Below, one piece after another: positions 1 through 64,000 of a stretch of DNA of 64,000 nt (positions are counted from its first letter, which is position 1; each line of letters opens with the position of its first letter). The DNA is taken from the IMG/VR virus record IMGVR_UViG_3300022660_000042; one strand, 5' to 3'. A program made the position numbers and the translations under genes. Under the pieces are notes generated by a model. That model was given only the letters and a program-made list of their open reading frames with translations, was not told where the DNA came from and made no database searches. The DNA is from a virus. Taxonomy: Duplodnaviria; Heunggongvirae; Uroviricota; Caudoviricetes.

Positions 1-126
1 TGCACAATTCGTTAGTGCAATAGAACTGCTTATGATTTTCAGAAATTGCCAATTCACCGCCACAAATAGGGCAAACGGTCGGCATATTCCAGTTATGAAG
101 GCGGGCTAAAGTCTTAACGTCCATTG
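1..126 (-). CDS. partial CDS (N-terminal part; continues beyond window start); zinc-ribbon-like protein
   Basis: Reverse complement of 1..126 reads MDVKTLARLHNWNMPTVCPICGGELAISENHKQFYCTNELC with no stop before the window edge; CPICGG...C motif. Confidence 0.35.
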
Positions 127-178
127 TAATCTCCAATTTATGACTACAATATAGTATTTTTGTGTCTGTTTGTCAATG

Positions 179-442
179 CTAAATAAACATATAATTTTGC
201 TCGAACGATTCAGATGCTTCCATGCTTTCGCAAACCTGAATTTTCGTGGCTACGAGTCTCCAGCCGTATTTACCGCATTTTTCAGTGGCGAAATCGGTAG
301 CTATAGCCTTATCTGTCCAGCATAATACGTTTTCGTCAAGTTTTGTCTGATATGTATTATATTTGGTAGGAAATACTGGTTCATTCGGAAAATCAAACTG
401 AATAGTCCATTCAATTTCCTTTTTATAAGTCTTACATGTCAT
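179..442 (-). CDS. hypothetical protein
   Basis: 87-aa ORF in the six-frame track, co-oriented with neighbours. Confidence 0.4.
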   Translation of the reverse strand: MTCKTYKKEIEWTIQFDFPNEPVFPTKYNTYQTKLDENVLCWTDKAIATDFATEKCGKYGWRLVATKIQVCESMEASESFEQNYMFI

Positions 443-620
443 CTTGAATTACCTTTTCTGAAAATTCTTCAAGTTTATCCAAACTTTTCTCAGCAGCTAC
501 ACGTTCTTCTGTAACTACGTCAGTATCAAATCTGTCAAGATGGAGCATGGCCCTAGCCAATTCGGCAGCCGGAAACATTTCCATCATCGTTTTCGGTTTT
601 TCTTTATTGTCTTCATCCAT
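432..620 (-). CDS. hypothetical acidic small protein (start moved to internal ATG at 620)
   Basis: Track ORF 432..803 overlaps the uvsX 3' end and would run through the promoter/hairpin at 621-668. The internal ATG at 620..618 (MDEDNKEKP...) lies 8 nt downstream of a TATATT -10 element. Confidence 0.35.
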   Translation of the reverse strand: MDEDNKEKPKTMMEMFPAAELARAMLHLDRFDTDVVTEERVAAEKSLDKLEEFSEKVIQDDM

Positions 621-687
621 AATAATATAATATAGTAAAATAAAAGGGCCCGATTGGACCCTTTTATTTATTTGTTCTGAAAAACAA

Positions 688-1881
688 CTACACATCGTCT
701 TCGTCTTCAGCGAGAATATCACCATCGAGTTCATCGAGGTTGGCACCAGTACGGTTAACCATAGCGATACCAGTGTTTTCACTGAGGTCTTCATAACCTG
801 CATTCATAAGAGCGAGAACGTCTTCGTTTGCGTTGATAAGTACCTGTTCTTCGAATGCGAACTTGGATTCTACATAGTGTCTGAATGTTTCATCCTTATA
901 GAGAGGAATCCAGAATTTAGCACAATAGAGTTCTTCTTCCTTCCACATTCTTTCCGGCTTACCAAGTTCACCAGTTTCCGGGTCAACCTTGGCGTCGTAA
1001 CCGACACGAGCATAATATCCAGGCTTCGGCTTGTAAACTACGCCACATTCCATGGCTTCGTCCAAAAGACCGTAGTAAGGAGATACACCACCTGCATGGA
1101 GAATAAGATACTTGGTTTTGACGAATTCCTTAGCGGAACGACCCTTAGCGACAGCACAGGTAACAACCTTACCAAGAACATTCTTGCCCTTGTCACGTTC
1201 CTTCTTAGAAGAGTAACCGAGAACAATACCGTCAGCGTTGAATATGATACGCATACCACCAGGAATCTTATACGGGTCGCCGAACATTTCAAGAGAAGCA
1301 TAGACGTGGTTCATAACGAGAGTTGTAAATCCACCGCTCAAAATAATGTTTGCGAGCTCGTTCTTGAACTTTGCGGAAGACATGTTAACAGCGGAACTTC
1401 CCTGTTGTGCCTTTTCAAGAACCTGGTCTTCAATAATCGGACCCCAGGAGTCAAACAATACGAAAGTATTGCGACGTTGCTGAAGCGATCCGCATTGAGC
1501 CGAAAGCTTTGCAATAAATTGTTTAATCTTCGGAATACTGTTTGTAGGACCGTGGACACCGACTTCATCCATGTTAATTCCGAGCTTCGTAAGAAGGTCA
1601 TAGTTAACGGAGTTTTCAGTATCGACAATGAAGCAGTCCATACCAGAATCCTGTGCAGCCTTAAGAACAGAATAACCAATCATAGATTTACCCCAGCCGG
1701 AACCGGCCGCAATCATACTAATTGAACCCTTCTTAATACCGCCCTTGATTTTACCAGAAAGAACCAGATTAACCGAAATACAGTTCGTACTGAGCCATTC
1801 CACCGGAATTCGCTCGGTATGGAGAAGATCGGCCAAATCCTTATCCTTCTTCATTTTTGCAAGAAGCATGTTTTTTGCCAT
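688..1881 (-). CDS. uvsX: UvsX/RecA-family recombinase
   Basis: 397 aa. Strong collinear similarity to T4 UvsX (from memory): IPVEWLSTNCISVNLVLSGKIKGG..., P-loop GSGWGKS, and C-terminal GLLDEAMECGVVYKPKPGYYAR versus T4 GLLDMALELGFVVKPKNGWYAR. Confidence 0.9.
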   Translation of the reverse strand: MAKNMLLAKMKKDKDLADLLHTERIPVEWLSTNCISVNLVLSGKIKGGIKKGSISMIAAGSGWGKSMIGYSVLKAAQDSGMDCFIVDTENSVNYDLLTKLGINMDEVGVHGPTNSIPKIKQFIAKLSAQCGSLQQRRNTFVLFDSWGPIIEDQVLEKAQQGSSAVNMSSAKFKNELANIILSGGFTTLVMNHVYASLEMFGDPYKIPGGMRIIFNADGIVLGYSSKKERDKGKNVLGKVVTCAVAKGRSAKEFVKTKYLILHAGGVSPYYGLLDEAMECGVVYKPKPGYYARVGYDAKVDPETGELGKPERMWKEEELYCAKFWIPLYKDETFRHYVESKFAFEEQVLINANEDVLALMNAGYEDLSENTGIAMVNRTGANLDELDGDILAEDEDDV

Positions 1882-1996
1882 GTTTTACCTATTATTTTAT
1901 TTTGTCATCGAATTTGTCATCATTGAGCTTTAATTGACTAACGCACTTCTGAATCGCCCTTTTCATTGTACTTTTACTGTTAGTCAGAATATTTAT

Positions 1997-2028
1997 AATA
2001 TAGAAAAAATGGTAAACTTTCGTTTACC
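1997..2028 (-). promoter_or_regulatory. -10 TATATT element plus GAAA-tetraloop hairpin (GGTAAACgaaaGTTTACC on the minus strand) upstream of uvsX
   Basis: Plus-strand AATATA at 1997..2002; perfect 7-bp stem hairpin at 2011..2028; weak -35. About 110-nt leader to the uvsX ATG. Confidence 0.45.
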
Positions 2029-2049
2029 ATTTTAATTTTTATTCCGATT

Positions 2050-2415
2050 TTATCGACCGAGGAACTCATTGAGAACTTCACCTTCCGACGGATATAAATC
2101 GCGGTACGGATTGTGATATTCATTCTTTTGTTTTACAAATTCGTTCTTCTCAGCCTTTTCGACAACGAAATCCTTATCTACCTTGACAGCCGGAGTTTCA
2201 AGAATTTCCTTGGATTCCTTAATCTGTTTCGGTTGAATCAAAGCTTCAGCAGCCTTAGGCTTTGATGATTCGTTAATCTGCGGATTCGGAGTTTCAGAAG
2301 AGTGAGCAGCTTCATATTCCTTAAGCTTGGTCTTATGCTTTGTCCACATATGAGAACCGAGCTTCATACGGTTTTCAAAAGTCTCACCGCAAATAGGGCA
2401 AATTACTTGATCCAT
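2050..2415 (-). CDS. C2H2 zinc-finger-like small protein
   Basis: N-terminus ICPICGETFENRMKLGSHMWTKHK matches a CxxC...HxxxxH (C2H2-type) pattern. Confidence 0.5.
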   Translation of the reverse strand: MDQVICPICGETFENRMKLGSHMWTKHKTKLKEYEAAHSSETPNPQINESSKPKAAEALIQPKQIKESKEILETPAVKVDKDFVVEKAEKNEFVKQKNEYHNPYRDLYPSEGEVLNEFLGR

Positions 2416-2427
2416 AGTCTACTCCAA

Positions 2428-3066
2428 TTATTTCTTTTTAGAATTCTTCTTTGCAGGCTTCTTCTTGTTCTTCTTTCCGTTAACAGCCTCATTTTGGCGG
2501 GGCTTAGTTTTCTTCGGAGTGCTCTTGCTTGGCTTGACAGTTTTCTCAGTCGTCTTCTTGGTGTCATTTGTCTTTTCCTTACGTGAACGTTTCTTGTCAG
2601 TAGACTTCTTGTCGGCGGACTTCTTAGCCGGCTTGAGAGCCTTTGCGATATTCTTCAAGTCTTCGTCAGAAATCTTTTCAATTTCTTCCTTAGTTACTTC
2701 GGTAACTTCATTTTCACCGGTAACGACAGCGACTTTCGGAGTATCTTCAACCTTATCAAGAACCTTACCGGCGAGCTCTTCAGTCATTGTGTAAGTCGGA
2801 TCCAATTCTACCATCGGCTCAGGCTTATTTGCTTCTTCGCAAATAATATTTCCAGCTTCCATGATGTCGCATGCAGTCTGCTTGCATTCTTCTTCATGCT
2901 TTACAGGATCTTCGCCTTCAGTTTCGACAAAAGCATCGAGCGGATTTTCATCGAACTTTGCAAGTTCCGGTTCCTGTTCGCGCAATGCCTTACGGAGCAA
3001 GAAATATCCAGTTACTACCAAGATTACGGCAAGCGCAATCAAACCAATTATCAATGTTGTATTCAT
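2428..3066 (-). CDS. membrane-anchored protein with lysine-rich, histone H1-like basic C-terminal tail
   Basis: N-terminal hydrophobic helix (LIIGLIALAVILVVTGYFLL), acidic middle, and a C-terminal ~60 aa dominated by K/R/T/S. Confidence 0.5.
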   Translation of the reverse strand: MNTTLIIGLIALAVILVVTGYFLLRKALREQEPELAKFDENPLDAFVETEGEDPVKHEEECKQTACDIMEAGNIICEEANKPEPMVELDPTYTMTEELAGKVLDKVEDTPKVAVVTGENEVTEVTKEEIEKISDEDLKNIAKALKPAKKSADKKSTDKKRSRKEKTNDTKKTTEKTVKPSKSTPKKTKPRQNEAVNGKKNKKKPAKKNSKKK

Positions 3067-3115
3067 ATTTTCACCTCATTAAAATAATAACTTGTGTATT
3101 GTATATATAAAAATT

Positions 3116-4192
3116 TTAACTGAAAAACTCGAACATCGTCGGGCGTTCCAAATTAATTTCTTCCTTTGGACCTAACCAACCGGCAATTCTGAACATCGTA
3201 TCAAAAAGCTGACAGAACGATTTTCTGAACGCGGTTTCATAGTCAATCTCAAAGTATTTATTAAATTCTTTCGGCCAAGATTCAAGATATGCAACCGCTT
3301 CAATCGGTTCTATCTTTCCGTCCATATCCTTAGCTGAAATCTTTTGAGAAGGCTTTACATATACATAACGCAATTTTGAGTTATTACGAATCGGATTATA
3401 TTTCAACCTGTCCTTTGTGATAATATAGTTGTAGATAATGGAAATCTTTGCACCGAAAATAAGACCTGTCGGAAGAATCAAACCATGGTCCATATAATAG
3501 TCCATAAGAGTTTCGTATTTCGTGTCGAACGGCTGTGTATTCATCGAACTTTCCATATATTGTTCTCTGAATTTATCCATTGCGATTGTAGTATATTTCG
3601 TATAGTTCTTGATACCAATAACAGACGAAATAACATTCAAATCTGAGCTCTTAAACTGGTCATAAACCTTGTAGATATATTCCTGTGCTTCTTCCTTACC
3701 GATACCGTCACAAATTTTGAACGCGAGTTCTTCGGCTGCAACCTTACAGAAGTCAGGCATTATAGATTTCTTAATAGGAATACCCATGATTTTGTGTTTC
3801 ATGTGGTCCAACGGAAACTTCTTACCTTCACTGTCGATAATATTACCGATATACAACTTCTTCGCAAAACAGAACATGTTTTTGAAGATATTTTCACGGT
3901 TAAAATTAATCTTATTGACTGTATGGAATTGTGTGGCTCGAATTTCAAGAATCCTATCAAAAAAGCGCTGGAATATGTTTTCGCATTTCTCAAAATATCT
4001 ACGATATTCATCTTCATTCGTAATCGATAAACCAGATTCTAATAAACGACGCTTAAGTTCGATAATCGAGAAATAAACGGAGTCCGTGTCATTATGTACG
4101 GCACAGACATCACGTCCTTTCACAACAAGCGGACTCATGTTGTTCATTTGAAATTTATCAATCTTTACATCTAATGCTTTCTTAAATTCCAT
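3116..4192 (-). CDS. family-B DNA polymerase, C-terminal subunit (palm motif C / thumb)
   Basis: Contains the HNDTDSVYF motif C (YGDTDS-type). Real start ATG at 4192..4190 (MEFKKALDV...) with GAGGA Shine-Dalgarno 6 nt upstream. The junction with the upstream gene is TAA-A-ATG. Confidence 0.8.
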   Translation of the reverse strand: MEFKKALDVKIDKFQMNNMSPLVVKGRDVCAVHNDTDSVYFSIIELKRRLLESGLSITNEDEYRRYFEKCENIFQRFFDRILEIRATQFHTVNKINFNRENIFKNMFCFAKKLYIGNIIDSEGKKFPLDHMKHKIMGIPIKKSIMPDFCKVAAEELAFKICDGIGKEEAQEYIYKVYDQFKSSDLNVISSVIGIKNYTKYTTIAMDKFREQYMESSMNTQPFDTKYETLMDYYMDHGLILPTGLIFGAKISIIYNYIITKDRLKYNPIRNNSKLRYVYVKPSQKISAKDMDGKIEPIEAVAYLESWPKEFNKYFEIDYETAFRKSFCQLFDTMFRIAGWLGPKEEINLERPTMFEFFS

Positions 4193-4193
4193 T

Positions 4194-6401
4194 TTAATCC
4201 TCAATACCGAGAAGGTCAGTGTCCTTGTTGAATTCATAAGCATAGATTTCCATTTCGTCATTACCGCGAAGAACGGTAATCTTTTCATAGAAATCATACT
4301 TATATGTCTTTTCTTCTGTAATAATGGAAACTGTCGAGAATTCCTTAATTACATCCTTGAGCAAGTACGGAGAAACATAGTATTCGTTAAGATGCTTAGT
4401 CAACCAGTCTCTCAAGGTAACACGAGCACAACGACAAATTGCACGGGCAACATCCGGGTCATACAATGCGAAGCTGTTTGCAAGAGATACACCGTAAACC
4501 GAGTTAATAATCAACTTCTTGGTCATTTGTCGGTTATGATAAAGATGTGCACCAGCCTTGTCACCATTCTTTTCACATTCCTTTTCCTTATTCTTATATA
4601 TCTTACGTTCTGCAAACACCTGCTTAACAACGTTCGGAAGAATACCATCGTCACGGTTATAGAACCCAAGTTCTGCAACATCCGTCGGAATAACCTCACC
4701 GGATTCAATCTGTTCCTTAGTAGGATGAACAACCTTCAATTCTGGAGAGATATGGAATTCCATAATATGGTGCGGATATGAAGACGTAATATCGAAAGAC
4801 ATACAGTCGTCATGTCGGCCAGGGAAGTCATAACAATAACCGGCTTTTACCTGGAATTCTGGGAATGGATGAGGATCCTTCTTATAAGCATTCCATGCTT
4901 CTATGAAAGCATCTTCAGTTTTCCAATGTTCAAATCGTTTCTGACCAACTATTGACCTAATCGTGGCATAATCGGCTTTTCCTACTTTCTGAGCTTCCTT
5001 ATAGGCATCATAGAAAATCCTGAACTTACAATAATCCTTGTAACGTTTTGCACCAGGTTCCCATTCAGTGTTCTCGAAGTAATCGTTTCCATCCTTATCC
5101 TTGATAATATAGCAACGTTCGTTTCTCCACCAGTCAACATGATGGTCTTCGCGGTCATTAAGCACACGGTTTGTCTTGTGCAAGAACTTCAAGATATAAC
5201 CGGTAGTCGTCGGAACTTTCTGTTCAACCTTATCGAGAGTTACAAGGCAATCGAACGCATATTCAATAATAAGGTCGAAAAGCTTATTCTTTGTTTCCAA
5301 GTCGACCATAATCATAACGTCCTTTCGGTTATACTTCAGGAAGTTATTACCGTCAATCTTGTAGGTTTCAGAAATCGCACCGCTATACTCCAATTTCTGG
5401 TCATTCAATTCGAGGTTGGCCACATAGTTAAGAGAATACGAAGAAAGAGGCGGATGAGATCCGAAGACTTCGTACAGTTTCATGTAGTCAAGCGAATACA
5501 AACCAGGAATGGTATATTTAGTTCCGAGTTCGACATTTTCCATCTTGCGGTCAGTAATCTTTTCCGCAATAGGCATCATGCCAAGAGGAGACAACTGCTT
5601 TTCCCATTCTACCTTTATATCCAGTTTTTCTCTAAGGACTTCACAACGACGCATGATATACGGAATATCGTATGCAAGCGAATTCCAACCTGTAATGATG
5701 TCAAAATGGTTATTGGCGAACCACTTTATCCATTCTCGGATAAGTACCGCTTCTGACTTACAATACGTATAGTTAGGCAAATCCTTAGGGTCATCCGTAT
5801 ATCTGATTGTACTCCAGGTATAAGATTGCTTTGTCTTTGTAGAATAACAAGTAATTGCGTTAATCGGCCATTGTGCTATTTCAGGAGACGGGAAATCATA
5901 GGAAACGAAACAGCTGTCTTCGTACGGAAGATATTTATCAACTTCAATATCATAAACGAAATACTTATCATGGTCAAACTTCATGTCGAAATCAATAAGA
6001 CTAACATCGATAGTCTTATTGGTTTTCTTCTCACAAACTTTAATCAACGTTTCGTCATAATACTTACTGCCAGACGCAACTTCAATATCGAAGAAACAAA
6101 TGTTCCACAAACTCATGTCTACATGGAGTTCTTCGTTATCGTACAGCTGATGCATGTATTTGACTTCAGGACGCAAATTACCTTCACAGACGCCTTTCAG
6201 ACCTATTAACGAATTTCGGTCCTTATAAGGGAACCTTTCCATTGGAGTCTTATGAATATCGGTAAGCTTGCTCTTTTTTGTCTTATCAGGAATGTAGCAC
6301 CAGTTATTGAATTCTACTTCCTTAAATTCAGTATCTTCTTGGGCCTTAAAGTATAACTTTTGTTTCTTAAAGTCCCAATAACAATTTTTAAATCCACTCA
6401 T
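4194..6401 (-). CDS. family-B DNA polymerase, N-terminal subunit (3'-5' exonuclease plus palm motifs A and B)
   Basis: 735 aa; Exo I FFDIEVASGS; motif A SFDITSSYPHHIM (DxxSLYPS-type); motif B KKLIINSVYGVSLANS (KxxxNSxYG). Ends with TAA at 4196..4194. Confidence 0.85.
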   Translation of the reverse strand: MSGFKNCYWDFKKQKLYFKAQEDTEFKEVEFNNWCYIPDKTKKSKLTDIHKTPMERFPYKDRNSLIGLKGVCEGNLRPEVKYMHQLYDNEELHVDMSLWNICFFDIEVASGSKYYDETLIKVCEKKTNKTIDVSLIDFDMKFDHDKYFVYDIEVDKYLPYEDSCFVSYDFPSPEIAQWPINAITCYSTKTKQSYTWSTIRYTDDPKDLPNYTYCKSEAVLIREWIKWFANNHFDIITGWNSLAYDIPYIMRRCEVLREKLDIKVEWEKQLSPLGMMPIAEKITDRKMENVELGTKYTIPGLYSLDYMKLYEVFGSHPPLSSYSLNYVANLELNDQKLEYSGAISETYKIDGNNFLKYNRKDVMIMVDLETKNKLFDLIIEYAFDCLVTLDKVEQKVPTTTGYILKFLHKTNRVLNDREDHHVDWWRNERCYIIKDKDGNDYFENTEWEPGAKRYKDYCKFRIFYDAYKEAQKVGKADYATIRSIVGQKRFEHWKTEDAFIEAWNAYKKDPHPFPEFQVKAGYCYDFPGRHDDCMSFDITSSYPHHIMEFHISPELKVVHPTKEQIESGEVIPTDVAELGFYNRDDGILPNVVKQVFAERKIYKNKEKECEKNGDKAGAHLYHNRQMTKKLIINSVYGVSLANSFALYDPDVARAICRCARVTLRDWLTKHLNEYYVSPYLLKDVIKEFSTVSIITEEKTYKYDFYEKITVLRGNDEMEIYAYEFNKDTDLLGIED

Positions 6402-6409
6402 ATAGTTTA

Positions 6410-6446
6410 AATATAGAAAAAACCTACAAATGATTAAATTTGTAGG
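6410..6446 (-). promoter_or_regulatory. -10 TATATT plus hairpin (CCTACAAAT...ATTTGTAGG) upstream of DNA polymerase
   Basis: Plus-strand AATATA at 6410..6415, 8 nt from the polymerase ATG (6401); hairpin at 6423..6446 followed by a T-run. Confidence 0.45.
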
Positions 6447-6470
6447 TCTTTTTATTCCAAAATTCTTTAA

Positions 6471-6677
6471 TTATGCATTCAACGTCTTGATGAAGGTCTG
6501 CATATCCTGGAAAGCCTGGAGATAGCCGGCCTTGAATTCAGCCTTAGCTTCCGGGACTTCAGTCTTACGGACTTCATCGATCTTTGCGACCACGATTTGC
6601 TTGATTGCACGGAGGTTGTTAACAACAACGTCTTCGGCGTCAACTGCATCATTAAAGTTATTAGCATTAGTCATCAT
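6471..6677 (-). CDS. hypothetical protein
   Basis: 68-aa ORF, co-oriented, in an otherwise noncoding gap. Confidence 0.4.
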   Translation of the reverse strand: MMTNANNFNDAVDAEDVVVNNLRAIKQIVVAKIDEVRKTEVPEAKAEFKAGYLQAFQDMQTFIKTLNA

Positions 6678-6880
6678 ATTATGTTTTCCTTTATCGTTTA
6701 GTTAACCATATATTATAGGTTCTTGTGTCTTCTTGTTGTTTCTTCGCATTGTCAGGAATCATAGACTGATATTCTTCCGGAATTTCAGAAAAATCTGGAG
6801 CCTGCTCATATTGTTTCCATACATTGATATTACCGATAGCATTTGCTATTTCTGGCATACCTTCTGTAACTTCTTCAATA

Positions 6881-7171
6881 TCAAGCGGTAGTCGTCTCTT
6901 TCTGCTGTACTCTGGTATCATATCTAAACTTTATCCTTCCTTTACTCATATCATAGATGTTCACACCGATAAGGCATTTATCACCTGGAGTGATATGAAT
7001 ATGCTTAACACGAATTTTGCCAGATATAGTGCAAAGCACTCTCTGACCATTTTCTAGTTCAACGTCAAACATCGCATTAGGGCGGGCTTCTAAAACCGTG
7101 CCGATAACGTCGACTTCTGACAAGTTTTGTTTTTCTGCTTTATCTTTTTTATTAGTTTTAATTTTCTTCAT
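6881..7171 (-). CDS. infA: translation initiation factor IF-1 homolog (S1-like OB fold)
   Basis: GTVLEARPNAMFDVELENGQRVLCTISGKIRVKHIHITPGDKCLIGVNIYDMSKGRIKFRY aligns nearly position by position with E. coli IF1 ([60 protein letters not shown], from memory). Confidence 0.8.
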   Translation of the reverse strand: MKKIKTNKKDKAEKQNLSEVDVIGTVLEARPNAMFDVELENGQRVLCTISGKIRVKHIHITPGDKCLIGVNIYDMSKGRIKFRYDTRVQQKETTTA

Positions 7172-7173
7172 TT

Positions 7174-8193
7174 TTAATTCGCAGCTGTCTCAAGCTCAGC
7201 ATCAGTGGTCGTGTTTTCTTCATTAGATGGCATTTCAAAAGTCGATTCTCCGTCTGCTACAACTTCGAATTCTTCAACAGGTTCATTAGATTCTTCTTTA
7301 TGCTGTGCTTCTTGTTTTTCTTCAGATAGCTTCTTAATTCTTTCACTATTAGCCTTCACCAAAGCAAGTCGCTTAGCACCTTCGTCTACTTGGACAGAAG
7401 ATTGCTTAGTAAGCGTACTTCCCAATTCACTCAGATCTGCGGTTTCGAGCATTGCATCGAGGTTAGCTTTCTTTTCTTTCAAGATTTCTTCTTCAGTTTT
7501 CGCAGGTTCTGCTTTTTTAACAACTTTAGGTTTCGTTACTTGCGGTGCTGCTGCAGTTTCAGTTACTTTTTCAGTCTTCTTTTCGACAACTTTGGCTGCA
7601 ACGGGCTTTTTCTTAATAACAGTCTTTTTAACCGGAGCAGGTGCTACAACAACTTCCGGTTCTTTTTCTTTGTAAATAATCTTTGGAGCTGGCGGTGGTG
7701 GATTCATGATTTCATCACACATGTCCAACATGCATTCATTAAGCTTTGTGAGGCCAGTCATTCCATATTTAAAAAACATTGCGGTCATTTTCTCTTTCAT
7801 TTCGTCAATAAGAGAAAAAGCTTCAGAAAAAGCGGGGTTATTAATATAACCCGCACTTTCTGTAAATGTTTGTGGCTTTTTAGCTGGACGTCTGCGAACA
7901 GGCGCCGGCTCTACATAATTCGTATCATCGTCAAAATCGGGTTCAGCAGGAACTGGTGCAGGACGCGGTGCCGGAGCAGGAGCCGGACGTGGCGCAGGCC
8001 TTGGTGAAGGACGCTGCGTACGATGGGCTTCATTTATTTCCGGAACTTCGTCATTATAGAATTCATCATCTTCAAGCTCATCGACATTGACTGTCTGAGC
8101 CTTATAATTCTTATATGCCTCAAGTTTCTGTTCTTCGGTATAAGACGGGTCGTTTCTATGTAGATAGCTTATAAAAGAATCACCATTACTCAT
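7174..8193 (-). CDS. hypothetical Pro/Ala-rich protein
   Basis: 339 aa with a PRPAPRPAPAPAPRPAPVP repeat and K/E-rich coiled segments. Confidence 0.5.
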   Translation of the reverse strand: MSNGDSFISYLHRNDPSYTEEQKLEAYKNYKAQTVNVDELEDDEFYNDEVPEINEAHRTQRPSPRPAPRPAPAPAPRPAPVPAEPDFDDDTNYVEPAPVRRRPAKKPQTFTESAGYINNPAFSEAFSLIDEMKEKMTAMFFKYGMTGLTKLNECMLDMCDEIMNPPPPAPKIIYKEKEPEVVVAPAPVKKTVIKKKPVAAKVVEKKTEKVTETAAAPQVTKPKVVKKAEPAKTEEEILKEKKANLDAMLETADLSELGSTLTKQSSVQVDEGAKRLALVKANSERIKKLSEEKQEAQHKEESNEPVEEFEVVADGESTFEMPSNEENTTTDAELETAAN

Positions 8194-8238
8194 AATTATA
8201 CCTTATTTATAGAAGTTATTTTTAAAATATAGAAAATT

Positions 8239-8982
8239 TTAAACCAACTTCGTCTTTACCTTATCAATTAATCCGATTTTCTTTGCTTCATTTGCCGACA
8301 TAAAGTTGTCAAACGAAGTAAGTTCACGGAGTTCTTCAGTAGTCTTCCCAGTCTGTTTCTTGAATACACGATTCATGCTATCAGTCCAGTTCTGCAATTC
8401 CTTCTGGAGAATGCTAACGTCCTTAAGACGACCAGCAAAACCATCGGCGACAATACCAGCCTGATGAATCATGATACGAGAAGACGGGAATGCATAACGA
8501 TGGCCAGGAGTTCCGTTTGCAAGAATGACAGAAGCCATACTAGAGCAAGAACCGCAAGCAATCGTGTTAATAATAATACCTTTACGCTTCAATTCATCCA
8601 TAACGTCGATGAGAGCAAAACCAGCATCGCAATCTCCACCAGGAGAAGAGAGGTAAATGGTAACGGGATCCTTAATGTCGTCATCGTAAAACGAAAGACG
8701 TTGAATAGTGCGAATGGCGATATTCCAATCAATCGCACCAGTAATCCAAATACAACGCTTGACTTCAAAGTAATTCTGACGCATTACTTCAAAATAACCG
8801 CCCATTTCACCAAGAGGAATGGCTTGTTGTTCAGGTTCTTCAGGCTGACCTTCCGGAGGAACATCACCAGGATTTTCCGGTACAGGAGGCATTTGACCCG
8901 GATTCGGAGTAACCATAGGAGCAATAGGTGCTTCTACAGGCTTATTTTCAGTTTTCTTCTTTACGATGCGCTTTAAAGACAT
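8239..8982 (-). CDS. ClpP-family serine peptidase (S14) with Pro-rich N-terminal extension
   Basis: Core IYLSSPGGDCDAGFALIDVM...GSCSSMASVILANG...RIMIHQAG matches the ClpP Ser/His/Asp regions. Confidence 0.8.
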   Translation of the reverse strand: MSLKRIVKKKTENKPVEAPIAPMVTPNPGQMPPVPENPGDVPPEGQPEEPEQQAIPLGEMGGYFEVMRQNYFEVKRCIWITGAIDWNIAIRTIQRLSFYDDDIKDPVTIYLSSPGGDCDAGFALIDVMDELKRKGIIINTIACGSCSSMASVILANGTPGHRYAFPSSRIMIHQAGIVADGFAGRLKDVSILQKELQNWTDSMNRVFKKQTGKTTEELRELTSFDNFMSANEAKKIGLIDKVKTKLV

Positions 8983-9292
8983 TTAAATATCCTTCATTAT
9001 TTAAGTTAATTTCAATTTGCTTTCTGTATTTCGATTTTTCTTCAACATCGATTTCCGAGTCGAATCTAAGTTTGAATGGACCAGCAGACAATAACGGCTT
9101 TCCATATTGGATTACAGTATCATTGCCAGAATACAGTACATACCTAAATCGTTTCGTGACATTGCGGAACTTAACGTTTATATAGTTTTCATCTAGCGAT
9201 AAAACAGTATATTCGTTTCCATCAACGCCTTTGTAAGTTTTTCCGACTTCAAATTTCATGTTACACCAATTTGTTCTTTTCGAGGAAAACAC
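8948..9292 (-). CDS. hypothetical protein
   Basis: 114-aa ORF; the real start is probably the internal MKFEVGK. Confidence 0.4.
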   Translation of the reverse strand: MFSSKRTNWCNMKFEVGKTYKGVDGNEYTVLSLDENYINVKFRNVTKRFRYVLYSGNDTVIQYGKPLLSAGPFKLRFDSEIDVEEKSKYRKQIEINLNNEGYLNVFKAHRKEEN

Positions 9293-9485
9293 TAATTTTA
9301 TGGTTAAAATCTTCGTTCTTCAAGAAAATGGCCTTGAGTTCTTCATCATTGTAGTTGTCATAATTCTTTACAAAAACTTTCGCATAGTCCGTAAAGTTCT
9401 TATAGACATCTTCAAGAACCGACGCATAGACGGTCTTAACAAGATTCAGCGGTGTTACTTCCTTTTGATTCATTCGAATATTCAT
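9261..9485 (-). CDS. hypothetical protein
   Basis: 74-aa ORF. Confidence 0.35.
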   Translation of the reverse strand: MNIRMNQKEVTPLNLVKTVYASVLEDVYKNFTDYAKVFVKNYDNYNDEELKAIFLKNEDFNHKISVFLEKNKLV

Positions 9486-9726
9486 TTACTAGATCCTTTA
9501 GTTTTTCACAGAATTCTGTGTCAGTTTCAAATTTGGGCAAAATAGAAATAACATAAACCATCCAATCATTAAGATTCTTCGGATGAACGATGTTATCCGT
9601 AACCTGTTTTGACTGGTTGACCATTTCCTTCAATGTCTCAAGGGTCTTAGGGTTACTAATGACCTTGAGATAATCTTTTTCCTTTCGGAACAAAGGCTGC
9701 ATCTTTATTGGTTTATGTTTCTTCAT
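9436..9726 (-). CDS. hypothetical protein
   Basis: 96-aa ORF. Confidence 0.4.
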   Translation of the reverse strand: MKKHKPIKMQPLFRKEKDYLKVISNPKTLETLKEMVNQSKQVTDNIVHPKNLNDWMVYVISILPKFETDTEFCEKLKDLVNEYSNESKGSNTAESC

Positions 9727-9729
9727 ATT

Positions 9730-10173
9730 TTACTCGACGATTTCAAGTTCTTCGGGGTCTGTCATAGGTTCTGGACCATTTGACGGCTGAGTATTCTCGA
9801 GATACTTACCAGCATAGAGCACGGCAGTTTCGCCTTGAATAGTATCAACCATGTCTTTAATTCCAGCCATGAAAGCGGACTCATCAGATTCTTCAGTTTT
9901 TTCTATTTTTTCTTCGACATTGATATTCATCTTGTCATAGGCTTCGAACACAGCCTTATTAATCTTGTCCGCAAGCGGCTTCTTAATAGGCTGGACGAAA
10001 CAAAGCTCACGCTTGTTATTCACGTTCTTAGGGTAAATAACATAACGCTTGCCATAATAGTCCATCAATGTAAGGCCAGTAAGTAAGAGTTCGTGGTCAA
10101 GAATAACCTGACACTTGCCGAGCTTACCGTACTTCACATTATATGGATAAATTTTGACTTTTGTTACTTCCAT
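9730..10173 (-). CDS. spoVG: SpoVG-family nucleic-acid-binding regulator homolog
   Basis: MEVTKVKIYPYNV...GKCQVILDHELLLTGLTLMD...RELCFVQPI...KINKAVFEAY parallels SpoVG (MEVTDVRLRRV...ASITLDHEFVVHDIRVI...RDIAHPI...IQDAVLNEY, from memory). Start moved to the internal MEVTKV. Confidence 0.65.
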   Translation of the reverse strand: MEVTKVKIYPYNVKYGKLGKCQVILDHELLLTGLTLMDYYGKRYVIYPKNVNNKRELCFVQPIKKPLADKINKAVFEAYDKMNINVEEKIEKTEESDESAFMAGIKDMVDTIQGETAVLYAGKYLENTQPSNGPEPMTDPEELEIVE

Positions 10174-10174
10174 A

Positions 10175-10630
10175 TTATGGTAGATCCTTTCTGTACTCTT
10201 CAAGAGCTTCAATATCCTTGGAAACCTTCATCAGGTCAATTTCCTTAGCCACAGCTATGGAAATAATATCATTGAAGATACTCTGTACAGCCGGAACCGG
10301 TTCAACATCTGCAACCTTAATCATACGTTCTACAACTTCTGCAGGAGGAACCGGATGTTCATTAGTTACATTACCACTTCCGTCAACGAAATTCTTGAGG
10401 AAGTCATTGAGATAGAAAATCGCCTTACCGAGGTCCTGATACGGCGTAGCATGTTCAGGGTCAGTCTTGGTCTTATCGAGGTAACGCATGGAATATTTCC
10501 ATACATTTGCGCAGTCACAATCAAGATAGCGAGTAATCGTAATAGTTTCAATACCAGATGCGTTATTGCAATAATGACTAGGATGATTAACGGCCTGGTC
10601 AATTTTCTTAAGCTGTTCTTCAGTATGCAT
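10175..10630 (-). CDS. phage protein with N-terminal HPSHY motif (DUF3310-like)
   Basis: VNHPSHYCN motif near the N-terminus, typical of a widespread phage family of unknown function. Confidence 0.45.
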   Translation of the reverse strand: MHTEEQLKKIDQAVNHPSHYCNNASGIETITITRYLDCDCANVWKYSMRYLDKTKTDPEHATPYQDLGKAIFYLNDFLKNFVDGSGNVTNEHPVPPAEVVERMIKVADVEPVPAVQSIFNDIISIAVAKEIDLMKVSKDIEALEEYRKDLP

Positions 10631-10645
10631 TGTCTTTTACCTAAA

Positions 10646-11044
10646 TTATTTAAATGTTTCGTTTGTTTTCAATGCTTTTAATATATTTTCTTGTAATTCA
10701 TGAGACTTCGCAGCATGTTCAGAAAGCTTTTTATCGAATTCACGGTCCTCTTTGAGCTGCTTATTACGAGCAAGAGCTTGACTGATACGAATAGGAAGGA
10801 AAATTGCCATGAAATAACCGAATGCCATTGCAATATATGGTACAATGTCGGTCATAAAATACATTATTCCTTTCTTAAGTGTATCTCCAAACACACCAAA
10901 TCCGCCTAAAACTAGGGTATAAACCAAGACCATAATAAGAGTACCGATAACCAGTCCCTTATTGGCCTTGATATTCACCCAAAAATTCTTAATTTTGGCA
11001 GGAAATTTAGACGTATTTTGATTAGATGTCTTCATTGTCTTCAA
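10646..11044 (-). CDS. small membrane protein
   Basis: Two hydrophobic helices (GLVIGTLIMVLVYTLVLGGFGVF, IVPYIAMAFGYFMAIFLPI). Confidence 0.5.
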   Translation of the reverse strand: MKTMKTSNQNTSKFPAKIKNFWVNIKANKGLVIGTLIMVLVYTLVLGGFGVFGDTLKKGIMYFMTDIVPYIAMAFGYFMAIFLPIRISQALARNKQLKEDREFDKKLSEHAAKSHELQENILKALKTNETFK

Positions 11045-11351
11045 GAATTACTTCCACTGCAGAATCAGGAATCTGGTAATACTTCGTCTTAACGTAAGCA
11101 CCCTTATCATTCTTTGCAGCGATATTGAGTTCGATTGCCTTCAAATCTGTAAAAATAATGCGGTCACCGACAGATACGGTGCACGGAATTCGAGAATCCG
11201 TAACGGCATTATACTTACCTGGGCCAACGGCAACAACTTCGCCATAAACAAGCTTACCCGAGCTATCAAGTTCCGGAATATAAATACCGCCTGCAGTCTT
11301 CGTATCACCGCTACGGCGCTTTACAAGCACATAGTTATCGTTCATCTTCAT
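11022..11351 (-). CDS. GroES/gp31-like co-chaperonin (copy 1)
   Basis: 109 aa, GroES/Cpn10-like pattern: TAGGIYIP, mobile-loop-like segment, GEVVAVGPGK, GDRIIF. Confidence 0.7.
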   Translation of the reverse strand: MKMNDNYVLVKRRSGDTKTAGGIYIPELDSSGKLVYGEVVAVGPGKYNAVTDSRIPCTVSVGDRIIFTDLKAIELNIAAKNDKGAYVKTKYYQIPDSAVEVILEDNEDI

Positions 11352-11365
11352 AGTTAAATTTCCTT

Positions 11366-11695
11366 TTACTTAATTTCTTCGTTATCGTCAAGAATGCAGG
11401 TACATTCGTTTTCGGCAACCTTGACCAACTTGAGCTTACTGACATTTCCCTGTTCATCCTTAACAGAAACAGTTACTTCAGTTGTGACACCCGGATTATA
11501 AATCACACGGTCACCAACCTTGAGTTCAATCGGAGTAAGTTTCTTGGTAAACGGATTATACTTACCCGGTCCAAGTTTTACAACTGTACCGAGAGCCATA
11601 GGAATCGTTCCAATTCGGGGAATAAATAAGCCTCCGACAGTCATTTTGTCGAAAGGTTCCTCTTTTACGAGTACGTTATTTTCTGTAGTTTTCAT
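11366..11695 (-). CDS. GroES/gp31-like co-chaperonin (copy 2, tandem paralog)
   Basis: 109 aa, the same architecture as copy 1 (MTVGGLFIP...GTVVKLGPGK...GDRVIY). Confidence 0.7.
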   Translation of the reverse strand: MKTTENNVLVKEEPFDKMTVGGLFIPRIGTIPMALGTVVKLGPGKYNPFTKKLTPIELKVGDRVIYNPGVTTEVTVSVKDEQGNVSKLKLVKVAENECTCILDDNEEIK

Positions 11696-11705
11696 CTCAG
11701 TTTCC

Positions 11706-12347
11706 TTAAATTTTAAATAGAAAGTCTTTCTTAGTGTATTTTGTGCTCTTATCGATGCACGAATTATTTATTAAAAACGTGTCACCGATTTCGCAAATGG
11801 ACTTTTTCTTATCCTGTCCAAAATGCCAGATCTTTCCATTTACATTTAAATTCATTTTCCGTGGGTCATAATAAGAAACAACGACGTCGGGAATAGATTC
11901 CGCAATTTTACGAAACCTATCAACTTCATCGTTGTACATCTCATTAATATCAGTGGTCCACCAATTCCATCGTTTAATATTAACACTGGGGTCAATTCCA
12001 GTCGCTCCGCCAAAAACATGCTTATCAACCATAACTACTTGCCCATCTAACCTAATTGGCGAACAAAGTTTGCGCTGGAATGACCTCAGTGAATCTTTAA
12101 CTTTTTCAAATTTCAAATCAAGCGGCATATCAGATTTCATATCACAGCCACCATAAACATACAGCACATTTTTGTAGTGCTGTCCAAGATAAACCAGAAA
12201 ACGCCTAGTCATCTCGTAATCTTCAGATATGCCGCTTATACACAATACATCAGCAGGGAGAAATTCTTCATCAAGTAGTTTCTTAAAATCAGCAAACATG
12301 TGCTTGCTGGGCTTAAGATTCAAATTATTGATGAAGAAACAATCCAT
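11706..12347 (-). CDS. hypothetical protein (possibly a degenerate phosphoesterase-like fold)
   Basis: 213-aa ORF with no clean catalytic motif. Confidence 0.4.
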   Translation of the reverse strand: MDCFFINNLNLKPSKHMFADFKKLLDEEFLPADVLCISGISEDYEMTRRFLVYLGQHYKNVLYVYGGCDMKSDMPLDLKFEKVKDSLRSFQRKLCSPIRLDGQVVMVDKHVFGGATGIDPSVNIKRWNWWTTDINEMYNDEVDRFRKIAESIPDVVVSYYDPRKMNLNVNGKIWHFGQDKKKSICEIGDTFLINNSCIDKSTKYTKKDFLFKI

Positions 12348-12349
12348 AC

Positions 12350-12526
12350 TTACTTAGTCCAGATAGTAGTCCACTTTCCACCGATAAACTGTTCAATCTT
12401 GACAACCGAACGAAGACGCGGATTCTTATAGGATTCCATGAGTTCTTCAGTATAGCAGTCAGAAGTAAACGGTTCACCATACGGTGTACCAGTTTCGTCA
12501 ACGTGATAACGAGTAATGCGCCACAT
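12350..12526 (-). CDS. small hypothetical protein (58 aa, below the ORF-track cutoff)
   Basis: ATG at 12526..12524 and TAA at 12352..12350 (MWRITRYHVDETGTPYGEPFTSDCYTEELMESYKNPRLRSVVKIEQFIGGKWTTIWTK). It exactly fills the gap between neighbouring genes. Confidence 0.3.
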   Translation of the reverse strand: MWRITRYHVDETGTPYGEPFTSDCYTEELMESYKNPRLRSVVKIEQFIGGKWTTIWTK

Positions 12527-12816
12527 TAGGCCATAACCTCCTGTTGAAGTGTTCGATATAATGCAACCATGTTACGGTCGAGTTCAGAACGCTTGTGCTT
12601 ACCACGAAGAACCTTTTCAGCCATGAAACAAATAGTTGCTTCAGTCTGAGAAAGAGCTACGAGACTTGACACAGCATAACGGGTATGTTCCGGTGAACGG
12701 ATTTCCATACCTTCGAGCTGAACACGGTTACGGGTTTGTTCATTGCCGGTTGTGACCACATAGGCCTTACCGGTCTTTCGATTCATTGCATAATTCATAT
12801 TAATCTCCTCTATCAA
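12526..12816 (-). CDS. hypothetical protein
   Basis: 96-aa ORF. Confidence 0.45.
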   Translation of the reverse strand: MIEEINMNYAMNRKTGKAYVVTTGNEQTRNRVQLEGMEIRSPEHTRYAVSSLVALSQTEATICFMAEKVLRGKHKRSELDRNMVALYRTLQQEVMA

Positions 12817-12889
12817 TTTTATCGATATTACAAATATAGTTAATCGCCTGTAAAAAATTGTTTAACATAGGAAAAAGATTTGAGTTTTC

Positions 12890-13465
12890 TTACAGGGTTG
12901 ATACGGGAAGCAATATGAGCTCATTTTTGAGAGAATACAACTTGGACATCATGTTTTTTACAAATGTATGATGTTTATCCGAATTTTTGTCAAATATCGG
13001 ATCTGTTGATTCTGTATAATTAACTATTCTACAAAGGTCACCGAGAGCCGCGTCAAATTTATTCAGAACTTTGAAAAAGGTAAATAGCTTTTCAAAAGTA
13101 AACCAGCTCTTAAATTGAGAAATACTATCAAACCGCATGGTCTGATATTTATCGATGCCATCCTGGAAAAATTCTTGGTCAAAGTATTCATACATAGCCT
13201 TACGGCAAAGATTTTCCTCACCTTCAGTATAAAAACTTTGAATATAAGTATCGGCTACATAAACTATTCCGACTTTCTTATCATCAGTAACTGTAATTTT
13301 AATATCATGCACCCCGAAAGGTACGACAATACAGGTAGTATATACCTTAATAAGTGGAATCTGCCGTGTAGTATTATGTAGAGCAGTTTCCACTATTTCT
13401 GCTACTTCTTTATCAAATAGACCGTAGTCTAAATATTCAATTCTGTCTTTTTTAGTCATATACAC
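12890..13465 (-). CDS. hypothetical protein
   Basis: 191-aa ORF. Confidence 0.5.
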   Translation of the reverse strand: MYMTKKDRIEYLDYGLFDKEVAEIVETALHNTTRQIPLIKVYTTCIVVPFGVHDIKITVTDDKKVGIVYVADTYIQSFYTEGEENLCRKAMYEYFDQEFFQDGIDKYQTMRFDSISQFKSWFTFEKLFTFFKVLNKFDAALGDLCRIVNYTESTDPIFDKNSDKHHTFVKNMMSKLYSLKNELILLPVSTL

Positions 13466-13498
13466 TTCAAAGTGTAATACATTGCATTACACTATCAT

Positions 13499-13533
13499 AA
13501 TATAGTAAAATGACGGGCTTTTGTAAACCCGCC
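13499..13533 (-). promoter_or_regulatory. sigma70-type promoter TTTACA-17-TATATT with -35 inside hairpin
   Basis: Plus-strand AATATA at 13499..13504, TGTAAA at 13522..13527, hairpin GACGGGCttttgtaaaCCCGCC at 13512..13533. Confidence 0.55.
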
Positions 13534-13541
13534 ATGCTACA

Positions 13542-14084
13542 TTATTTTAGTCTTTCAATTATCTTTTTGACAATTTCGTTATATCCGTCTTCAGTTCCGT
13601 CAGCAGTTTCATATTTCAGATTATTTGAATCCAAAAATTCCAATAATCTTCCATCGATTGCCCTAGCTTCTTCTTCAGTCTGGTTTCGACCGTTAGGATT
13701 ATACTTCTTTGCACGCTTTACGAAAATATTAAAAGTATTTGGATATTTCTTTGCTTCATAAAGGCATACATCCTGATACGGTTTTTCTTCGGTATACATA
13801 GCGCCCATTGCAATAGGACTATCTGTAACAATTACGTCAACCTTTCCGAGAAGTCTCGCAACTTTCAGGCATTGCTTACCGGTTACATATAACTGACAAT
13901 ACTTGAGCGGAAACTGATCATCTTGCCATACACGATCTTTCGCATATTCTGAAACATATTCACAATCAACGCCAGCCATCTTAAGTTTCGCAAAAATATA
14001 AGCAGCTCCTGTCGACTTTCCCGAACCAGGACCCGCATAAAGATTAACCAATAGAGTATTACATGTTCTTTTCATAATTTTCAC
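13542..14084 (-). CDS. P-loop NTPase / nucleotide kinase-like protein
   Basis: Walker A AGPGSGKST near the N-terminus; apparent GTG start. Confidence 0.6.
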   Translation of the reverse strand: MKIMKRTCNTLLVNLYAGPGSGKSTGAAYIFAKLKMAGVDCEYVSEYAKDRVWQDDQFPLKYCQLYVTGKQCLKVARLLGKVDVIVTDSPIAMGAMYTEEKPYQDVCLYEAKKYPNTFNIFVKRAKKYNPNGRNQTEEEARAIDGRLLEFLDSNNLKYETADGTEDGYNEIVKKIIERLK

Positions 14085-14095
14085 CTGTGATTACA

Positions 14096-14101
14096 AATAT
14101 A
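14096..14101 (-). promoter_or_regulatory. -10 element (TATATT on minus strand) for the 13542..14084 gene
   Basis: Plus-strand AATATA at 14096..14101. Part of a bidirectional promoter region shared with the plus-strand CCA gene. Confidence 0.4.
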
Positions 14102-14144
14102 GTAAATTTTTTATTGCCTATTGAAATGTTTATAAAAATCTGTA

Positions 14145-14173
14145 TTTACAAAAACGCTTCAGTTTGCTATATT
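14145..14173 (+). promoter_or_regulatory. sigma70-type promoter for the CCA-adding enzyme gene (TTTACA-17-TATATT)
   Basis: -35 TTTACA at 14145..14150, a 17-nt spacer, -10 TATATT at 14168..14173, and ATG at 14181 only 7 nt downstream, i.e. a leaderless arrangement. Confidence 0.55.
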
Positions 14174-14180
14174 TATTAAC

Positions 14181-15368
14181 ATGAAGATTGATTTATCGAC
14201 TATCAAAAATGACCTCCTCACTTCTGGTATGAAACTCGCTTCCGCTATCGAAAGCAAGGGTTACGAAGCATATCTGGTTGGCGGTTGCGTTCGTGACATG
14301 GTTCGTTGGACTATTGGCCAATGTGGTTTTCCGGATATTCACGATATTGACATCAGCACGAACATGCCTATCGATGAACTTCAGAAAAACTTCAAAACTG
14401 CCAGTAACAATGGCGAAGCTCACGGCACTATTCTGGTTTTCCAGGACGGTGAGCCTTTTGAAGTGACTCAGTTCCGTACCGATGGCGCTTATACCGATGG
14501 TCGTCACCCGGATTCAATCAAGTTCGCCAAGACTTTCAAGGAAGACTGCTTACGCCGCGATTTTACTATCAACGCAATGGGTCTTACCGGTCAGGGTGAA
14601 GTCATTGACTATTACGGTGGTATCGATGATGTTACGAACGGCATTATCCGAGCTGTCGGTAAGGCAGAAGACCGTTTTGCTGAAGATTATCTCAGAATTT
14701 TCCGCGGTGTTCGTTTCATGGTCAACTTCGACTATTCTTTGGCTGATAGTACCTATGAAGCGATGAAGACAACCGTTGATACTTATACTTATAAGATTAA
14801 CTCTCTGTCTTATCCTCGTATTCGTGATGAAATCAGCAAGGTCAAGAATCCTTCTAAGAATCTCGCTTTGTTTTTCACGACACTGTATCGTACCGGTATT
14901 CTGAAATACTTGGTTACTTTCGAAGATGTTGATATTCCGGGTCTGATTGCACGTTTAGAATCTGTAAATCATCTCACTGCGGATAACATCTTTGCGGTTA
15001 TCGCTTTCGGCGAATACGACGTAATGTTACATCGTCTTGCTGCTACTCGAGAAGATTCTCGTTTGCTCAAGTGGTATTATTACATGCTCAAGAAGCTGAA
15101 AGAACCTAACGAAAATACAAGCTGGGACACTATTGTTAAATTCGTCGAAGGTGATTACAAAACTCTCCTCGAACTGTCCAAGATTGTTCCTGCCTGGTAT
15201 AACAGAATTCCTATCGCTTTGAAGCTTAAAAAGGATAAACCCGATTTACATGCTATCTCTGAAAGAGTTCAGAACGAATTTCATGTTAAACCAGGTCCTA
15301 AGTTCGGTGCAGCTGTTAGCTACCTGCTCGAAGAGGCTTACGAAGCAAAAGCAAGGCATCTTCAATAA
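14181..15368 (+). CDS. cca: tRNA nucleotidyltransferase (CCA-adding enzyme) / poly(A) polymerase family
   Basis: Class II nucleotidyltransferase head motif GGCVRD with downstream D.D and RRDFTINA-like signature; 395 aa. It is the only convincing plus-strand gene. Confidence 0.8.
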   Translation: MKIDLSTIKNDLLTSGMKLASAIESKGYEAYLVGGCVRDMVRWTIGQCGFPDIHDIDISTNMPIDELQKNFKTASNNGEAHGTILVFQDGEPFEVTQFRTDGAYTDGRHPDSIKFAKTFKEDCLRRDFTINAMGLTGQGEVIDYYGGIDDVTNGIIRAVGKAEDRFAEDYLRIFRGVRFMVNFDYSLADSTYEAMKTTVDTYTYKINSLSYPRIRDEISKVKNPSKNLALFFTTLYRTGILKYLVTFEDVDIPGLIARLESVNHLTADNIFAVIAFGEYDVMLHRLAATREDSRLLKWYYYMLKKLKEPNENTSWDTIVKFVEGDYKTLLELSKIVPAWYNRIPIALKLKKDKPDLHAISERVQNEFHVKPGPKFGAAVSYLLEEAYEAKARHLQ

Positions 15369-15370
15369 AA

Positions 15371-15400
15371 ATAAACCCGGTTTTAAAAACCGGGTTTTCT
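15371..15400. terminator. bidirectional rho-independent terminator between convergent genes
   Basis: AAACCCGG-ttttaaaaa-CCGGGTTT perfect inverted repeat flanked by A-run and T-run (TCTTTT), between the + gene end (15368) and the - gene end (15402). Confidence 0.75.
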
Positions 15401-15401
15401 T

Positions 15402-15650
15402 TTACTTAGCGGTAGATTCCCAACTGAAAGTAATTGTGTTATTGTCTTCGTCCATTCGAAGGAACTTAAATTCAAATTCAGAGAATTCAATATCCTTACG
15501 TTTCATCGTGGGCGATTTTACTTGAACTTCAAGAACTGGCAAACAGCATTCTCGGAATCGTGTGATTTGACGAGATGCTCCAGGAGTTCCTTCAGCTTCA
15601 TCTACAATAGAACATGCTTTAGTTTTCTTATTAACTCTTACAATAACCAT
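15402..15650 (-). CDS. hypothetical protein
   Basis: 82-aa ORF immediately downstream of the kinase gene. Confidence 0.4.
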   Translation of the reverse strand: MVIVRVNKKTKACSIVDEAEGTPGASRQITRFRECCLPVLEVQVKSPTMKRKDIEFSEFEFKFLRMDEDNNTITFSWESTAK

Positions 15651-16091
15651 TTAGATTCTCCGTTTAATTTTAATTTCGTTTTCCAGATCCTTAAACTGTT
15701 CTTTCATGTATGCAACCTTATCTGGCGGTACATTATGAACATTTTGGAATTCGTTATCCATACGATAAATCGTGACCTCAATGCCACGAGCTGCCGCCTC
15801 TTTCAAATACGGTTTCATATCCTTACGGGTTACAAAAGTATTTGCGACGATAACATACTGAATTCCGTCGTCTAATGCCTTAAACGCTCTTTCATAACAA
15901 TTTTTATGGGCATAATAAATTCGTTTTTGGTCGAAATTATAATTACCCTTATCATCATACCAAAAATCGTCGGCCTCGAAGTGCTTGACTGTATAGCCCT
16001 GCTTTTCGAGGTCGGCTTTAAGCGCTTTGGCATAAGTAGACTTTCCGGATCCAGGGATTCCCCTGATAATTATTAATGTCTGCTTTGCCAT
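15651..16091 (-). CDS. polynucleotide kinase-like P-loop kinase (Pnk kinase domain only)
   Basis: IIRGIPGSGKSTYA Walker A. C-terminal VANTFVTRKDMKPYLKEAAARGIEVTIYRMD...VPPDKV parallels the T4 Pnk kinase domain ([30 protein letters not shown], from memory). No phosphatase domain. Confidence 0.65.
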   Translation of the reverse strand: MAKQTLIIIRGIPGSGKSTYAKALKADLEKQGYTVKHFEADDFWYDDKGNYNFDQKRIYYAHKNCYERAFKALDDGIQYVIVANTFVTRKDMKPYLKEAAARGIEVTIYRMDNEFQNVHNVPPDKVAYMKEQFKDLENEIKIKRRI

Positions 16092-16103
16092 TTTTCTGAT
16101 TTC

Positions 16104-16286
16104 CTATTCTGTGAACCGATATATTATCGCAACCAGTAGAACATTCAGTAAATAGAATTTAAAGAATATTCCTAGGATTGTACGACAACATAAGTCTTTG
16201 CTTGTGGTTCCTATTGAAGATATGACTAAAAAGAAACATTCCAATAGGAACAACGCCGTTCCATATTCAAATATAGTTAAAATCAT
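16104..16286 (-). CDS. small hydrophobic protein
   Basis: 60-aa ORF with two hydrophobic stretches, filling the gap between the kinase and ligase genes. Confidence 0.3.
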   Translation of the reverse strand: MILTIFEYGTALFLLECFFLVISSIGTTSKDLCCRTILGIFFKFYLLNVLLVAIIYRFTE

Positions 16287-17551
16287 TCTTCAATAGTCCT
16301 CTGCACGTTAGAAGGTTCCAATTTTTTGTGAACTGCACGCTTAACAGATGCATAATTAGTGATATTACGATTAATGCACTTGATAGCCTGCATAATAGCC
16401 CCAATATCGCTCTTATAGTGCTCCAGAGCGTATTCGTAGCGAGAACGCTGGTCTTCGCAAGCCTTCATGGTTTCGCGAGCCTCAGCGAGAACTTCTTCAG
16501 TACGTTCCTTAACCTGAATGCGGACACTTTCGGCGTATGCACGTAAATCAGGGAATTCTTCAGGAATATACAGAACTTCATCATCTACAGGCTTGTAACC
16601 GTTAGTCTTGTCGACATGGGCATGGAAGAAATCCTTTTCACAGTCATACGCTACCCAGATATTCCACTCGCTGAGGCATTCGAATATCTTTGCGAGCTGG
16701 CACCATTCATCGGATTTAACCTTGACCTTGAATCCATATTCCGGGAAAGTTACAACATAACCTTCCTGAGACGAAGGAAGCTTGGTCGCAGTATTTCGAG
16801 CGTCATTGAAATTATCGTATTCATAGATTTCTGCCATCTTGATTTGCCAAGTATTGGCATAAGCGCTAAGTCCAATAATATGCTCTTCAGCACCAGTTTC
16901 ATTGTCGATAACTGCCAAAAGAACAAGACCTTCAAAATCATAACGAATCGGGTGAAAATCTTCATTTGAAACAATTTCAAACAAATAAGTTTTCTTCGGA
17001 TTCAAAGTTGCCGCATGAGGACCGCCGATATGCTGGTCAAACCAACGCTGTCCCCAAATTGCCTGGTCAGAATCGAAAGATCCACCGGTCTTCAACTGCC
17101 AATGCTTAAGATAAGGATTCCAGAATACAATACCTAAAGAACCGTCCACCTTTTCCATAGTCAGGAAACGAATAGACTTGAGAATCTTTCGAATATCAAT
17201 TTTCTTCTGGTACTTCATTACCTTTTTTGCAAGGTCGGTAAGTTCGCCAGTTTCGTTGTTAATCAATTCGCCATAGTTGAAGAATTTATCAAAAGGACGT
17301 GCTACAATTTCGCCGGTTTCAGAATCGAAAACAATACCACGAGCATTGAGAGTAATTTCATCCCAATCCGATGAATATACTGTTTCACGAGTATACTTGA
17401 AACCAACCAGCTTACCATACCAGTGAGCTGAAATACGTCCCTTCTTTGCTGCCTTCAAATACTTACGGAGTCTGTGCTTGTTCCGCAGTTTCCGGAGTAG
17501 GTTCTTCAGCCAAGTCATCATTTTTCTTTTCCACCTTTTTCTTAGGCTCAT
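16283..17551 (-). CDS. Rnl1-type RNA ligase (T4 RnlA-like tRNA repair ligase); start uncertain
   Basis: KxDG nucleotidyltransferase motif MEKVDGSL. YSSDWDEITLNARGIVF / RPFDKFFNYGE parallels T4 Rnl1 YSDWLLPDALECRGIMF / RPMEKFFNLNE. The first ~30 codons overlap the 17463..17738 ORF in another frame and look like out-of-frame translation. Confidence 0.8.
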   Translation of the reverse strand: MSLRKRWKRKMMTWLKNLLRKLRNKHRLRKYLKAAKKGRISAHWYGKLVGFKYTRETVYSSDWDEITLNARGIVFDSETGEIVARPFDKFFNYGELINNETGELTDLAKKVMKYQKKIDIRKILKSIRFLTMEKVDGSLGIVFWNPYLKHWQLKTGGSFDSDQAIWGQRWFDQHIGGPHAATLNPKKTYLFEIVSNEDFHPIRYDFEGLVLLAVIDNETGAEEHIIGLSAYANTWQIKMAEIYEYDNFNDARNTATKLPSSQEGYVVTFPEYGFKVKVKSDEWCQLAKIFECLSEWNIWVAYDCEKDFFHAHVDKTNGYKPVDDEVLYIPEEFPDLRAYAESVRIQVKERTEEVLAEARETMKACEDQRSRYEYALEHYKSDIGAIMQAIKCINRNITNYASVKRAVHKKLEPSNVQRTIEE

Positions 17552-17738
17552 ACTTATGAGTCTTATCGAGTTCTACCGTTTCAATAGTACATCCAGCTTC
17601 ATACTTTTCACGAATGAAACTTTCAAGTTCTCCGCGAACTTCAGTTTCCGTTTCGCCATAACGCTTAAAAACAAGCGGTCCTGGAATACCTTCAATTAAA
17701 ACCAAGCACTTATAACGTTGTTTCATTATTTTTCCCAC
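17463..17738 (-). CDS. hypothetical acidic protein
   Basis: 91-aa ORF whose 3' end overlaps the annotated 5' end of the RNA ligase ORF. Confidence 0.4.
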   Translation of the reverse strand: MGKIMKQRYKCLVLIEGIPGPLVFKRYGETETEVRGELESFIREKYEAGCTIETVELDKTHKYEPKKKVEKKNDDLAEEPTPETAEQAQTP

Positions 17739-18391
17739 ATGGCATCGGTTTTGACCAGTTCATCAATGCTTACTGGACGATACCATGCTTCCCAGCTAAC
17801 ATTGTTTTCGACCATTTTGCCGTTATGGTTATCGACAACGCTAGTCTTGTTGAATTCATGCGTATGACCATGAACGAGATAGTCAATAGGCTTACCTTCC
17901 GCAAGATACTGGTTCAATGCGGTCGGGTCACCAGTTGTACCGTCATGTTCATTAATCGTTTCATCATAATTATAATGCTGCAACAGATAGTTCTTACCAT
18001 TATACGTAAGGTAAATGTTATCCTTTACCATAGTAATGTTCGGAAACATAGTTTCCTTGACCGGATAGAGCTTCTTGAACAGAGCATAGTCATGATTACC
18101 ACGAATCATATACATGTGCTTGAAATTCAACTTGTTCGTGTAATAATCGCCAAACACTTCAAGCAACTTGCTACCGGGAGTACCGAGAGTAAAATCACCG
18201 AGGAAAATGACAATATCATTCGGAGAAACAACAGAATTCCATTGCTTCACAATATCTTCATTCATTTCCTCGACGGTTACGTACTTTCGTGTACGGTCAA
18301 AATGATCCTCGTAACTCGTGCAGAGTTTACGATGATTAACGTGCAAGTCACTGACAATAAAAATCTTTTCGTTGTGTAATTCTAGTTCCAT
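17726..18391 (-). CDS. calcineurin-like metallophosphoesterase
   Basis: Motifs SDLHV (DxH), GDF, GNHD and GHTH in canonical order. Start moved to ATG at 18391 (MELELHNEK), 6 nt downstream of a TATATT -10. Confidence 0.75.
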   Translation of the reverse strand: MELELHNEKIFIVSDLHVNHRKLCTSYEDHFDRTRKYVTVEEMNEDIVKQWNSVVSPNDIVIFLGDFTLGTPGSKLLEVFGDYYTNKLNFKHMYMIRGNHDYALFKKLYPVKETMFPNITMVKDNIYLTYNGKNYLLQHYNYDETINEHDGTTGDPTALNQYLAEGKPIDYLVHGHTHEFNKTSVVDNHNGKMVENNVSWEAWYRPVSIDELVKTDAMWEK

Positions 18392-18397
18392 AATGCA

Positions 18398-18432
18398 AAT
18401 ATAATAAAAATAAGGCATTTTGTAAATGCCTT
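18398..18432 (-). promoter_or_regulatory. promoter (TTTACA-17-TATATT) with -35 inside a terminator-like hairpin
   Basis: Plus-strand AATATA at 18398..18403; hairpin AAGGCATTttgtAAATGCCTT at 18412..18432 contains the -35 (plus-strand TGTAAA). Confidence 0.5.
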
Positions 18433-18600
18433 ATTTTTTGTCACCAGATTTTGGAAACCGGTAACAGAGCAATACTAATAAAATTGTTTCAAGAATTACA
18501 TAGATTATCGAAAACTGAAGCTGTAACAATGAACAGAAAATGAACATTGTAAAGAACACTGATAAAAACGTGTTAATAATGAATAATAACAGTTTTTCCA

Positions 18601-18807
18601 TTATTCCTCAACTTCTTCTACCAAATCCTTGATTTTTACAATTTTAGGTTTTTGACCATTCAATTCAAACGCATGTGTATTGATATAGTCAGTACACTGT
18701 GCGGAAGAATCGAAAGTATATGCTGAGCGCGGATTTCTGGTGGTTCCCCAACCATTCCAATATTCTGAATCAATCTTAAGAACGTAATAATATTTAAGCA
18801 TAGCCAT
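18601..18807 (-). CDS. hypothetical protein
   Basis: 68-aa ORF. Confidence 0.35.
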   Translation of the reverse strand: MAMLKYYYVLKIDSEYWNGWGTTRNPRSAYTFDSSAQCTDYINTHAFELNGQKPKIVKIKDLVEEVEE

Positions 18808-18819
18808 CTTTATATATGA

Positions 18820-19938
18820 TTACTTCTGCAGATAATCTTGAATAATCTTTTCATGATGGAAACCCATCTTCGGAAGATTACCGACACTGAACCATGCTGC
18901 ATCCTTCGCATCGTCGCCGGCCTTAGCCATCTTCTTTTCCTTACCAGTAACCCTTACAGATACTGCTGTATCGATAATACGCAAGCGTGGGTCAAACATA
19001 TGGCTATAGGTCTTAATCTGTTCGAACTTTTCAACTGGGAGGTTCAGAGACGTTTCTTCGCGGAATTCACGCTGTGCTGCATGTTCCAAAGAAGCATCAG
19101 CCTTTTCAGGAAGTCCGGTTTCCTTATTGATATAATCAACCGGATTAAAGAATCCACCAGGAGTACAGAAGTAATTCATATACGGTGGTTTCCTACGGCG
19201 AATCAACAGAACTTCATCACCGGAAATACCGACAATATCAACCGTGTTTGCAAACTTTCCCCAACCCTGCTTCTTATAGTTTTCAATCCACTGCTTTTCA
19301 AGTTCAGTATAGTTGGTCGGATTCTGGTCATAAAGACTGTTTGTCTTAATCGGATTATCACGGTCATCCGTAAGTTCGCCTTCTTTTCGGATATATTCAA
19401 ACACTGGCTTGCTAATCAGTGTCTTAACATCCTTATAGTGGCATTCCGGATTACGGTAGAAAATTTTACGAGCTTCGCTACTGGAAATACCTTCAGTCTT
19501 AATACCCATGAGATAAGTACAATCATAACCGTACTTCGATTTCAATGCACCATCATTATCATCACGAGGAATAACCAAGAACTTATAGTTATTCAAAAGC
19601 TGATTACCGAACTTCCACTTTCCGTTAACCAAAGAATACCATTCGTCTTCGCCGATAACAATAGTAATATCCTTATCCTTGGTACCGAACTTATGGGAAA
19701 TGAATTCATAAGTCCTGTTATTCTGAACGAGAATCGTAGGATTCAACTTTCGTGCAGTCATTGCGACCTTAACCATCGCGACACGTTCATCTACCGGAGT
19801 CTTATAATTCTTTTCGTCCGTATTGGAAACAAGAACATAAAGTTCATCGCCCTTACGAACCTTTTTGCTCACTGCCTTAATAATAGCTTCATGAGCGTGA
19901 GTAATCGGATCAAATGCACCACCAATCAAATACTTCAT
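18820..19938 (-). CDS. bifunctional NMN adenylyltransferase / Nudix ADP-ribose pyrophosphatase (NadM-Nudix, NatV-like)
   Basis: N-terminal GGAFDPITHAHEAIIK ((H/T)xGH nucleotidyltransferase motif). C-terminal Nudix box GGFFNPVDYINKETGLPEKADASLEHAAQREFREETSL. Confidence 0.8.
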   Translation of the reverse strand: MKYLIGGAFDPITHAHEAIIKAVSKKVRKGDELYVLVSNTDEKNYKTPVDERVAMVKVAMTARKLNPTILVQNNRTYEFISHKFGTKDKDITIVIGEDEWYSLVNGKWKFGNQLLNNYKFLVIPRDDNDGALKSKYGYDCTYLMGIKTEGISSSEARKIFYRNPECHYKDVKTLISKPVFEYIRKEGELTDDRDNPIKTNSLYDQNPTNYTELEKQWIENYKKQGWGKFANTVDIVGISGDEVLLIRRRKPPYMNYFCTPGGFFNPVDYINKETGLPEKADASLEHAAQREFREETSLNLPVEKFEQIKTYSHMFDPRLRIIDTAVSVRVTGKEKKMAKAGDDAKDAAWFSVGNLPKMGFHHEKIIQDYLQK

Positions 19939-19940
19939 AA

Positions 19941-20333
19941 TTATCTCCTAATATTTCCACAAGATGTATGAGCGTCACCCATAATATCGCCCTTGACTGT
20001 AATGTTTCCTGCATGGGTTTCAACATCACCTGAAACATCACCACCAATTTCGATATTACCTGCTGCACTTTCAACATTACCCATGACGTCGCCAGAAACT
20101 GTAATGTTGTTTCCCTTACATACCTTATCTACGTCACCATAGACCGTAATGTTAATAACTTTATCTTTTACAGTAAAAGACTGATTACCAACAATAACAG
20201 TTTCACCCGAAATCTTAACAGAATCTGCGCAAATAGGTTCTTCAACCTTTTTACCGTTAATTTCAATACTATCTGTGAGGCATAAACCTTTGAGAATATC
20301 TTCAGCCATAGTTTTCCTTATGTTTTTATACAA
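19941..20333 (-). CDS. bactofilin-like protein (beta-helical repeat)
   Basis: Repeated VxGxVxGNIxxGGDVSGDVETHAGNITVKGDIMGD pattern typical of the bactofilin (DUF583) domain. Confidence 0.55.
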   Translation of the reverse strand: MYKNIRKTMAEDILKGLCLTDSIEINGKKVEEPICADSVKISGETVIVGNQSFTVKDKVINITVYGDVDKVCKGNNITVSGDVMGNVESAAGNIEIGGDVSGDVETHAGNITVKGDIMGDAHTSCGNIRR

Positions 20334-20365
20334 TATAGCAAAATTAAAGGGCTTTGTAAGCCCTT
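20332..20365 (-). promoter_or_regulatory. promoter/-10 (TATATT) plus hairpin AAGGGCTTtgtAAGCCCTT
   Basis: Plus-strand AATATA at 20332..20337 and hairpin at 20347..20365, between two minus-strand genes. Confidence 0.45.
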
Positions 20366-20369
20366 ATAA

Positions 20370-20651
20370 TTATTTAATCGTATATGTTTGACCTTCGTAC
20401 TCTACAACACGTTCTTTCTTAGGATTTTTAACTTCGACTGCGCACATCTTAAGAGAAAAACCACTTGTAGTTTCAGCTGTTACTTTTCGTCCAGCGTCAT
20501 CATCTCGATATGCAAAGCAAGGACCCATACCAGTAATATCCGCTTTTTCATGGAGGTCGCTAAGAATCATTATAGGAATCCCGAAAAAAAACAATCCCAA
20601 AATTAAAAACAAAACTGGAACTGTCCTATCTAATTTCCACATTATATCCAT
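20370..20651 (-). CDS. hypothetical membrane-associated protein
   Basis: 93-aa ORF with one hydrophobic helix. Confidence 0.4.
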   Translation of the reverse strand: MDIMWKLDRTVPVLFLILGLFFFGIPIMILSDLHEKADITGMGPCFAYRDDDAGRKVTAETTSGFSLKMCAVEVKNPKKERVVEYEGQTYTIK

Positions 20652-21061
20652 TATTTACCACCTTTAATGAATGTTTCATATTTTGAAAGGGTATTACTGT
20701 CAATTTCCGGTTTTTTATGTGTGTGCACCAACCGATACAAAAAACAAGCAAATGTATACGGTGACTTTAAAATTGTTAAAATTAGTGCAAACAAATTATG
20801 TACTATTGCTATACCTGTAATAATTTCAGCTATTGCCAAACCTAGAAGTGCAGCACCGCTATTAATTACAGACCATCCAAGATAGCATGCATACGAATGT
20901 TCATGCAAATAACAATTTTGTGCCGCACAAACAATTGTCTGGTTTTCATTGTACATTACAAAACAGGTTATAATGGATGCAATAATTATTGTTGGAAGCC
21001 AGTCAAAAAGAAACAGATTCAAGCTATCTGAATCGTTATCTGTCATATATTTCCAAGTCAT
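20651..21061 (-). CDS. membrane protein
   Basis: 136 aa with multiple hydrophobic segments. Confidence 0.45.
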   Translation of the reverse strand: MTWKYMTDNDSDSLNLFLFDWLPTIIIASIITCFVMYNENQTIVCAAQNCYLHEHSYACYLGWSVINSGAALLGLAIAEIITGIAIVHNLFALILTILKSPYTFACFLYRLVHTHKKPEIDSNTLSKYETFIKGGK

Positions 21062-21065
21062 TCAA

Positions 21066-21407
21066 TTACCCCTTATGCTTAAAATATGTTCTGAACAACC
21101 ATGGCGCTTTCTTAACCTTTTCGGCAAATTCTTCCATAGCTTTATATGCAAAAATTGCTCGATTATCGTCGTCAATCTTTACAGTATCTCCGTAATACAG
21201 TTCATTAAACAATGTGACAAAATCATCGGAATCCAAATACTTTCGAGTAGTATTATGTTTTTCATGAATTTCGCCGAGAGTTTCGCGAACATGAACTGAA
21301 CTGTTCTTGATAACCTGATTTGCCGCAAGATACTGGGCAAAATAAGCACCGATACCGATACCGATACCAATACTAACAATTACAAGTATTACAATAAAGA
21401 CTCCCAT
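21066..21407 (-). CDS. membrane protein
   Basis: N-terminal TM helix with a GIGIGIG motif. Confidence 0.45.
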   Translation of the reverse strand: MGVFIVILVIVSIGIGIGIGAYFAQYLAANQVIKNSSVHVRETLGEIHEKHNTTRKYLDSDDFVTLFNELYYGDTVKIDDDNRAIFAYKAMEEFAEKVKKAPWLFRTYFKHKG

Positions 21408-21409
21408 AA

Positions 21410-21964
21410 TTACCCCTTCAGAATACCGGCGTGACGTGCCGCAGTAATTGTGGTCAAATCTGTTCCTTGTCCATCAGCAAAAGTAAGCTTCGTTGCGGAA
21501 AAAGAAACAGTATAATACGGATCCTGATTTGGCCTGCTGTTAGTCAACTCCAAAGCGCTGAGTCCACAAACCTTCACATTTTCATACTTGTACTGGCCCA
21601 AAGGCATATGCGGATTATGATTATAAATTTCAAGGGTAATCTTTGCGACTTCGTTTCCATTCTTCAACAAATCAACCCAGAATGCGTAATCAACAATAGA
21701 TGTACGCTTAAAGACGAGCTTAAAACTAAGGTTAGAAGAATCCGTAAATTCACGCATTGCATCAGATTCTCCCGGGTGACTTGCAGTAATTGCTGAACCT
21801 TGACTGGAATTAAGATGGTCGCTAAAATGACCACCCCATGCAGCAATCAAAGCATTATTGCTTGTAAAGCGAGATTCTGCATTTATATTGAAATCAAACT
21901 GTGCCTTTAAACCGTAACCGTCGGGATTTGCAACTTCTTTTTCAGGATAGACTTGATTGTTCAT
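21410..21964 (-). CDS. hypothetical protein (beta-rich; possibly Hcp/tail-tube-like fold)
   Basis: 184 aa, alternating beta-strand-like pattern. Any Hcp resemblance is weak. Confidence 0.4.
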   Translation of the reverse strand: MNNQVYPEKEVANPDGYGLKAQFDFNINAESRFTSNNALIAAWGGHFSDHLNSSQGSAITASHPGESDAMREFTDSSNLSFKLVFKRTSIVDYAFWVDLLKNGNEVAKITLEIYNHNPHMPLGQYKYENVKVCGLSALELTNSRPNQDPYYTVSFSATKLTFADGQGTDLTTITAARHAGILKG

Positions 21965-21988
21965 ATTGGTTCCTTTTGTTTATGCATA

Positions 21989-22017
21989 TAATATAGTAAA
22001 AATATTCATATTTGTCA
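21989..22017 (-). promoter_or_regulatory. sigma70-type promoter TTGACA-17-TATATT
   Basis: Plus-strand AATATA at 21989..21994, TGTCAA at 22012..22017, exact 17-nt spacer; followed upstream by hairpin AGGCTGACttgcGTTAACCT at 22030..22051. Confidence 0.6.
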
Positions 22018-22082
22018 ACCTAAAAAATAAAAGGCTGACTTGCGTTAACCTTTTACCCTCACACATCCAATATTCTTTTTTC

Positions 22083-24011
22083 TTACTTCTTTGTTTCGGA
22101 GAACAAATCAATAAGAGTGTCCTTGCTCAACTGAGTCAAATCAAGTCCAACTTCAGAATCCTTATCGGAATCGTCAACAAATGTAAAGCCTGCTTTTTCA
22201 AGAATCGGCTTCAGGTTGACGAACGAACGACACTTATTCTTGAGGTTTTCAATATACACGTCTGCATATTCATGATTTGGCACACGTCCACCACCTTGAG
22301 TAAGGTCCATGAGGAATACCTTATTGTCTACAATAAGTGCACACTGCTTTTCGCGTTCATTATCAACTGGAATGATAAATTCAGCGAGAACATTGTTCGG
22401 ATCCACCTTTACATCCACACGCTGGCTATAATAAGCATCTTTCTTAAGCTTCTTCTCTTGACGAGCAACGAAGAACTTAAACTGAGACTTAGGAGAACCA
22501 TTGTACTGGTTTACCGATACCTTGCCATCAGGACACTTACAGTCAATGTAGAACAATTCTGTTGCTTCCGGACGAGCTGTAGTCATATCACCCGAGTAAA
22601 TGATCTTATTCTCATGGTCCTTGTAACTTGCGTTCCAACCATAAGTACCTCCATTAATGTCATACATATGAAGGTCAAAATCCTGGGTTCCCCATTCTCC
22701 ACGCCAATAGATACCAACAACGTTGTGGTCGTCGGACATATCAACGGAAGTGCCAAACGGATAATTACCGATGAAGTTCTTTTCAGAAGTCGGCATTGTC
22801 AGATTGACATGCTGAGGATAACGAACAGTACATGCCTTATCCTTGATAGACTTGACCAACGAATCTTCAAGAAGATTGTAGACAACCATCAAGTAGGAAT
22901 TCAATTCCTGATTAGGCACCGGAGCATCCTTACGAACCCACATCTTGCCGTTACGAATTACATACATCTTTCCGCTAGCATTCTGGAGCTTAGCGAGAAT
23001 ACCCTGCATGAGCGTGACCTTCTTGAAATTGGTGATTTCACCCTTTGCAAGACGTTCACGAACTTCGTCCAGCTTCTTGTGTTCAGAAAGTACAGTTTCC
23101 CAGAAACCTGCAGTAAACGGCTTATGGTCAGTAACAGCCAAACGACGGATATGGTTAATAACCGAGGAGTTTGTCTTCTGTCCAACAACAACGGCCTTAA
23201 GCTTTGCTGCGGCCTTTCTGAAAGCTTCATTCTTGAAAACTGCCGGCTTACCGTCAACCTTTTGGTTCTTGAACGCTAAGAATAACGGCTTGAAACGATA
23301 GAAAATCGAAGCGAGAGCGTGTAGCTGCTCATCCGACAACTTCGTAAAGTCGACAGTTTCTGCCTTTTCCTTAATGGCCTTGATAGTCTTTCGGTCCTTG
23401 ATAAGCATGGCGCTGCCAGTTGCCTTAAAGACGAAATAACGTAACATGTTGAACGGGTCCTTGCCGTAGATACCTGTTGCATCCATCAATGCTATGGAAG
23501 CTTCCTTATTCTTGATGGAATCGACGTCGAGTCCATAAGTATTGAAACGCTTATCTTGCGTAATGAAGTTCACAAGGACATTAATGGTTTCAGTTTCAAG
23601 GGCAATCCCGGACTGGAGCATCTTTACACAGCGTGTATAAATTTCCTCGTCAGTCGCAGGCATAATAACCTTGAATGAATTGTACGGAATTTCTACGTCC
23701 GGAGCGTTGTTTGGAATATACGCATCGCCCGTATAATTTGTGCCATAAGTAGAGGCATAATGAAGAAGTTGATCTACCAACAGTTCAAAACGCGTCTTGG
23801 ACGTAATGTCAGACCACTTAGCATAAAACGTCTTATTGTAATTGGTCTTAGCTTCAGCATTCACCCAGTCAAGGGCAAGCTTCGAGCAACAGTCGGGATG
23901 AATAATCCAACCATACTTTGCTGATTCTGCGTTAACCTCTTCAAAAGAGCGCTTAGAGTTACCTTCTGCCTTAGGCATGACATTGAACATTGTAATCAAC
24001 TTAAGATTCAT
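22083..24011 (-). CDS. large hypothetical protein (642 aa)
   Basis: Long uninterrupted ORF with RBS AGGAAAAATT-ATG and an upstream promoter at 24103..24131. No motif I could assign. Confidence 0.6.
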   Translation of the reverse strand: MNLKLITMFNVMPKAEGNSKRSFEEVNAESAKYGWIIHPDCCSKLALDWVNAEAKTNYNKTFYAKWSDITSKTRFELLVDQLLHYASTYGTNYTGDAYIPNNAPDVEIPYNSFKVIMPATDEEIYTRCVKMLQSGIALETETINVLVNFITQDKRFNTYGLDVDSIKNKEASIALMDATGIYGKDPFNMLRYFVFKATGSAMLIKDRKTIKAIKEKAETVDFTKLSDEQLHALASIFYRFKPLFLAFKNQKVDGKPAVFKNEAFRKAAAKLKAVVVGQKTNSSVINHIRRLAVTDHKPFTAGFWETVLSEHKKLDEVRERLAKGEITNFKKVTLMQGILAKLQNASGKMYVIRNGKMWVRKDAPVPNQELNSYLMVVYNLLEDSLVKSIKDKACTVRYPQHVNLTMPTSEKNFIGNYPFGTSVDMSDDHNVVGIYWRGEWGTQDFDLHMYDINGGTYGWNASYKDHENKIIYSGDMTTARPEATELFYIDCKCPDGKVSVNQYNGSPKSQFKFFVARQEKKLKKDAYYSQRVDVKVDPNNVLAEFIIPVDNEREKQCALIVDNKVFLMDLTQGGGRVPNHEYADVYIENLKNKCRSFVNLKPILEKAGFTFVDDSDKDSEVGLDLTQLSKDTLIDLFSETKK

Positions 24012-24102
24012 AATTTTTCCTCATTAAAAGTGTTAAAGCGAGAAGTAAGTATTTTGCCTAAATTATAATGATATAGGAACATCCTTTGCTTTAACGGTGT
24101 TA

Positions 24103-24131
24103 AATATAGTAAATTGTTTGTGTTTTGTAAA
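24103..24131 (-). promoter_or_regulatory. sigma70-type promoter TTTACA-17-TATATT for the 22083..24011 gene
   Basis: Plus-strand AATATA at 24103..24108 and TGTAAA at 24126..24131, 17-nt spacer. Confidence 0.55.
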
Positions 24132-24139
24132 CCCTATTT

Positions 24140-24307
24140 TTAAAGGTTTTTTAATGCTTTTTTCCAAGCCTTTACTTTCTTCTTGGATTCTTTGCTCAGT
24201 TTTAATCCGAAAATATCCATTAGTGCATTGGCAGTATCAACACCTGCCAAACGACTTTCGAGTTCTTTCTTCTTTAACGAATTTTCCGTTTCCAATGAAC
24301 TTCCCAT
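24140..24307 (-). CDS. small basic hypothetical protein (55 aa, possibly leaderless)
   Basis: ATG at 24307 lies 8 nt downstream of the -10 of the promoter at 24316..24344. The track ORF start at 24325 would sit inside the promoter. Confidence 0.35.
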   Translation of the reverse strand: MGSSLETENSLKKKELESRLAGVDTANALMDIFGLKLSKESKKKVKAWKKALKNL

Positions 24308-24315
24308 ACATGTAT

Positions 24316-24344
24316 AATATAGCAAGTGTATTTTATTTTGTAAA
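24316..24344 (-). promoter_or_regulatory. sigma70-type promoter TTTACA-17-TATATT
   Basis: Plus-strand AATATA at 24316..24321 and TGTAAA at 24339..24344, 17-nt spacer. Confidence 0.55.
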
Positions 24345-24356
24345 CCCCTAAATATA

Positions 24357-24388
24357 AAAAAGTAGAGCCGGTTGACTCTACTTTTAAA
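24357..24388. terminator. rho-independent terminator hairpin
   Basis: AAAAGTAGAG-ccggttga-CTCTACTTTT inverted repeat with flanking A- and T-runs, downstream of the patatin gene. Confidence 0.65.
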
Positions 24389-24402
24389 TTAAAACCCGAA
24401 TA

Positions 24403-25272
24403 TTATCGATTTTTTACAAAATCTAAAATATCCTTTTTAACTGATTCGTAGTAGTCATCCCAGATTTTCATAACTAAATTAATAGTTTTATCTGATACAT
24501 CATCCATTTTTATCTTTTTTGTATAATTCGGAGATGCATTGAAAACATACTTATCGCCGAGAATGGCTTGTGCTTCATAAATTGGTGATTTTGAACTTCT
24601 TGCTACCCAATCTCCAATCATATATTCTGCCCATCCTAACAATGTTTTATTTCCATGTTCTGTATTTGGTGTATTCATTCCAGTATTAAAATTTAAAAGT
24701 TTAAGATTTCGATTGCCTTGTTTAAATTGACCAGCAATAACTATATCGGCAGGGTTATTTGCCCAACAGCCACCGTCCATATAAGAGTTTCCATCTTTTT
24801 CTATAACATCAAAATATGTAGGTGCTGCTGTTGATGTAAGTACAGCAAATGCCTTTGTTGTATCTTTATCACCTAAATCCCACACTTTTTCTACAGAAGC
24901 ACCATTCATAAATGTTGTTGTAATATAGATAGGTTTTTTCCAATCACTAACTTTACCTTTAAGTTTTTCTTCTAAAATTTTTTTAAGATTTGTATTATCA
25001 TATGTTGGACACGTTGGTTTAAGTCGTTTATACCAGGAATTTTTTGTAAAAATTTTCTTTAAATTATCTTGGTATAATTTAAATATATCATGTGCACTCA
25101 TACCTTCATTCATACATGCAGCAACTATTGAACCCGTAGAAGTACCAGTATATGCTGATACATAATCACCTAATTTTTTACCTAGATCTTGTTCCAATCT
25201 GCACATAAATGCTAAAGGTCCCATAGCCAAGGCTCCACCACCTTCAATACTTAAACACAATTGTTTGCCCAT
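24403..25272 (-). CDS. patatin-like phospholipase
   Basis: Oxyanion-hole GGGALAMG (GGGxxG) near the N-terminus and nucleophile elbow GTSTGS (GxSxG); DGG near the end of the domain. Confidence 0.8.
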   Translation of the reverse strand: MGKQLCLSIEGGGALAMGPLAFMCRLEQDLGKKLGDYVSAYTGTSTGSIVAACMNEGMSAHDIFKLYQDNLKKIFTKNSWYKRLKPTCPTYDNTNLKKILEEKLKGKVSDWKKPIYITTTFMNGASVEKVWDLGDKDTTKAFAVLTSTAAPTYFDVIEKDGNSYMDGGCWANNPADIVIAGQFKQGNRNLKLLNFNTGMNTPNTEHGNKTLLGWAEYMIGDWVARSSKSPIYEAQAILGDKYVFNASPNYTKKIKMDDVSDKTINLVMKIWDDYYESVKKDILDFVKNR

Positions 25273-25303
25273 AAAATTCTCCTAATATAATTTTATATTA
25301 TAT

Positions 25304-25822
25304 TTATATAATTATATTATTCCGAATTTTTTCTATAAGTATATCCAACTCTTTTCTTTTTAAAATAATAACATTATTTTTTATCATGCATTCTTGTTTT
25401 TCCAGTTGTAATTCTTTTGTAAATGGATTTATTAATTGATTATTATCATTAAAGAAAAAATCTCCTTTAACTTCATAAAATTTACCATTTATAATAAAAT
25501 CTGGCTTATATTTATGTTCTTGTTCTTCTTTAATATAAGTAAACGTAATTTTTGGATGATATTCAAACACATTCTTACTGGACTGTAATGCTTCATATAA
25601 TTCATATTCCCAGTGAGAATCGAAATATATATCATTATAATAAAAACCATATACTGTATGTGATTGTGTATTTGGATTTTGACCGGGATTTTTATAACCA
25701 GTTTTTTCATAATATGTTTGCTGACATTTAGCAAATGATTCAGGATTCGACCAATTATGGTAATACCCTGTTTTTCTAAAATATTCTTCAGAACGTTGTT
25801 TTAAATGTTCTGGATTTTTCAT
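25304..25822 (-). CDS. repeat-containing protein (tandem ~23-aa YFxKTGYYHNWSNPES repeats); same frame as upstream ORF across a single TAA
   Basis: Repeats continue upstream of the annotated ATG through 25823..25927 with no stop until the TAA at 25930..25928. Confidence 0.5.
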   Translation of the reverse strand: MKNPEHLKQRSEEYFRKTGYYHNWSNPESFAKCQQTYYEKTGYKNPGQNPNTQSHTVYGFYYNDIYFDSHWEYELYEALQSSKNVFEYHPKITFTYIKEEQEHKYKPDFIINGKFYEVKGDFFFNDNNQLINPFTKELQLEKQECMIKNNVIILKRKELDILIEKIRNNIII

Positions 25823-25927
25823 ATTATGAGTATAACCAGTTTCTTTAAAATATGTATCTATACATTTTTGTCGTGAATCTGGATTAGACCAATTATGATA
25901 ATATCCGGTTCTTTGAAAATATGTATT

Positions 25928-26260
25928 TTATGTTCGAAGCCTAACATCTTGTTTCCATTCATCAGTATGAGAATGCCATGTTTCTGATGCAGATAATTTT
26001 GCTTCTTCACTTTGTCTTGCACACAATGTACAACAATAACGTCTATAACCGTATGTAAAATTTATAAATTTTGTTTCTTTACCACAATTTTTACAAATAT
26101 TTTCATCAGGTTCTTTTAAATATTTATCATAATATTCACGAGAATGTATATTGTGCTTAACTAATAAATGTGTAGAAATTCCCAATGATTTTATTTGTTT
26201 ATGACAGAATTTACATTCTATTATATCATGTCTTACTATATTAAATTTACTTATACTCAT
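25928..26260 (-). CDS. zinc-ribbon protein
   Basis: Two CxxC pairs (CKFCHK...CKNCGK) plus CCTLCARQ; 110 aa. Confidence 0.5.
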   Translation of the reverse strand: MSISKFNIVRHDIIECKFCHKQIKSLGISTHLLVKHNIHSREYYDKYLKEPDENICKNCGKETKFINFTYGYRRYCCTLCARQSEEAKLSASETWHSHTDEWKQDVRLRT

Positions 26261-26403
26261 TAAAAAACTCCTACCTAATTCTTGCCCAATTAGATAGGAG
26301 ATAATACGATAACGTATTTTTCAAATTTTTCTACTATTAAAAGGGCAAGTTTTAATAATACTTATATAGTATTTATAATATTTGCCCGTTTTATTTTGTA
26401 ATA

Positions 26404-26883
26404 TTACGCTAAATTTTTCAATAATGCGGTTTCAATCTCGAAATCACTCATGGCCTTTTTATATTCAAAACTATCTTCATGTCCAGAAAGTCTCGAATAT
26501 GGAACTCCCATAGAATCCCAGATTTTATGCTGCATAACTATCCAGCCATACGCAGCATAAAAATTTTCCCATCTATTAAGAAATTCAATCAGCTCATTTA
26601 GCTTAGATTTTGTCAGCCATTCCAACATTTTAAAGACATTATCTTTATAGTCAAAAATCATTATTGAACATCTGTCTTTAATGGGCATAAGAGTACATGC
26701 GACCATAATTTCAAACTTTTCATCATCTTCGTACCAACTGAATTCAACCTCAAATCGATTATCCTTATCGCGAAGACAAATACTATCATGGGTTTTAGAA
26801 GTATTTACCCTCATGTAATAATCATTCGGTTTAATCCGAAGAATATAGTTTTGAAAATGTTGGAATGTATATGCTTCAGACAT
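26404..26883 (-). CDS. hypothetical protein
   Basis: 159-aa ORF. Confidence 0.5.
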   Translation of the reverse strand: MSEAYTFQHFQNYILRIKPNDYYMRVNTSKTHDSICLRDKDNRFEVEFSWYEDDEKFEIMVACTLMPIKDRCSIMIFDYKDNVFKMLEWLTKSKLNELIEFLNRWENFYAAYGWIVMQHKIWDSMGVPYSRLSGHEDSFEYKKAMSDFEIETALLKNLA

Positions 26884-26970
26884 TAATTCTTACCTAAAAG
26901 CTTATTAAAAGCATTTACAAGCTTACTGATTTCACCTTCATCGCTTGTAGGTTCATAATCAATACTTGTA

Positions 26971-27330
26971 TCATAAACCACGCGACGCTGAACTGGGGGC
27001 TTTCTTCATTTTTTCCTTATGTTCATTCATAAGTTTTTCAGCAAGTTCATATGACGGAATATAAGAACCAACATCCCATGAAGCATCTTTTGAACAAATA
27101 TGAGGTTTAGATTCTTCTTTCCAAATATGACTATCACGGTATCTTAAATATCGTTCCATATTATAGGTCAAGCGAAACCAATTCTTCGAACCGCTATTTA
27201 TCTTACGATATTCAACAACAAACCATGACGGGTCTCTGTTTACAATACTTGGAGCAACATCAAAATCGAACGTCGGATATTCATATGTACCGAGTTCTAT
27301 AATACGATATTCATAAAGCGATTTTTCCAT
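26971..27330 (-). CDS. hypothetical protein
   Basis: 119-aa ORF. Confidence 0.45.
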   Translation of the reverse strand: MEKSLYEYRIIELGTYEYPTFDFDVAPSIVNRDPSWFVVEYRKINSGSKNWFRLTYNMERYLRYRDSHIWKEESKPHICSKDASWDVGSYIPSYELAEKLMNEHKEKMKKAPSSASRGL

Positions 27331-28484
27331 TAGAACACATATCCTTCACGAGATTTACCGGTTGTAACATTACGCAAGATAGTCGGAATAATTTCACCAG
27401 CCTTCGTAATAATAACTTCATGACCGATTTCGATGCCCATATATTCAAGCATGTCAATATTGCACATATTTGCACGCTGAACTGTAGTTCCGCAAAGTTC
27501 AACAGGTTCAACTACTGCAACCGGAGTCAAATTGCCATTCTTGATAGACCATTCAATGTTAATGAGCTTGGTCTGAGCAAGAGAATACTTCGGCTTGAGT
27601 GCAATCGAGAATTCCGGCAAATAATTGGTTTCAAGATCTTCATAATCAATCAAAGACGTCTTCCAAACAAGACCGTCAATCTGATAATCACGTTCTTCAT
27701 GCCAAATCTGGTCCATAAGAGCGACAGCCTTTTCACCGTTCATGGTTTTAAGGTCGTAAATCTTGTAGTCAACAACATCAAAACCCTGGTTTTTCATCCA
27801 ATCAAGCATATCAGACTGAAGTCGGAAATGACGCTTGGTGTTAGAGGCATAGCGAGCTTCATAAACCTTGATATTAAGCTTTTCACAATCTGCACCGTCG
27901 AGATGCTTCATAATACCAGAAGCAGCATTTCGGCAGTTCTTATACTTCGGGAAATACTTTTCCTTAACGGACTTGTAAAGCAAAATTTCGCCGCGAATAG
28001 TTCCTGTAAAATCCTTATCGACTTTCTTGACGAGACCATTCATCTTAAGAATATTATTGGTAATGTCGTCACCGTATGTACCATCACCACGGGTAGTACC
28101 CTGAACGAACTTTCCATCGACGTATTTAAGCGCAATAGAGCAGCCATCGAGCTTCAAAGGAGCAACGACATATTCATGACCATTCATACGGCACTTATTG
28201 AACCAGACATCCATTTCTGGAGCCGTATTGGCCTTATTCTGAGAACCCATGATAATATCATGCTTGACTTTTTCAAAACCTTCAGTATGGTCCTTACCAA
28301 CTTCCTTCAAAACATCAGAATCAGGATATTTAGTCTTCAGTTCATCCCAGAGTGCATCAAATTCAATGTCGCTCATGATAGGAGAATCGGAATTATAATA
28401 GGCATCTTGTGCCTGACGGATTTTTGCTTCAAGTTCGTTCTTATTCATGTGATACAATATAGTAAAAAATATAGGCTTTGTCAA
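27330..28484 (-). CDS. ligA: NAD-dependent DNA ligase (LigA-type adenylation domain, compact phage form)
   Basis: N-terminal LigA-like opener AQDAYYNSDSPIMSDIEFDALWDEL; adenylation lysine motif KLDGCSIALKYVDGKFVQGTTRGDG (compare LigA [25 protein letters not shown]). Confidence 0.85.
   Translation of the reverse strand: MTKPIFFTILYHMNKNELEAKIRQAQDAYYNSDSPIMSDIEFDALWDELKTKYPDSDVLKEVGKDHTEGFEKVKHDIIMGSQNKANTAPEMDVWFNKCRMNGHEYVVAPLKLDGCSIALKYVDGKFVQGTTRGDGTYGDDITNNILKMNGLVKKVDKDFTGTIRGEILLYKSVKEKYFPKYKNCRNAASGIMKHLDGADCEKLNIKVYEARYASNTKRHFRLQSDMLDWMKNQGFDVVDYKIYDLKTMNGEKAVALMDQIWHEERDYQIDGLVWKTSLIDYEDLETNYLPEFSIALKPKYSLAQTKLINIEWSIKNGNLTPVAVVEPVELCGTTVQRANMCNIDMLEYMGIEIGHEVIITKAGEIIPTILRNVTTGKSREGYVF
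28456..28484 (-). promoter_or_regulatory. sigma70-type promoter TTGACA-17-TATATT embedded in hairpin
   Basis: Plus-strand AATATA at 28456..28461, TGTCAA at 28479..28484, and hairpin TATAGGctttgtcaaCCTATA at 28470..28490. Confidence 0.55.
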
Positions 28485-28485
28485 C

Positions 28486-28752
28486 CTATATTTTAGTTAA
28501 AGAGTTAAGTATTATAAAATCATTCACAAATTGCATATTCTGAAATTTGTCATCGAGGTCATACTTTTTTCCATCCATTTCGACGATTATATCATGTATA
28601 CCCATTAAATGTGAACTTACGTTATCTTTAACAACTATACCGCCAGCTCTATCATGATGAAGTGTCATACGAATAATTTTTTCAATATGACATTCAATAT
28701 CTTCTTCATGTAGGCTTTTATATTTGAGTATTACCGGAATCATATTTATCAT
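28486..28752 (-). CDS. hypothetical protein
   Basis: 88-aa ORF. Confidence 0.4.
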   Translation of the reverse strand: MINMIPVILKYKSLHEEDIECHIEKIIRMTLHHDRAGGIVVKDNVSSHLMGIHDIIVEMDGKKYDLDDKFQNMQFVNDFIILNSLTKI

Positions 28753-29128
28753 CTAATGCATGTTCGATTTCATAAGCTTCCGTTTGATTCTTTACATACA
28801 TTTGGGCTTTCTGAAAATCTTTTCCGTATTTTTGGTATAAATCGTAAAGCATATCTGTAGCGACATCCATACCAGGATGTCTAGTATAAAACTCGTTCAA
28901 TCTATAATTCGGTTTTAAATTAGTTTCAATGATATATGACATTCCGTGTTCCCACATATTTTCTATACGAAAACCATTTCCAATCATTGCCTGTGCATAT
29001 TCATACGCATGGTCACCAATCATTTTATGGTTTTCGACTATTTCTTTATAATAGCAACAACGCATTACGTCAGTTACGTAATCTTTCCAGTCTTCTTTAG
29101 TTTTAAAATAATCTAAAAAACTAAGCAT
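28718..29128 (-). CDS. hypothetical protein
   Basis: 136-aa ORF. Confidence 0.45.
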   Translation of the reverse strand: MLSFLDYFKTKEDWKDYVTDVMRCCYYKEIVENHKMIGDHAYEYAQAMIGNGFRIENMWEHGMSYIIETNLKPNYRLNEFYTRHPGMDVATDMLYDLYQKYGKDFQKAQMYVKNQTEAYEIEHALDDKYDSGNTQI

Positions 29129-29129
29129 A

Positions 29130-29486
29130 TTATAAATTGTCCAAAGAATTTAATGTGTTAAAATACTCGATAAAAGCTCTTCGTTGGTCATCATCACGTA
29201 ATTTAAATTTTTGAGTACCAATATAGACAGTTTTTGATATATCAATATTCTTTACATCAATTTGAGACTTAGACTTTCGGCATTCACCCCAAATTTTATC
29301 ACATTTACGTTTTGACGGTGGAGCCGGAGTAAAATAAAATCGACTTTTGAAATGAATTTCTAAAGACTTAGGTGAACCTGAACCAGCTAACTTTTCTCGC
29401 CATCGTCTAAATACATCATTCCAATCATATTCCCAGCTAATATCGGAAACCTTATAAATATGTCCATCTATTTTCAGCTCTACCAT
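29130..29486 (-). CDS. hypothetical protein
   Basis: 118-aa ORF. Confidence 0.45.
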   Translation of the reverse strand: MVELKIDGHIYKVSDISWEYDWNDVFRRWREKLAGSGSPKSLEIHFKSRFYFTPAPPSKRKCDKIWGECRKSKSQIDVKNIDISKTVYIGTQKFKLRDDDQRRAFIEYFNTLNSLDNL

Positions 29487-29487
29487 A

Positions 29488-30387
29488 TTAAAGTCCGGTT
29501 TGTCTTCCAGAGAAATTAACAGAACCTCTACCTTCTACTGTAAGGTAATCATCATAACTGCGCCATTCGTTTTCCTTTCCTGCATGACGAACGAAAGAAA
29601 TATCACCAGTAAAATCCTTAATTACTGTAGCACACCAGTCTTTCTTCTTAAATTCTTCAACGGCATTCTTATCAAGCAACGGTTCATCAAGCGGATAAAC
29701 ACATACCATACCCGCATCTGCACAGAACTGTCCAATTTCTTCCTTTGTATCTAAATCGAATACAGTACAAGACCAATCGCCATAAAGCGTATCAGTGCAC
29801 ATTCCAGACTTGATAGATTCAGCCTTGGAAACCCAATCATGGTCATCATTTACGATATAGCAAGGATCCGTGATAATAATATCCTTATGCTCGAAATGCA
29901 TTGTTCTCGGATGTTTAATTTGATATTCTCGACGAAGAATAAATGCAATCAAATTCCAATAATCATGAGCAAATCCAAGTAATCGTTTCTTTCGCCATGT
30001 TTCAGCGGTATAATTTTTAGCTTTTTCTTTTGTACCGTCTGCACGGGTAATAAACATGTCATCATATTCCATATCATATGCAATATTCCAGTCAAGCTTT
30101 TGACACAGATTAGCCCTACGCTGGCATTCTTCATAACCGAGCTTATAGTGATATTTCTTGATATGTAATTTCTTAAATTCAGAGCATTTAATTTTACGAA
30201 GTTCGTCATTTCGGTTAACCCAATAACGCATATTTTCTACTTCGCGCTTAGCTTTAAGAACCTCTTCAAGTTCTGCGCCTTTAAGCAAGCCCTTATCTGC
30301 CATACAGAACTTACACATAAAATTCTTAACATCCTTAACGCCTTTGGCACAATATTCGCCACCACATACAATACACTTTGCTGTCAT
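29488..30387 (-). CDS. Cys-rich hypothetical protein (N-terminal zinc-binding-like CxxC...C...CxxC)
   Basis: MTAKCIVCGGEYCAKG...CKFC; 299 aa. RBS AAGGAG 8 nt upstream of the ATG. Confidence 0.5.
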   Translation of the reverse strand: MTAKCIVCGGEYCAKGVKDVKNFMCKFCMADKGLLKGAELEEVLKAKREVENMRYWVNRNDELRKIKCSEFKKLHIKKYHYKLGYEECQRRANLCQKLDWNIAYDMEYDDMFITRADGTKEKAKNYTAETWRKKRLLGFAHDYWNLIAFILRREYQIKHPRTMHFEHKDIIITDPCYIVNDDHDWVSKAESIKSGMCTDTLYGDWSCTVFDLDTKEEIGQFCADAGMVCVYPLDEPLLDKNAVEEFKKKDWCATVIKDFTGDISFVRHAGKENEWRSYDDYLTVEGRGSVNFSGRQTGL

Positions 30388-30411
30388 TAAAAACTCCTTT
30401 TATAATTTTGT

Positions 30412-30444
30412 AATATAGAAAAAGGGGAGACTTTCGTCAACCCC
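30412..30444 (-). promoter_or_regulatory. sigma70-type promoter TTGACG-17-TATATT with -35 and spacer inside a GAAA-tetraloop hairpin followed by T5
   Basis: Minus strand reads GGGGTTGACGAAAGTCTCCCCTTTTTCTATATT. Plus coordinates: AATATA 30412..30417, CGTCAA 30435..30440, hairpin 30424..30444. Confidence 0.65.
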
Positions 30445-30649
30445 TATAATTCGGGTACATTCTGCAAGTGTCCCAAATATTTGCCTGTTCTTCATCTGAC
30501 AAATAAATTGTCTGGTCTTCCGGAACTGACTTTCCTTCCAATCGATTCATAAATGAATTACGCATTTTTAAAATAGCATCTTGTCGTTCATCAATGCCAT
30601 TGATACACATGTCGAATTTTTCAGCTAACTGTTGTGCTTTGGATTTCAT
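30437..30649 (-). CDS. hypothetical protein
   Basis: 70-aa ORF. Confidence 0.4.
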   Translation of the reverse strand: MKSKAQQLAEKFDMCINGIDERQDAILKMRNSFMNRLEGKSVPEDQTIYLSDEEQANIWDTCRMYPNYRG

Positions 30650-30661
30650 TCTTGTTCTCCA

Positions 30662-31090
30662 TTAATAAAGTTCTTTTGCAAAAAATTCTTTAGTAGCACT
30701 TTGCATAGCAACGGCTTTCCAATCCGATACAGTTTTGGTATTCATCCATTTATCCATATCATCAATCATACATTGAGTTTTAGTCTTCAAACCAACAGAC
30801 TTCAACAATTCACGTTGACGCCATTCATTAAAGTCTCGCTTTTTAGCATCTTGTTTTGCTCTGTATGCCAAAACCGCGGCTTCACCTTGTCTCTTTCGTC
30901 TTTCTCGTTTTTCTACACCAGTTTCCGTATCTGACAAAAGGTCATCGAATTCTTCAATCAGCTTTCCAAGCTTGTAATCTACACTATTTCGATAATCTTT
31001 TTGGAAAATGCATTCTAACATGCCTTGCATGTACAGAATAACAGCACCTATAAGAAGGACGCAAGCTGCAGAAATAATGATTGTTGCCAT
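30662..31090 (-). CDS. membrane protein (N-terminal TM, basic coiled C-terminal region)
   Basis: MATIIISAACVLLIGAVILYM TM helix; RBS AAGAGGAG upstream. Confidence 0.5.
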   Translation of the reverse strand: MATIIISAACVLLIGAVILYMQGMLECIFQKDYRNSVDYKLGKLIEEFDDLLSDTETGVEKRERRKRQGEAAVLAYRAKQDAKKRDFNEWRQRELLKSVGLKTKTQCMIDDMDKWMNTKTVSDWKAVAMQSATKEFFAKELY

Positions 31091-31116
31091 GATGAACTCC
31101 TCTTGTTTATGTTCAT

Positions 31117-31148
31117 AATATAGAAAAAGGGCCGACTTTCGTCAACCC
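31117..31148 (-). promoter_or_regulatory. sigma70-type promoter TTGACG-17-TATATT inside GAAA-tetraloop hairpin plus T-run
   Basis: Minus strand reads GGGTTGACGAAAGTCGGCCCTTTTTCTATATT. Plus coordinates: AATATA 31117..31122, CGTCAA 31140..31145, hairpin 31129..31148. Confidence 0.65.
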
Positions 31149-31178
31149 TTTATTATTATAGGAGAAAATATATACTTA

Positions 31179-32819
31179 TTAGCGACGACGGCGACGAGAA
31201 AGTTCAGCAATAACTGTCGGATCGTTCATCATGTCCGAAAGGCTACGTCCAATAGAAGTATTAGCTTCAGCCGGTTCCTTAGTCTTGTCAACATTCGGAG
31301 TTTCCGGACGAGCTTCAGCCTTAGGTTCATTTACGACTTCTGCTTCGGTCTTTTCAACCTTTGGAGCACCGGAAACACCAGCGAGTCGGGCACCGAACAT
31401 AGAACCGAGAACAGTCTTGAGGTCCATACCGAGAGAATCGGTCAAACCGCTAGAAATCTGAGTAAGCGTCTTGGTAATATCGCCGGTGAGCTTTGCAGTA
31501 CCGCTTTCACCGTACATATTGATGTTACCAATCTTTTCCATCGGCTTAGCAACTGCACCAGCGATAGCCGGGAGCTGTTCGAAATACTTTTCAATAGTCT
31601 TGAGCTGCATTTCCTGACGAGCTGCATCACCATACTTCTTCATGGCTTCAGCCTTCTGGTCAAGAGCTGCTGCTTCTGCAAGACCCTTAGCCTTTACAGC
31701 ATCAGCTTCAGCTTCACCCTTAGCCTTAGTAGCTGCAGCTTCAGCGAAAGCCTTTTCCTTATCAGCTTCAGCCTTGGCGATAATTGCCTTAGCTTGCTGC
31801 TGCTGGGTAAAGAGTGCTGCTTCAGCTTCCTTCTGCTGCTTATAAAGTTCAGCATCAGAACGCTGCATCTGAGCCTGCTTATCGGCTTCAGCCTTCTTCT
31901 GAATTTCAGCTTCGAGTTCCTTCTGACGGACAGCTACCATGCGTTCACGAATTTCAATCTGCTTTTCCTGCTTTGCAACTTCTGCAGCTGCTGCAGTAAT
32001 ATTGATGGTCTTCTGCTGTTCCTGCTTCTGAATTTCATAAGCGGCATCAGCTTCGGCCTTCTTAGTATCAGAAATTCGCTTAAGGTCAGCCTTCTTAACT
32101 TCGAGGTCGTTCTGCTTCTGAGCGATTTCAAGGTTTGCTGCAACCTGAGCATCGTTTGCTGTCTTCGCTGCTTCAGCCTGAGCAATCTTCACGTCACGTT
32201 CTGCATTTGCTCGAGAAATTGATGCAGCCTTCTGAATTGCTACAGCCTTATCAACACCGAGGTTTTCAATTACCTTACCGTCGTCCGAGAAGTTCTGAAT
32301 ATTGAAGGTCTTAACGATAATACCGAGCTTTTCAAGATCTGGAATAGCATTTTCAAGAACCTTCTCAGAAACCTGCTTTCGGTCCGTAACCATGTCGACA
32401 AGATTCATCTGGCCGACAATCTCACGCATATTACCCTCAAGCACGTCAACAATCATCGCCTTAATCTGTTCAATCGGCTTATTGAGGAAGTTCTGGGCAG
32501 CTTTCTTAATTGCTTCAGGTTCATCAGAAATCTTTGCATTAACAACAGCGTCAACTGTTACATTAATGTAGTCCTTGGTCGGAACTGCCTGCTTAGTCTT
32601 GACGTCAATCGGAATCAACTTCAAGCTAAGAACGTCAGCACGTTCAAGGAACGGGATCTTGAAACCGGCATGCCCGATAATTGTTCGAAGCTGTCGGAAA
32701 CCCGAAATAATAATTACTTCATCCGGCGCCGCCTTAATATAAGACGTAATGAAGAGGATAACGAGGAAAAGTACGAGCAGGCCGATACCCGCACCGATGA
32801 GGATATTTGAACTAAGCAT
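31179..32819 (-). CDS. flotillin-like SPFH/band-7 domain protein with long Ala/Glu/Lys-rich coiled coil
   Basis: N-terminal TM helix, then an SPFH-like region (APDEVIIISGFRQLRTIIGHAGFKIPFLERADVLSLKLIPIDV...), then a ~200-aa AEA/AKA-repeat coiled coil typical of flotillin/YqiK. Confidence 0.75.
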   Translation of the reverse strand: MLSSNILIGAGIGLLVLFLVILFITSYIKAAPDEVIIISGFRQLRTIIGHAGFKIPFLERADVLSLKLIPIDVKTKQAVPTKDYINVTVDAVVNAKISDEPEAIKKAAQNFLNKPIEQIKAMIVDVLEGNMREIVGQMNLVDMVTDRKQVSEKVLENAIPDLEKLGIIVKTFNIQNFSDDGKVIENLGVDKAVAIQKAASISRANAERDVKIAQAEAAKTANDAQVAANLEIAQKQNDLEVKKADLKRISDTKKAEADAAYEIQKQEQQKTINITAAAAEVAKQEKQIEIRERMVAVRQKELEAEIQKKAEADKQAQMQRSDAELYKQQKEAEAALFTQQQQAKAIIAKAEADKEKAFAEAAATKAKGEAEADAVKAKGLAEAAALDQKAEAMKKYGDAARQEMQLKTIEKYFEQLPAIAGAVAKPMEKIGNINMYGESGTAKLTGDITKTLTQISSGLTDSLGMDLKTVLGSMFGARLAGVSGAPKVEKTEAEVVNEPKAEARPETPNVDKTKEPAEANTSIGRSLSDMMNDPTVIAELSRRRRR

Positions 32820-32858
32820 TTATGTTCCTTTTGTTATGTGTTTTTGTTTAGTTAAAAT

Positions 32859-33599
32859 CTAATCGTTCAGCCATGAGTTTTCCATTGCAATAAAGATACA
32901 ACATATTACAATAATAACTATCGAGAAAATTATCCAGAAATACAATACTGTATGTTTCCAGCTAAAATCCTCTACTGCTTGATCGATTTTTACATTGTCA
33001 CGATATTCTGCATCATTCATTCGATGATTATCGATATTTGCATATACCGTTCCAGTAAAACTTAATGGGCGACAATAATAAACATATCGTTTATTATGTG
33101 CGAAATTGATTGTCTTTACATAATGACCGCTTGGCAATTCCGGAAACTGACCGTAGTAAAAGTCTTTCTTAATAAAATTAACTTTATCTACATTCCAGTC
33201 TTTTGCTCCATGATAGTCCCATGTCCAATAGACCTTAGTATGACAGCTACGTGTCTTTCCAGAACCAGTACAAACAAGCTTCGTATGCATCGTATAGACC
33301 TCGAGCACTCGATGGACTGACATATACTTACCTGGCAAACCGTCGTCTGTAACACTGCCTATCGCGGAAACAGTTCCGTATGCCAAAGTATGCCCAGCAT
33401 TAGTATTGAATGCATATTGAAACTGTGTAGAATCGTTATCGATTTTCACAGCCTGATTGTACTTCGCATTATGGTCATCTTGCCAAAGATCCATCCTATT
33501 ACCTACGTAGAAACCTACTGCTAGGGAAATAAGAGCGAATACAAGCGCTACAATAACTTCACGCTGAGTTACTTCAATATTGGTATCACCAATATACAT
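32859..33599 (-). CDS. membrane protein (TM helices at both ends) cotranscribed with LemA
   Basis: Start overlaps the LemA stop by 1 nt. Hydrophobic helices near the N- and C-termini. Confidence 0.5.
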   Translation of the reverse strand: MYIGDTNIEVTQREVIVALVFALISLAVGFYVGNRMDLWQDDHNAKYNQAVKIDNDSTQFQYAFNTNAGHTLAYGTVSAIGSVTDDGLPGKYMSVHRVLEVYTMHTKLVCTGSGKTRSCHTKVYWTWDYHGAKDWNVDKVNFIKKDFYYGQFPELPSGHYVKTINFAHNKRYVYYCRPLSFTGTVYANIDNHRMNDAEYRDNVKIDQAVEDFSWKHTVLYFWIIFSIVIIVICCIFIAMENSWLND

Positions 33600-34156
33600 T
33601 AATTCTTTTCCTTAAGAAGTCCTGTGGGTGCGTCTACTGGCGCATTTGCAAATTCAAGAACCTTATAGTCCTTTTCCTGATAACCTAGAATACTCAAACA
33701 GATGTTTGACGGGAACATACGAACATGCTGATGATATTCGGTTACATTTTTATTATAATACTTACGATGCGACGCAATTCGATTTTCAGTCATGGATAAT
33801 TCATTCATGTACTGCTTATAATTTTCTATTGAACGCAATTCTGGATAACGTTCTACAACACCACGGATATATGCAGAAGCATTAACATTTCCGTTGCCTT
33901 CTGCTGGTGTACGAGCCTGTGATAGCTGTACCAAAACTTCGGCTTCATGCTTGTTATACGACATTACTGCTTCTGCCAAGTTAACAAGCAAGCCTGCACG
34001 TCGATTATATTCGGTGTTCAAATCGCTCAAAGAACTTTCAATGAGCAATTCCTTTGCGATTGCCTTATTTTGTGAGCTTTGTACGCCAAACACTGTGGCG
34101 ATAATCAATGCTACAATAATAGCAAGACTTGAAATTAAGACTGTTACGGGTTTCAT
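33599..34156 (-). CDS. lemA: LemA-family protein
   Basis: N-terminal TM plus conserved LemA-like core (...YNRRAGLLVNLAEAV...VERYPELRSIENYKQYMNELSMTENRIASHRKYYNKNVTEYHQHVRMFPSNI...). Confidence 0.7.
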   Translation of the reverse strand: MKPVTVLISSLAIIVALIIATVFGVQSSQNKAIAKELLIESSLSDLNTEYNRRAGLLVNLAEAVMSYNKHEAEVLVQLSQARTPAEGNGNVNASAYIRGVVERYPELRSIENYKQYMNELSMTENRIASHRKYYNKNVTEYHQHVRMFPSNICLSILGYQEKDYKVLEFANAPVDAPTGLLKEKN

Positions 34157-34168
34157 TGGTTTCTCCTA

Positions 34169-34681
34169 TTAGTTGTTATTTAAAAGCTTGGAAATGTCTT
34201 CAACGATCTTGGCTGTATCAAGTTCATTGACCGGCGGGTTATTTTTGCCTAAAAGTGTGTCTTCATTTCCTATATACTGGTAATCCCATGTAATAGACTT
34301 ACCATCACTAGTTTCTAACATGGGAACAAGAACATGATAAATACCCTTATAGTTCTTATTCTTTTCATTAAGCTGGTTTAAAATCTTATTTGCTGCGTTT
34401 TTAACAATTTTACTACGCATTTGAATACGGTCTGATTCAAATATCTTATTCAAAGAATCATTATAAGCCCAGAAACGTAATCTTTCATACCTAAACCATT
34501 CAACAACGTTAGGACCGTAATTTTCTCGCATATACGCTTCCATAGTCGGCGTAGTATCTGATTTTTCAGAAGTTCTTGAATTCAAAAGTTTTTCATAATG
34601 GTCAATATAAGCCTTAGCCGTAAGTCGATTGACCAAAACAGTCCATGCTACCAATAAACAAACAATAATGACCGCTGCCAT
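34169..34681 (-). CDS. membrane protein
   Basis: N-terminal TM helix MAAVIIVCLLVAWTVLV. Confidence 0.5.
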   Translation of the reverse strand: MAAVIIVCLLVAWTVLVNRLTAKAYIDHYEKLLNSRTSEKSDTTPTMEAYMRENYGPNVVEWFRYERLRFWAYNDSLNKIFESDRIQMRSKIVKNAANKILNQLNEKNKNYKGIYHVLVPMLETSDGKSITWDYQYIGNEDTLLGKNNPPVNELDTAKIVEDISKLLNNN

Positions 34682-34706
34682 TTTAAATCTCCATGTTTAC
34701 GTGGTA

Positions 34707-34739
34707 AATATAAAAAAAGAGGTGACTTTCGTCAACCCC
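34707..34739 (-). promoter_or_regulatory. sigma70-type promoter TTGACG-17-TATATT inside GAAA-tetraloop hairpin plus T-run
   Basis: Plus-strand AATATA at 34707..34712, CGTCAA at 34730..34735, hairpin GAGGTGACtttcGTCAACCCC at 34719..34739. Confidence 0.6.
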
Positions 34740-34761
34740 TTTTTAATAATTATTTACAGGC

Positions 34762-36072
34762 TTAGTCCTTAAATAGTGTATATCCTGCTTGTAAGAGAAG
34801 TTTCTTTGCTTCGTTGAAATCGTCGACATCAGAAATCTCTTCCTTATTTTTCCAGTATTCGGCTGTTTCCTTATCGAGCTGGTCAATCATGAATGTAGTG
34901 ACTTCATCGAAAATCTTAAACAGCGTTCTTGTAGTATAGCCACGGTTGAATACAATCTTGAACTTATCGTAGAATTCCTGAATTGTACCGTCGAACGCAC
35001 CCTTCTGACCGACATGGAACTTGCGGTTAAGCTGGTTCATGCAATACTTATAGCTTTCTACAACTTGTTTCTTGTCAACCTTACCAATCTTAGCCTTATC
35101 GACAGCACCATCTTCAGCGGCAACTGCTACAATCTTTCTAAGAACCGGAGTAGGAATCGAGAATCCACCGAAGTTACCTTCAAAACTTCCGAAATAGCCG
35201 CCTTCATCATCATCATTGCTGAGATTACTGGAAGCGACACGGCGTTTTTCTTCAGCTTCAATCTGGTCAATATACTCTGGGTTATCAAGAGCTCTCATAA
35301 TACGCTTTAATTCGCGGTCCAAAGCTGTTTCATCAGCGTTAATAACCTTACGGCCAAGCATTGCACCTACAGTCTTTGCTACATAGAAGAATAGGCCCTT
35401 ATTTCCGATAATACGTTCAGCATCCGGCATATTGAGAAGGTCTTCAAGTTTTTCAAGAACTGCTGTACTGAGTGTATATTCCTTACCGTTCTTATGAGCA
35501 CGGTGCCAATCCCAGAATTTGTCGATAGCACCTTCATAGCTGTTTTCAAAATCGTCGACAATATACGGAGCGAGCCAACGAGCAGCCTTTGAATAATCCT
35601 TTCCGAAAACTTCCTGAGCTTTTTCATGGTCATTCTTGAAAAGGTTAACAAGTTGCTGCATTGTCTTGTCTTGTGACGGGTCAAACGAAGAAAGATCCTT
35701 TCCTTCAGACTTGGCCTTGTAGTATGCCCAGAAAACATCAATCATATCGTCATATTTGTCTTTGTTTTCTTCGACATATGCCCAATCATCACCCAAATTA
35801 ATATTATTCTTCTTTGCAATATCTTCGATTTTCCATTTCAAGTCAACTTTAGCGGTACTACCTTTCCAGAAGTTAATACCAAGCTTAGTTAACATATTTT
35901 CAGCGTCATCGCCATAATAACGTTCAATAAACTTGTAAACCTGGTTGGCTGTTACCTTTCCATTGTTTTCTGCAAAATCCTTAAGAATATAAAGGGCATT
36001 GGCAATGGAATCTCTTCCGAGAGTCCTATCAGAAGCTCTGGACATTTCATTAATAATATTCTTAAATCTCAT
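34762..36072 (-). CDS. hypothetical protein
   Basis: 436-aa ORF. Confidence 0.5.
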   Translation of the reverse strand: MRFKNIINEMSRASDRTLGRDSIANALYILKDFAENNGKVTANQVYKFIERYYGDDAENMLTKLGINFWKGSTAKVDLKWKIEDIAKKNNINLGDDWAYVEENKDKYDDMIDVFWAYYKAKSEGKDLSSFDPSQDKTMQQLVNLFKNDHEKAQEVFGKDYSKAARWLAPYIVDDFENSYEGAIDKFWDWHRAHKNGKEYTLSTAVLEKLEDLLNMPDAERIIGNKGLFFYVAKTVGAMLGRKVINADETALDRELKRIMRALDNPEYIDQIEAEEKRRVASSNLSNDDDEGGYFGSFEGNFGGFSIPTPVLRKIVAVAAEDGAVDKAKIGKVDKKQVVESYKYCMNQLNRKFHVGQKGAFDGTIQEFYDKFKIVFNRGYTTRTLFKIFDEVTTFMIDQLDKETAEYWKNKEEISDVDDFNEAKKLLLQAGYTLFKD

Positions 36073-36099
36073 AATAACCTCTATAACTATTTATAAAAG

Positions 36100-36127
36100 A
36101 AAGACTAGAACCCGAAAGTTCTAGTCT
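36100..36127. terminator. rho-independent terminator hairpin
   Basis: AAGACTAGAAC-ccgaaa-GTTCTAGTCTT inverted repeat, T-rich on the minus strand, downstream of the 36155..36943 gene. Confidence 0.6.
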
Positions 36128-36154
36128 TGGATTAAATAGAGTAAATGAATAAAC

Positions 36155-36943
36155 TTACTTTTCGTAACGTCCGCCAGTCTTCTGACGATTTACGTTTTCG
36201 ATATTCTTATCACGATAGCACTTATAGATTTCAGCCGGTGTCATACCAAGATTTACGAAAATCTTCACAAACTTGATAAACATCTTGTCACCGAGTTCCT
36301 GAATCTTAAGAGGATCTTCCTTCCATACATCGTAAGTCTTCCAATCCTTATAAGATGCACAATTCTGATACAAGTCACCGACAGCGACAATAAAGTCGCC
36401 GATAAGATACTGAAGGCTATTGGAACCGATAGTACCGGTCTTAGTATCTTCGACTGCAATATCATAGAACTTCTGAAGAGTCATCTTCGGACGATACTTA
36501 AGATAGAGCAACTGGTTATAAACGAAGTGTAATGCGTCAACTGCTTCAGCCTTACCTTCTGCGGTAACTTCGAAATTGTCCTTTTCAAGCTGTTCCATGA
36601 GTTCGAACAATTCAGTGACTGTACTCATCATGAAATAACCTGAACGCTTTGCATTCTGATGGTTATCTTCCTTATTCGTCGGAGCAAGAGTACCACGCTT
36701 TGCAGCAAGAATATTTTGAAGTGCTTCCTGCATATTATACATGGTTTCAAGAGCTGTTGCTTCAATGTATTCTTCTGGAAAATCCGGAAGCTTAATTTCA
36801 GAAGCCTTCAACTGTAACGGAAGCGGAACTGATTCTGCGAACTTCTTCGCTTCTTCTGCACGCTTTGCCAACTTTTCCTGAAGGACAACGAATTCATCCT
36901 TTTCTTCTTGTACGTTTCCGTACATTTCACCTGTACTAATCAT
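36155..36943 (-). CDS. hypothetical protein
   Basis: 262-aa ORF; its start overlaps the upstream gene's stop (ATGA). Confidence 0.5.
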   Translation of the reverse strand: MISTGEMYGNVQEEKDEFVVLQEKLAKRAEEAKKFAESVPLPLQLKASEIKLPDFPEEYIEATALETMYNMQEALQNILAAKRGTLAPTNKEDNHQNAKRSGYFMMSTVTELFELMEQLEKDNFEVTAEGKAEAVDALHFVYNQLLYLKYRPKMTLQKFYDIAVEDTKTGTIGSNSLQYLIGDFIVAVGDLYQNCASYKDWKTYDVWKEDPLKIQELGDKMFIKFVKIFVNLGMTPAEIYKCYRDKNIENVNRQKTGGRYEK

Positions 36944-37296
36944 TAGTTAACCTTTTCCTTTCGGCCCTTCTTTGCCGGACGAGTTTCAACTACTTCAGCC
37001 GGAACTTCGTTTCTATTCTCAAGAGATTCCAATAATTGCTTCTGCATTTTAATTGCATTGAGAATATTCTGAGATTCCTTGGTAAGAAGGTCTTGATTCA
37101 AGTTATATTCTTCTTCTGTAAGTCCCAAGAGATTCTTCAACACGAATTCCTGTGAAAGAACTGGAATACATTCTCCACTTAAGCTAGGCATGAACGGTGC
37201 AAAAATTCCCAAAAGACCTGCAATCTTTTCTGAACGTTCGAAATCAAATTTCTTTGATTCTTTCTTTGTTGTTTTTGTTTTCTTTGTAGTTTTCAT
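36943..37296 (-). CDS. hypothetical protein
   Basis: 117-aa ORF; its ATG sits 9 nt downstream of a TATATT element (plus-strand 37306..37311). Confidence 0.45.
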   Translation of the reverse strand: MKTTKKTKTTKKESKKFDFERSEKIAGLLGIFAPFMPSLSGECIPVLSQEFVLKNLLGLTEEEYNLNQDLLTKESQNILNAIKMQKQLLESLENRNEVPAEVVETRPAKKGRKEKVN

Positions 37297-37358
37297 AATA
37301 TTGCAAATATAGTAAATATTTTTTAACCAATTTTATTTTGTCTTACAAACTTCTGAAA

Positions 37359-38456
37359 TTAAAGGATTTCAAAATACGGTGCATATTTTTCCATGACTTC
37401 AATAACCTTCTTGTAATCAATCTTATTAAGATTCTTCGGAAGGTCCATACCGCCCTTGTTAATCAAATCGCCACAATTTGCAAAATAAAGAAGCTTCTTT
37501 TCTTCACGACAAATTGTTTCCTGCTGAATTACAAGATTAAATTCCTTCTTAGGAAGATACTTCTTGAAATTGGAAATATACTTCGTATAAACAGACTTCA
37601 ATTCTTCAGCATGTTCAGGATCCGTAGTTGCAGAAAGCATCAAAATACCGTTATTGACATATTCAATTACTCCAGCACGAGACTGATATGCAAGACCACG
37701 CTTTTCTCGAATTTCATGATAAAGCGGAGAAGTCAACTTACCGTTAAGCATTTCAAGGGCAATGACTACATACGGATAATCCTTCTTGGAAACCGGCTTC
37801 TTACAGATTGCAAAAACAGTTTCTTTTTCAGGAGCCGGAACAGGCATCAAGCTAACCTTATAATCCTTCTTCCAACGAAGCTTTGTTGTAATTTCAGGCA
37901 TCTTGGTCAAGAACTTAACCTTTACGCCAGTTGTCTGGCGAGGGCCGACTTCAACAATACGAACAGGTTTGAAAAGTTCCTTAAAAAGCTTCTTAGCGTC
38001 TGCAAGAGTAAAATTCATAATATCTTCAGTCTTGCCAAGAACGAAATCGTTATTGAAATGTTGACGAAGCAGGTTATGAAGCTTACCTTCTACAGGACGG
38101 TTAAATGCATCCAAAATTTCCTGGTAAACAATCTTTTGTTCTTTTTCGAAAACTTCCTTTGTGACATAAGTATCGAAACCGGTAGTAACACGTTCAATAA
38201 GCAACTTCTTCCATTCCGGAGTAAGATACTTATCCATGCCAGTAAAATGAACTACGAGCAAATCTGTGCTTGTATAGGCATTAAAATCGATGTTATATTT
38301 CTGAAAGTCATCAAATTGGTCTTGAATAGTATTCGTAATCAAGTGTTCCATCAAATGATGACAACCATGCTGACCATCTTTTTCATAACTAGAACCTGCC
38401 TGGAATACGATATACAAGCCAGTCTTCTTAAAAGATTTCTTCTTATAGATATACAT
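37359..38456 (-). CDS. M16-family (pitrilysin/insulinase-like) zinc peptidase
   Basis: Inverted zincin motif HxxEH as HLMEHL near the N-terminus (GCHHLMEHLITNT); ~365 aa, consistent with a single M16 domain. Confidence 0.55.
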   Translation of the reverse strand: MYIYKKKSFKKTGLYIVFQAGSSYEKDGQHGCHHLMEHLITNTIQDQFDDFQKYNIDFNAYTSTDLLVVHFTGMDKYLTPEWKKLLIERVTTGFDTYVTKEVFEKEQKIVYQEILDAFNRPVEGKLHNLLRQHFNNDFVLGKTEDIMNFTLADAKKLFKELFKPVRIVEVGPRQTTGVKVKFLTKMPEITTKLRWKKDYKVSLMPVPAPEKETVFAICKKPVSKKDYPYVVIALEMLNGKLTSPLYHEIREKRGLAYQSRAGVIEYVNNGILMLSATTDPEHAEELKSVYTKYISNFKKYLPKKEFNLVIQQETICREEKKLLYFANCGDLINKGGMDLPKNLNKIDYKKVIEVMEKYAPYFEIL

Positions 38457-38465
38457 TGTTTTTCC

Positions 38466-38960
38466 TTATATTTTTTCAACCGTTACGCCATTTCGTTCAA
38501 GGAACTGAATTCCTTTAGACCCACGGTCATATTTGTTTACGTACATGACATTCTTGATACCTGCGGCATAAATAAGTCTTGCACACGATTCACAAGGTTC
38601 ATGAGAAATAACCATAGAAGCACCGGTTATATTCATTGTCCATTTCAAAGCATAGCCGAGACAGCTTTGCTCTGCATGGATTTCTTGTTCATTTGCGAAT
38701 TCATGATGTTTAGCTCTCCATTCCATTTCTGGAACTTCCTTCCACTCTTCTTCCTTATTATCTCGCAGATAAAACTTTCCGTTTTCAGATTTGAAAATTT
38801 CGTTACAGTTAATTTGTCCTGCTGGAGTACCATTGTAGCCACATGAAATAATACGGCCTTTTTCAACGAGCAATGCTGCAACTTTCATCCTAGAGCATTT
38901 ACTAAGAGCTTGATATTCCTTAAGAACTGTTTTATAAAGATGTTTATATTTTAATTCCAT
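38466..38960 (-). CDS. dCMP deaminase
   Basis: Cytidine/dCMP deaminase zinc motifs HAEQSCL and SHEPCESCARLI (HAE...PCxxC). Confidence 0.8.
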   Translation of the reverse strand: MELKYKHLYKTVLKEYQALSKCSRMKVAALLVEKGRIISCGYNGTPAGQINCNEIFKSENGKFYLRDNKEEEWKEVPEMEWRAKHHEFANEQEIHAEQSCLGYALKWTMNITGASMVISHEPCESCARLIYAAGIKNVMYVNKYDRGSKGIQFLERNGVTVEKI

Positions 38961-39565
38961 AAAATAGTCCTCTTCGTAGAAAGAGTTTTAGAATAGTTTT
39001 TAATTTCAGAAAGATAGATTCTTACGAGTTGACTTTTATCCTTTATGATATTTCCATAATCATCTTCATGACTTCCTTGAAATACTTGGCCACTCATAAT
39101 TTTCATGTCAATTAAGCTAGAAATATATCCGCAATTCGGCATATATAATTCTGGCGAACCTTTATAAGCCAAAATTGATGGGATCTTTCTAAATTTGTTA
39201 ACTGCATTTGTTGATTCGCCAGCGCGATTTCGAACCGTAATAGTAAGATACGATTCTGCAAATTCTCCTTGTGCAGTTTTAATTTGAACAGGAAAAGTGT
39301 TTGCCGTAAGTTTATTTACAACTACAGCATCTATTCCAGCTATATCCGCTTTTGACTTATTTTCCATTTGGACAATAGTAAAATATTTGTTATAAAGTAA
39401 ATTCAAATTTTGTATAATAGATGCCTCATCGGCTAATCCATTAGCACGACCCTTATTGGTATTACCCATATATAATTTCCTCATTAAATTGTTAAAAGAA
39501 AACAAAATAATAGGAAGTTTAATTCCTATTATTTTGCAATTAAGATTTAGAATATTTCTACCCAT
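38951..39565 (-). CDS. hypothetical protein
   Basis: 204-aa ORF. Confidence 0.45.
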   Translation of the reverse strand: MGRNILNLNCKIIGIKLPIILFSFNNLMRKLYMGNTNKGRANGLADEASIIQNLNLLYNKYFTIVQMENKSKADIAGIDAVVVNKLTANTFPVQIKTAQGEFAESYLTITVRNRAGESTNAVNKFRKIPSILAYKGSPELYMPNCGYISSLIDMKIMSGQVFQGSHEDDYGNIIKDKSQLVRIYLSEIKNYSKTLSTKRTILWN

Positions 39566-40176
39566 GCACTCTGCGGAAGATGATTAACTGTAACATATGC
39601 CGTACATTTAATCGCTCCATTTCCAGCAGTTTTTTGAGCTGCAATATTCTTTATTTCTTTCTTCAACTTAGAGTCCGACATTGCATAGTCCCATGCAGCA
39701 TCGGCATCAACTACGAACATTCTCGACCAATCCTTACTTACGCAAAGGTAAAGAGAAAATCCGTCATTTTGATGGAAATCATATAAAGAGGAGACGGGAA
39801 TCGACCCAGCTACATAAGACGGAAGACCTTTACCAGTATCAACCATATCACAGGATGCTACTTTAAGATCTACACGAAATCCGTTTTGATACCAGTCACC
39901 GTTTGTTCTATCGAAATCGGTAAATTCCCAGTTGTTCTTATCTTTAAGATGTTTGCTATACTTTACAAGATACTCAGGATTCTGAGTCTTATGCAAAATA
40001 TTGATTTGCGGAGCAACCTTCTTAACGATGCTGATAAATCCCTGTTCTTCAGAATTTCCGTACGTATTCGGAATTACCGTAGGAGGATTTGCAATACATG
40101 CACCCTTAATTAAAGTTGAACTTCCATTAAACAATGTAGTAACGATGTTACCATTCATTTTATTACTTTGCGCCAA
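39547..40176 (-). CDS. hypothetical protein
   Basis: 209-aa ORF. Confidence 0.45.
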   Translation of the reverse strand: MAQSNKMNGNIVTTLFNGSSTLIKGACIANPPTVIPNTYGNSEEQGFISIVKKVAPQINILHKTQNPEYLVKYSKHLKDKNNWEFTDFDRTNGDWYQNGFRVDLKVASCDMVDTGKGLPSYVAGSIPVSSLYDFHQNDGFSLYLCVSKDWSRMFVVDADAAWDYAMSDSKLKKEIKNIAAQKTAGNGAIKCTAYVTVNHLPQSAWVEIF

Positions 40177-40273
40177 ACCACTTTTAGCGACTTCAAGATG
40201 AAAGAATGAGTTTATACCGTTATTGGTAGTTCGCTCACCCGAACGTAGTGGTAACGTTCGGTTAGATGAAACC

Positions 40274-41128
40274 TTACTTTATATTTTTTATTATATTGGT
40301 ATATTCAATTAAATTGACCATTAAGAGCGAAATACCAGAATTCATAGCGAATTCATTAAACTTCTTTGCTCTCGGTTCAGGAACATATTCAAAAGAATTA
40401 ACTACTCGTTTAATTGCTTCAGTATATTCCGTTGGTATATTTTCAAATGAAATAAGCTTAGAATTCAACATGAACTTTTCAGTAAGTTGATTTTCTTCAA
40501 GCCATTTATCGAGCTCGCCAGAATTAACAATCTTTTCAGCAGTCTTAATTCCAACGCCTTTTTTAATTCCCGGAATATCATCGGATTTATCGCCTGTAAT
40601 AATCTTGACAAGCAAATCTGTTTCCGGATTCAATGTACTTAAATACTGTTTTTTTATCCCGTCGTACTGGTGATAATTTGCGCAAACAAAAAGTTGCATA
40701 AAGTCTCTGTCAGAAGAAACATTATAGCATTCCCATTCAGGATGGGATTTGACAATAACCGAAATCTGGTCATCAGCTTCGGTCTTGGGTACATCTACGA
40801 AATAAATATTCGTACCTTCAAATGCAACCTTCAAGCGTTCGAGCAAATCACTCCATACTGCAAAAAATGCGTCGAAATTAACGATTGACGCAGAACGCTT
40901 TGCGGCACGACTGGCTTTATAACCTTCAAAAATATCTTTACGCCAGCTACTTCCATCAATACAACAAAAAACCCTATTAGGATTAATTTCACTAATAGCC
41001 TTAAAGAATGATGAAAAGAATGTCGCCTTAAATAACATGAACTCCTTTTCTTCTGGTCCAGGAGTTTGCGCAAATAAGCAGCGCATAATCATGTTTGAAA
41101 TATCGAGGGTCAATATCTTGTTGTTCAT
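40274..41128 (-). CDS. rnh: RNase H / flap endonuclease (5'-3' exonuclease, T4 rnh-like)
   Basis: ILTLDISNMIMR N-terminal motif, TEADDQISVIV, SSDRDFMQL, GDKSDDIPG; collinear with T4 RNase H (EADDHIAVLV, SSDGDFTQL, GDKKDNV, from memory). Confidence 0.8.
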   Translation of the reverse strand: MNNKILTLDISNMIMRCLFAQTPGPEEKEFMLFKATFFSSFFKAISEINPNRVFCCIDGSSWRKDIFEGYKASRAAKRSASIVNFDAFFAVWSDLLERLKVAFEGTNIYFVDVPKTEADDQISVIVKSHPEWECYNVSSDRDFMQLFVCANYHQYDGIKKQYLSTLNPETDLLVKIITGDKSDDIPGIKKGVGIKTAEKIVNSGELDKWLEENQLTEKFMLNSKLISFENIPTEYTEAIKRVVNSFEYVPEPRAKKFNEFAMNSGISLLMVNLIEYTNIIKNIK

Positions 41129-41169
41129 GTCCTCAAATATAGGTAAAAATAATTTTTTAGTTTTATGCT

Positions 41170-41661
41170 TTATGGCATTTTATCTGACTTTTTAACATGG
41201 CTCATTATGCAACGGCCAATAAAGCCTTCAATATCGCTGACATCGGTATCAATATAATAATATTCCTTTTTCAGCTCTTCAATACTTCCATAAAAATACT
41301 TCTTAATATAGCATTGAGTATTTACATCAACCATGGAATATCCAGAATTGTTGACAAAAGTATAATAATTGAGCATTTCATTTCCGTTATAGTATTCGCG
41401 GACTTTGAATGCCTGACTTATAACACCTTCCGTATTTACCTTATTATACGTATTGGTATCGATTACATATTCATAAAGGTTTTGCTTCATGTCGATAACC
41501 GTTACCTTAGTTTTTGTAGCGGAAATCTTAGATTCAGTAGGCATTACTGCACAATACCGAATATCATCGACCGCAGTGCATATTGCATAGGTATTGAATG
41601 TCTTAGCCTGTGCGAAAATACAAACTACAGAAAAAAGAATAGGTAATACGAACTTAATCAT
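41170..41661 (-). CDS. secreted/periplasmic hypothetical protein (signal peptide)
   Basis: MIKFVLPILFSVVCIFAQA signal-peptide-like N-terminus. ATG lies 7 nt downstream of the promoter -10. Confidence 0.45.
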   Translation of the reverse strand: MIKFVLPILFSVVCIFAQAKTFNTYAICTAVDDIRYCAVMPTESKISATKTKVTVIDMKQNLYEYVIDTNTYNKVNTEGVISQAFKVREYYNGNEMLNYYTFVNNSGYSMVDVNTQCYIKKYFYGSIEELKKEYYYIDTDVSDIEGFIGRCIMSHVKKSDKMP

Positions 41662-41668
41662 ATTACCT

Positions 41669-41697
41669 AATATAGAAAAATATCGTAATTTTGTAAA
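41669..41697 (-). promoter_or_regulatory. sigma70-type promoter TTTACA-17-TATATT
   Basis: Plus-strand AATATA at 41669..41674 and TGTAAA at 41692..41697. Confidence 0.55.
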
Positions 41698-41700
41698 TAG

Positions 41701-41826
41701 TTAAATTAAAGCGAACATAACGATAATACCGCCAATCAATCCTACAAGGATAATAGTCGCTATTATCTTCAGCGCCAATTCTTCTATACCGCCGCCGAAT
41801 AGATTTTTATCTTCGTCTTTTGTCAT
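41701..41826 (-). CDS. small membrane protein (41 aa, below the ORF-track cutoff)
   Basis: MTKDEDKNLFGGGIEELALKIIATIILVGLIGGIIVMFALI; ATG at 41826, TAA at 41703..41701. Confidence 0.3.
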   Translation of the reverse strand: MTKDEDKNLFGGGIEELALKIIATIILVGLIGGIIVMFALI

Positions 41827-41830
41827 ACAA

Positions 41831-42247
41831 TTAACCTGTTGTATAAAGCATTTTCTTATAGTCTAAATAATTCTTAATAGTAAATCCAAGATTCTTAATA
41901 TTCGTCAATGTTTCTTCGATAAAATCAAAGTAATACTTCTGTGTATCGTATTCTTTTACTGCTGCAAGATATTTCGGATCCTTATAAATTTGGGATTCGA
42001 TTTCTTTTGTAGTTCCCCAGCTCACATTATCGTTAAACTTATAATAATAATAGCATTCTCCATATATCTTATTCAAATTAACCTTGAGCTGAGATATAAG
42101 ATACTTTTGTGTCGTATATAGTTTTGTCCATTTCTGAACAGTAGAAGGTAAAAGGTTATTTACTTGCATTACCTGTTCAATATTGTCAGGCAATGCAGTA
42201 TCTTCTTCAGCGTATTTCTTTAATGTCTCAAAATCTTCTACTTTCAT
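41831..42247 (-). CDS. hypothetical protein
   Basis: 138-aa ORF. Confidence 0.45.
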   Translation of the reverse strand: MKVEDFETLKKYAEEDTALPDNIEQVMQVNNLLPSTVQKWTKLYTTQKYLISQLKVNLNKIYGECYYYYKFNDNVSWGTTKEIESQIYKDPKYLAAVKEYDTQKYYFDFIEETLTNIKNLGFTIKNYLDYKKMLYTTG

Positions 42248-42754
42248 AACTTATCCTTAACAATTAAATATAGCAAAACTGTAACAAATAGTTTACAACC
42301 TATATATAAAAGTTCTATGATTTTTAAAACGACAGAATATTTTATTTTTAGTTAAAAAAATTTTTACAAAAACTTTCTATTATTGTTTTCACATATTCAA
42401 GTCTGATTCCTCGGAACGAAAACCAATCCAATGGAATTATCGGTAGAGGGTCAGCCATTGAAAACTTCAGATACGGGTTTTCCAGAAATGAGCTGGAATA
42501 TCGTTTTGAAATATACTCGGTAACAGCTAGTGAAAGTATCAGCGAAGTACAGATTAGCAATCTGCACGTTTAGCCGCCATGGTTTTAACGGATGTAGCCG
42601 AAGTACAGGATGACCGCCTCGTAAGCCGTTATGTAAATCCCTAAAGATTGACGATGAAGCTTTATACCAAAAGTGGAATAGTCATAGTCTGGAAGTTCCT
42701 TCTAGGCTTATGATCTCTGAATCGCATTACCCAAAAGATAGAACAGATAAAAAT

Positions 42755-42780
42755 AAAACCTAGTTTAACAACTAGGTTTT
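42755..42780. terminator. bidirectional terminator hairpin
   Basis: AAAACCTAGTT-taacaa-CTAGGTTTT perfect inverted repeat with flanking A/T runs. Confidence 0.65.
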
Positions 42781-42799
42781 AAAATTAAAGATATTTGAA

Positions 42800-42949
42800 T
42801 TATTCTACTGATAAATCGATTTCATCAGAAAGTTCTTGTAATTCATCAAGCTCTTCTTCAGAATATTTCTTTTTCTTCTTATTCAAGACTGTTTCATCAA
42901 TCTGAATCGAATCCAACTCGACGAAATTTTCTTCTGTATTATACATCAT
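42800..42949 (-). CDS. small acidic protein (49 aa)
   Basis: GGAGAAATTT-ATG RBS; MMYNTEENFVELDSIQIDETVLNKKKKKYSEEELDELQELSDEIDLSVE. Confidence 0.4.
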   Translation of the reverse strand: MMYNTEENFVELDSIQIDETVLNKKKKKYSEEELDELQELSDEIDLSVE

Positions 42950-42959
42950 AAATTTCTCC

Positions 42960-43844
42960 TTATTTTAACTCACCGATAGGTTCTTCTTTTCTAATCATGC
43001 CCTTAGGGAATCTTGAATCTCTATAATATTTTGTCATATCCCTACTTGCACGAATATTAGTGAATTCTTCCGGTTTCAATGTTGGCCATTCTCTGGTCCA
43101 TTTTCCTTTATAATAACTAGGTATACCAGCTTCGCTTGCAGATTTTCCATCCTTTATAGCATTTAGGATTTTATTAAGCTGTGTGTTATTTTTAGAAATA
43201 CAGAAATAGCAAGTTCCCAAAGGACCGCCTTCAACTTTTACAATAACGTTTTTAAGACAGAAATCAACAACGTACTTTTTATCCATCATTGCAACGCCAG
43301 TTTCTGTATTTTGAACCGCATATCTTTCAATATTGCCAAGTTCTGGATATTTAAGCGACATTTCATCTGCTAATTGTTTCCAAACACCAGTATGAGCAGT
43401 TTCGGCAGTATTATTCAGAATCTGGCGATAACGTGTAATAGCACGATAGCTTAAAGCACGTCTAGCGGCATCCCATTCAGCTTCCGTAAAACCTACAACG
43501 CAGTCACGGTAATAGTGAAGCATTTCATGAACAAATGTATTTCTAAAAGCGGCAAAAGTACCACAAGCATTGATATTAAGTTTAATTTCGACACCTTCAA
43601 CTTTACTTTCGTAAACATTCGGTCTCGGTCTAAAATAGCCATGAACACTTGTACCCTTGAACCAGCCTAATGAAATCGGTTGAAGCTTACCTCCGAAGTA
43701 AGTATCGTTAAATTCATTAAAATACTTCTTTAACGCTGCGTCATTCTTTTCGAATTCTTCGCCGGTATCTGGGTCTGTAAGCTTAAAGCTTTCGTCTAAT
43801 AAAAATTCTTCATTTTCCATATTATATTTATGACAATTCTTCAA
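42960..43844 (-). CDS. SprT-like zinc metallopeptidase domain protein
   Basis: HEMLHY (HExxH) preceded by an SprT-like N-terminal region (KKYFNEFNDTYFGGKLQPISLGWFKGTSVHGYF...NTFVHEMLHYY). Confidence 0.6.
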   Translation of the reverse strand: MKNCHKYNMENEEFLLDESFKLTDPDTGEEFEKNDAALKKYFNEFNDTYFGGKLQPISLGWFKGTSVHGYFRPRPNVYESKVEGVEIKLNINACGTFAAFRNTFVHEMLHYYRDCVVGFTEAEWDAARRALSYRAITRYRQILNNTAETAHTGVWKQLADEMSLKYPELGNIERYAVQNTETGVAMMDKKYVVDFCLKNVIVKVEGGPLGTCYFCISKNNTQLNKILNAIKDGKSASEAGIPSYYKGKWTREWPTLKPEEFTNIRASRDMTKYYRDSRFPKGMIRKEEPIGELK

Positions 43845-44643
43845 CGAAGGTAATGAACTTCATCGGAATGTTTTGGTTAGTAAAGCATGCACATGAAGAC
43901 AATTCGTCATCGTCGTCGAATTCCGGATCTTTATGAACAGGCCAGTTTTCAGGAAGGTCGATTCTGTACATATACATCTGCGGCATTGATTCATCATGGT
44001 CTTCTTCCCATTCAATGACTATCTGGCCGAACATAGACTGTGCGAGGTTGTACATTTCGTCATTAAGCTTATGCTGGGCTGTTCTTACGTTCGTGTCTAT
44101 ATCTATATCACCTCTGAGGATAAGGACCTTTAAAGCCATCTTACCGTTAATCATATAGATACGAGGAGGATAGTTGACCTTCATAGACTTCCTCTTACAA
44201 CGAAGACCACCGGTTTTGACCAAATCATCCGGCGATGCACTGCTTATATGATAGAACTTCGTAAAATCGAGTTTTCCAAGGAACTTATTGAATGTAGCCA
44301 TATATTCCTTGTTTTTGAAAAGCTCAAGTTCGTAATAAGGCTTTACATTATCGACATCTTCTCTTCCTTGGCGGAAAATAAGTTCATCTGTCGTATATTG
44401 TCCTTTAGAATTGACTAGAGAACAATCATCCCAACCGTTAGCGGCGAAAAACTTCGAAATTTCGTCGACTTCAAGTCCTTTATCCGTTAAGGTTGAAATT
44501 GCGAACTTAACTTCCATGCCGTTCAAAATGAGACGCTTTGCACAGTCTTGTAATGGAATATGAAATCTTACTCTGAACTTCTTTACTAATTCAGGCAAAT
44601 CTACAAATTTAAGCGATTCTGTCAAAATATTTAAAAGTCTCAT
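43828..44643 (-). CDS. hypothetical protein, paralog family ending in ...xCACFT
   Basis: Shares the N-terminal MRL start and the C-terminal HKDPEFDDDDELSSCACFTNQNI motif with the adjacent 44644..45366 gene. Confidence 0.5.
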   Translation of the reverse strand: MRLLNILTESLKFVDLPELVKKFRVRFHIPLQDCAKRLILNGMEVKFAISTLTDKGLEVDEISKFFAANGWDDCSLVNSKGQYTTDELIFRQGREDVDNVKPYYELELFKNKEYMATFNKFLGKLDFTKFYHISSASPDDLVKTGGLRCKRKSMKVNYPPRIYMINGKMALKVLILRGDIDIDTNVRTAQHKLNDEMYNLAQSMFGQIVIEWEEDHDESMPQMYMYRIDLPENWPVHKDPEFDDDDELSSCACFTNQNIPMKFITFVEELS

Positions 44644-45366
44644 TTATTCTCCAATCATTTTCTTTAACTTTTGAATTGTATCTGCATATTTATCATTAGA
44701 ACTTACGAGTTCAATCCAAGAAGGGTCAATCTTATGCGTTGTAAAACAGGCACCAGTCGAAACTTCTTCTTCTAACTCTGTATATTCCGGGTCTTTATAA
44801 ACTTTTACTGTATCTGGCAATCTTACAAGGTAAATATTCTTGCCATACGGTCTCATTGCTTCGATGACATAGTAAACATTGTCCCAAAATTCAAACTTAT
44901 TCTTTGTATGTGCTGCAATTTCTTCGAGACTCCAAAGATATACACGAGCTTCGTTATAAATCGGACCAACCTTTGTATCGTTAGGATGTTCGTCGTCCCA
45001 GCTGTTATACTTTGCCGGACGAAATCCAATCTTAGAAAATACTTCAATATTTCTATGTGCGGCACGAAGATATAAACCGTGGAATTTCTTGGCGAACTTG
45101 GAATCTGTCTTATATTCTGTTTTAGAATTTCTCAAAACCAATGACCAATCGCTATAGGCTCCGATTCTCCAGCCATAAGCGTCCAATAGTTCATCGAATT
45201 CTTTAACAGTGTATTTAATCTTGTCAAAAATGGAAGGATCCATTTCAATAACACCGTCGTTTTCGTCAAGGACATAATGTGCCACATCGATTCCTAGTTT
45301 TCCCTTTAGGAATCCAACCAACTGCTGTGGTGTTGTTGTATGTGTAAGAAATTCAACTAGACGCAT
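44644..45366 (-). CDS. hypothetical protein, paralog of 43828..44643
   Basis: C-terminal YKDPEYTELEEEVSTGACFTTHKI motif; 240 aa. Confidence 0.5.
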   Translation of the reverse strand: MRLVEFLTHTTTPQQLVGFLKGKLGIDVAHYVLDENDGVIEMDPSIFDKIKYTVKEFDELLDAYGWRIGAYSDWSLVLRNSKTEYKTDSKFAKKFHGLYLRAAHRNIEVFSKIGFRPAKYNSWDDEHPNDTKVGPIYNEARVYLWSLEEIAAHTKNKFEFWDNVYYVIEAMRPYGKNIYLVRLPDTVKVYKDPEYTELEEEVSTGACFTTHKIDPSWIELVSSNDKYADTIQKLKKMIGE

Positions 45367-45668
45367 TCTTTACCTATAATCATCTTGACATTTTTCTCAA
45401 TTTCATAAGTCAAAGTTTCTGGGACAATCGGAAGAACCTTTATTGTACTGTCGTCAATAACCATGGTAACATGACTGTTTCCGAAAATATAGTAGAAGTT
45501 AATTTCAGTTCCGCATTCTTCAATCGAAAGTGAAAGTGCTTTCGTACTTTTATTTTCATTTGTTTTTGACATTATAACGTTTCTATCTCGAATAGCCTTG
45601 TCCATATCGACAAAAACTTTCTTGACATTATCGTAATTGAGTGCTCGCCAGTTTATATTGTCGTTCAT
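45357..45668 (-). CDS. hypothetical protein
   Basis: 103-aa ORF. Confidence 0.45.
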   Translation of the reverse strand: MNDNINWRALNYDNVKKVFVDMDKAIRDRNVIMSKTNENKSTKALSLSIEECGTEINFYYIFGNSHVTMVIDDSTIKVLPIVPETLTYEIEKNVKMIIGKECV

Positions 45669-45688
45669 ATCATATTTATAAGTATAAA

Positions 45689-45718
45689 AAGAGCATAGAA
45701 CTTTTCATCTATGCTCTT
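45689..45718. terminator. rho-independent terminator hairpin downstream of MFS gene
   Basis: AAGAGCATAG-aacttttcat-CTATGCTCTT inverted repeat. Confidence 0.55.
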
Positions 45719-45738
45719 AAACTTAAAATTTATAGTTG

Positions 45739-46890
45739 TTAGGCTACATTGTCTCGTTTTACGAAAATGGTAAATCCAAGGAAACCAATAAAATAGAGAA
45801 GTGCCAAAACAAGATATAAAGTATTGTCAGTAAACAAGTTTCCAAGAATAGGTCCCGCAATTCCAGCAAATCCCCAGGCACTAAGCGTCATAGAGTGAAC
45901 TGTAGAAAGACAACTATCTCCGAATCTCTTAGCAAGTAAACTTGGCAAACAACTGAATCCTCCGCCGTAGTTCCATTCAATCATCAAAATACCAGCTACA
46001 AGCAAAATCGGATTTTGTGTATAACACAAAAACGCACCAAGAATACCCAAACTTGCAACCCAATGATAAGCAGCCTTTCTACCAATCGAATCACTAGCCG
46101 TACTCATTCCAAATCGACCACCGACATTTGCAACAGCTGTAGCAGCCATAAGTGAAGCGATAGCAGTATATCCAGCATTTAAAAACAGGCTCTTTTCCTG
46201 AGAAATAAGTGCAAGGCCGCATGTAATGTTGATAAAGAACATAAACCAAATCGAAATATATTCTTTAGTCAAAAATTTGGCCTTTATAAGAGTCTTATAC
46301 GGAATAGCAGTATATTTTGTAGAAATATATGCAGGATTAGGTTTATATAGCCATGAAGAGAAACTCATTACAACTAAGAAAATCAATCCCATGAGTAAGA
46401 ATACAACTGGCAACGTAAAGGTTGCAAGCAAATACTCAATCATAGGAGCCGCAACGAACTTTCCCAATCCGAAACCGGTAATAGCCAATCCGGAAGCGAG
46501 TCCTTTATGATTACTGAAGTTTGCAAGCAGCTGTTTAATTGGTGCCGTATAGCCTATGCCGGTACCGCAACCCATAAATGAACAGCCGATATAATAAAGT
46601 GGTAAAAATCCAGTATAGGTTGCAAACGAAAGTAGCAATAATCCTATTGCAAACAGAATTGTTGAAACTATCGCCATTCGTTTCGGGAACATTTCAACGA
46701 ATCTTCCGAAAACCGCAGCACCCATGCCAAGGAAGAAAATAATCAGAGTAAATCCAATATCAGCTGAGAATTTCGAAATATCAAAAGTCTCCATGATATT
46801 CTTGGCATATTGTGAATAGTTATAAACTGAACCTAAACTGACAGGTAACAAAATACCCGGAATTAAAATATTGAGAAATCTATTTGTCAT
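45739..46890 (-). CDS. MFS-family transporter (oxalate/formate antiporter-like)
   Basis: 383 aa with ~11-12 hydrophobic helices spaced throughout, as in major facilitator superfamily transporters. Confidence 0.7.
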   Translation of the reverse strand: MTNRFLNILIPGILLPVSLGSVYNYSQYAKNIMETFDISKFSADIGFTLIIFFLGMGAAVFGRFVEMFPKRMAIVSTILFAIGLLLLSFATYTGFLPLYYIGCSFMGCGTGIGYTAPIKQLLANFSNHKGLASGLAITGFGLGKFVAAPMIEYLLATFTLPVVFLLMGLIFLVVMSFSSWLYKPNPAYISTKYTAIPYKTLIKAKFLTKEYISIWFMFFINITCGLALISQEKSLFLNAGYTAIASLMAATAVANVGGRFGMSTASDSIGRKAAYHWVASLGILGAFLCYTQNPILLVAGILMIEWNYGGGFSCLPSLLAKRFGDSCLSTVHSMTLSAWGFAGIAGPILGNLFTDNTLYLVLALLYFIGFLGFTIFVKRDNVA

Positions 46891-46891
46891 A

Positions 46892-47266
46892 TTAATTGAA
46901 TGCCGTAGTAATAGGGTCTTTGAATACTTCCTTGAATTCGTGTTTGAGTTTCATATTGAAATGCCAATATGGGTCGAATAATGGATCCGTATTTTCAATC
47001 AATCCGATAGTATCAGATTCTTCCTTTGGAATGTCCCATGAAATATCAAATATTCCATTATCAAGAACATTTAAAGTAAACTTTATATTCGGACAAGTAC
47101 CATCCCGGTCAAATATATGACCGAAAATACCAGCAATATCTTCAGTAATGAAATTGCTAGGTGGTTTGATAAGTAATTTGTATACGCCTGTTCTGAATTT
47201 TATATTATTATCATCTATCTTGTCACGCCAAGTAGATGAATATGTTGAATCATATGTCATTTTCAC
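46892..47266 (-). CDS. hypothetical protein
   Basis: 124-aa ORF. Confidence 0.45.
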   Translation of the reverse strand: MKMTYDSTYSSTWRDKIDDNNIKFRTGVYKLLIKPPSNFITEDIAGIFGHIFDRDGTCPNIKFTLNVLDNGIFDISWDIPKEESDTIGLIENTDPLFDPYWHFNMKLKHEFKEVFKDPITTAFN

Positions 47267-48042
47267 CTCGTCTTATAACCAAAGGGCAACATTTCGTCCT
47301 TTATAAATTCTTTATATTTATACAGTCCGATTTCTTCAATTACCCAATTTTCATCGACGGGTTTAGTAAAGTCAAAAACAGGAATACAGTCATATTTCGT
47401 ATGCTGATTAAACTTATAGAGGTAGTTTAAGAACATAGCAATATCAGTATTGCAATAATCTATAAAATTTTTGCACTCATCTACCGTAGCAAATCCGATA
47501 TACTGATTTTTGAGTTTTAAGGCACTTTCGGGGACGTTTTGAACTGGAGTATATCTTTCCTTGGACAAAAGCGTACACCAGTCCCAGGCTCGTCTATGGC
47601 CTCTTATATCGCTTAATTGGATATACCAGGTATTCTTCTTTCCCTGTTCGGTTCCAATAGTCTTTTTTCCAACCAGATATGCATCTACAATCTTCGTAAT
47701 TTCCTTATATTTCTCAGGATCCGAAAATCTGTTAAATCGTAAATCATAGAGGTCAAGTTTCTTTTGGTCAAACTTGAAAATACCTACATCCGAGAAAAAT
47801 TCAGCATCTTCAAACTTTGCATCACCGACAACGGTTTCAATACGGCTAAAAGACTCAAATCTTTCATTGAGAATTTCGATATGCTTATTGTTGATATTTT
47901 CCTTAATACGATGATTGTCTACAAAATCAGTAGGTACAAGCCAAACGGCGGAATCTGCGAATTTCTCACATTCCGACATTACTTTTAAATAAAGCTTTTC
48001 GCCTTTACCGATATATGGTGGATTTCCGATTATTGTAAACAT
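47263..48042 (-). CDS. N6-adenine DNA methyltransferase, C-terminal fragment (motif IV NPPY onward)
   Basis: Starts MFTIIGNPPYIGKG. FTIIGNPPY matches the gamma-class motif IV context (TaqI FDLILGNPPY, from memory). No SAM-binding motif I in this ORF. Confidence 0.7.
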   Translation of the reverse strand: MFTIIGNPPYIGKGEKLYLKVMSECEKFADSAVWLVPTDFVDNHRIKENINNKHIEILNERFESFSRIETVVGDAKFEDAEFFSDVGIFKFDQKKLDLYDLRFNRFSDPEKYKEITKIVDAYLVGKKTIGTEQGKKNTWYIQLSDIRGHRRAWDWCTLLSKERYTPVQNVPESALKLKNQYIGFATVDECKNFIDYCNTDIAMFLNYLYKFNQHTKYDCIPVFDFTKPVDENWVIEEIGLYKYKEFIKDEMLPFGYKTR

Positions 48043-48431
48043 AGAAGGTCACGTTCAGCTTGTAGATTAGAAATAACTTTTAAAAAATCTCCGTCGTTAT
48101 TTATTGTAATGGTCCAATCCTTACCGCTAACTACGTCGCCGTGCAAAAATTTGACATCACAAGAACTCGGTTGAATACTGAAAACTTTATCATCATATTT
48201 TTCTTGACTTTCATAGATGGCTTTAAATTTCTTTGAACAAAAACCAACACCAGAATATAAATTCGGGGCTTTAAATAAACCATAACAACATGGCAATCTT
48301 CCAAGGTTACTACTATAGTCCTGGCTTGAGAAATAACAGACTCTATCTATTAAATCGGAAGTAACAGAATGTTTAATTGTCTTATCATTTCGAACAATCG
48401 AGAATTTAATCTTTTTCTTAAACCAAAGCAA
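48030..48431 (-). CDS. small protein, tandem paralog A (C-terminal GDxVxGKDWTIxINxDGDFxKVIxNLxxE motif)
   Basis: 133 aa; C-terminal ...HGDVVSGKDWTITINNDGDFLKVISNLQAERDL is shared with the next two ORFs. Confidence 0.5.
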   Translation of the reverse strand: MLWFKKKIKFSIVRNDKTIKHSVTSDLIDRVCYFSSQDYSSNLGRLPCCYGLFKAPNLYSGVGFCSKKFKAIYESQEKYDDKVFSIQPSSCDVKFLHGDVVSGKDWTITINNDGDFLKVISNLQAERDLLCLQ

Positions 48432-48813
48432 TTTCAGTCTCCAGGTTATAAATCAATTTTTCAAAACTAAATTGAGAATCTAATGTAATCGTCCAGTCAT
48501 GGCATTTAACAGTATCGCCAAGCTTGAAACTCGCGCCACAATCATCAAGATTCTTATAGCTAGAGCCAAACATTACATCCTGATATTCTTCCGGGTACAA
48601 TACCATGTATTTTGTAAATTCTTGATTATCATTAGTAAAACTTAATCGGGTATCGTCTTTTCGAGAAGAATTACAAAGGTAATATTTTCGTGTTTTACCG
48701 TTATGAACAATCTTTACTCTTAAAGTATTAGAACTATGTCTTCTACTGCAATACATATTCCATTTCCAAGTTGTTGAAGAGACGTTTAAAATCACCAGTA
48801 GTATTAAGTTCAA
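48418..48813 (-). CDS. small protein, tandem paralog B
   Basis: C-terminal ...LGDTVKCHDWTITLDSQFSFEKLIYNLETEIAL. The real start is probably the internal MYCSRR. Confidence 0.5.
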   Translation of the reverse strand: MNLILLVILNVSSTTWKWNMYCSRRHSSNTLRVKIVHNGKTRKYYLCNSSRKDDTRLSFTNDNQEFTKYMVLYPEEYQDVMFGSSYKNLDDCGASFKLGDTVKCHDWTITLDSQFSFEKLIYNLETEIALV

Positions 48814-49201
48814 TAGTCCAGGTAGGAAATACTACCTTATCGCCACGTTTGAGAATATATGTTGCATCACATGGATATACATGAGAACCATAATGTACAC
48901 GTGTTTCAACTTCATCATGTTCAGACATATATCTTACACCAAATCCATAAATTTCTTCAGGTGTTGGATTATGCAGCTGACCCATCGAAAGAATATCATA
49001 ATATTGCGACATACTATCAAAACGTTGTGTCAAATCCGGCTTATATTTATCGCTGCTATAAATTGTAGTCTTAAACCAAGGCGCATATTCGAGACGACTT
49101 GAACGACCATTTCGAAAAACAGTAAATAAAACCGGTTTTTCATGTTTCACCGATTCTTTGGTTTCAGGCTCATCATAGATATGTTTATAATCTGTCAACA
49201 T
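48743..49201 (-). CDS. small protein, tandem paralog C
   Basis: C-terminal ...RGDKVVFPTWTIELNTTGDFKRLFNNLEMEYVL. Confidence 0.5.
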   Translation of the reverse strand: MLTDYKHIYDEPETKESVKHEKPVLFTVFRNGRSSRLEYAPWFKTTIYSSDKYKPDLTQRFDSMSQYYDILSMGQLHNPTPEEIYGFGVRYMSEHDEVETRVHYGSHVYPCDATYILKRGDKVVFPTWTIELNTTGDFKRLFNNLEMEYVLQ

Positions 49202-49647
49202 ACAAATTCCGCAAATCCGCTATTTTCAATTTTTGTTTCATCGACTTCTTCTTTAGGTTTCCAGTTTTCAAAATCCCACTTAAAGAAATCGGCACATACA
49301 ATATTTTTGTTTACAATTTTACTGTATTTAGGTCCAACAATTTCAAGAATTCTTTGGACACACAAATCTCTGTTATCCTGCATTAATTCAACACCGTAAA
49401 GTGTCTTTACTGCATCTTCAACCGAAATTCCAGAAGCAAGACGTTTTTCAAGCATACGAACAAGGATGTTTCCGCTTCCCGCTGTAGGATCCAAAAATGT
49501 GGCTTTAGGGTCTTTCCATTTTTCTTCAGGAATTTTAGTAATCATTTGGTCAATAACTGCAAATGGTGTAAATACTTCACCGTTCTTGGTGATACGTTCT
49601 TTAGAACGTTGAATTCCATCATTAGTAGTAAATAACTCTTTAGACAT
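49195..49647 (-). CDS. N6-adenine DNA methyltransferase, N-terminal fragment (motifs X, I, II, III)
   Basis: EVFTPFAV (FTP motif), FLDPTAGSGN (motif I FxGxG), YGVEL (motif II) and VCADFFKW (motif III, compare TaqI ADFLLW). The ORF then stops before any NPPY. Confidence 0.7.
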   Translation of the reverse strand: MSKELFTTNDGIQRSKERITKNGEVFTPFAVIDQMITKIPEEKWKDPKATFLDPTAGSGNILVRMLEKRLASGISVEDAVKTLYGVELMQDNRDLCVQRILEIVGPKYSKIVNKNIVCADFFKWDFENWKPKEEVDETKIENSGFAEFVC

Positions 49648-49684
49648 AATTTAAATATAACAATTTTTCTTAATTTTGTAAGCG

Positions 49685-50467
49685 CTATCGTGATGCATAG
49701 CTTTCAGACCAGTCTTCTTTTTCGATAGCATGCATTTTTGCATATGAATCTTTACTGTCACCTTCAAATTTAGCCAAATCACTTAGTAAATCACAGTTAT
49801 GCATAATTGCTTTTGCGGTACATTCCTTAAATCTTCTAACATCATCACTGTTTTTAATTGAAAGTATGGCATTCAAGTTATAGAAAAAACAATCCATATC
49901 TTCTTTATCTGAATTTACTCTAATAGTCTGACATGTATGATAAAAACCTTTTGTTTTTCCAATAGAATATATACAATTTTTTATAATGTTTGCTCTGGCA
50001 GAATTTTTATTTACAAACATTTTTCCAAGTTCATAAGTATCAAAACTATATTCTAGTTCATAAAATCTATATTCATATCTATATGTTTTAGGGTCATTTT
50101 TCAAATGATATTTTCCAACTCTTTTATTATATCTTGCACGTATATTTAAAATAACATCATTATCCGAATGTTTTATATTGAAAATGATGGTAGAATATGG
50201 TATAATATCTGTAACTTCTTCAGGTTCAATTATAGAACCATTATATGTTACTGGTGCTTTATTAAATGCCGAAACATCATAACCGCATACTTCAATACCA
50301 TATTTTTCAAACAGTTTAATAATCTGAAAAATTTCACCTTTTCTAGCTGTTATTTCTTTCTTTGTCTGTTTGATTTTATCAATAACTTTATTATACTGCT
50401 TGATGGGTTTATCAAGAAGTTTGTTAATATCGTTTCCAATTTTAATATCTAAATCTTTCATAATCAA
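49685..50467 (-). CDS. hypothetical protein, array family X (copy 1)
   Basis: 260 aa. C-terminal ...ECTAKAIMHNCDLLSDLAKFE resembles X2 (...CKAAKQNLLMLKSINKLE) and X3 (...CYMARQDMETLKCIEKLD). Also shares a mid-protein GY-II and an RYY/RLY-x-S/T-x-R motif. Confidence 0.5.
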   Translation of the reverse strand: MIMKDLDIKIGNDINKLLDKPIKQYNKVIDKIKQTKKEITARKGEIFQIIKLFEKYGIEVCGYDVSAFNKAPVTYNGSIIEPEEVTDIIPYSTIIFNIKHSDNDVILNIRARYNKRVGKYHLKNDPKTYRYEYRFYELEYSFDTYELGKMFVNKNSARANIIKNCIYSIGKTKGFYHTCQTIRVNSDKEDMDCFFYNLNAILSIKNSDDVRRFKECTAKAIMHNCDLLSDLAKFEGDSKDSYAKMHAIEKEDWSESYASR

Positions 50468-50862
50468 CCAGGCAAAACATCAAATGTTTGTTCAACAGCA
50501 TGCATTTTTAAACGTAAATCGATTTTATAAAAATCAACCTCTCCATCATAGATAGCTTTCAAAAAGATTTTAAGATCTTCTCTTTCCATCTTATTAAACC
50601 AGAACATATGCATATCATCGTTCGGTTTATTTCCATTATGGATTGACATAGCGCTACTGTGAAGTTTTACGCACAACTGATGTCCTGGTAAATGATAATA
50701 AACCGAATGATAACCCTTTATAAATCCAAAAGTTTTCAAAAATGCATCCATAATATCACGTATATGGTCAGCAAACGCTGGAGCTTCATCCAGACATTGC
50801 ATAAAATACGCAAGTTTCATCTCTTTTGGCATATCTGCAAAATTTGAAAGTTTAAATTTCAT
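50464..50862 (-). CDS. hypothetical protein, array family Y (copy 1)
   Basis: 132 aa ending ...VLPG, the same length and C-terminal LPG as Y2. ATGA overlap with X1. Confidence 0.5.
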   Translation of the reverse strand: MKFKLSNFADMPKEMKLAYFMQCLDEAPAFADHIRDIMDAFLKTFGFIKGYHSVYYHLPGHQLCVKLHSSAMSIHNGNKPNDDMHMFWFNKMEREDLKIFLKAIYDGEVDFYKIDLRLKMHAVEQTFDVLPG

Positions 50863-50863
50863 A

Positions 50864-51436
50864 TTATTCGAGTTTGTTAATTGATTTTAACATCAATAAG
50901 TTTTGTTTTGCTGCCTTACATGTAAAATCTCTGTATCTGATAAAATCATCTTCAGTAGTTATTTCGGTTAATGCATCAATTAGCATAAAGAATGTATCTA
51001 CCTTTTCTGGTTCGGTATCGGCAAAAATCTGAATGAACGGTGTTTCATTAGTAGCCCTAGCGTAATGATATTTTATTGTATCTTTCTTAGCTACATATCC
51101 GCCTTTATGACGAATAGACAAATATAGACGACCATTTAATTCTTCTTTTTTAGAAGCAGAAACATTATAATTTAAAACTACAGAATGTGTATTTTCTTTA
51201 CGAATATGAATTGCTGCAAACTTATTATCATTAACTGCATCAATAGATGGTTCTATTACTTCATGGTATATAATTTTATATCCTCTTGAAGTAATCATAT
51301 TTTCAAGAATTTCTGCATCTTCTTTATTTTTCTCATATATAGAACGAAACCGGTTAATAGCCCGGTCGCGTAAATTATTATAATATTCTTTTATACGCTC
51401 AATATTGTCGTCTACTATATTTGAAAATTTACACAT
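50864..51436 (-). CDS. hypothetical protein, array family X (copy 2)
   Basis: 190 aa; paralog of X1 and X3. Confidence 0.5.
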   Translation of the reverse strand: MCKFSNIVDDNIERIKEYYNNLRDRAINRFRSIYEKNKEDAEILENMITSRGYKIIYHEVIEPSIDAVNDNKFAAIHIRKENTHSVVLNYNVSASKKEELNGRLYLSIRHKGGYVAKKDTIKYHYARATNETPFIQIFADTEPEKVDTFFMLIDALTEITTEDDFIRYRDFTCKAAKQNLLMLKSINKLE

Positions 51437-51439
51437 ATA

Positions 51440-51838
51440 TTACCCAGGTAATTTGTCGATTGCTTCTTTCACTTCGGCTTCTTTAATTGCTAAACAATAC
51501 TTTCTGTAATATTCTAAAAAGTCTTCTTTAGATTCGTCATCTACATAATGCATTATAACCGCTGGAAGAAGAGTCATTTCATCACTGCAAATTTTAAAAC
51601 TCTGCTCAAGATTTATTATCTCCAGCAATGTACAAAAATTATTAGTCTTTGCAGATTCAATAGCTGCATTTTCCGGCGCAGTTACAACAATATTTCCATC
51701 AATGTAAAATTTTACTAATTCTTTATAAAGATTACTAACTTCACATGTAATAACTTTGCATTTGGCAAAATTTAAACACGTGTATTTATTAGTACCAGGT
51801 GAAGAATGTAGTAACAGCATATTAATCCAGCTTTTCAA
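51440..51838 (-). CDS. hypothetical protein, array family Y (copy 2)
   Basis: 132 aa ending ...KLPG. Confidence 0.5.
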   Translation of the reverse strand: MKSWINMLLLHSSPGTNKYTCLNFAKCKVITCEVSNLYKELVKFYIDGNIVVTAPENAAIESAKTNNFCTLLEIINLEQSFKICSDEMTLLPAVIMHYVDDESKEDFLEYYRKYCLAIKEAEVKEAIDKLPG

Positions 51839-52415
51839 TGCATTTCAATGTTTCCATATCTTGACGTGCCATATAGCATACGCCAGTTCTGTAACGTTCT
51901 GAATTCTGGTTTTTACGTACTTCTTCCAATTCGTTGAGCAAATTGAAGAAAATATCCTTCAATTCTTTCGGGCTGTCGACACGTACATGACAACGAGGAC
52001 GTGCATTCATAGCGCTAATCATAACATTTCGCTGTGCTTCCCAATCATCGCTATATGCATTGTTGTACATGGTATCGTCGAATGTCGCACGCATAGTTAC
52101 ATAGTAACGGCCGGTTTTCTTCTTGTTGTTACTGGCCATATCGATATGGTGCTTAATTCCGTCTTTTCCCTTTTGAACAATAAACGGAACACGGTTTGAT
52201 TCAAAATTGAAAACAGAAAAACCGATAATGGAATATCCATATTCAGCAAACATGGTTTCAAAATGCTTAAGCTGATTTTCATAGATCTCTTGGAGTTCTA
52301 TGCTTCTACGACGCTTGGAGTCGATAGCATGCTTAATATGCTCGATTTGTTCAAGCATTTTGTTTTCGTCTTTTGTAACTGCGGCATTTACTGCTTCTAA
52401 GAAATTTTTATACAT
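51822..52415 (-). CDS. hypothetical protein, array family X (copy 3)
   Basis: 197 aa; paralog of X1 and X2. Confidence 0.5.
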   Translation of the reverse strand: MYKNFLEAVNAAVTKDENKMLEQIEHIKHAIDSKRRRSIELQEIYENQLKHFETMFAEYGYSIIGFSVFNFESNRVPFIVQKGKDGIKHHIDMASNNKKKTGRYYVTMRATFDDTMYNNAYSDDWEAQRNVMISAMNARPRCHVRVDSPKELKDIFFNLLNELEEVRKNQNSERYRTGVCYMARQDMETLKCIEKLD

Positions 52416-52421
52416 GACTAT

Positions 52422-52452
52422 AATATAATAAAAAGGCTGACTTTCGTCAACC
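52422..52452 (-). promoter_or_regulatory. sigma70-type promoter TTGACG-17-TATATT inside GAAA-tetraloop hairpin plus T-run (drives the X/Y array)
   Basis: Plus-strand AATATA at 52422..52427, CGTCAA at 52445..52450, hairpin AGGCTGACtttcGTCAACCT at 52433..52452 followed by a T6 run. Confidence 0.6.
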
Positions 52453-52478
52453 TTTTTTATTTTAACTATTACAGTGTG

Positions 52479-53795
52479 TTAATCTTGTTTCAAAGTTACA
52501 TTAATTTCATAACCCTTACCGTACTTATAGTTAGGAATATACTTAGTAATGAATTCTTCGAAATATTCCTTATTTTCCGGATAAGTAAGGTTATAAGTAT
52601 TACCGTCCATATCTTCTTCAGCTAGGTCGTAATTCAATTCTTTACTACAGAACTTAGTCCAGTTTTCCGGAGTTCCTGTAATCTTGAGAGCCCAGGTTCT
52701 TTCGGAATATGTGGTAAAGTAAGTAATATAGTTGGAATTTTCACCATATGGACCATAGTGACCCCAGTCTGCAACCGGTTCTTCATCAACATCCTGAGAA
52801 ACAGTAGCTTGTGTATGCTGTTCGGAAACATTCAAACCGAAATCGGCAAAGAAATCCTTGATAGCAGCAGTATCTACCCATGTCCAAGATTTACTAGAAT
52901 CAAAATCGGCCTTTCTGTGAATCATACCAATGGTAGTGCTACCCATTTGTTGAGCATCCTTACCGAGTGCATTAGCTTCAGCACGTTTTTTCATAGCACG
53001 CTGAAGCATTTCCTTACGGGTTTCAGCAGTCTCCTTCGGAGCTTCTTCACCCTTCTTAGGTCTGTAATCTTCAAGACCATAGGCCTTTGCATTCATGTGA
53101 TATGTTCTACGGCCTTCCGGTGTACGATTGTCCGCAGCCTTTGTCGTTTCGTGCTTAATGTAAGTATTGACAATAAGAGTAATTTCGTTAGTTGCTTCGT
53201 TGAGAACCGCTTCATAGCCTAGACGCTTGAGGGTTTCAAGTGCTTCTTCAACTTTGTTTTTACCCTTATCAGACTTCTTAGACTTAAACGCAAACCACTT
53301 GGACTTCTTGTTTTTCTTCTTACCTCCACAGCAGCAACTTTCGTTTTCGAGGTTCGTTTCTGGATCCACATAGGAATCATCTTCGAGACCTGTTTGCTGT
53401 TCGTCCTGGACTGCCTGTTCTGGAGTACCGAACATCTTAACGAATTCATCATAAGAAGTTTCATTGAACCATACCGGAATTTCAGTATCGTTCATTTCCG
53501 CCTTCCAAAGTTCATCGTCACCGTCAAACGGATAATTGAGGTCCTGTAAACCATTTACCGGCAATGCGTCATGCCAAAGAGTATACTGGTCATCTTTACC
53601 GCCGAGTGCTTCGTATTCTTCGAACCAATCATTACCGGTCTTTCCGGAATTATCACAAGAACCGTCAGCACAAGAACCGTCGCCGCATTCATTTATGAAA
53701 TTATTGCGGAAAGCACGGAATTCATTCCTGAACTTGAATTCTGCAGGAAGTGAATCTAAATGTTGTTCATCGTGAGAATACATTAACACCTCCAA
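52479..53795 (-). CDS. hypothetical protein (acidic N-terminus, CCCGGKKKNKKSK basic patch)
   Basis: 438-aa ORF. Confidence 0.5.
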   Translation of the reverse strand: MEVLMYSHDEQHLDSLPAEFKFRNEFRAFRNNFINECGDGSCADGSCDNSGKTGNDWFEEYEALGGKDDQYTLWHDALPVNGLQDLNYPFDGDDELWKAEMNDTEIPVWFNETSYDEFVKMFGTPEQAVQDEQQTGLEDDSYVDPETNLENESCCCGGKKKNKKSKWFAFKSKKSDKGKNKVEEALETLKRLGYEAVLNEATNEITLIVNTYIKHETTKAADNRTPEGRRTYHMNAKAYGLEDYRPKKGEEAPKETAETRKEMLQRAMKKRAEANALGKDAQQMGSTTIGMIHRKADFDSSKSWTWVDTAAIKDFFADFGLNVSEQHTQATVSQDVDEEPVADWGHYGPYGENSNYITYFTTYSERTWALKITGTPENWTKFCSKELNYDLAEEDMDGNTYNLTYPENKEYFEEFITKYIPNYKYGKGYEINVTLKQD

Positions 53796-53798
53796 AAA

Positions 53799-54176
53799 TT
53801 AAGCGGTGAAAGTATTCTTAGCGTTAGAAATGTCAACACCAATGTGACGGAAAAGGTCAACCATTGTACCACCGGCAGTAAGACCGATTTTCTGGTCAAC
53901 GAAGTTTTCGTACTTGGCCTTGGCGTCAATAGAATCGAACTGGTCTTCGGAAACGACCTGATTCTTAGCATAGTCGACAATAGCCTGAACGAGGTCCTGA
54001 GCAAGGTTCTTGAAACCTTCCTTAAGGTCACCATTCTTAACATACTGTGCAATCATGCTAGCGGCACCACCCATCGGAGCTGCAGCAGGCTGAGCCTGAG
54101 GAGCAGCGGCAAGAGCAGCTTCTTCGTCGAGCTTCTGACGCATATAGGTCTTGAAATCTACATCTTTTAAATCCAT
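53799..54176 (-). CDS. hypothetical protein
   Basis: 125-aa ORF with an Ala/Pro/Gln-rich linker. Confidence 0.45.
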   Translation of the reverse strand: MDLKDVDFKTYMRQKLDEEAALAAAPQAQPAAAPMGGAASMIAQYVKNGDLKEGFKNLAQDLVQAIVDYAKNQVVSEDQFDSIDAKAKYENFVDQKIGLTAGGTMVDLFRHIGVDISNAKNTFTA

Positions 54177-54202
54177 AATTGTTTCTCCTAATTTTTTATT
54201 AT

Positions 54203-54553
54203 TTATAGTTCCTTGGCCAGTTCCTTAACTGCGTCCTTGTATTTCTTGATAAGAATACGAGATTCCGCACCGACTTCAAGCAAAGCCTGTCCAGCCTTAA
54301 AAATTCGCTTGTTTGCCTTCATCAATGTCTTGATTTTGCCCTTATTTTTACTTCCGGTAAGAGTGAATGTTACTTCGCCTCCCTTAGAAACAGTAATAGA
54401 ACCAATTTCTCCGGTTTCATCGGTACAAGTCATTGAATTGTCGACGATTTTAATCTTGGAGTCCCTATAAAAACTGTACTTGAATCCAGCCTTTGTAAGA
54501 ATATCCAAGATTTTGTTTAATTTTGGGTCAATTTCTTTAAAATCTCTAGTCAT
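54203..54553 (-). CDS. hypothetical protein
   Basis: 116-aa ORF. Confidence 0.45.
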   Translation of the reverse strand: MTRDFKEIDPKLNKILDILTKAGFKYSFYRDSKIKIVDNSMTCTDETGEIGSITVSKGGEVTFTLTGSKNKGKIKTLMKANKRIFKAGQALLEVGAESRILIKKYKDAVKELAKEL

Positions 54554-54570
54554 ATATTATTTATAGAAGG

Positions 54571-55086
54571 TTAGTAAAATTTGGCATTTTTATATACATA
54601 GAAATCGACGTCAAAATCGTCTCCTTCCTGACCATGTGCTTCACCAGTCTTTTCCTTTTTCCAAAATTTTTCATCTACTTCTGGAAAGAAAACGTCTGCT
54701 TCCGGGAATTCCTGATTTACTTCCGTAATATAGAGATAGTCTACACAGCCCGTATTCATCATCTGGCGATATATTGTAGCTCCGCCTATAACAAATACTT
54801 CCGTCTCGTTTTTTGAGGCCACGTAGTCCATTGCGAGCTGTAAAGTGGGCTTTACGACACAACCTTCTGCCTTATATTCAGGATTGCTTGAAACTACTAC
54901 ATTTGTTCGATTCGGAAGAGCCTTGCCTATAGATTCAAAACAGCGACGGCCCATAATGACACAGTGTCCGCTGGTTAGTTCCTTGAAATGCTTCAAGTCA
55001 GATTTGATATGCCAAGGCATACAATTTTTGGAACTTATACCGATTTCGTTTTTAAGCCCCTTGGCAACGATTAAACTAATTTTCAT
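54571..55086 (-). CDS. frd: dihydrofolate reductase
   Basis: MKISLIVAKGLKNEIGISSKNCMPWHIKSDLKHFKELTSGHCVIMGRRCFESIG... carries the canonical DHFR N-terminal signature (IxLIxA...IG...LPW...D...F...T...VIMGR). Confidence 0.85.
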   Translation of the reverse strand: MKISLIVAKGLKNEIGISSKNCMPWHIKSDLKHFKELTSGHCVIMGRRCFESIGKALPNRTNVVVSSNPEYKAEGCVVKPTLQLAMDYVASKNETEVFVIGGATIYRQMMNTGCVDYLYITEVNQEFPEADVFFPEVDEKFWKKEKTGEAHGQEGDDFDVDFYVYKNAKFY

Positions 55087-55408
55087 ATTCTAGTCCTTCA
55101 AATTCAAGTTGTCGTTCTTTATACATTTTACGACTTTCACGAGTTTTAATTTTTCGTTTTTCTGTTTCTTTCATCTTAATATATTGATGAGCATTAACAT
55201 GCCTGTAACAATACTTAAGACACTTACCCATTTTAATAAGCAGCAAATGACAGATATGATGTTCTTTCGGAGAAAGCTCGATTTTATTTTCTTTCTTGTT
55301 ACTTCCGCCTTCAGACCTTGGAATTATGTGATGGTTTTCTATTTGTCCTATTAATAATCTGTTTTTTGCTCTTTCAATTATTCTATTATAGATTTTCTCG
55401 TAATCCAA
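55076..55408 (-). CDS. HNH endonuclease (free-standing homing-endonuclease-like)
   Basis: HHIIPRSEGGSNKKENKIELSPKEHHICH matches the HNH motif. Its 3' end overlaps the frd start by 11 nt. Confidence 0.7.
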   Translation of the reverse strand: MDYEKIYNRIIERAKNRLLIGQIENHHIIPRSEGGSNKKENKIELSPKEHHICHLLLIKMGKCLKYCYRHVNAHQYIKMKETEKRKIKTRESRKMYKERQLEFEGLEYEN

Positions 55409-55409
55409 A

Positions 55410-55871
55410 CTAATATCCTTTGTTGGAGGTTGTAGACAATTCTCTCAGAGCGTTCTTTTGAATGTCATTCGACATAAAGAATTCTGACGGAATACCAAGT
55501 ATTTCACCGATGTATTCGTTTTTAATTCGATAACAGCTTCTAACTCTCTCCTTTCTATACATTTTCAAGCCATAACCAATATTTGAATAACATCTATTGA
55601 GCTCATAGCCATTGAAAATAGTTGGAACGTCCTTATCCATAATATTCTTCATTTTCTGCATATTAACAAGTATCTTCATAACAATATCGGTATTGAAGTA
55701 ATGAAAATTTATTCCAGCAAAATGCGGATCCATCGGAGGTGCAAAAGCACAGTAAATAACTGGCGATTTATCACTTCCGATAATATCTTTTGCCTGATAA
55801 TTGAATGTATAAAAATAGCCAGCAATAACTTGACTGGTATATACAAGCGCTTCATTAGTATCAACTGCCAT
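55410..55871 (-). CDS. hypothetical protein
   Basis: 153-aa ORF; not thymidylate synthase (no PCH motif). Confidence 0.45.
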   Translation of the reverse strand: MAVDTNEALVYTSQVIAGYFYTFNYQAKDIIGSDKSPVIYCAFAPPMDPHFAGINFHYFNTDIVMKILVNMQKMKNIMDKDVPTIFNGYELNRCYSNIGYGLKMYRKERVRSCYRIKNEYIGEILGIPSEFFMSNDIQKNALRELSTTSNKGY

Positions 55872-55917
55872 ACGTTATTTATGTTAATATAGCTTTATTT
55901 TAATAACAATAAACAAA

Positions 55918-55943
55918 AAACTCAGTAATAATACTGAGTTTTT
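55918..55943. terminator. rho-independent terminator hairpin
   Basis: AACTCAGTA-ataa-TACTGAGTT with flanking A/T runs, downstream of the acidic-repeat gene. Confidence 0.55.
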
Positions 55944-55966
55944 GAATATAAAGGATTGTTTATCTA

Positions 55967-56833
55967 TTACTTCTTAAGAGCAGCCTCACGAAGTTCCTTC
56001 TTAGCTTCTTCGATACGCTTTCTGATTTTTGCATTGATAGCAGTCATAATCGGATCAAAGAGTAAGTCAAAACGGGATTCGTTGAGCTTACCGATGAGGT
56101 AATCGCTCTTGGCGTTCAAGTAACGACCCTTACGATGCCAGTAGTTATAGGCTTCAGACTTAGTAGCGTCGTCTTCAGAAGTATCTTCTTCTTCAGCTTC
56201 GCCTTCGCCTTCGGAACCTTCTTCAGATTCACCTTCGCCTTCAGTACCTTCTTCGGATTCGCCTTCACCACCTTCAGTACCTTCTTCGGATTCGCCTTCG
56301 CCTTCAGCACCGTTATCTTCGTCGCCGAGTTCAGCATCGCCGAAATCTTCAGTAGCAGCATCTTCGGATTCGCCTTCACCTTCACCTTCAGAACCTTCGT
56401 CGTTATTGTTACCAAGGTTTTCTACCTTGTCAGACAAAGTTTGAATAGCGGTGGTAAGGGTGGTAAGAATGTCCTTAAGTTCGGTAGTAACTCCGGATTC
56501 GTCTTCCTTAGAAGAACCGTCGTCTTCTTCACCTTCGCCCTTGAAATCTTCGAGGTTGTCGGAATTTTCTTCGCCTTCACCTTCAGTGCCTTCTGCATCA
56601 GAAGCAGATTCATCGTCAGAAGCACCTTCGCCTTCAGCACCTTCTTCTGGTTCTTCAGAAATATCGAGATCTGAATTCTTTTCGTCCTCGTTAGAAAGTT
56701 CTTCGAGGTTTTCTTCACCAGTAGAATCGTCGGAAGTTACCGGCTTTTCTTCGTCACCATCCAAGAAACCTTCGTTGAGGCCCTTCTTGTTGGCACGCTT
56801 CCATTCTTCAAAAATTTGCTGTTCGTTTTTCAT
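55967..56833 (-). CDS. highly acidic low-complexity repeat protein (EGEGESEEGTEG repeats)
   Basis: 288 aa with a Glu/Gly/Ser/Asp-dominated core; underlying ~27-30 nt tandem DNA repeats (ttcgccttcggaaccttcttcagattc...); folded basic C-terminal segment. Confidence 0.55.
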   Translation of the reverse strand: MKNEQQIFEEWKRANKKGLNEGFLDGDEEKPVTSDDSTGEENLEELSNEDEKNSDLDISEEPEEGAEGEGASDDESASDAEGTEGEGEENSDNLEDFKGEGEEDDGSSKEDESGVTTELKDILTTLTTAIQTLSDKVENLGNNNDEGSEGEGEGESEDAATEDFGDAELGDEDNGAEGEGESEEGTEGGEGESEEGTEGEGESEEGSEGEGEAEEEDTSEDDATKSEAYNYWHRKGRYLNAKSDYLIGKLNESRFDLLFDPIMTAINAKIRKRIEEAKKELREAALKK

Positions 56834-56893
56834 AATTTAAAATCCTCTATATTCTTATTTATAAAAATTTTAAAAAGGCTCGTTTTTGCAAAA

Positions 56894-57298
56894 TTAAAGG
56901 GTATTTCTAAATGTTAACATTTCTGGAGAATTATACATTTCGTTAAATTTCTTGGTAAGTTCTACACACTTCATGAAACTTGTCGTGTTATTTGTAATAA
57001 TATCACGGAAATCCATGTAATATTCATCAAGAGTAGTCTTATAGTTCTTGCTGAGCTTGAACATATCCAGAACTGCTGCATTCTTAAATTCCTTCTTGAG
57101 CTGCTTGATAGTTGCCGGAGTCAAAGTCTTGATATAGCGTTCAACACAGTCAACTGCAACCTTAAGAACAACATCAGCCTTAATTTCTTTCTTATCGGCA
57201 CAAGTGATAAGACGTGGGCTAATGAGAGTGTAAATCAATGGATTGTTTTCCATCGAACTAAACTCTGCAGATTCATTCATTAAGTAGTCTCTTAACAT
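56894..57298 (-). CDS. hypothetical protein
   Basis: 134-aa ORF. Confidence 0.45.
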   Translation of the reverse strand: MLRDYLMNESAEFSSMENNPLIYTLISPRLITCADKKEIKADVVLKVAVDCVERYIKTLTPATIKQLKKEFKNAAVLDMFKLSKNYKTTLDEYYMDFRDIITNNTTSFMKCVELTKKFNEMYNSPEMLTFRNTL

Positions 57299-57645
57299 AT
57301 TATTTTTCCCTTCGAACTCTTATATTGGTATTTTGCCGCAATGCTAGCAAGCGACAAAGCCATTTGATTCAATGTTTCCTTGATGTCTTTAATATCAGCC
57401 TTAACTGTGGATGTTTCATCTTTCAAATACGAAATATCCTTTTGCATCAATTCTTTTTCAATTTCTAACTTATTAATTTTATCTTTGTACTTGTCATCAA
57501 GTGCCTGGATTTGAGACTCTCTCGAAGCACTTGTAGACTTACGTTGGAAGTAAATAACCAAATACACAAATGCACAACAAAAAATAGTAACCACTATAGC
57601 CAATGCGTTTCCTGAATCAATAATTTTTAAAACCAAATTCTCCAT
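57292..57645 (-). CDS. membrane protein with coiled-coil region
   Basis: N-terminal TM (ALAIVVTIFCCAFVYLVIYF), then a K/E-rich heptad-like segment. Confidence 0.45.
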   Translation of the reverse strand: MENLVLKIIDSGNALAIVVTIFCCAFVYLVIYFQRKSTSASRESQIQALDDKYKDKINKLEIEKELMQKDISYLKDETSTVKADIKDIKETLNQMALSLASIAAKYQYKSSKGKIIC

Positions 57646-57660
57646 AATGCGAACCTCCTT

Positions 57661-58440
57661 TTAATTATTTATTTTATTTTTTAAAGCGTTCACATCTTGT
57701 TTTAGAACCGTATTTTCGTTCTTAAGTGCATCAATTTCAATCTGTAATTCATGAACTTTATTGTATAAAGTTTGAATAGATGCGAAATTATCACTAAGTG
57801 CAGAAAATACCTGGTCACATTCTTTATTAGTTACGAGAGTCCATGGATAACTAGCCTCGTCTAATGGATTTCCAGAACCAGCATATGTAACATCTAAAAC
57901 TTTATCTATTGCAATTCTTGCATTAGGCGAAAGTCTTAATACGTTATTTCTAGTTCCGTTTCCAGCAAAATAGTTTGGATCTGCATAAACAGCACTAAGA
58001 TGTGCGCTAGCTGCAGAACAATATTCCTTTTGGTCAACTTTAGCAGAAATAGCAGAAAGTTGCTCATAAATGTTTGGAACATATTGCGCAGAAGACCACA
58101 TTTCATAGTTGTCACCAACAATCAATGCAGCCGAAACCATTTCAGAAAGACCAGATAAAGCGGTTAATCCACTAAGAGCCCCAATATCGAGCTGTGCAAA
58201 GGCACTAACTGCAGAAATTGTATTCCACATGTCAATATCTTGATATGTCACACAAACACATTCATCAGCAGAAGGCGGACAACAAGGCATATTCCAAGGA
58301 ACTAGCGCAGCTGGTTCAGAATCATTCCAATGATGCCAATATCTATAATGCGGCCAGTCAGGATGAACGTGCGGACCTGGCCAATCCGGGCCGTATGGAC
58401 TCGGATAATGTGGTGGAAATGGTGGATAACCGTTATTCAT
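57661..58440 (-). CDS. hypothetical protein (Pro/aromatic-rich N-terminus, C-terminal coiled coil)
   Basis: MNNGYPPFPPHYPSPYGPDWPGPHVHPDWPHYRYWHHW...; C-terminal LQIEIDALKNENTVLKQDVNALKNKINN. Confidence 0.5.
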   Translation of the reverse strand: MNNGYPPFPPHYPSPYGPDWPGPHVHPDWPHYRYWHHWNDSEPAALVPWNMPCCPPSADECVCVTYQDIDMWNTISAVSAFAQLDIGALSGLTALSGLSEMVSAALIVGDNYEMWSSAQYVPNIYEQLSAISAKVDQKEYCSAASAHLSAVYADPNYFAGNGTRNNVLRLSPNARIAIDKVLDVTYAGSGNPLDEASYPWTLVTNKECDQVFSALSDNFASIQTLYNKVHELQIEIDALKNENTVLKQDVNALKNKINN

Positions 58441-58460
58441 ATTATATTTATAAATTTTGA

Positions 58461-58484
58461 AAACACCCTGATTTTGGGTGTTTC
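58461..58484. terminator. rho-independent terminator hairpin
   Basis: AAACACCC-tgatttt-GGGTGTTT. Confidence 0.55.
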
Positions 58485-58509
58485 AAAACTTTTTATATAA
58501 ATTATTCTA

Positions 58510-58920
58510 TTAAAGATACCTAGAAGCAATGTCCATAGAATAATCAAATGCTGTCTTCTTTGGCTGTTCTTCAGCAGGAGCAGGAGCCGGAGCAGCAGAT
58601 GTTTCTGTGCCAGTCGGAGCCGGAGCTGGATTTGCTTCAGGAGCCGCAGGAGCAGCAGGAGCCGGAGCAGGATTTGCTTTAGGTGCAGGAGCAGCGGCCG
58701 GTTTTGTTTCCGGAGTAGCAGCCGGAGCCGGAGCTTCAGCAGGCTTAGCGGCAGGAGCCGGTTCATCAGCCTTACGAACATTATAACCAGCAGCCATTGC
58801 GATATTGCGAGCCTGTTCTACTTCATCCTTCGGGAGTTCAACGGTATAACCGCTGTTGCGAACAATACGCTTTGCTCTAATAATATCTTCAACACTGTAA
58901 TCACTCATATTTTTCCTCAC
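58510..58920 (-). CDS. hypothetical protein with Pro/Ala-rich linker
   Basis: 136 aa; PAPAAKPAEAPAPAATPETKPAAAPAPKANPAPAPAAPAAP. Confidence 0.45.
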   Translation of the reverse strand: MRKNMSDYSVEDIIRAKRIVRNSGYTVELPKDEVEQARNIAMAAGYNVRKADEPAPAAKPAEAPAPAATPETKPAAAPAPKANPAPAPAAPAAPEANPAPAPTGTETSAAPAPAPAEEQPKKTAFDYSMDIASRYL

Positions 58921-58947
58921 TATGTTTTAATTGTTATAACTTATTTA

Positions 58948-60357
58948 TTAAATTTTTGCGGTGCCATATTTCTTGGCAGTATCATCATTCTTTGCCCAGG
59001 CATTTAATGTTCTCCAAATCTTTTCACAACGTTTTGCGATTTGGGAATCCGGTTCTTGAATGATTTTAATTGCAGTCTGAGTAACAGAAAGGAATTCACC
59101 AGTTTCCTTATCATAAAGAACTGAATTACTTCCTGTATCATCACTGAAATATTCAACTTCAATAGGTTCTTCAAGTCTATCAGGGTAAATCTGAACTAAG
59201 TCACAACCCTGTCTCATATATACATTTCCTTCTGCGTCGACTTCAAGACCATCTGCAAGTTCATCAGTTGTAAATAACTGATTATTAACGGATCTGTCTC
59301 TATTCCATGCAGCTTGAATTGCATCTTTCTTTTGAGAATAATATTGAACCATTTTGTTCTTTTTCCAGGTTTCTTTACTTGTAAGTTTAGTCCAGCTAAA
59401 CTTACCGTCTTCAGTAGTCACATCGGACCAAGAAATTCCGCCCGGGAAAATATTTTTAGAAAGGTCAAATGCATTATTTGCCTTGCTTAATTCTGTCGGA
59501 TTAACCAGAACATCACACATCGTATCAATGTCATTTATACAGTCATTGATTGTCGACGTACTTCCTTCGATTGCACCATAAGTGCTATTTTTATATTCCG
59601 GGTCAACATACCAAGTATCTCCGCTCTTCGTAATGTGCATTGTGGCGCATGCATTAGCATAATAATTACTGGAAGTTGCGATAGAAGCACATGTTTCATC
59701 GGAATCAATAACGCAGTTAAACAAACCTTCGATTTTGTTAAGATAATCGACAATACCTGTACTGAAAGTCCATTCAAGGAACTGTTCCAAGAATTTTTTA
59801 ATAGATTCAATTTTCTTGTTTACTAATTCACGATTGACAAGAAGTTGTTTTTTGAGACCCAATAAAATTTGCTTAATAGTTTCAACACCGAAACTAAATG
59901 TAAAACCGTAATTACAAACCGTTTTCTGGAATGTTTGAATATCTGAAAGAATTTCACGAATATTATTAAATAAATCCGCATTTACAAAATTATCTTTACA
60001 TTGCTTTGTAAACCATTTATCCAACTGTTTAAAAAGTAAGGAACTTGGGTCAAGAAGTTCATTAACGAAAGTCAAGCAGTCGAAAAGACGGTTACACCAG
60101 ATATTATGTCCAGCACTGTCTTGAGCTGACGGATCATATATCATATCCGCCAGTTTCTTTTGATATAGTCGCACCGCATCTACAGCGGTTTCAATTAACT
60201 TTGCAACTGTATAATTCCATAAGGTAATAAGAGACTGAGCCAAAGCTTCAATCTTTTCGAGCATACCTTTTGCCATTTCCTGATATGCTTCAATAGCACC
60301 GCAAATGACCTGAAAGGTTCCGTAAATATATGTACATATTAAAGATGTAACGCTCAT
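58948..60357 (-). CDS. hypothetical protein (possibly virion-associated)
   Basis: 469-aa ORF. Confidence 0.5.
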   Translation of the reverse strand: MSVTSLICTYIYGTFQVICGAIEAYQEMAKGMLEKIEALAQSLITLWNYTVAKLIETAVDAVRLYQKKLADMIYDPSAQDSAGHNIWCNRLFDCLTFVNELLDPSSLLFKQLDKWFTKQCKDNFVNADLFNNIREILSDIQTFQKTVCNYGFTFSFGVETIKQILLGLKKQLLVNRELVNKKIESIKKFLEQFLEWTFSTGIVDYLNKIEGLFNCVIDSDETCASIATSSNYYANACATMHITKSGDTWYVDPEYKNSTYGAIEGSTSTINDCINDIDTMCDVLVNPTELSKANNAFDLSKNIFPGGISWSDVTTEDGKFSWTKLTSKETWKKNKMVQYYSQKKDAIQAAWNRDRSVNNQLFTTDELADGLEVDAEGNVYMRQGCDLVQIYPDRLEEPIEVEYFSDDTGSNSVLYDKETGEFLSVTQTAIKIIQEPDSQIAKRCEKIWRTLNAWAKNDDTAKKYGTAKI

Positions 60358-60383
60358 TATTATCCTTGTTGTAGTATATATAG

Positions 60384-60935
60384 TTATTTATCTTCTAAGT
60401 TCTGTAACTGCAATTCGATAGTTTCGTAATCGAATGTGCAAGCAAAAGTACAAATATCCGAAGTACCATATTCAAGAGAGACATTTTGAAGGTTAGTCAA
60501 AATTGCATGCTTGAATTTCATCTTTGACTGAATCTTATTGTCATTGTTTAACGAAACGATTTCAATGGCGTCGATACAGTCCATACGTAAAAGTTCTTCG
60601 CCTTTAAGGCTCTTCTTTCCGCAAGTTTCACCATGACGCATAGCGTCAATCCAACAATAGAAATAATAAAAATTCTTTAACTCTTCATCAAGCTTGAATT
60701 CGACAGTAATAGACTGGAGTTCACGAGCACCAATCGGATTCGGGTGCAACTGACGTTCATGCATATACATGGAAGTAAGCATGGGAATAGACAAATCCGG
60801 AATACTGACCGAGCGAACATAGTTGTCAAGAATATGAGTATCTAAGTCGATACCTGTAAAATTAACAAGATTCGAGAATCGCACCACGAATTTGTTTTTA
60901 TTAAAATCATTAATACTGGTTGTAATTCCTGCCAT
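60384..60935 (-). CDS. hypothetical protein
   Basis: 183-aa ORF. Confidence 0.5.
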   Translation of the reverse strand: MAGITTSINDFNKNKFVVRFSNLVNFTGIDLDTHILDNYVRSVSIPDLSIPMLTSMYMHERQLHPNPIGARELQSITVEFKLDEELKNFYYFYCWIDAMRHGETCGKKSLKGEELLRMDCIDAIEIVSLNNDNKIQSKMKFKHAILTNLQNVSLEYGTSDICTFACTFDYETIELQLQNLEDK

Positions 60936-60966
60936 AATTATCCTCTGATTATATTTATAAACGAAA

Positions 60967-60995
60967 AAATCACCCCTCCAGGAAGGGTGATTTTT
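60967..60995. terminator. rho-independent terminator hairpin
   Basis: AATCACCC-ctccaggaa-GGGTGATT followed by TTTT. Confidence 0.55.
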
Positions 60996-61010
60996 GGAAA
61001 TGAATAAAAA

Positions 61011-61715
61011 TTACTTATTACTTACAGAAGTATCAACCTTGGAAGTATTTGCGAAGTTGTAAATAAATCCGTATGGTGCTTTCTTCTTAATAAGCGTTGT
61101 TAAGCGGCTAATAAACTTCTTAAAGAAATTTTCTCCTGCTCCAGAAATAGTCAACTTAATGAAGTCTTGTTTTTCATCGCCTTCGATTAAATCAACGTTT
61201 ATTTTAACAGGATTGTCTTCCTTATCAAGATTTTCCAAATAATTATCGGAAATTACCTGAATTGCTTCCTTAAGATTCTGTTCGATTTTTTGAACAACAA
61301 CGCCCCTAAGTTTTTCATTAGAGAAATCAAAACCAGTTTCTTTTTCGGCTTCAAGAATAATACTATCCAAATCTAAACCAAAAGCTTCAGAAACATTAAT
61401 TTCGATAAGTTTGATGTTGGAAAAACTTTTAATCTTATTGATAATTTCAGTATATTTTTTATTTGCACCAGCCTTATCAAATTCGCCTTCCGGTGTCTGC
61501 ATATTACCAAGGGATTCAATAGCTTGCTTAATATTTGACTTATTGATAGCAACTTTATAGACAAAATTACGGCTGTTCATTTCCTTAACTTTGTCCTGCT
61601 TATCCTGTTCGTCTTTTTCTGCCTGTGCAATGTCGAATTTATCTTTTGCAATCTTTGCAACACGATCGAAAAGTTTTTGTGCTTTAAAAACGGATGCTTC
61701 AAATAAATTTGTCAT
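61011..61715 (-). CDS. hypothetical protein
   Basis: 234-aa ORF; ATGA overlap with the upstream gene. Confidence 0.5.
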   Translation of the reverse strand: MTNLFEASVFKAQKLFDRVAKIAKDKFDIAQAEKDEQDKQDKVKEMNSRNFVYKVAINKSNIKQAIESLGNMQTPEGEFDKAGANKKYTEIINKIKSFSNIKLIEINVSEAFGLDLDSIILEAEKETGFDFSNEKLRGVVVQKIEQNLKEAIQVISDNYLENLDKEDNPVKINVDLIEGDEKQDFIKLTISGAGENFFKKFISRLTTLIKKKAPYGFIYNFANTSKVDTSVSNK

Positions 61716-62815
61716 TATGCTTCTCCTCGATTCATGTTCTTCTTAATAATCATTGTGTTAACCTTGACTTCCTTCGGTTCACCGAATTCGCCAATGATAT
61801 TTTCATCATCGATTTCATCAAGGAAGTTCTGACAGTCGGCAACAGTTTCGAAATTCAAGAACACATTGCCCTTCTGAGAACCACGACCATACAAGAAGTG
61901 ACCAACGTCTTCAGCTTTCTTATTGATTGCTGCAAAGAGTTTATTAAGTTCTTCGCCGATACCAGACAAGTCGATATTCGGATTTTCTTTACGCTTTGCT
62001 TCGATAAATTCTTCAATATCACTATCGGAAAGCTTCCAAACAATACGTCCAATCTTTCTATCGTTACCATAGCGGTTATTCTTTACTGCATCCATAATTT
62101 CATCTTTGATTTTGTCAAAGATAACTTCGGAACTCTTGTCAGTAAACTTAGCCTTTTCAATGGTCTTACTCTGCTTCCAACCGCGGTTTTCACTTTCAAC
62201 CTTGTCGTAAACAATTCCCTTACGGCGAGTACATTTTTCAATTTTAATCATCGCCTTAAGAGTATCTTCCGAAACTTCAAGAATCTTCTGTTCGAACAAC
62301 TTTTCATTCATGAAATCTTCAGCATGGTCCTTGGAATCATAATACATGTACAAATGACCGTCCTGAACCCAAGAATACTTATAGCCCTTGATAGCGTCAG
62401 TGTAAAGTTTTTCGTCTTCATCACTTCCGGGATTAGTATCTGGACTATCGTATTTTGTATTGGCACCACGAGCAAATCCGACAATTTTATCGATTGTGCT
62501 ATTGACTGTATCTGTAATAGTCTTTATAATTTCAGTCTTAGCATTGTCAATATCGTCGCTGTTTTTGCTGTCCTTAAGTGTCATAGCACACTTTTCGATA
62601 AGGCCTTGACGGAAATTACGATTACTGAAATCGAAATTCAAACGCCAAAGTTCAATCTTTTCATCCGAAAGATTACCGGTAAGGTGCTTCTTTGTATTAT
62701 GCCAGCTTTTCTTAAAAATATCACCAATGCCTTCGTCAAGCTGAAGGTCGTAGGTATAATTACCCTTTAGCTTTTCTTTCGCTAAATACTGTGAAAATGT
62801 TGTATCTTTATTCAT
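61715..62815 (-). CDS. hypothetical protein
   Basis: 366-aa ORF. Confidence 0.5.
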   Translation of the reverse strand: MNKDTTFSQYLAKEKLKGNYTYDLQLDEGIGDIFKKSWHNTKKHLTGNLSDEKIELWRLNFDFSNRNFRQGLIEKCAMTLKDSKNSDDIDNAKTEIIKTITDTVNSTIDKIVGFARGANTKYDSPDTNPGSDEDEKLYTDAIKGYKYSWVQDGHLYMYYDSKDHAEDFMNEKLFEQKILEVSEDTLKAMIKIEKCTRRKGIVYDKVESENRGWKQSKTIEKAKFTDKSSEVIFDKIKDEIMDAVKNNRYGNDRKIGRIVWKLSDSDIEEFIEAKRKENPNIDLSGIGEELNKLFAAINKKAEDVGHFLYGRGSQKGNVFLNFETVADCQNFLDEIDDENIIGEFGEPKEVKVNTMIIKKNMNRGEA

Positions 62816-62847
62816 TCCGGAATTCCTTTTAAAATCTTTTATATTAT

Positions 62848-63210
62848 TTATAAAGATTCAAAAGTTTCGAGATCCTTGGCGAAATGCTTACGGTTAGCCT
62901 TAATCCAGGATTTTATATCCTGAAGTGCCCTGTGCATATCGTTCCAATCGATAGTTGTACCCTTTGGGACATCCTCTTCACGAATATCCATAGCCCAATT
63001 ACCGGAATTGAACCTAAATGTATGATTATCAAGACTATCAGAAATACGGTCACACTCTTCAAGAGCCCAATCCGGGTATCTCTTGACAGTATCGACACAA
63101 AGTTTCAGAAGTGGGTTAAAAGTCGGCATCTGAAGGATGTTTTCCATAGTTCTAAAGCCAGTGAACTTTGCAATAGTGTAAAATCTTAGAATTTGTACAA
63201 TCGGTCTCAT
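62848..63210 (-). CDS. hypothetical protein
   Basis: 120-aa ORF. Confidence 0.45.
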   Translation of the reverse strand: MRPIVQILRFYTIAKFTGFRTMENILQMPTFNPLLKLCVDTVKRYPDWALEECDRISDSLDNHTFRFNSGNWAMDIREEDVPKGTTIDWNDMHRALQDIKSWIKANRKHFAKDLETFESL

Positions 63211-63237
63211 TTTAATTTCTCCTATAAAAATAAATGA

Positions 63238-63261
63238 AAGCCTAATTTGAAAATTAGGCTT
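63238..63261. terminator. rho-independent terminator hairpin
   Basis: AAGCCTAATTT-tgaa-AATTAGGCTT followed by CTTT. Confidence 0.6.
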
Positions 63262-63292
63262 CTTTAACGTTATGTCTTATTATATATGAAAA

Positions 63293-63985
63293 TTAATCCT
63301 GGATTTTTGTCGCTGTAAAGTTATGTTTTTTGAGGACCAAAAGAGCTTCTTCCAGATTTTTATCCATTTCTTCGGATTTGTCTTCTTGTTCTGGTTGTTC
63401 CTTAGTTTCTTCTTCCTTTTCTTCAGCAATTGGACTGTCTACAGGCATTATATAAGTAATAGCCTCATCCCAAGACATACCCTTATATTTTGAATCTGGT
63501 TCAAAATATGTGGACTGATTTTCTTTACCAAGGTCTGCACGATAAACGAGCTTCGCACCGTCGGCATATTCAAGGAAGTTGTTTCCGTCGACTAACTTAC
63601 CCTTTCCAATAACACCGTTAGTGACCTTTGCATTTGCAACATCTTCAACATCGGATTTCATTCCAGCTGCAAACTGCTTAAATCTTCCAAGAATTTCTTC
63701 AGCCTTTTCGATACCTGCCGTTATACGAGAATTGATAGCTGACATATTCGGAGATTCCTTTGCGTTTCCAGAAGTATTAAGGAAAAGGACTGCCGCGACG
63801 ATAGTGCTCAAGAGAATCTGTGTAAGATTGTTATCTACATTAGAATTCTGAATTTCCTGTTTAATATCACCGGCATCAGACATAAGCTGTTCTTTTTCGT
63901 TTTCGGTTTTTGCGCCTTTTGCAAAATTTACAAATGTCTTAACCTTGTTAAATAGATTGTCTAGTTTCTGTGCTTCGTTAATCAT
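63293..63985 (-). CDS. hypothetical protein
   Basis: 230-aa ORF. Confidence 0.5.
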   Translation of the reverse strand: MINEAQKLDNLFNKVKTFVNFAKGAKTENEKEQLMSDAGDIKQEIQNSNVDNNLTQILLSTIVAAVLFLNTSGNAKESPNMSAINSRITAGIEKAEEILGRFKQFAAGMKSDVEDVANAKVTNGVIGKGKLVDGNNFLEYADGAKLVYRADLGKENQSTYFEPDSKYKGMSWDEAITYIMPVDSPIAEEKEEETKEQPEQEDKSEEMDKNLEEALLVLKKHNFTATKIQD

Positions 63986-64000
63986 ATCTTATTTATAAAT

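What the first reader, a model, noticed from the sequence alone, without database searches (positions are those of the whole stretch)
25304..26260. Zinc-ribbon ORF and repeat-protein ORF are one reading frame interrupted by a single TAA; the tandem repeats run through the supposed intergenic gap
ORFs 25928..26260 and 25304..25822 are in the same frame; 957 nt total, and the 105-nt gap is divisible by 3. The only stop is the TAA at 25930..25928. The 35 codons between that TAA and the annotated ATG are open and encode two further copies of the ~23-aa repeat (TYFQRTGYYHNWSNPDSRQKCID, TYFKETGYTHNMKNPEH...) that continues into the downstream ORF (YFRKTGYYHNWSNPES, YYEKTGYKNPG). The annotated ATG lies inside repeat 2. 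This implies either a recent nonsense mutation splitting a 318-aa zinc-ribbon plus repeat protein, or programmed stop-codon readthrough or suppression. The DNA repeats at 25751..25785 and 25888..25925 are also visible directly.
Basis: seen in the sequence. Interest (0 to 1): 0.6.

Follow-up and report, generated by a model that had tools for sequence, protein, structure and literature searches.

The report
Homing endonuclease gene broken by nonsense mutation
The two ORFs are the halves of one selfish mobile nuclease gene (a free-standing homing endonuclease) of an uncultured giant phage, cut in two by a recent single-base CAA-to-TAA change; this is the ordinary decay expected of such genes, not a recoding signal.

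Summary
Window 25304..26260 (- strand) is one 957-nt frame with a single TAA at 25930..25928, and a 69-nt (23-aa) repeat runs through the supposed gap. The cause is simple. Four close relatives (95-99% nt identity) carry CAA (Gln) at that codon, so the window has a C-to-T nonsense transition (G-to-A at + strand 25930).

The ancestral 318-aa protein has two zinc-binding modules, four DUF7487 helical repeats and a C-terminal PD-(D/E)XK nuclease domain. It behaves as a free-standing homing endonuclease gene. It is a 1.13-kb cassette between a 159-aa gene and a patatin gene, absent from that site in one related phage, and 95% identical in a phage whose flanking genes are only 54-76% identical.

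The nonsense allele is real: its exact products occur on 28 contigs from three sources, up to 412 kb. It is also very recent: 12-13 nt from the nearest intact alleles, with no private missense change. Another lineage has independently deleted the nuclease domain.

Recoding is not supported. TAA ends 66 of 81 ORFs in the window, relatives have sense codons at the site, no tRNA lies in the window, and the downstream ATG is an ancestral internal Met with no ribosome-binding site. Verdict: an ordinary decaying homing endonuclease gene, of low interest.

The parts
25304..26260 (-). Ancestral 318-codon homing-endonuclease reading frame (zinc modules + DUF7487 repeats + PD-(D/E)XK nuclease), now interrupted at codon 111
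   Evidence: The fused translation passes the Pfam DUF7487 cut-off and hits phrog_3339 'homing endonuclease' at 5.6e-14. Intact orthologues P0001, P0002 and P0003 are 318-319 aa.
25928..25930 (-). Nonsense codon TAA (codon 111). It derives from CAA (Gln) by a C-to-T change, which is G-to-A at + strand position 25930.
   Evidence: L001, L002, L003, L004, L019 and L020 all have CAA here. It is one of only six sites private to the window.
25928..26260 (-). Upstream ORF of 110 aa. It holds a C2H2-like zinc finger (C16, C19, H31, H36; about 26215..26153) and a CxxC...CxxC zinc ribbon (C56, C59, C76, C80; about 26095..26021). It ends inside the first repeat helix.
   Evidence: weak zf-BED and zinc-ribbon matches. 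(C56, C59, C76 and C80 invariant). (model helix 100-118 spans the stop). AGGAG lies 7 nt upstream of the ATG.
25661..25927 (-). Four 23-aa DUF7487 repeats (residues 112-200; TYFxxTGYxHNxxNPxxxxxxxx), each one helix plus a loop. The DNA period is 69 nt.
   Evidence: copies at 25693-25922, spacing 69. (helices 100-118, 127-141, 150-164 and 173-187, period 23). (DUF7487).
25823..25927 (-). The 'intergenic gap': 35 open codons encoding repeat 1 and the first half of repeat 2. This is coding sequence of the ancestral gene, not a spacer.
   Evidence: Relatives are 95-99% identical here and read straight through.
25304..25822 (-). Downstream ORF of 172 aa, starting at the ancestral internal Met147. 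It has no Shine-Dalgarno sequence and contains repeats 2b-4 and the whole nuclease domain. It is probably not translated, or only weakly.
   Evidence: upstream AAACTGGTTATACTCATAAT, no SD. (Met147 is also present in the intact P0001-P0003).
25361..25648 (-). PD-(D/E)XK (restriction-endonuclease-like) nuclease domain. The putative catalytic residues are intact: E218 (25609..25607), D254 (25501..25499), E263 (25474..25472) and K265 (25468..25466).
26268..26300 (-). 13-bp RNA hairpin followed by a U-run. Its 3' arm contains the gene's AGGAG ribosome-binding site. It is a likely terminator and translational-repression element.
   Evidence: terminator-like site. (an 81-nt segment holding this and a smaller adjacent hairpin: -21 kcal/mol, z -4.4, 0 of 200 shuffles as stable). 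The same sequence is present upstream of the gene in L002.
25267..26402 (-). The mobile cassette (about 1.13 kb): upstream hairpins plus the endonuclease ORF, inserted between the stop codon of the 159-aa gene (26404..26883) and the patatin start (25272).
   Evidence: homology to the empty-site locus L010 stops at window 26403 and resumes at 25266..

Best explanation
Window 25304..26260 (- strand) is a free-standing homing endonuclease gene (HEG) of an uncultured megaphage of about 400 kb. The intact gene encodes a 318-aa protein. Its N-terminal zinc finger and zinc ribbon, together with four DUF7487 helical repeats, presumably recognise DNA. Its C-terminal PD-(D/E)XK domain cuts DNA.

In the window's lineage a single C-to-T transition turned Gln111 (CAA) into TAA. 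Translation from the gene's only good ribosome-binding site now ends after 110 residues. The product is a zinc-module fragment with no repeats and no nuclease. The downstream 172-codon ORF is the untranslated or barely translated remainder, and it still looks perfect because the mutation is very recent.

This is the degeneration step of the usual HEG life cycle: invasion, fixation, decay, loss.

Shown here: the mutation, its polarity, its recurrence in many assemblies, the domain composition, presence/absence at the locus, and a second independent lesion in another lineage. Inferred: that the protein is a site-specific homing nuclease, and that the downstream part is no longer made.
For: Mutation and polarity: codon 111 is CAA in L001, L002, L003, L004, L019 and L020, and TAA only in the window and the identical L007. 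P0003, at 61% identity, has Lys there.

Real allele: the exact 110-aa and 172-aa products each occur on 28 contigs (JGI, ENA, Logan), longest 412,546 bp, in 45 index blocks.

Recent: the nearest intact alleles differ at 12-13 of 957 nt. The window-private changes are 5 synonymous, 1 nonsense and 0 missense.

The intact gene is functional in relatives: dN/dS is 0.04-0.11.

Mobility: L010 has the 159-aa gene and patatin 54 nt apart with no HEG, and a different DUF7487 endonuclease beyond patatin. In L002 the HEG is 95% identical while ligase is 54% and patatin 76%.

Independent decay: L021 and L022 keep Gln111 but have deleted window 25627..25312, the nuclease domain.

No restart signal: there is no SD before ATG 25822, while this gene and patatin both have AGGAG. 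Met147 is ancestral.

An RBS-sequestering hairpin like those of T4 HEGs is present (PMC2988022). The decay cycle and the defunct I-TevIII are documented in PMC2988022 and PMC2790892.
Against: No missense change has accumulated downstream of the stop. There are 4 private synonymous and 0 missense changes, and only about 18% of random changes there would be synonymous, giving P of about 0.001 if all four post-dated the stop. So either the stop is the latest event on the branch or the downstream part is still under selection. The data cannot separate these.

The nonsense allele is the most frequently assembled allele, found on long, well-covered contigs. A hitch-hiking null allele can do this, but so can a tolerated or favoured functional variant.

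Nuclease activity, target site and homing have not been demonstrated for any member of this family. Only 64 kb of a genome of about 412 kb could be searched for tRNAs.
Confidence: 0.85

Rival explanations
1. Functional two-piece gene. After the stop, the 110-aa zinc-module protein and the 172-aa repeat-plus-nuclease protein are both made, the latter by reinitiation or internal initiation at ATG 25822. They act separately or re-associate, for example as a nuclease with relaxed specificity plus a DNA-binding competitor.
For: The downstream ORF is complete, its catalytic residues are intact, and it has no private missense change. The allele is widespread. The family is modular: the same N-terminal module is joined to a different nuclease in L010, and P0024 is a chimera with its junction near residue 105.
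Against: ATG 25822 lies 105 nt after the stop and has no SD, while neighbouring genes use AGGAG. The Met is ancestral and internal to repeat 2, not newly evolved. The stop falls inside a predicted helix (100-118), and the restart falls in the loop that follows repeat helix 127-141, so the array is cut at arbitrary points and repeats 1-2a would be lost. No relative shows a split arrangement with its own RBS. The lack of decay is explained equally well by recency.
Confidence: 0.07
2. Programmed TAA readthrough or tRNA-mediated suppression. A low level of full-length endonuclease is made by reading TAA as an amino acid, possibly through a suppressor tRNA encoded elsewhere in the megaphage genome. 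This would throttle a toxic nuclease.
For: TAA and CAA differ by one base, and Gln is the residue that typical suppressors insert. Megaphages related by this gene family (Lak phages) are known to recode TAG with suppressor tRNAs. No missense change lies downstream. Most of the genome could not be scanned.
Against: TAA terminates 66 of 81 ORFs in the window, and the standard code gives 87% coding density, so TAA is the main stop and an efficient suppressor would be costly. The stop is not conserved in any relative. No nearby sequence change accompanies it: the flanks are identical to intact alleles. No tRNA lies in the window, and none relevant lies in related loci. Downstream RNA structure is weak, z -1.9. 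The other long-gap same-frame pairs in the window do not look like split genes. The phage recoding surveyed in the literature I read involves TAG and TGA, and the standard-code relatives of recoded phages strongly prefer TAA as their stop. From general knowledge, UAA is the least leaky stop in bacteria.
Confidence: 0.05
3. Sequencing or assembly error: the true sequence has CAA and the gene is intact.
For: A single-base difference is the kind of change an error could make.
Against: The identical truncated products were called on 28 contigs from three independent repositories, 24 of them in blocks whose contigs are 0.2-1 Mb. L007, from a different assembly, is 100% identical to the window over 5,073 nt including the TAA.
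Confidence: 0.01

Closest known systems
Free-standing homing endonuclease genes of T4-like phages (seg and mob genes; the defunct I-TevIII of T4)
   Same: An intergenic cassette between conserved genes. Sporadic presence or absence among related phages. Much higher similarity of the cassette than of its flanks across genomes. A hairpin that sequesters the ribosome-binding site. Copies inactivated by truncation or deletion. (PMC2988022, PMC2790892.)
   Different: The nuclease fold is PD-(D/E)XK rather than GIY-YIG or HNH. The DNA-binding part is zinc modules plus DUF7487 repeats. The host genome is an uncultured megaphage. Cleavage and homing have not been demonstrated.
PD-(D/E)XK homing endonucleases (I-Ssp6803I; the Vsr-like I-Bth0305I, PDB 3r3p)
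Pfam DUF7487 (PF24308) proteins of phages and large viruses
   Same: The reconstructed protein passes the family's gathering score. 20 of the 21 homologues found carry it.
   Different: The family has no described function, and no paper in the searchable library mentions it. In the window the domain is split by the stop, so neither ORF reaches the cut-off alone.
T7 endonuclease I (Pfam Phage_endo_I, PF05367)
   Same: Best sequence-level match of the C-terminal domain (residues 67-128 of the 172-aa ORF to profile positions 15-76). The acidic/Lys catalytic motif has the same order.
   Different: The score of 24.6 bits is below the 29.1 cut-off. T7 endo I is a small domain-swapped junction resolvase without zinc modules or repeats.
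Stop-codon recoding and suppressor tRNAs in gut phages (TAG to Gln in Lak and crAss-like phages, TGA to Trp in others)
   Same: An in-frame stop at a position where relatives have Gln. Megaphage context with distant Lak-phage homologues of the gene.
   Different: The codon is TAA, which is this genome's main terminator (66 of 81). There is a single occurrence. No suppressor tRNA was found in the sequence available. The standard code gives a normal gene density.

Membership tests
Pfam DUF7487 (PF24308) | Whole-protein score at or above the curated gathering score (27 bits) | tested here: met
   The fused translation scores 35 bits, and the matched stretch 64-161 spans the stop. The 172-aa ORF alone scores 24.1 bits (below the cut-off), and the 110-aa ORF has no match. 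Intact relatives carry a precomputed PF24308 annotation.
PD-(D/E)XK (restriction-endonuclease-like) nucleases | Conserved acidic and Lys catalytic residues in the order E ... (P)D ... (D/E)xK | tested here: met
   E218, P253-D254 and E263-V-K265 are present. D254 is invariant, and E218, E263 and K265 are at least 90% conserved across 19 homologues down to about 26% identity.
PD-(D/E)XK (restriction-endonuclease-like) nucleases | Alpha-beta-beta-beta-alpha-beta core fold | tested here: met
Pfam Phage_endo_I (PF05367, T7 endonuclease I) | Score at or above the gathering score (29.1 bits) | tested here: not met
   24.6 bits for the 172-aa ORF and 23.2 bits for the fused protein. It is related at superfamily level only.
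Free-standing homing endonuclease gene | Presence/absence polymorphism at a conserved locus in related genomes | tested here: met
   L010 has ligase, p119, the 159-aa gene and patatin in order, with a 54-nt spacer and no HEG. The window, L001, L005, L006, L007, L020 and L021 have the HEG there.
Free-standing homing endonuclease gene | Evidence of lateral transfer: the cassette is more similar than its flanks | tested here: met
   Window versus L002: HEG 95% aa identity, patatin 76%, ligase 54%. L002 has a different set of upstream genes, but the HEG's 140-nt leader is retained.
Free-standing homing endonuclease gene | Site-specific cleavage of the HEG-less allele and gene conversion into it | not testable with these tools
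   This needs in vitro cleavage of the L010-type junction of the 159-aa and patatin genes, or mixed-infection crosses.
Programmed stop-codon readthrough | The stop codon is conserved at the same position in homologues | tested here: not met
   All intact relatives have CAA (Gln) or AAA (Lys).
Stop-codon reassignment (alternative genetic code) | The reassigned codon is avoided as a terminator and occurs in-frame in many genes | tested here: not met
   TAA ends 66 of 81 ORFs of at least 100 aa. The standard code gives 87% coverage. Treating TAA as sense merely fuses neighbouring genes.
Stop-codon reassignment (alternative genetic code) | A suppressor tRNA with a matching anticodon is encoded by the phage | tested here: inconclusive
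   There are no tRNA genes in the 64-kb window. In 18 related loci there is only one, a tRNA-Gly.

The most novel reading that the evidence does not exclude
The TAA is tolerated because it is functional. Either a megaphage-encoded ochre suppressor tRNA somewhere in the unseen ~350 kb, or low natural readthrough, yields a trickle of full-length nuclease, so the stop acts as an expression throttle on a toxic homing endonuclease. Alternatively the two halves work as a split enzyme. The only positive hints are the complete absence of missense change downstream of the stop and the dominance of this allele among assemblies.
Probability: 0.06. Interest if true: 0.55.

Novelty: new member of a known kind. 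Interest (0 to 1): 0.15.

Why it matters
There are three practical consequences.

Annotation: the two ORFs should be annotated as one disrupted gene (a pseudogene) rather than as two hypothetical proteins. The 105-nt gap is not regulatory DNA.

Biology: this is a clean natural snapshot of the homing-endonuclease life cycle in a megaphage population. Intact, nonsense, nuclease-deleted, chimeric and empty-site alleles of one locus all coexist in public metagenomes.

Family function: it gives the uncharacterised Pfam family DUF7487 a plausible role as a repeat-type DNA-recognition module of phage homing endonucleases, joined to interchangeable nuclease domains.

None of this is surprising to a specialist, and it does not bear on genetic-code evolution.

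Tried and rejected
- Megablast of 24000-27500 against deposited phages gave no match. tblastn of the fused protein gave only a weak partial hit (36% over residues 55-155) in Lak megaphages. The 642-aa neighbour hits only distant cyanophage and gut-phage proteins at 24-30%. No cultured relative is available for comparison.
- Allele counting by exact DNA pattern (GTTARGCKTCGAAYAYAAAATACATATTTTCAAA) gave 0 hits in IMG/VR and 1 hit in JGI metagenome contigs, the already known intact AUXO012865875.1. The counts therefore rest on the exact-protein look-up.
- L008 (P0039, a diverged 172-aa variant) might have shown an older TAA lineage. However, its first ~20 nt do not align with the gene, which looks like a contig-end artefact, so it tells us nothing.
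- L023 (P0026, 122 aa) shows a frameshift, but it is a 973-nt chimeric contig that runs into unrelated GC-rich sequence. I did not count it as an independent lesion.
- TRF found no tandem repeat in the gene because the copies are too diverged. The repeat finder did find them.
- I looked for a readthrough-stimulating RNA structure after the TAA and found only a weak fold, z -1.9.
- I checked the other same-frame single-stop pairs with long gaps (60384-61715 and 51822-53795) as possible further TAA-split genes. Their gap translations look non-coding, and the downstream ORF of the first pair (60384..60935) has its own SD; the other does not. I did not pursue them.
- Whole-window recoding under TAG, TGA or TAA as sense codons gives no gain for TAG or TGA, and TAA as sense only fuses genes.
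- A literature search for DUF7487 returned nothing.

Full report
**1. The observation**

On the - strand, window 26260..25304 is a single 957-nt reading frame. Its only internal stop is TAA at 25930..25928. The ORF finder lists the halves as 25928..26260 (110 aa) and 25304..25822 (172 aa).

The 35 codons between the TAA and the next ATG are open. They encode one and a half further copies of a 23-residue repeat (TYFxxTGYxHNxxNP...) that continues into the downstream ORF, and the ATG (Met147) lies inside repeat 2. At the DNA level the repeat appears as three in-register 92-nt copies spaced 69 nt apart, covering 25693-25922 and therefore crossing the supposed intergenic gap.

Frame continuity on its own is not remarkable, though. 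The window holds 13 same-frame ORF pairs separated by one stop. The repeat continuity and the homology are what make this pair one gene.

**2. What the gene is**

*Family matches.* The fused translation reaches Pfam DUF7487 at 35 bits (cut-off 27), and the aligned stretch 64-161 spans the stop. Neither half reaches the cut-off alone. It also matches PHROG 3339, 'homing endonuclease', at 5.6e-14, again across the stop. The C-terminal part matches endonuclease families: phrog_945 at 1e-7, and Pfam Phage_endo_I at 24.6 bits, which is below that family's cut-off.

*Conserved residues.* In alignments of homologues down to about 25% identity, four cysteines of a zinc ribbon are invariant (C56, C59, C76, C80). 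So is a classical PD-(D/E)XK set: E218, P253-D254 and E263-x-K265.

*Structure.* An AlphaFold model of the intact relative P0001 (mean pLDDT 87) shows four parts:
- a small beta-beta-alpha zinc finger;
- a zinc ribbon;
- four helices with a 23-residue period (100-118, 127-141, 150-164, 173-187);
- a C-terminal alpha/beta domain.

The ancestral protein is therefore a 318-aa modular nuclease made of DNA-binding zinc modules, DUF7487 repeats and a PD-(D/E)XK catalytic domain.

**3. Relatives are intact, and the stop is one transition**

The large protein database holds single-ORF relatives of 318-319 aa at 98%, 95% and 61% identity (P0001-P0003). They have Gln, Gln and Lys at the stop position.

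Their DNA was fetched and aligned. At column 331 the window has T and all four close relatives have C, so CAA became TAA. On the + strand this is G-to-A at 25930.

Further cluster members (P0034, P0036, P0037, P0038) have exactly the window's local context, VRLRT-Q-NTYFQR, with Gln intact. Two of them, at the DNA level (L019, L020), differ from the window at only 12 and 13 of 957 positions, 9-10 of them synonymous.

Pairwise dN/dS among alleles is 0.04-0.11, so the intact gene is under strong purifying selection. Polarised against four intact alleles, the window's private changes are five synonymous, one nonsense and no missense.

**4. The allele is real and common**

The exact 110-aa and 172-aa sequences are each recorded on 28 contigs from JGI/IMG, ENA and Logan, the longest 412,546 bp. 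The index lists the 110-aa product in 45 blocks, 24 of which hold contigs of 0.2-1 Mb.

An independent assembly (L007) is 100% identical to the window over 5,073 nt, including the TAA. Assembly error is excluded.

The neighbouring proteins are the same in all the places read. This looks like one successful, nearly clonal phage strain carrying the broken gene.

**5. The gene is a mobile cassette**

I used the neighbouring patatin gene as an anchor and scored the neighbourhood by tblastn.

*Occupied sites.* The order ligase, p119, 159-aa gene, this gene, patatin, 642-aa gene is kept in L001, L005, L006, L007, L020 and L021.

*Empty site.* In L010 the 159-aa gene is followed by patatin after 54 nt, with no room for the gene. 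A different endonuclease sits downstream of patatin. It has a similar zinc-finger and DUF7487 front end but a Vsr-like C-terminal domain. DNA homology between L010 and the window stops at 26403 and resumes at 25266, which defines a cassette of about 1.13 kb.

*Lateral transfer.* In L002 the cassette, including its 140-nt leader, is about 95% identical to the window's, although the ligase is only 54% and patatin 76% identical and the upstream gene set is different.

Sporadic distribution, together with a cassette that is more similar than its flanks, is the signature of a free-standing homing endonuclease gene.

*Regulation.* The cassette's ribosome-binding site (AGGAG) forms the 3' arm of a 13-bp hairpin followed by a U-run at 26300..26268. 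An 81-nt segment holding this and a smaller adjacent hairpin folds at -21 kcal/mol, z -4.4. This arrangement is documented for I-TevI, I-TevII, I-TevIII, segB and mobE in T-even phages (PMC2988022).

**6. Independent decay elsewhere**

L021 and L022 (two runs, SRR25322291 and SRR25322292) carry an allele that keeps Gln111. It has lost window 25627..25312, the whole nuclease domain, leaving a 211-aa product that ends 20 nt before patatin.

P0024 is a chimera. Residues 1-105 are identical to the window's allele and the rest is P0003-like.

Intact, nonsense, nuclease-deleted, recombinant and empty alleles of this one locus therefore coexist. This is what the cyclical model of homing endonuclease gain, degeneration and loss predicts (reviewed in PMC2988022; the defunct I-TevIII is described in PMC2790892).

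**7. Rival readings**

*(a) Recoding or suppression.*
- TAA ends 66 of the 81 ORFs of at least 100 aa in the window.
- The standard code gives 87% coding coverage, nearly all on one strand. Making TAA a sense codon only fuses neighbouring genes.
- No tRNA gene lies in the window. In about 170 kb of related loci there is only one, a tRNA-Gly.
- The RNA after the stop is only weakly structured, z -1.9.
- The stop is absent from every relative.
- The survey of gut-phage recoding that I read describes TAG and TGA reassignment. It notes that standard-code relatives of recoded phages strongly prefer TAA as their stop.

I could not scan the remaining roughly 350 kb of the genome, so a suppressor tRNA is not strictly excluded.

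*(b) A functional split with reinitiation.*
- ATG 25822 is 105 nt beyond the stop and has no Shine-Dalgarno sequence, whereas this gene and patatin both have AGGAG.
- The ATG is an ancestral internal Met, present in the intact alleles.
- The stop falls inside a predicted helix, and the ATG falls in the loop just after the next repeat helix.

*The one observation that keeps (a) and (b) alive.* No missense change has accumulated downstream of the stop. There are four private synonymous changes and no missense changes, and only about 18% of random changes there would be synonymous. This is explained equally well if the nonsense mutation is the most recent event on the branch, which fits the near-clonality of the contigs that carry it.

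*(c) Assembly error* is excluded (section 4).

**8. Verdict**

The finding is a correctly observed nonsense-split gene, and the explanation is ordinary. A free-standing homing endonuclease gene of an uncultured megaphage acquired a CAA-to-TAA mutation very recently and is at the start of its decay.

The gene belongs to an uncharacterised family (DUF7487, no literature found), but its kind is well known. The annotation should be a single disrupted gene.

Confidence in this explanation is about 0.85, and interest is low.

Noticed in passing
window 26268-26300 (- strand); also L002 about 9230-9275: A 13-bp hairpin plus U-run whose 3' arm is the AGGAG ribosome-binding site of the endonuclease gene. 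An 81-nt segment holding it and a smaller adjacent hairpin folds at -21 kcal/mol, z -4.4. It resembles the RBS-sequestering hairpins of the T4 homing endonuclease genes. The 61%-identical allele in L005 has different upstream hairpins that do not cover its RBS.
   Followed up: partly
L021 3001-3636 and L022 127-762 (equivalent to window 25627..25312 missing): An independent lesion of the same gene in another lineage. Gln111 is intact but about 316 nt encoding the whole PD-(D/E)XK domain are deleted, giving a 211-aa product that ends 20 nt before patatin.
   Followed up: yes
L010 4947-5000 and about 5975-6650: An empty site: the 159-aa gene and patatin are 54 nt apart. A different endonuclease gene lies downstream of patatin. 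Its front end is a similar zinc finger plus DUF7487 repeats (34% identity over 131 aa), but it is joined to a Vsr/DUF559-like nuclease domain. This points to module shuffling within the family.
   Followed up: partly
protein P0024 (and P0023), relatives of window 25304-26260: A chimeric allele. Residues 1-105 are identical to the window's protein and the remainder is of the 61%-identity P0003 type. The recombination junction lies just upstream of the position of the window's stop codon.
   Followed up: no
L002 9063-9140: The divergent phage L002 lacks the 159-aa gene. It retains two short fragments of it (matching window 26639-26585 and 26423-26404) directly abutting the endonuclease cassette. 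This suggests the cassette arrived with flanking DNA (co-conversion) or that the neighbour gene was later deleted.
   Followed up: partly
window, e.g. 6409-6416, 8225-8232, 14095-14102, 16269-16276, 24102-24109, 28467-28474, 37305-37312, 41135-41142 (- strand): The motif CTATATTT occurs 15 times against 6.0 expected (0 of 100 shuffles reach 15). Twelve copies are on the coding strand, and many lie within about 20 nt upstream of start codons that lack an SD. Several extend to TATATTTG, which from memory resembles the Bacteroidota -7 promoter element TAnnTTTG. This may be a phage or host promoter giving short-leader mRNAs, and a hint about the host.
   Followed up: partly
window 24403-25272 (patatin) versus neighbours: The patatin-like phospholipase next to the cassette is clearly more diverged between related phages (71-76% aa) than the other neighbours (83-93%). 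This could reflect fast evolution or repeated co-conversion next to the endonuclease insertion site.
   Followed up: no
window 51822-53795 and 60384-61715 (- strand): Two other same-frame ORF pairs separated by a single TAA and an open gap of 21-25 codons. The gap translations look non-coding, and the downstream ORF of 60384-61715 has its own SD; that of 51822-53795 does not. They are probably just adjacent genes, but orthologues were not checked.
   Followed up: partly

What the first reader, a model, noticed from the sequence alone, without database searches (positions are those of the whole stretch)
30412..30444. Recurrent compact terminator-promoter module: sigma70-type promoter (TTGAC[A/G]-17-TATATT) whose -35 and spacer are embedded in a GNRA-tetraloop hairpin followed by a T-run
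On the coding (minus) strand at least six intergenic regions read stem-TTGAC-GAAA-GTC-stem-TTTTT(C)-TATATT (for example GGGGTTGACGAAAGTCTCCCCTTTTTCTATATT). The hairpin loop is a GAAA or GCAA tetraloop closed by GAC/GTC. The hairpin's 5' arm supplies a consensus -35 (TTGACG), its 3' arm plus the T-run supplies the exactly 17-nt spacer, and TATATT is the -10. So one element can terminate upstream transcription and initiate downstream transcription. Copies are at plus-strand 2011..2028, 22030..22051, 30424..30444, 31129..31148, 34719..34739 and 52433..52452. Hairpin variants sit at 13512..13533, 18412..18432, 20347..20365 and 28470..28490. Plain TT(G/T)ACA-17-TATATT promoters occur at 21989..22017, 24103..24131, 24316..24344, 41669..41697 and on the plus strand at 14145..14173. 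The sigma70-like consensus plus AAGGAG-type Shine-Dalgarno sequences suggest a non-Bacteroidota host.
Basis: seen in the sequence. Interest (0 to 1): 0.65.

Follow-up and report, generated by a model that had tools for sequence, protein, structure and literature searches.

The report
Fused terminator-promoter cassettes in rumen phage
A large uncultured phage packs a transcription stop signal and a strong host-type start signal into one ~35-base intergenic element reused between many genes; the design is real and elegant but matches the "PeSL" cassettes already described in T4-like phages.

Summary
TTGACR-N17-TATATT occurs 7 times, all on the gene strand, against 0.04 expected. TTKAC-N18-TATATT occurs 13 times against 0.19, always intergenic and co-oriented with the next gene. 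The window holds about 25 such TATATT promoters. In 11 of them an RNA hairpin (dG -10 to -17 kcal/mol) covers the -35/spacer region and its T-run ends 0-4 nt before the -10.

In 486 kb of related phage DNA, 67 of 127 unique promoters carry a hairpin of at least 8 bp there, against 9 in shuffles. The stems are unrelated in sequence and tolerate G-U only on the sense strand, which points to an RNA terminator.

Hairpin-less promoters keep the same conserved bases (GGG-TTKACAAA...TTTnC-TATATT). The terminator is therefore built from promoter bases plus the free spacer.

The genome is a jumbo phage of at least 225 kb, probably from rumen. It has T4-type polymerase, UvsX and RNA ligase genes and T4-late-like TATAAATA promoters.

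The closest known system is the PeSL (promoter-early stem-loop) of T4-like phages, which includes a described subclass with the stem-loop over the -35. I file this as a new member of a known kind; function is inferred, not measured.

Side finding: many of these promoters sit 6-7 nt from the ATG, implying leaderless mRNAs.

The parts
30412..30445 (-). Focal module. Hairpin 30423..30445 (GGGG-TT-GAC GAAA GTC-T-CCCC), -35 TTGACG 30435..30440, T-run 30418..30422, -10 TATATT 30412..30417. The stop codon of upstream ORF 30437..30649 is the TGA inside the -35. The downstream gene starts at 30387 behind AAAGGAG.
   Evidence: (dG -11.9, z -2.95)
31117..31151 (-). Module. Hairpin 31126..31151 (AAAGGGTTGAC GAAA GTCGGCCCTTT, two G-U pairs), -35 31140..31145, -10 31117..31122. 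Next gene starts at 31090 with an SD.
   Evidence: (dG -16.2, z -4.9; antisense only -9.9)
34707..34744 (-). Module. Hairpin 34714..34744, -35 34730..34735, -10 34707..34712. Next gene starts at 34681 with an SD.
   Evidence: (dG -14.1, z -5.1)
52422..52457 (-). Module. Hairpin 52430..52457, -35 52445..52450, -10 52422..52427. The ATG of gene 51822..52415 lies 6 nt after the -10, a leaderless layout.
   Evidence: (dG -16.0, z -7.9)
28456..28494 (-). Variant module. Hairpin 28466..28494 around TTGACA (5-nt loop), -10 28456..28461. The ATG of the NAD-dependent DNA ligase at 28448 lies 7 nt after the -10. The 5' arm overlaps the end of the upstream ORF.
   Evidence: (dG -11.4, z -5.8)
13499..13535 (-). 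Variant module. Hairpin GGCGGGTTT ACAA AAGCCCGTC with -35 TTTACA (13522..13527) at the apex. -10 at 13499..13504.
   Evidence: (dG -15.2, z -5.1)
18398..18438 (-). Variant module. Hairpin AAGGCATTT ACA AAATGCCTT with -35 TTTACA, -10 18398..18403, ATG at 18391 (6 nt, leaderless layout, phosphoesterase gene).
   Evidence: (dG -12.6)
20332..20365 (-). Variant module. Hairpin AAGGGCTT ACA AAGCCCTT with a CTTACA -35-like hexamer. -10 at 20332..20337.
   Evidence: (dG -10.1, z -2.5)
1997..2033 (-). Hairpin (TGGTAAAC GAAA GTTTACCA) + T-run + TATATT with no -35 match. The TATATT overlaps a TATAAATA at 1990..1997. Lies upstream of the UvsX-like gene.
   Evidence: (dG -13.4, z -5.9)
629..669 (-). Hairpin (GGGTCC AATC GGGCCC) + T-run + TATATT, no -35 match.
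   Evidence: (dG -16.6, z -5.3)
6410..6452 (-). Hairpin + T6 + CTATATT, no -35 match. The ATG of DNA polymerase part A (6401) lies 8 nt after the -10.
   Evidence: (dG -11.7, z -4.9)
21990..22051 (-). Unfused arrangement. Stand-alone terminator hairpin 22030..22051 (GGTTAAC GCAA GTCAGCC + T-run), followed by plain promoter TTGACA-17-TATATT at 21990..22018.
24316..24385 (-). Terminator hairpin 24358..24385, followed by plain promoter GGGGTTTACA-17-TATATT at 24316..24344.
24103..24131 (-). Plain promoter GGGTTTACA-17-TATATT, no hairpin.
41669..41697 (-). Plain promoter TTTACA-17-TATATT with the ATG 7 nt after the -10.
148..176 (-).
14145..14173 (+). The only plus-strand copy. TTTACA-17-TATATT lies 7 nt before the ATG (14181) of the only plus-strand gene (tRNA nucleotidyltransferase-like).

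Best explanation
These are composite regulatory cassettes of a large virulent phage. Each packs a strong sigma70-family early-type promoter and an intrinsic, Rho-independent terminator into one 35-45-nt intergenic element.

On the DNA, the host holoenzyme reads an A-rich upstream tract, GGG, the -35 TTGAC(A/G), a 17-nt spacer ending in TTT-n-C, and the -10 TATATT. It starts about 7 nt further on.

On RNA made from upstream, the same bases (A-tract, GGG, TTGAC) pair with a complementary 3' arm written into the otherwise unconstrained spacer. This gives an 8-13-bp hairpin followed by the U-run, which releases the polymerase inside the promoter.

Each gene or small gene block is thereby insulated. 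Upstream transcription is stopped and a fresh transcript is begun, and that transcript does not itself contain the hairpin.

Shown here: the sequence architecture, its statistical excess, its pairing and strand asymmetry, and its conservation in relatives.

A secondary, weaker inference is that the repeated cassettes also serve as recombination points for gene-cassette exchange, as proposed for PeSLs.
For: Excess and position:
- 7 hits against 0.04 expected and 13 against 0.19.
- Every copy is intergenic and co-oriented with the next gene, including the single plus-strand copy before the single plus-strand gene.

Hairpins:
- 11 window copies fold at -10.1 to -16.6 kcal/mol, z -2.5 to -7.9.
- Across window and relatives, 67/127 unique promoters have a hairpin of at least 8 bp over the -35/spacer, against 9.1 (maximum 20) in shuffles. 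For at least 10 bp the figures are 53 against 1.3. With spacers swapped between promoters the figure is 26.9, maximum 35.
- The stems are of many unrelated sequences.

RNA level, sense strand:
- The sense fold is more stable than the antisense in 59/67 cases, mean -13.4 against -10.1.
- The four canonical window copies fold at -11.9 to -16.2 on the sense strand against -9.8 to -10.4 antisense.
- In a gapless alignment defined only by the promoter register, 71.7% of cells pair against 30-54% when slid, and 0/500 shuffles reach this. Pair 18-37 shows GC 36, GU 15, AU 12, UA 3, CG 1.

Design logic: hairpin-less promoters keep GGG at -38..-36, AAA at -29..-27, TTT at -17..-15 and C at -13.

Genome-wide habit: 11 of 19 perfect-stem terminator-like hairpins on the gene strand are fused to TATATT (8) or TATAAATA (3).

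Precedent: PeSLs in phi1/RB49 had promoter and terminator activity in lacZ fusions and include stem-loops overlapping the -35 (PMC2839356; PMC4122927).

Recombination role:
- Homology to a relative 75-88% identical breaks immediately after the -10 of the focal module, with a different gene cassette downstream.
- Another breakpoint ends at the promoter at 24316..24344.
- Two neighbouring modules in the relative are identical to each other (ATAA loop), while both window orthologues have GAAA.
Against: - There is no transcript-end or reporter data for this phage, and the host is unknown.
- The focal copy is the weakest hairpin: 3 + 5 bp with an internal loop, z -2.95.
- The U-run is only about 5 U. 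TTT at -17..-15 is conserved in hairpin-less promoters too, so the T-run is not independent evidence for termination.
- In at least two copies the upstream ORF ends inside the 5' arm. A terminating ribosome could interfere with folding.
- About half of the promoters have no hairpin.
- Three hairpin + TATATT elements lack any -35 match. Either they are weak or differently recognised promoters, or the TATATT there is not a promoter.
- The recombination evidence is thin. Other breakpoints (18601-18830, and 51427-51844 against L026) have no module. One insertion looks like a homing-endonuclease gene.
- Part of the comparative set was fetched by the motif itself, which forces the GAC/GTC pairs in about 40 copies.
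Confidence: 0.75

Rival explanations
1. Promoter only. The inverted repeat does not terminate transcription. It forms a 3'-end or processing hairpin that stabilises upstream mRNA, or it merely shields the promoter from read-through without releasing polymerase.
For: The T-run (TTT at -17..-15) is a promoter-intrinsic feature that is also present without hairpins. Some stems are short or interrupted. Nothing here separates termination from 3'-end protection.
Against: A GC-rich stem followed directly by a run of at least 5 U is the canonical intrinsic-terminator signature. The same hairpin + T-run form is fused to a second promoter class, TATAAATA, and also occurs alone. PeSL stem-loops reduced lacZ expression to an extent comparable with the rrnB T1 terminator (PMC2839356).
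Confidence: 0.12
2. DNA-level element. The palindrome over the -35 is an operator for a dimeric phage or host regulator, or a cruciform that switches the promoter, for example to shut off early transcription.
For: The palindrome is centred on or next to the -35, a classic operator position. The exact 12-mer TTGACGAAAGTC recurs in 30 viral-contig stretches.
Against: Stems have many unrelated sequences and at least two registers, which does not fit sequence-specific protein binding. G-T wobbles make the sense fold more stable than the antisense in 59/67 cases; a DNA duplex or cruciform should be symmetric. Orthologous copies change the loop freely.
Confidence: 0.05
3. Hairpin promoter for a phage-encoded single-subunit RNA polymerase, as in N4 early promoters, rather than a host sigma70 promoter.
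For: The genome is at least 225 kb and only 64 kb was inspected, so a phage RNA polymerase cannot be excluded. d(GAAA)-type loops make stable DNA hairpins (general knowledge).
Against: About half of the promoters have identical -35/-10 blocks and no hairpin. Both hexamers and the fixed 17-nt spacing match the sigma70 consensus. No ORF longer than 735 aa and no RNA polymerase hit was found in the window. N4 promoter hairpins have 3-nt loops and conserved stem sequence (general knowledge).
Confidence: 0.03
4. Selfish repeated palindromic element (REP- or MITE-like) that spread through intergenic regions. The promoter resemblance would be secondary.
For: Fourteen pairs of copies share an identical 33-nt core in unrelated flanks across contigs. 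There are signs of copy homogenisation within a genome.
Against: Every copy is co-oriented with the downstream gene. Copies are phased to it, with the ATG at 6-7 nt or an SD-led start at 17-30 nt. Hairpins with unrelated stems occupy the same position. Hairpin-less promoters share the conserved blocks.
Confidence: 0.05

Closest known systems
PeSLs (promoter-early stem-loops) of T4-like myoviruses (Arbiol et al. 2010, PMC2839356; Comeau et al. 2014, PMC4122927)
   Same: Both are intergenic composite cassettes repeated many times per genome. Both combine an AT-rich upstream tract, a near-consensus sigma70 promoter (TTGACA or TTTACW, N17, TATAAT-like) and a stem-loop that acts as terminator or attenuator. 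G-T pairs in the stems were noted in both. Five stem-loop positions were described for PeSLs, including overlap with the -35 and placement between -35 and -10. Both lie next to ORFans and at indel or replacement boundaries between close relatives. A middle-promoter version (PmSL) exists in nt-1, just as a TATAAATA version exists here.
   Different: - The host phage here is an uncultured jumbo phage of at least 225 kb, only distantly T4-related. Its host is unknown.
- One geometry dominates here: the -35 in the 5' arm or apex and the T-run as spacer. In phi1 the commonest positions were between the boxes or over the -10.
- The -10 is TATATT with a conserved TTTnC before it.
- A fraction of cassettes end in a leaderless ATG instead of an SD plus start.
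- Promoter and terminator activity and mini-circle formation were not tested here.
T4 early promoters ('uber' UP/-35/TGn/-10 promoters; Hinton 2010, PMC2988021)
   Same: Both are strong host-type promoters with extra conserved positions beyond the two hexamers, an A/T-rich upstream region and a TTTAC-type -35 (TTTACW in T4/PST). Both occur in a genome that also uses TATAAATA in front of late-type genes.
   Different: There is no TGn extended -10; TTT-n-C sits there instead. GGG lies just upstream of the -35. Timing and the polymerase used are unknown here.
Canonical intrinsic terminators with GNRA tetraloops (general knowledge of bacterial Rho-independent terminators)
   Same: Both have a GC-rich stem of 8-13 bp, a C(GNRA)G-type loop in the TTGACG subclass, and a U-run immediately 3' of the stem.
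   Different: The terminator is superimposed on a promoter, so its 5' arm and U-run are fixed by promoter consensus. Loops are not GNRA when the -35 is TTGACA.
Morons of lambdoid phages (promoter-gene-terminator units)
   Same: Both are self-contained expression units with their own promoter and terminator around accessory genes.
   Different: In morons the promoter and terminator are separate and lie at opposite ends of the gene. Morons are often in opposite orientation to their neighbours and are not a conserved repeat (discussion in PMC2839356).
N4 virion-RNA-polymerase hairpin promoters
   Same: In both, a hairpin is associated with a phage early promoter.
   Different: In N4 the DNA hairpin is itself the recognition element for a phage polymerase. 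Here the hairpin is dispensable for the promoter consensus and behaves as a sense-strand RNA structure.

Membership tests
PeSL (promoter-early stem-loop cassette) | Sigma70-like promoter with -35 and -10 boxes about 17 nt apart | tested here: met
   13 TTKAC-N18-TATATT sites against 0.19 expected. Consensus derived from 25 window sites and 127 unique sites.
PeSL (promoter-early stem-loop cassette) | Stable stem-loop within or next to the promoter; five positions are allowed, including overlap with the -35 | tested here: met
   11 window copies fold at dG -10.1 to -16.6. 67/127 have a hairpin against 9.1 in shuffles.
PeSL (promoter-early stem-loop cassette) | Intergenic position between the upstream stop codon and the downstream SD plus start codon, with an AT-rich tract upstream of the -35 | tested here: met
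   All copies are intergenic and co-oriented. There is an A-rich tract at -45..-39. 61/67 led starts have an SD. However, 28/128 have the ATG 6-7 nt after the -10 with no SD, which departs from the PeSL description.
PeSL (promoter-early stem-loop cassette) | Many copies per genome, concentrated in plastic regions rich in small ORFs of unknown function | tested here: inconclusive
   About 25 copies lie in 64 kb, densest at 12-42 kb among auxiliary genes and ORFans and sparse at 43-64 kb, where TATAAATA dominates. Most genes of this phage lack annotation anyway, so enrichment cannot be judged.
PeSL (promoter-early stem-loop cassette) | Indel or replacement boundaries between close relatives coincide with the cassettes | tested here: inconclusive
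   Of four breakpoints against L032, two abut a TATATT promoter (30411, and 24152-24410). One lies between two TATAAATA repeats (25266-26403). One has no regulatory repeat (18601-18830). A further deletion in L026 (51427-51844) has none.
PeSL (promoter-early stem-loop cassette) | Host phage is a T4-type myovirus | tested here: inconclusive
   For:
- A split family-B polymerase whose best hits are T4-like cyanophages at 32-35% identity.
- A T4_UVSX_C domain and RNA_lig_T4_1.
- A gp2-like DNA end protector.
- TATAAATA before the tail-tube gene and others.

Missing: no gp55, gp45, gp44, gp46 or gp47 homologue was found in the window with T4 queries, and no capsid or terminase gene was seen. Only 64 of at least 225 kb was inspected.
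PeSL (promoter-early stem-loop cassette) | Demonstrated promoter and terminator activity; mini-circle formation between neighbouring copies | not testable with these tools
   This needs reporter fusions, in vitro transcription or inverse PCR, as in PMC2839356.
Intrinsic (Rho-independent) terminator | GC-rich hairpin immediately followed by a U-rich tract on the transcribed strand | tested here: met
   The sense strand is favoured in 59/67 cases.
Rfam RNA families | Match to a curated covariance model at gathering score | tested here: not met
   The only hit in the window is cow-rumen-2 at 42541..42645. No family matches at any module.
N4-type hairpin promoter | Hairpin indispensable for the promoter, and a phage-encoded virion RNA polymerase present | tested here: not met
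   Half of the promoters lack a hairpin but keep the same boxes. No giant ORF or RNA polymerase was found in the window. The rest of the genome was not inspected.

The most novel reading that the evidence does not exclude
The cassette may be a complete, portable plug-and-play expression unit shared by a widespread clade of uncultured (probably rumen) jumbo phages. In about 60 nt it would supply a stop for the previous gene, an UP-like A-tract, terminator, promoter and, in about a fifth of copies, a leaderless start codon at +1. Its repeated sequence would drive gene-cassette exchange and copy homogenisation among these phages. On this reading the promoter consensus (GGG...TTT-n-C) has been shaped by the need to double as terminator arms. 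Systematic leaderless early and late mRNAs would be a new trait for T4-related phages.
Probability: 0.3. Interest if true: 0.55.

Novelty: new member of a known kind. Interest (0 to 1): 0.35.

Why it matters
The finding extends the PeSL concept, so far described only in cultured T4-like phages of enterobacteria and vibrios, to a distant clade of uncultured phages. The exact module occurs on viral contigs of up to 424 kb.

It also gives a clear design rule. Every base of the terminator's 5' arm and U-run is already fixed by the promoter, and only the free spacer encodes the complementary arm.

In practice the motif gives a ready-made transcription-unit map for these unannotated genomes. It is also a compact natural insulator part (terminator + promoter, with or without a leaderless start) that could be tested for synthetic biology.

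It does not open a new category of biology.

Tried and rejected
- Megablast of 8 kb against INPHARED phages found no match, so no cultured close relative exists.
- Two genome-contig scans, with the 642-aa ORFan and with the ligase, found nothing. The host is not identified.
- The first exact-protein look-up failed because of a wrong TTG start. The second succeeded.
- phmmer with T4 gp55, gp45, gp44, gp62, gp46, gp47, RegA and RpbA against all ORFs of the window and loci returned only gp43 (window, L001), gp44 (L016) and a marginal gp55 hit in L015 at E 0.006. A T4-type late sigma is therefore not shown.
- The generic sigma70 consensus scan barely discriminates (97 found against 70 expected). 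Only the specific TTKAC-17-TATATT form does.
- My first greedy gene model on both strands picked spurious plus-strand ORFs and was replaced.
- The test for copy homogenisation was weak. Orthologous pairs mostly have identical cores, so gene conversion rests on one example in L032.
- I considered equating the A6-GGG block with the proximal UP subsite consensus (AAAAAARNR at -46..-38, from memory). It is about 2 nt out of register, so I do not claim it.
- A literature search for other overlapping terminator/promoter descriptions in jumbo or rumen phages found nothing relevant.
Full report
**1. The observation**

On the minus strand the focal site reads ...AATTATAGGGGTTGACGAAAGTCTCCCCTTTTTCTATATTACAAAATTATAAAAGGAGTTTTTAATG.

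- TTGACR-N17-TATATT occurs 7 times, all on the minus strand, against 0.04 expected.
- The looser TTKAC-N18-TATATT occurs 13 times, against 0.19 expected and a maximum of 3 in 100 dinucleotide shuffles.
- Twelve of those lie on the minus strand, which carries about 105 of the 106 genes. The thirteenth lies on the plus strand, 7 nt before the ATG of the only plus-strand gene.
- All 13 are intergenic once the starts of the downstream genes are placed correctly, as public gene calls confirm for 27-47 kb. Three had seemed to fall inside ORFs of my crude model only because that model used the first possible start.

Listing every intergenic TATATT on the gene strand gives about 25 promoter-like sites. 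Their common consensus is a-rich ... GGG-TT(G/T)AC-aAAa ... TTTT-n-C-TATATT.

- Four copies, not six, read TTGAC-GAAA-GTC...TATATT.
- The copy at 2011 has no -35.
- The copy at 22030 is a stand-alone terminator followed by a separate promoter.
- One interval is off by one base.

**2. The hairpins**

Eleven window promoters have a hairpin whose 3' end lies 0-4 nt from the -10. Folded as RNA they give -10.1 to -16.6 kcal/mol, with z-scores from -2.5 to -7.9 against dinucleotide shuffles.

- Eight of the eleven carry a -35 match in the 5' arm or at the apex: TTGAC in five, TTTAC in two, CTTAC in one.
- Three (629..669, 1997..2033, 6410..6452) have a hairpin, T-run and TATATT but no -35.
- Four other promoters have a separate terminator just upstream.
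- The rest have no hairpin.

Seen from the terminator side, 11 of 19 perfect-stem terminator-like hairpins on the gene strand are followed within a few bases by TATATT (8) or by TATAAATA (3). Fusing a terminator to the next promoter is therefore a habit of this genome.

**3. Relatives**

The exact string TTGACGAAAGTC-N11-TATATT occurs in 30 IMG/VR stretches (41 copies with the window), on contigs of up to 424 kb.

In 486 kb of window plus related loci I found 127 unique TTKAC-N18-TATATT promoters:

| Measure | Observed | Control |
|---|---|---|
| Uninterrupted hairpin of at least 8 bp over the -35/spacer | 67 | 9.1 mean, 20 maximum (flank and spacer shuffled) |
| Hairpin of at least 10 bp | 53 | 1.3 |
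| At least 8 bp, spacers swapped between promoters | 67 | 26.9 mean, 35 maximum |

The stems are of many unrelated sequences and at least two registers, for example TAGGGTTG/CAACCCTA, ATACCCG/CGGGTAT, AAGGCATTT/AAATGCCTT and GACCGAAACA/TGTTTCGGT. The architecture, not just one repeat, is therefore recurrent.

The sense RNA is more stable than the antisense in 59 of 67 cases, with means of -13.4 and -10.1 kcal/mol. The cause is that the 3' arm tolerates A/G exchange opposite U. That is the signature of an RNA structure on the transcribed strand, not of a DNA cruciform or a protein operator.

In a gapless alignment of 83 TTGAC promoters defined only by promoter register, the TTGAC-N4-GTC register has 71.7% of cells paired. 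Slid registers give 30-54%, and 0 of 500 shuffles reach the observed value. The outer pair 18-37 shows GC 36, GU 15, AU 12, UA 3 and CG 1.

One caveat applies. About 40 of these copies were retrieved by the motif, so their inner GAC/GTC pairs are forced. The outer pairs and the by-catch promoters are not.

Loci fetched by protein similarity, which are unbiased for the motif, show the same thing. L032 has nine such promoters in 22 kb, and six or seven of them are hairpin-type.

**4. The design logic**

Promoters without a hairpin keep these positions:
- GGG at -38..-36 (61-75%)
- AAA at -29..-27
- TTT at -17..-15 (about 90%)
- C at -13 (86%)

The terminator's 5' arm (A-tract, GGG, TTGAC) and its U-run are thus bases that the promoter already fixes. 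Only the unconstrained part of the spacer (-26..-18) is rewritten to be complementary.

The loop follows from the -35. When the sixth base is G, the loop is GAAA, GGAA, GAGA or GTAA, all of them GNRA. When it is A, giving a perfect TTGACA, the loops are ATAA, AAGC, ATTA and so on.

**5. What genome this is**

- There is no nucleotide match to cultured phages.
- One window protein (299 aa, 29488..30387) is found identically on contigs of 224,850 bp (ENA) and 411,269 bp (JGI), so this is a jumbo phage.
- An Rfam hit to cow-rumen-2 RNA suggests a rumen origin. This is an inference.
- Genes found include:
  - replication, recombination and repair: a split family-B DNA polymerase whose best hits are T4-like cyanophage gp43 at 32-35% identity, a UvsX-like recombinase with the T4_UVSX_C domain, NAD ligase, an RNase H-like 5'-3' exonuclease and a gp2-like DNA end protector;
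  - RNA repair: a T4 RnlA-type RNA ligase with kinase and phosphoesterase neighbours;
  - nucleotide metabolism: dCMP deaminase, dUTPase and DHFR;
  - others: a ClpP-type protease and a tail tube protein.

- TATAAATA, the T4 late-promoter octamer, occurs 16 times. Fourteen copies are on the gene strand and twelve lie within 10-30 nt upstream of a start codon, including the tail-tube gene. Four have a hairpin and T-run ending 0-8 nt before them.
- I could not find gp55, gp45 or other T4 late-transcription genes in the 64 kb.

'T4-related' is therefore well supported for the replication and recombination genes and suggested for the transcription programme, but it is not proven.

**6. Comparison with what is known**

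The closest known system is the PeSL (promoter-early stem-loop) of T4-like phages.
- Arbiol et al. 2010 describe intergenic cassettes made of an AT-rich tract, a near-consensus sigma70 promoter and a stem-loop.
- They show terminator and promoter activity in lacZ fusions.
- They distinguish five subclasses by stem-loop position: between the boxes, overlapping the -35, overlapping the -10, upstream, or downstream (PMC2839356).
- Comeau et al. 2014 extend this to PST/T4 (TTTACW-N17-TAYWAT) and nt-1/KVP40, and describe a middle-promoter version (PMC4122927).

The present element meets the structural criteria. It also shows hints of the evolutionary ones, in comparison with a relative 75-88% identical (IMG/VR contig 3300037512_001092; loci L001, L036, L032):
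- Homology ends immediately after the -10 of the focal module. Two window genes (29130..30387) are replaced there by a different short ORF.
- Another breakpoint ends at the promoter at 24316..24344.
- A 1.1-kb two-gene insertion is flanked by two TATAAATA copies where the relative has one.
- Two neighbouring modules of the relative are identical to each other, while both window orthologues carry GAAA.

Other indels have no module. The recombination role is therefore suggested, not shown.

**7. Mechanism and rivals**

The best explanation (confidence 0.75) is a fused intrinsic terminator and host-type early promoter that insulates successive transcription units.

Rivals:
- A hairpin that only stabilises 3' ends or shields the promoter (0.12).
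- A DNA-level operator or cruciform (0.05). The diversity of stems and the sense/antisense asymmetry argue against it.
- An N4-type hairpin promoter (0.03). Hairpin-less promoters with the same boxes argue against it.
- A selfish palindromic repeat (0.05). Strict co-orientation with the next gene and phasing to its start codon argue against it.

None of these can be excluded without transcript mapping.

**8. Side findings**

The distance from the -10 to the first long-ORF ATG is bimodal. There is a sharp peak at 6-7 nt (28 of 128 promoters, with no SD) and a broad peak at 17-30 nt (61 of 67 with an SD).

In the window, 11 of 25 TATATT promoters sit 6-9 nt from the ATG. These include the promoters of DNA polymerase part A, the ligase, the 5'-3' exonuclease and the tRNA nucleotidyltransferase.

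TATAAATA shows the same split, with 15 of 98 sites exactly 4 nt from an ATG.

This implies frequent leaderless mRNAs in both promoter classes. The PeSL papers do not describe this, and to my knowledge it is not reported for T4-like phages.

**9. Verdict**

The element is a new member of a known kind, the PeSL-type composite promoter/terminator, in an uncultured jumbo-phage clade.

Interest is moderate (0.35). It is a clean example with an explicit design rule and an interesting leaderless variant, but not a new category.

Noticed in passing
window 52413..52427, 28446..28461, 18389..18403, 41659..41674, 41126..41141, 49645..49659, 6399..6415, 14168..14183(+); related loci L005-L034: Leaderless layout. 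The ATG of the downstream gene lies 6-7 nt (up to 9) after the TATATT with no Shine-Dalgarno. This holds for 28 of 128 unique promoters overall and 11 of 25 in the window, including the DNA polymerase, NAD ligase, 5'-3' exonuclease and tRNA nucleotidyltransferase genes. The remaining starts lie 17-30 nt away, and 61/67 of them have an SD.
   Followed up: partly
window 63990..63997, 62845..62852, 60952..60959, 58445..58452, 56856..56863, 54558..54565, 54200..54207, 45673..45680, 36088..36095, 26370..26377, 25301..25308, 8204..8211: A second promoter-like class, TATAAATA (the T4 late-promoter octamer). Fourteen of 16 copies are on the gene strand and 12 lie within 10-30 nt upstream of a start codon, for example before the tail-tube gene 60384..60935. 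Four are fused to a hairpin and T-run. Across the loci, 15 of 98 sites are exactly 4 nt from an ATG. No gp55 homologue was found in the window.
   Followed up: partly
window 42541..42645 (+ strand): Full-length match to Rfam RF02947, cow-rumen-2 RNA (102.8 bits; gathering score 66). It lies in a 240-nt intergenic gap, on the strand opposite to all neighbouring genes. This places an orphan metagenomic RNA motif in a jumbo phage genome.
   Followed up: partly
window 3116..4297 and 4194..6401 (- strand): The family-B DNA polymerase is split into two ORFs. The N-terminal part is 735 aa and the C-terminal part about 393 aa, and both hit the same PHROG (262), as in some T4-like phages with split gp43. 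The junction and overlap at about 4194-4297 were not examined.
   Followed up: no
window 25266..26403 vs L032 7969..8020: A 1.1-kb two-gene cassette (25304..25822 and 25928..26260) is absent at this position in the relative. In the window it is flanked by TATAAATA on both sides, while the relative has a single TATAAATA. A fragment similar to 26058..26137 sits elsewhere in the relative, at L032 9079..9159.
   Followed up: partly
L032 8876..9862 (relative of window 24152..24410): The relative carries an extra ORF of about 230 aa with its own terminator and a TATAAATA-like promoter. It is inserted just upstream of the promoter orthologous to window 24316..24344. By eye, its C-terminal part looks like a Vsr/DUF559-type endonuclease, so it is probably a homing endonuclease.
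   Followed up: no
window 30437..30440 and 28486..28494: Upstream ORFs run into the module. The stop codon of ORF 30437..30649 is the TGA inside the -35 TTGACG. The last codons of ORF 28486..28752 form the 5' arm of the ligase-promoter hairpin, which leaves only 37 nt between the two genes.
   Followed up: partly
window 15651..18418 and 14181..15368: A cluster of RNA-repair-type genes: a polynucleotide-kinase-like ATPase, a T4 RnlA-type RNA ligase, a metallophosphoesterase and a divergently transcribed tRNA nucleotidyltransferase. No tRNA genes are present in the window. However, tRNA-like 3' ends directly precede modules in relatives L007 and L027.
   Followed up: no
window 31179..34156: Unusual accessory genes sit directly between modules: a Band_7/flotillin-domain protein (546 aa) and a LemA-family protein, with a patatin-like protein at 24403..25272.
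   Followed up: no

Follow-up and report, generated by a model that had tools for sequence, protein, structure and literature searches.

Why would a phage carry, side by side, a flotillin, a LemA-family protein, and three further small membrane proteins, and do the five genes form one functional module? The question is raised by a cluster in the window, the whole stretch of 64,000 nucleotides analysed here (IMG/VR record IMGVR_UViG_3300022660_000042). The DNA in the window belongs to a large T4-like phage of rumen type. Its phage identity is given by PHROG matches (UvsX, a split PolB, an RNA ligase, and an NAD ligase), and its relatives are found among IMG/VR contigs; the five-gene order recurs on a related 229-kb contig, and the other members of the flotillin clade come from contigs as long as 469 kb. 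The five consecutive minus-strand open reading frames begin and end exactly where the sequence-only reading had placed them, and profile searches bear out its domain calls (SPFH/flotillin, LemA, and small membrane proteins) as well as the phage context. The topology check likewise places an N-terminal transmembrane (TM) segment in g170, LemA, flotillin, and g142, and one at each end of g246. The features of the locus are as follows.

34707-34744, minus strand: P1, a sigma-70-type promoter in a hairpin upstream of g170 (-14.4 kcal/mol, z -4.15); hairpin 34714-34744, -35 box TTGACG 34730-34735, -10 box TATATT 34707-34712.
34169-34681, minus strand: g170, 170 aa, N-terminal TM anchor, remainder predicted helical; no family matched.
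33599-34156, minus strand: LemA-family protein of 185 aa with a TM segment at residues 4-22 and a LemA domain at residues 43-165 (Pfam, PHROG, PDB).
32859-33599, minus strand: g246, the LemA partner (phrog_3886, E 3.2e-50; AF2 model, pLDDT 88.6).
31179-32819, minus strand: flotillin, 546 aa (Pfam, NCBIfam, human flotillin-1 alignment).
32748-32804, minus strand: flotillin TM segment, residues 6-24.
32199-32732, minus strand: flotillin Band_7 domain, residues 30-207 (Pfam).
31620-32219, minus strand: flotillin A/E/K/Q-rich helix, residues 201-400 (composition).
31482-31712, minus strand: flotillin Flot domain, residues 370-446 (Pfam).
31182-31370, minus strand: phage-specific C-terminal extension of flotillin, residues 484-546 (alignment).
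31117-31151, minus strand: P2, a promoter in a terminator-like hairpin upstream of g142 (-18.5 kcal/mol, z -5.5).
30662-31090, minus strand: g142, 142 aa, N-terminal TM anchor, highly charged C-terminal part; no family matched.
30437-30649, minus strand: g70, 70 aa, soluble, apparently co-transcribed with g142 and lying outside the five genes first noted.
30412-30445, minus strand: third copy of the hairpin-promoter (element match), the downstream boundary and the start of the g299 unit.

Each of the five genes had been credited with a hairpin-promoter of its own, which does not hold: the element (GGTTGACGAAAGTC...TTTTTcTATATT; five matches against 0.29 expected) precedes only g170 and g142 among the five, and also the next gene, g299. 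The spacers between g170 and LemA (12 nt) and between g246 and flotillin (39 nt) are unstructured and contain no promoter match, and the g142-g70 interval has neither promoter nor hairpin. Because the element occurs within the cluster only before g170 and g142, two transcription units are distinguished, g170-LemA-g246-flotillin and g142-g70, the second of which includes in g70 a gene product without a TM segment. In the sigma-70-type promoters of both units, the -35 box lies inside the terminator-like hairpin, and the P2 hairpin lies right behind the flotillin stop. This promoter type, together with the surrounding replication and nucleotide-metabolism genes, suggests early or middle expression of the cluster.

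The 546-aa protein is assigned to the SPFH proteins by Pfam, with Band_7 (PF01145) reaching 78.8 bits over residues 30-207 (cut-off 23.6) and Flot (PF15975) reaching 40.1 bits (cut-off 27). The AEA/AKA coiled coil of about 200 aa was also correctly seen: residues 201-400 are 52-72% A/E/K/Q and contain AEA nine times, AKA twice, and AAE once, and residues 201-350 are devoid of Pro and Gly. No tape-measure or structural coiled-coil family matches the protein, which has SPFH and Flot domains instead. The NCBIfam model FloT (NF058507) aligns end to end, over residues 13-474 of 546, and its score of 247 bits against a 700-bit equivalog cut-off marks the protein as a flotillin rather than a FloT equivalog. 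Human flotillin-1 (PDB 9L3G, 9BQ2) aligns through its residues 4-418 to residues 29-469 of the phage protein (E 2.8e-47), and since the alignment to a eukaryotic flotillin extends over almost the full length, a dome-forming architecture is expected. Unlike the eukaryotic flotillin-1/2 dome, the phage flotillin, known from sequence, is the product of a single gene and presumably forms a homo-oligomer or mixes with host flotillin. Eukaryotic flotillins are attached to the membrane by acylation, whereas the phage protein uses an N-terminal TM anchor, and its soluble part is predicted to be cytoplasmic by charge bias (K+R 0.01 before and 1.40 after the TM segment in 141 homologues).

The closest cellular counterparts are the bacterial FloT/YqiK flotillins of Fibrobacter, which share with the phage copy the anchor, the Band_7/SPFH domain, the Ala/Glu-rich helix of about 200 aa, and the Flot domain. 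The chromosomal Fibrobacter flotillin (e.g., WP_088629361.1) is 70-74% identical over residues 1-483 (71% over 494 residues between the phage and Fibrobacter copies), and a search across 185,579 species genomes gave this 70-74% for Fibrobacter and no more than 51% for the best other genus. The Fibrobacter copies are 94-98% identical to one another and lie in a PanD-flotillin-RsfS-ArgS neighbourhood common to at least 19 genomes; in an unbootstrapped neighbour-joining tree, the phage clade adjoins the Fibrobacter clade. Protein cluster names point to Fibrobacter as well. Because its nearest cellular relatives are these syntenic and highly conserved flotillins, the phage lineage appears to have taken the gene from a Fibrobacter-type host, and because GC3 is within the normal range (z 1.3), this capture, which rests on similarity, synteny, and the unbootstrapped tree, would be old. 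The inferred host, Fibrobacter, is read from the flotillin gene alone and one mis-binned contig.

The phage copy differs from the Fibrobacter flotillin in its unrelated gene context and in an extra, basic-ended C-terminal extension. Matches in Fibrobacter genomes stop at query residues 483-492, whereas those on phage contigs reach 500-508. The extension is 40-75 residues long and consists of a P/E/A/K-rich linker, a short helix-like stretch, and a terminal RRRRR; none of the four Fibrobacter cluster members in the alignment has it. With its poly-arginine patch, the extension was most likely gained by the phage copy after capture. In contrast to the yuaF-floT and yqiJ-yqiK operons, the phage flotillin has no NfeD-type partner gene, as no neighbour matches the NfeD family in Pfam or NCBIfam profiles, and an NfeD gene is likewise absent beside the Fibrobacter flotillin.

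The LemA assignment is equally confirmed by Pfam PF04011 (97.4 bits against a cut-off of 26.2, E 8.8e-28), by phrog_1383 (E 6.6e-29), and by PDB 2ETD (E 1.2e-19). The charge bias (K+R 2.15 before and 1.05 after the TM segment in 115 homologues) predicts an N-in/C-out orientation, in agreement with the published prediction of a single N-terminal TM segment and N-in/C-out topology for LemA (PMC3905215). The LemA domain is shared with MamQ; the MamQ model (NCBIfam NF040966) matches residues 89-168 (E 3.3e-16), but this partial match, at 59.4 bits against a cut-off of 250, the length of 185 versus 273 aa, and the lack of a magnetosome context do not allow the phage protein to be called MamQ. In RefSeq and PHROG, the phage LemA carries the label "virion structural protein", for which no experimental basis was found; the label is a misfit with a role in the host membrane and counts against such an explanation.

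Translational coupling of g246 to LemA was also correctly read, the g246 start overlapping the LemA stop by one base (TAATG). The g246 protein consists of a TM helix, a beta-rich domain, a second TM helix, and an invariant C-terminal N-x-W-L motif; its topology is ambiguous by charge bias, and it has no Pfam match and no solved-structure match for its fold. The g246 family comprises 917 clusters at 50% identity and adjoins LemA in every case examined, LemA co-occurring in all 26 phage records with g246. Both PHROG families are adjacent, in the same order and on the same strand, in at least 10 independent phage lineages, including Enterococcus, Lysinibacillus, Lactococcus, and metagenomic phages, temperate and virulent alike, and the identities of both proteins fall in step. 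The same pair is found in the Enterococcus Schiekvirus genomes, where it is already annotated (EFDG1 gp156/gp157, EfV12-phi1 _21/_22), in Lysinibacillus phage LC76P1, and in Lactococcus phage PLg-TB25 (ORF23/24, the g246-type partner of which is matched by profile comparison only). As in the window, the two genes overlap or nearly abut and lie in a non-structural region; identity to the Schiekvirus and LC76P1 proteins is 43-48% for LemA and 26-36% for g246. These phages have Gram-positive hosts, and no flotillin occurs within the 2-6 kb flanks examined. LemA-g246 is thus an independent, self-contained, and widespread cassette that circulates among very different phages.

A bacterial-type LemA-TPM operon (LemA-YgcG-DUF477, locus L120; order LemA-TPM-TPM) resembles the cassette in that a LemA with an N-terminal TM segment is immediately followed by a membrane protein with a TM-flanked soluble domain. 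The phage cassette differs in having the beta-rich g246 in place of the TPM partner and in lacking the second TPM gene. Comparison of the g246 profile with YgcG by hhalign gave a probability of 0.9%, and YgcG itself reaches 144 bits with the TPM profile, so that g246 is regarded as unrelated to the TPM proteins.

The proposal of one five-gene module does not survive synteny, which splits the cluster into solo flotillin, the LemA-g246 cassette, a flotillin-linked g170, and a lineage-limited g142. Many large phages of gut and rumen have flotillin alone, among unrelated neighbours, and at loci L013, L035, L115, L116, and L117 it stands without LemA-g246; LemA-g246 occurs without flotillin in Firmicutes phages. 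Homologues of g170, for which the AF2 single-sequence model reached a pLDDT of 48, lie upstream of LemA in close relatives but directly upstream of the flotillin start, and overlapping it, at L013 and L035; g170 goes along with flotillin, and g142 occurs in the closest relatives only. Three independent elements make up this mosaic: flotillin (with g170), LemA-g246, and g142. The charge bias further predicts the soluble domain of LemA outside the membrane and that of flotillin inside, a placement that speaks against LemA and flotillin forming a simple complex. The view that such genes are unusual in a phage stands for cultured phages (flotillin in 10, LemA in 39, and g246 in 26 of 50,697 records) but not for large gut and rumen phages. 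A literature search found no published functional work on any phage flotillin or phage LemA.

How might such a set act? In the favoured explanation, held with middling confidence, these membrane proteins, expressed from sigma-70-type promoters, would preserve or remodel the inner membrane of the host over a long jumbo-phage infection. In bacteria, flotillins and SPFH proteins serve membrane protection and fluidity, one of them partnering two small integral membrane proteins (PMC8581546), LemA is induced together with membrane-homeostasis genes (PMC13236525), and solved flotillin complexes are membrane-attached domes or cages (PMC11260169, PMC13000311). The phage flotillin would insert through its N-terminal anchor and build an SPFH dome at the host inner membrane, on its cytoplasmic side, by itself or mixed with host flotillin; the dome would preserve or rearrange the organisation, fluidity, and integrity of the membrane throughout the long infection cycle. 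At the dome apex, a position extrapolated from the eukaryotic flotillin structures and from HflK/C, the added tails would come together and provide the scaffold with a binding surface specific to the phage. The LemA-g246 pair would work separately, chiefly on the outside of that membrane, in envelope homeostasis or envelope modification. The B. subtilis PspA-YdjG-YdjH-YdjI operon, in which an SPFH protein and small integral membrane proteins together serve membrane protection (PMC8581546), is comparable in gene content; the phage cluster differs in having no PspA homologue, and YdjI is not a classical flotillin.

It is unlikely that the cluster serves superinfection exclusion instead, with flotillin domes and/or LemA-g246, g170, and g142 blocking DNA entry or receptor function for later phages. 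T4 Imm and Sp are early membrane proteins that act as exclusion factors, and five membrane proteins read from sigma-70-type promoters amid replication and nucleotide-metabolism genes would suit this role, as would a LemA-g246 cassette present in temperate and virulent phages. However, no similarity to known exclusion or defence proteins was found, PADLOC-DB 2.0 returning only marginal matches (E ~1e-3 or weaker, e.g., a coiled-coil match to LmuB); a copy 71% identical to a host housekeeping scaffold would be an odd choice; and the temperate phage PLg-TB25 has the pair upstream of terminase rather than in its lysogeny module.

A role in counter-defence, in which flotillin (with g170) and LemA-g246 would stabilise or reseal the inner membrane against depolarising or perforating abortive-infection effectors, is rather improbable. 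It draws on the link of SPFH proteins to the PspA membrane-repair response and membrane protection (PMC8581546), on the co-induction of LemA with membrane-stress genes (PMC13236525), and on the flotillin genes of many unrelated large phages, but this evidence is purely circumstantial; none of the nine cluster and flanking proteins scanned is PspA/ESCRT-III-like (Pfam, PHROG), and no known anti-defence homology is seen.

There is little likelihood that all five proteins form one dedicated machine that makes a phage-specific membrane microdomain or invagination as a platform for replication or assembly, with a MamQ-like LemA and a flotillin dome scaffold. The genes are contiguous and co-oriented, four of the five share an operon, their order is kept on the 229-kb relative, the flotillin has its phage-specific basic tail, and MamQ, the sole LemA member of known role, is required for magnetosome-membrane formation (PMC4902198). 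Against this, the synteny dissolves just beyond the closest relatives (L013, L035, and L115-L117; Firmicutes phages), the soluble domain of LemA is predicted to lie across the membrane from that of flotillin, and the MamQ model falls far under its cut-off (59 versus 250 bits).

Control of lysis timing is the least probable reading: g142 (N-terminal TM segment, charged helical tail) and g170 (N-terminal anchor, soluble domain) share architectures with i-spanins and antiholins and might act as holin-, antiholin-, or spanin-like proteins, and the SPFH protein might modulate holin triggering or a membrane protease, as HflK/C regulate FtsH, but no endolysin, holin, or o-spanin (lipobox) gene is adjacent, g70 and g299 have neither signal sequences nor family matches (Pfam, PHROG), lysis cassettes do not typically have sigma-70-type promoters or replication genes around them, and the Schiekvirus LemA pair sits among NAD and nucleotide-metabolism genes.

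The five minus-strand open reading frames of the cluster lie exactly where the sequence-only reading had placed them, and a Kyte-Doolittle scan finds at least one hydrophobic segment in each of the encoded proteins:

34169-34681, minus strand: g170, an open reading frame with one N-terminal hydrophobic segment
33599-34156, minus strand: LemA (185 aa), with one N-terminal hydrophobic segment and a Pfam LemA domain
32859-33599, minus strand: g246, with hydrophobic segments at both termini
31179-32819, minus strand: flotillin (546 aa), with one N-terminal hydrophobic segment and Pfam Band_7 and Flot domains
30662-31090, minus strand: g142, an open reading frame with one N-terminal hydrophobic segment

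LemA and g246 are translationally coupled, the LemA stop and the g246 start sharing one base (TAATG). PDB sequence searches with g170 and g142 returned no match, and a single-sequence AF2 model of g170 reaches a pLDDT of 48, too low to be of use. The observations of the sequence-only reading are largely borne out, and its interpretation holds in part: flotillin and LemA each add a member to a known family, and the five genes, which it had taken as one membrane-microdomain module, are a mosaic whose order breaks up beyond close relatives. What is new here is a phage-specific flotillin tail and a LemA partner that is not a TPM protein.

The 546-aa protein is a flotillin, matching Pfam Band_7 at 78.8 bits (cut-off 23.6) and Flot at 40.1 bits (cut-off 27). 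Its residues 13-474 align to NCBIfam FloT at 247 bits, under the 700-bit equivalog cut-off, and residues 29-469 align to human flotillin-1, for which a dome structure has been solved (E 2.8e-47). The coiled-coil stretch with AEA/AKA motifs is present as described, residues 201-400 being 52-72% A/E/K/Q and residues 201-350 containing no Pro or Gly. A tape-measure protein, which the sequence-only reading had named as the case that would overturn its assignment, is excluded by the SPFH and Flot domains. Profile searches of the neighbouring genes found neither an NfeD partner nor a PspA-like gene beside flotillin.

Among named sequences, the phage flotillin is closest to flotillins encoded on the chromosomes of cultured Fibrobacter, such as WP_088629361.1 from a 1.09-Mb contig, with 71% identity across 494 residues. 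In a scan of 185,579 species, one genome each, Fibrobacter flotillins reach 70-74% and those of all other genera at most 51%, a figure that leaves aside three higher loci read as mis-binned phage, namely two 'Methanobrevibacter' MAG contigs (82%) and one 'Prevotella' contig (70%). These three, and a further contig, from a Fibrobacter MAG and with the gene content of the 'Prevotella' contig, are as follows:

L035 and L036, JAFRFB010000097.1 and JAFQXD010000042.1: 'Methanobrevibacter' MAG contigs of 172-191 kb, 32% GC
L055, JBGVBD010000044.1: 'Prevotella' MAG contig, ~50% GC
L053, NZ_JBGUHR010000105.1: Fibrobacter MAG contig, ~50% GC

All four appear to be mis-binned jumbo-phage contigs, because their flotillin neighbours are of phage type (g436-g170-flotillin or LemA-g246-flotillin); for L053 and L055, at ~50% GC, the phage reading draws solely on gene content. 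Across 19 Fibrobacter genomes, flotillin sits in a common PanD-flotillin-...-RsfS-ArgS neighbourhood and is 94-98% identical, and it is a vertically inherited core gene of that genus. None of the partner genes of the phage cluster lies beside the Fibrobacter flotillin. In a neighbour-joining tree, the Fibrobacter clade adjoins the jumbo-phage clade containing the window; a bootstrap value of 0/50 for Fibrobacter monophyly was set aside, the test being mis-specified by two unlabelled contigs of 205-334 kb inside the clade. At 0.465, the flotillin gene exceeds every other gene of the window in GC, an excess that is largely due to Ala codons, and its GC3 is no outlier (z 1.3), so that composition lends no support to a recent transfer and the capture would be old. 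Judged from these sequence relationships, the phage flotillin is most likely a captured host gene.

On CRISPR evidence, Fibrobacterota have been reported as the targets of a jumbo-phage family (PMC12826114), and Fibrobacter is therefore a plausible but unproven host of this phage. The flotillin's 70-74% identity to a core gene of Fibrobacter, a key rumen fibre degrader, makes that genus a concrete candidate host for an uncultured lineage of jumbo phages. The window belongs to such a lineage: the contig sharing its gene order measures 229 kb, and other members of the flotillin clade lie on contigs of 350-469 kb. Its relatives are IMG/VR viral contigs, and a megablast search of the cluster region against 50,697 phage records gave no match, leaving no close relative among deposited phages.

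The phage flotillins differ from the host protein at the C-terminus. After the conserved ...SMFGAKLAGV, the four aligned Fibrobacter flotillins end within ~10 residues, and the phage flotillins of the window's clade continue for 40-75 residues, through a linker rich in P/E/A/K and then a short helix-like stretch; most of them end in a basic patch, which is RRRRR in the window's protein. The end points of the flotillin matches in the genome scan agree with this tail boundary. In HflK/C, the C-termini converge at the apex, and solved flotillin domes offer an analogy for C-termini meeting in the same way; on this analogy, the phage tail would decorate the top of the dome.

The 185-aa protein is a member of the LemA family (Pfam LemA, 97.4 bits against a cut-off of 26.2, with a match to PDB 2ETD) and matches phrog_1383, and g246 matches phrog_3886 (E 3e-50). 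LemA is present in all 26 phage records that carry a g246 homologue (26/26). The two genes are adjacent, in constant order and often overlapping, in Enterococcus Schiekvirus, Lysinibacillus LC76P1, Lactococcus prophage PLg-TB25 and several metagenomic phages; LemA/g246 identities drop together (65/52, 49/33, 47/31 and 43/26%). The g246 family comprises 917 clusters at 50% identity, nearly all of 230-290 aa, and no Pfam domain was found in the nine members scanned (0/9). LemA-g246 pairs number more than 300. The AF2 model of g246 (pLDDT 88.6) consists of a TM helix, a beta-rich domain and a second TM helix, which is followed by an invariant N-x-W-L motif. No convincing solved-structure match exists for this fold, Foldseek against the PDB giving nothing at E <= 1e-3, and against BFVD the model matches one family member and, weakly, giant-virus ORFans (Satyrvirus, Tupanvirus, Klosneuvirus and Hyperionvirus; E 1e-8 to 1e-9, probability 1.0, TM-scores ~0.4). 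The giant-virus matches may reflect a common TM-beta-TM layout rather than homology. LemA-g246 is thus a large family pair in which g246 has neither a Pfam entry nor a solved fold.

Two TPM-domain proteins come after LemA in a bacterial-type locus, a place that g246 takes in the phage cassette. A divergent TPM domain in g246 was rejected (hhalign probability 0.9%); g246 is unrelated to the TPM proteins, and the phage cassette therefore swaps the TPM partner for a different membrane protein. One g246-family protein, P0344, has a 146-aa N-terminal extension, which was considered as a Rosetta-stone LemA fusion; no Pfam domain and no evidence of fusion was found in it. The nearest named bacterial relatives of the phage LemA are from Lachnospiraceae (~49% identity, in a phage-like context), not from Fibrobacter. 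A 240-kb record named 'Acinetobacter phage MD-2021a' (CAKLQH020000003.1) carries gltD and a LemA-YgcG-DUF477 operon, and this part of it looks like bacterial chromosome rather than phage. In two Schiekvirus loci (L026 and L119), LemA-g246 lies among the NAD-salvage genes PnuC and NadR; the window has a cytidylyltransferase/NUDIX fusion (18820-19938) and an NAD-dependent ligase, both within ~15 kb of the cluster.

Close relatives keep the order g170-LemA-g246-flotillin, and g142-g70 is confined to the nearest of them. Three loci (L012, L053 and L055) have LemA-g246, a 136-aa open reading frame and flotillin without g170, and three others (L013, L035 and L036) have a g170-like gene overlapping the flotillin start and no LemA-g246. 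Other members of this flotillin clade have one of the following genes directly upstream of flotillin:

L116 3292-3981: translation initiation factor IF3 homologue
L115 2723-3973: CCA-adding/poly(A) polymerase-family enzyme
L117 1-3899: cadherin-repeat protein of >2000 aa

Flotillin occurs alone in large phages that are more distant, among them an abundant T4-like phage of 221 kb from pig gut.

Literature searches found no functional study of a phage flotillin/SPFH protein or a phage LemA, and in one paper the SPFH gene of a phage is described as unexplained. Across homologues, LemA is predicted to be N-in with its domain outside, in agreement with the published prediction (PMC3905215), and the soluble part of flotillin is predicted to be cytoplasmic; the two domains are thus expected on opposite membrane faces. 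For g246, the positive-inside rule is ambiguous across homologues. The best-supported of the readings weighed is that the phage would provide its own modified flotillin scaffold, together with g170, which would sustain or re-pattern the host inner membrane through a long infection, and that LemA-g246 would act on the envelope independently of flotillin. Superinfection exclusion and counter-defence through membrane repair were weighed as rivals and are less well supported. Bacterial flotillins and SPFH proteins serve in membrane protection and fluidity, and one partners two small integral membrane proteins (PMC8581546). A PADLOC scan gave only marginal matches, and a known defence system was rejected on that ground. 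A single compartment-building machine would have flotillin, a MamQ-like LemA, g246 and g170 jointly build a phage-induced inner-membrane invagination or vesicle, with the poly-arginine tails clustered at the dome apex. Such a membrane-based jumbo-phage compartment would anchor or shield the replication of phage DNA or the assembly of heads and would be distinct from the chimallin nucleus; we consider it very improbable. Among LemA members, MamQ alone has been linked to a process, the formation of magnetosome membranes (PMC4902198). Control of lysis timing, the remaining rival, likewise falls behind the reading of a flotillin scaffold with a separate LemA-g246.

Should the scaffold reading be right, large phages of gut and rumen would routinely bring along a membrane-scaffold protein copied from the host, and the notion of host-derived auxiliary genes would widen beyond metabolism to how the cell membrane is physically organised. 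Two outcomes are the most useful: a Fibrobacter host hypothesis, and a LemA cassette that, unlike the rumen phage, is testable in easily cultured Enterococcus phages (EFDG1 gp156/gp157, the LemA and g246 homologues), where a result might for the first time assign a function to a LemA protein outside magnetosomes.

The motif GGTTGACGAAAGTC...TTTTTcTATATT forms a stable hairpin (-13 to -18.5 kcal/mol, z -2.4 to -6.4) whose stem holds the -35 box TTGACG, with the -10 box TATATT 17 nt downstream. The window has five copies of the motif, where 0.29 would be expected. The sequence-only reading had assigned each gene its own hairpin-promoter; within the cluster, the motif lies upstream of g170 and g142 only, and also before the next gene, g299, and the spacers 5' of LemA (12 nt) and 5' of flotillin (39 nt) are unstructured. 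The cluster therefore divides into g170-LemA-g246-flotillin and g142-g70, its two transcription units. A relaxed form of the promoter, TTGAC-N18-TATATT with one mismatch allowed, occurs 17 times in the window against 3.2 expected, which suggests transcription of host sigma-70 type, with timing that would be early or middle. A promoter-like consensus, TT(G/T)ACAAA-N-TTTaCTATATT, is repeated phage-wide upstream of genes, with matches at the following sites:

148-176, 13499-13527, 18398-18426 and 21990-22018, minus strand: promoter-like consensus sites
24103-24131, 24316-24344, 28456-28484 and 41669-41697, minus strand: promoter-like consensus sites
14145-14173, plus strand: promoter-like consensus site

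In the copies at 30412, 31117, 34707 and 52422, the -35 box lies inside a GC-rich hairpin, and these four hairpins resemble terminators of the preceding genes. The g299 gene (29488-30387, minus strand), just downstream of the cluster, encodes a Cys-rich N-terminus (CxxC...C...CxxC, zinc-ribbon-like) and has no Pfam, PHROG, NCBIfam or PADLOC match.

The window also encodes UvsX, a split family-B polymerase, a T4-type RNA ligase and the NAD-dependent ligase, and one strand carries all but one of the open reading frames taken as genes. The sole plus-strand gene (14181-15368, 395 aa) has its own promoter-like site at 14145-14173; other long plus-strand frames overlap minus-strand genes. A stretch of markedly low GC lies at 24001-26000 (0.287 against a window mean of ~0.37). 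The family-B polymerase occupies two minus-strand frames, 3116-4297 and 4194-6401, which overlap by ~100 nt and encode a C-terminal part of 393 aa and an N-terminal part of 735 aa; both match the same PHROG polymerase families, and a frameshift, an intervening element or a gene that is truly split could account for the arrangement.
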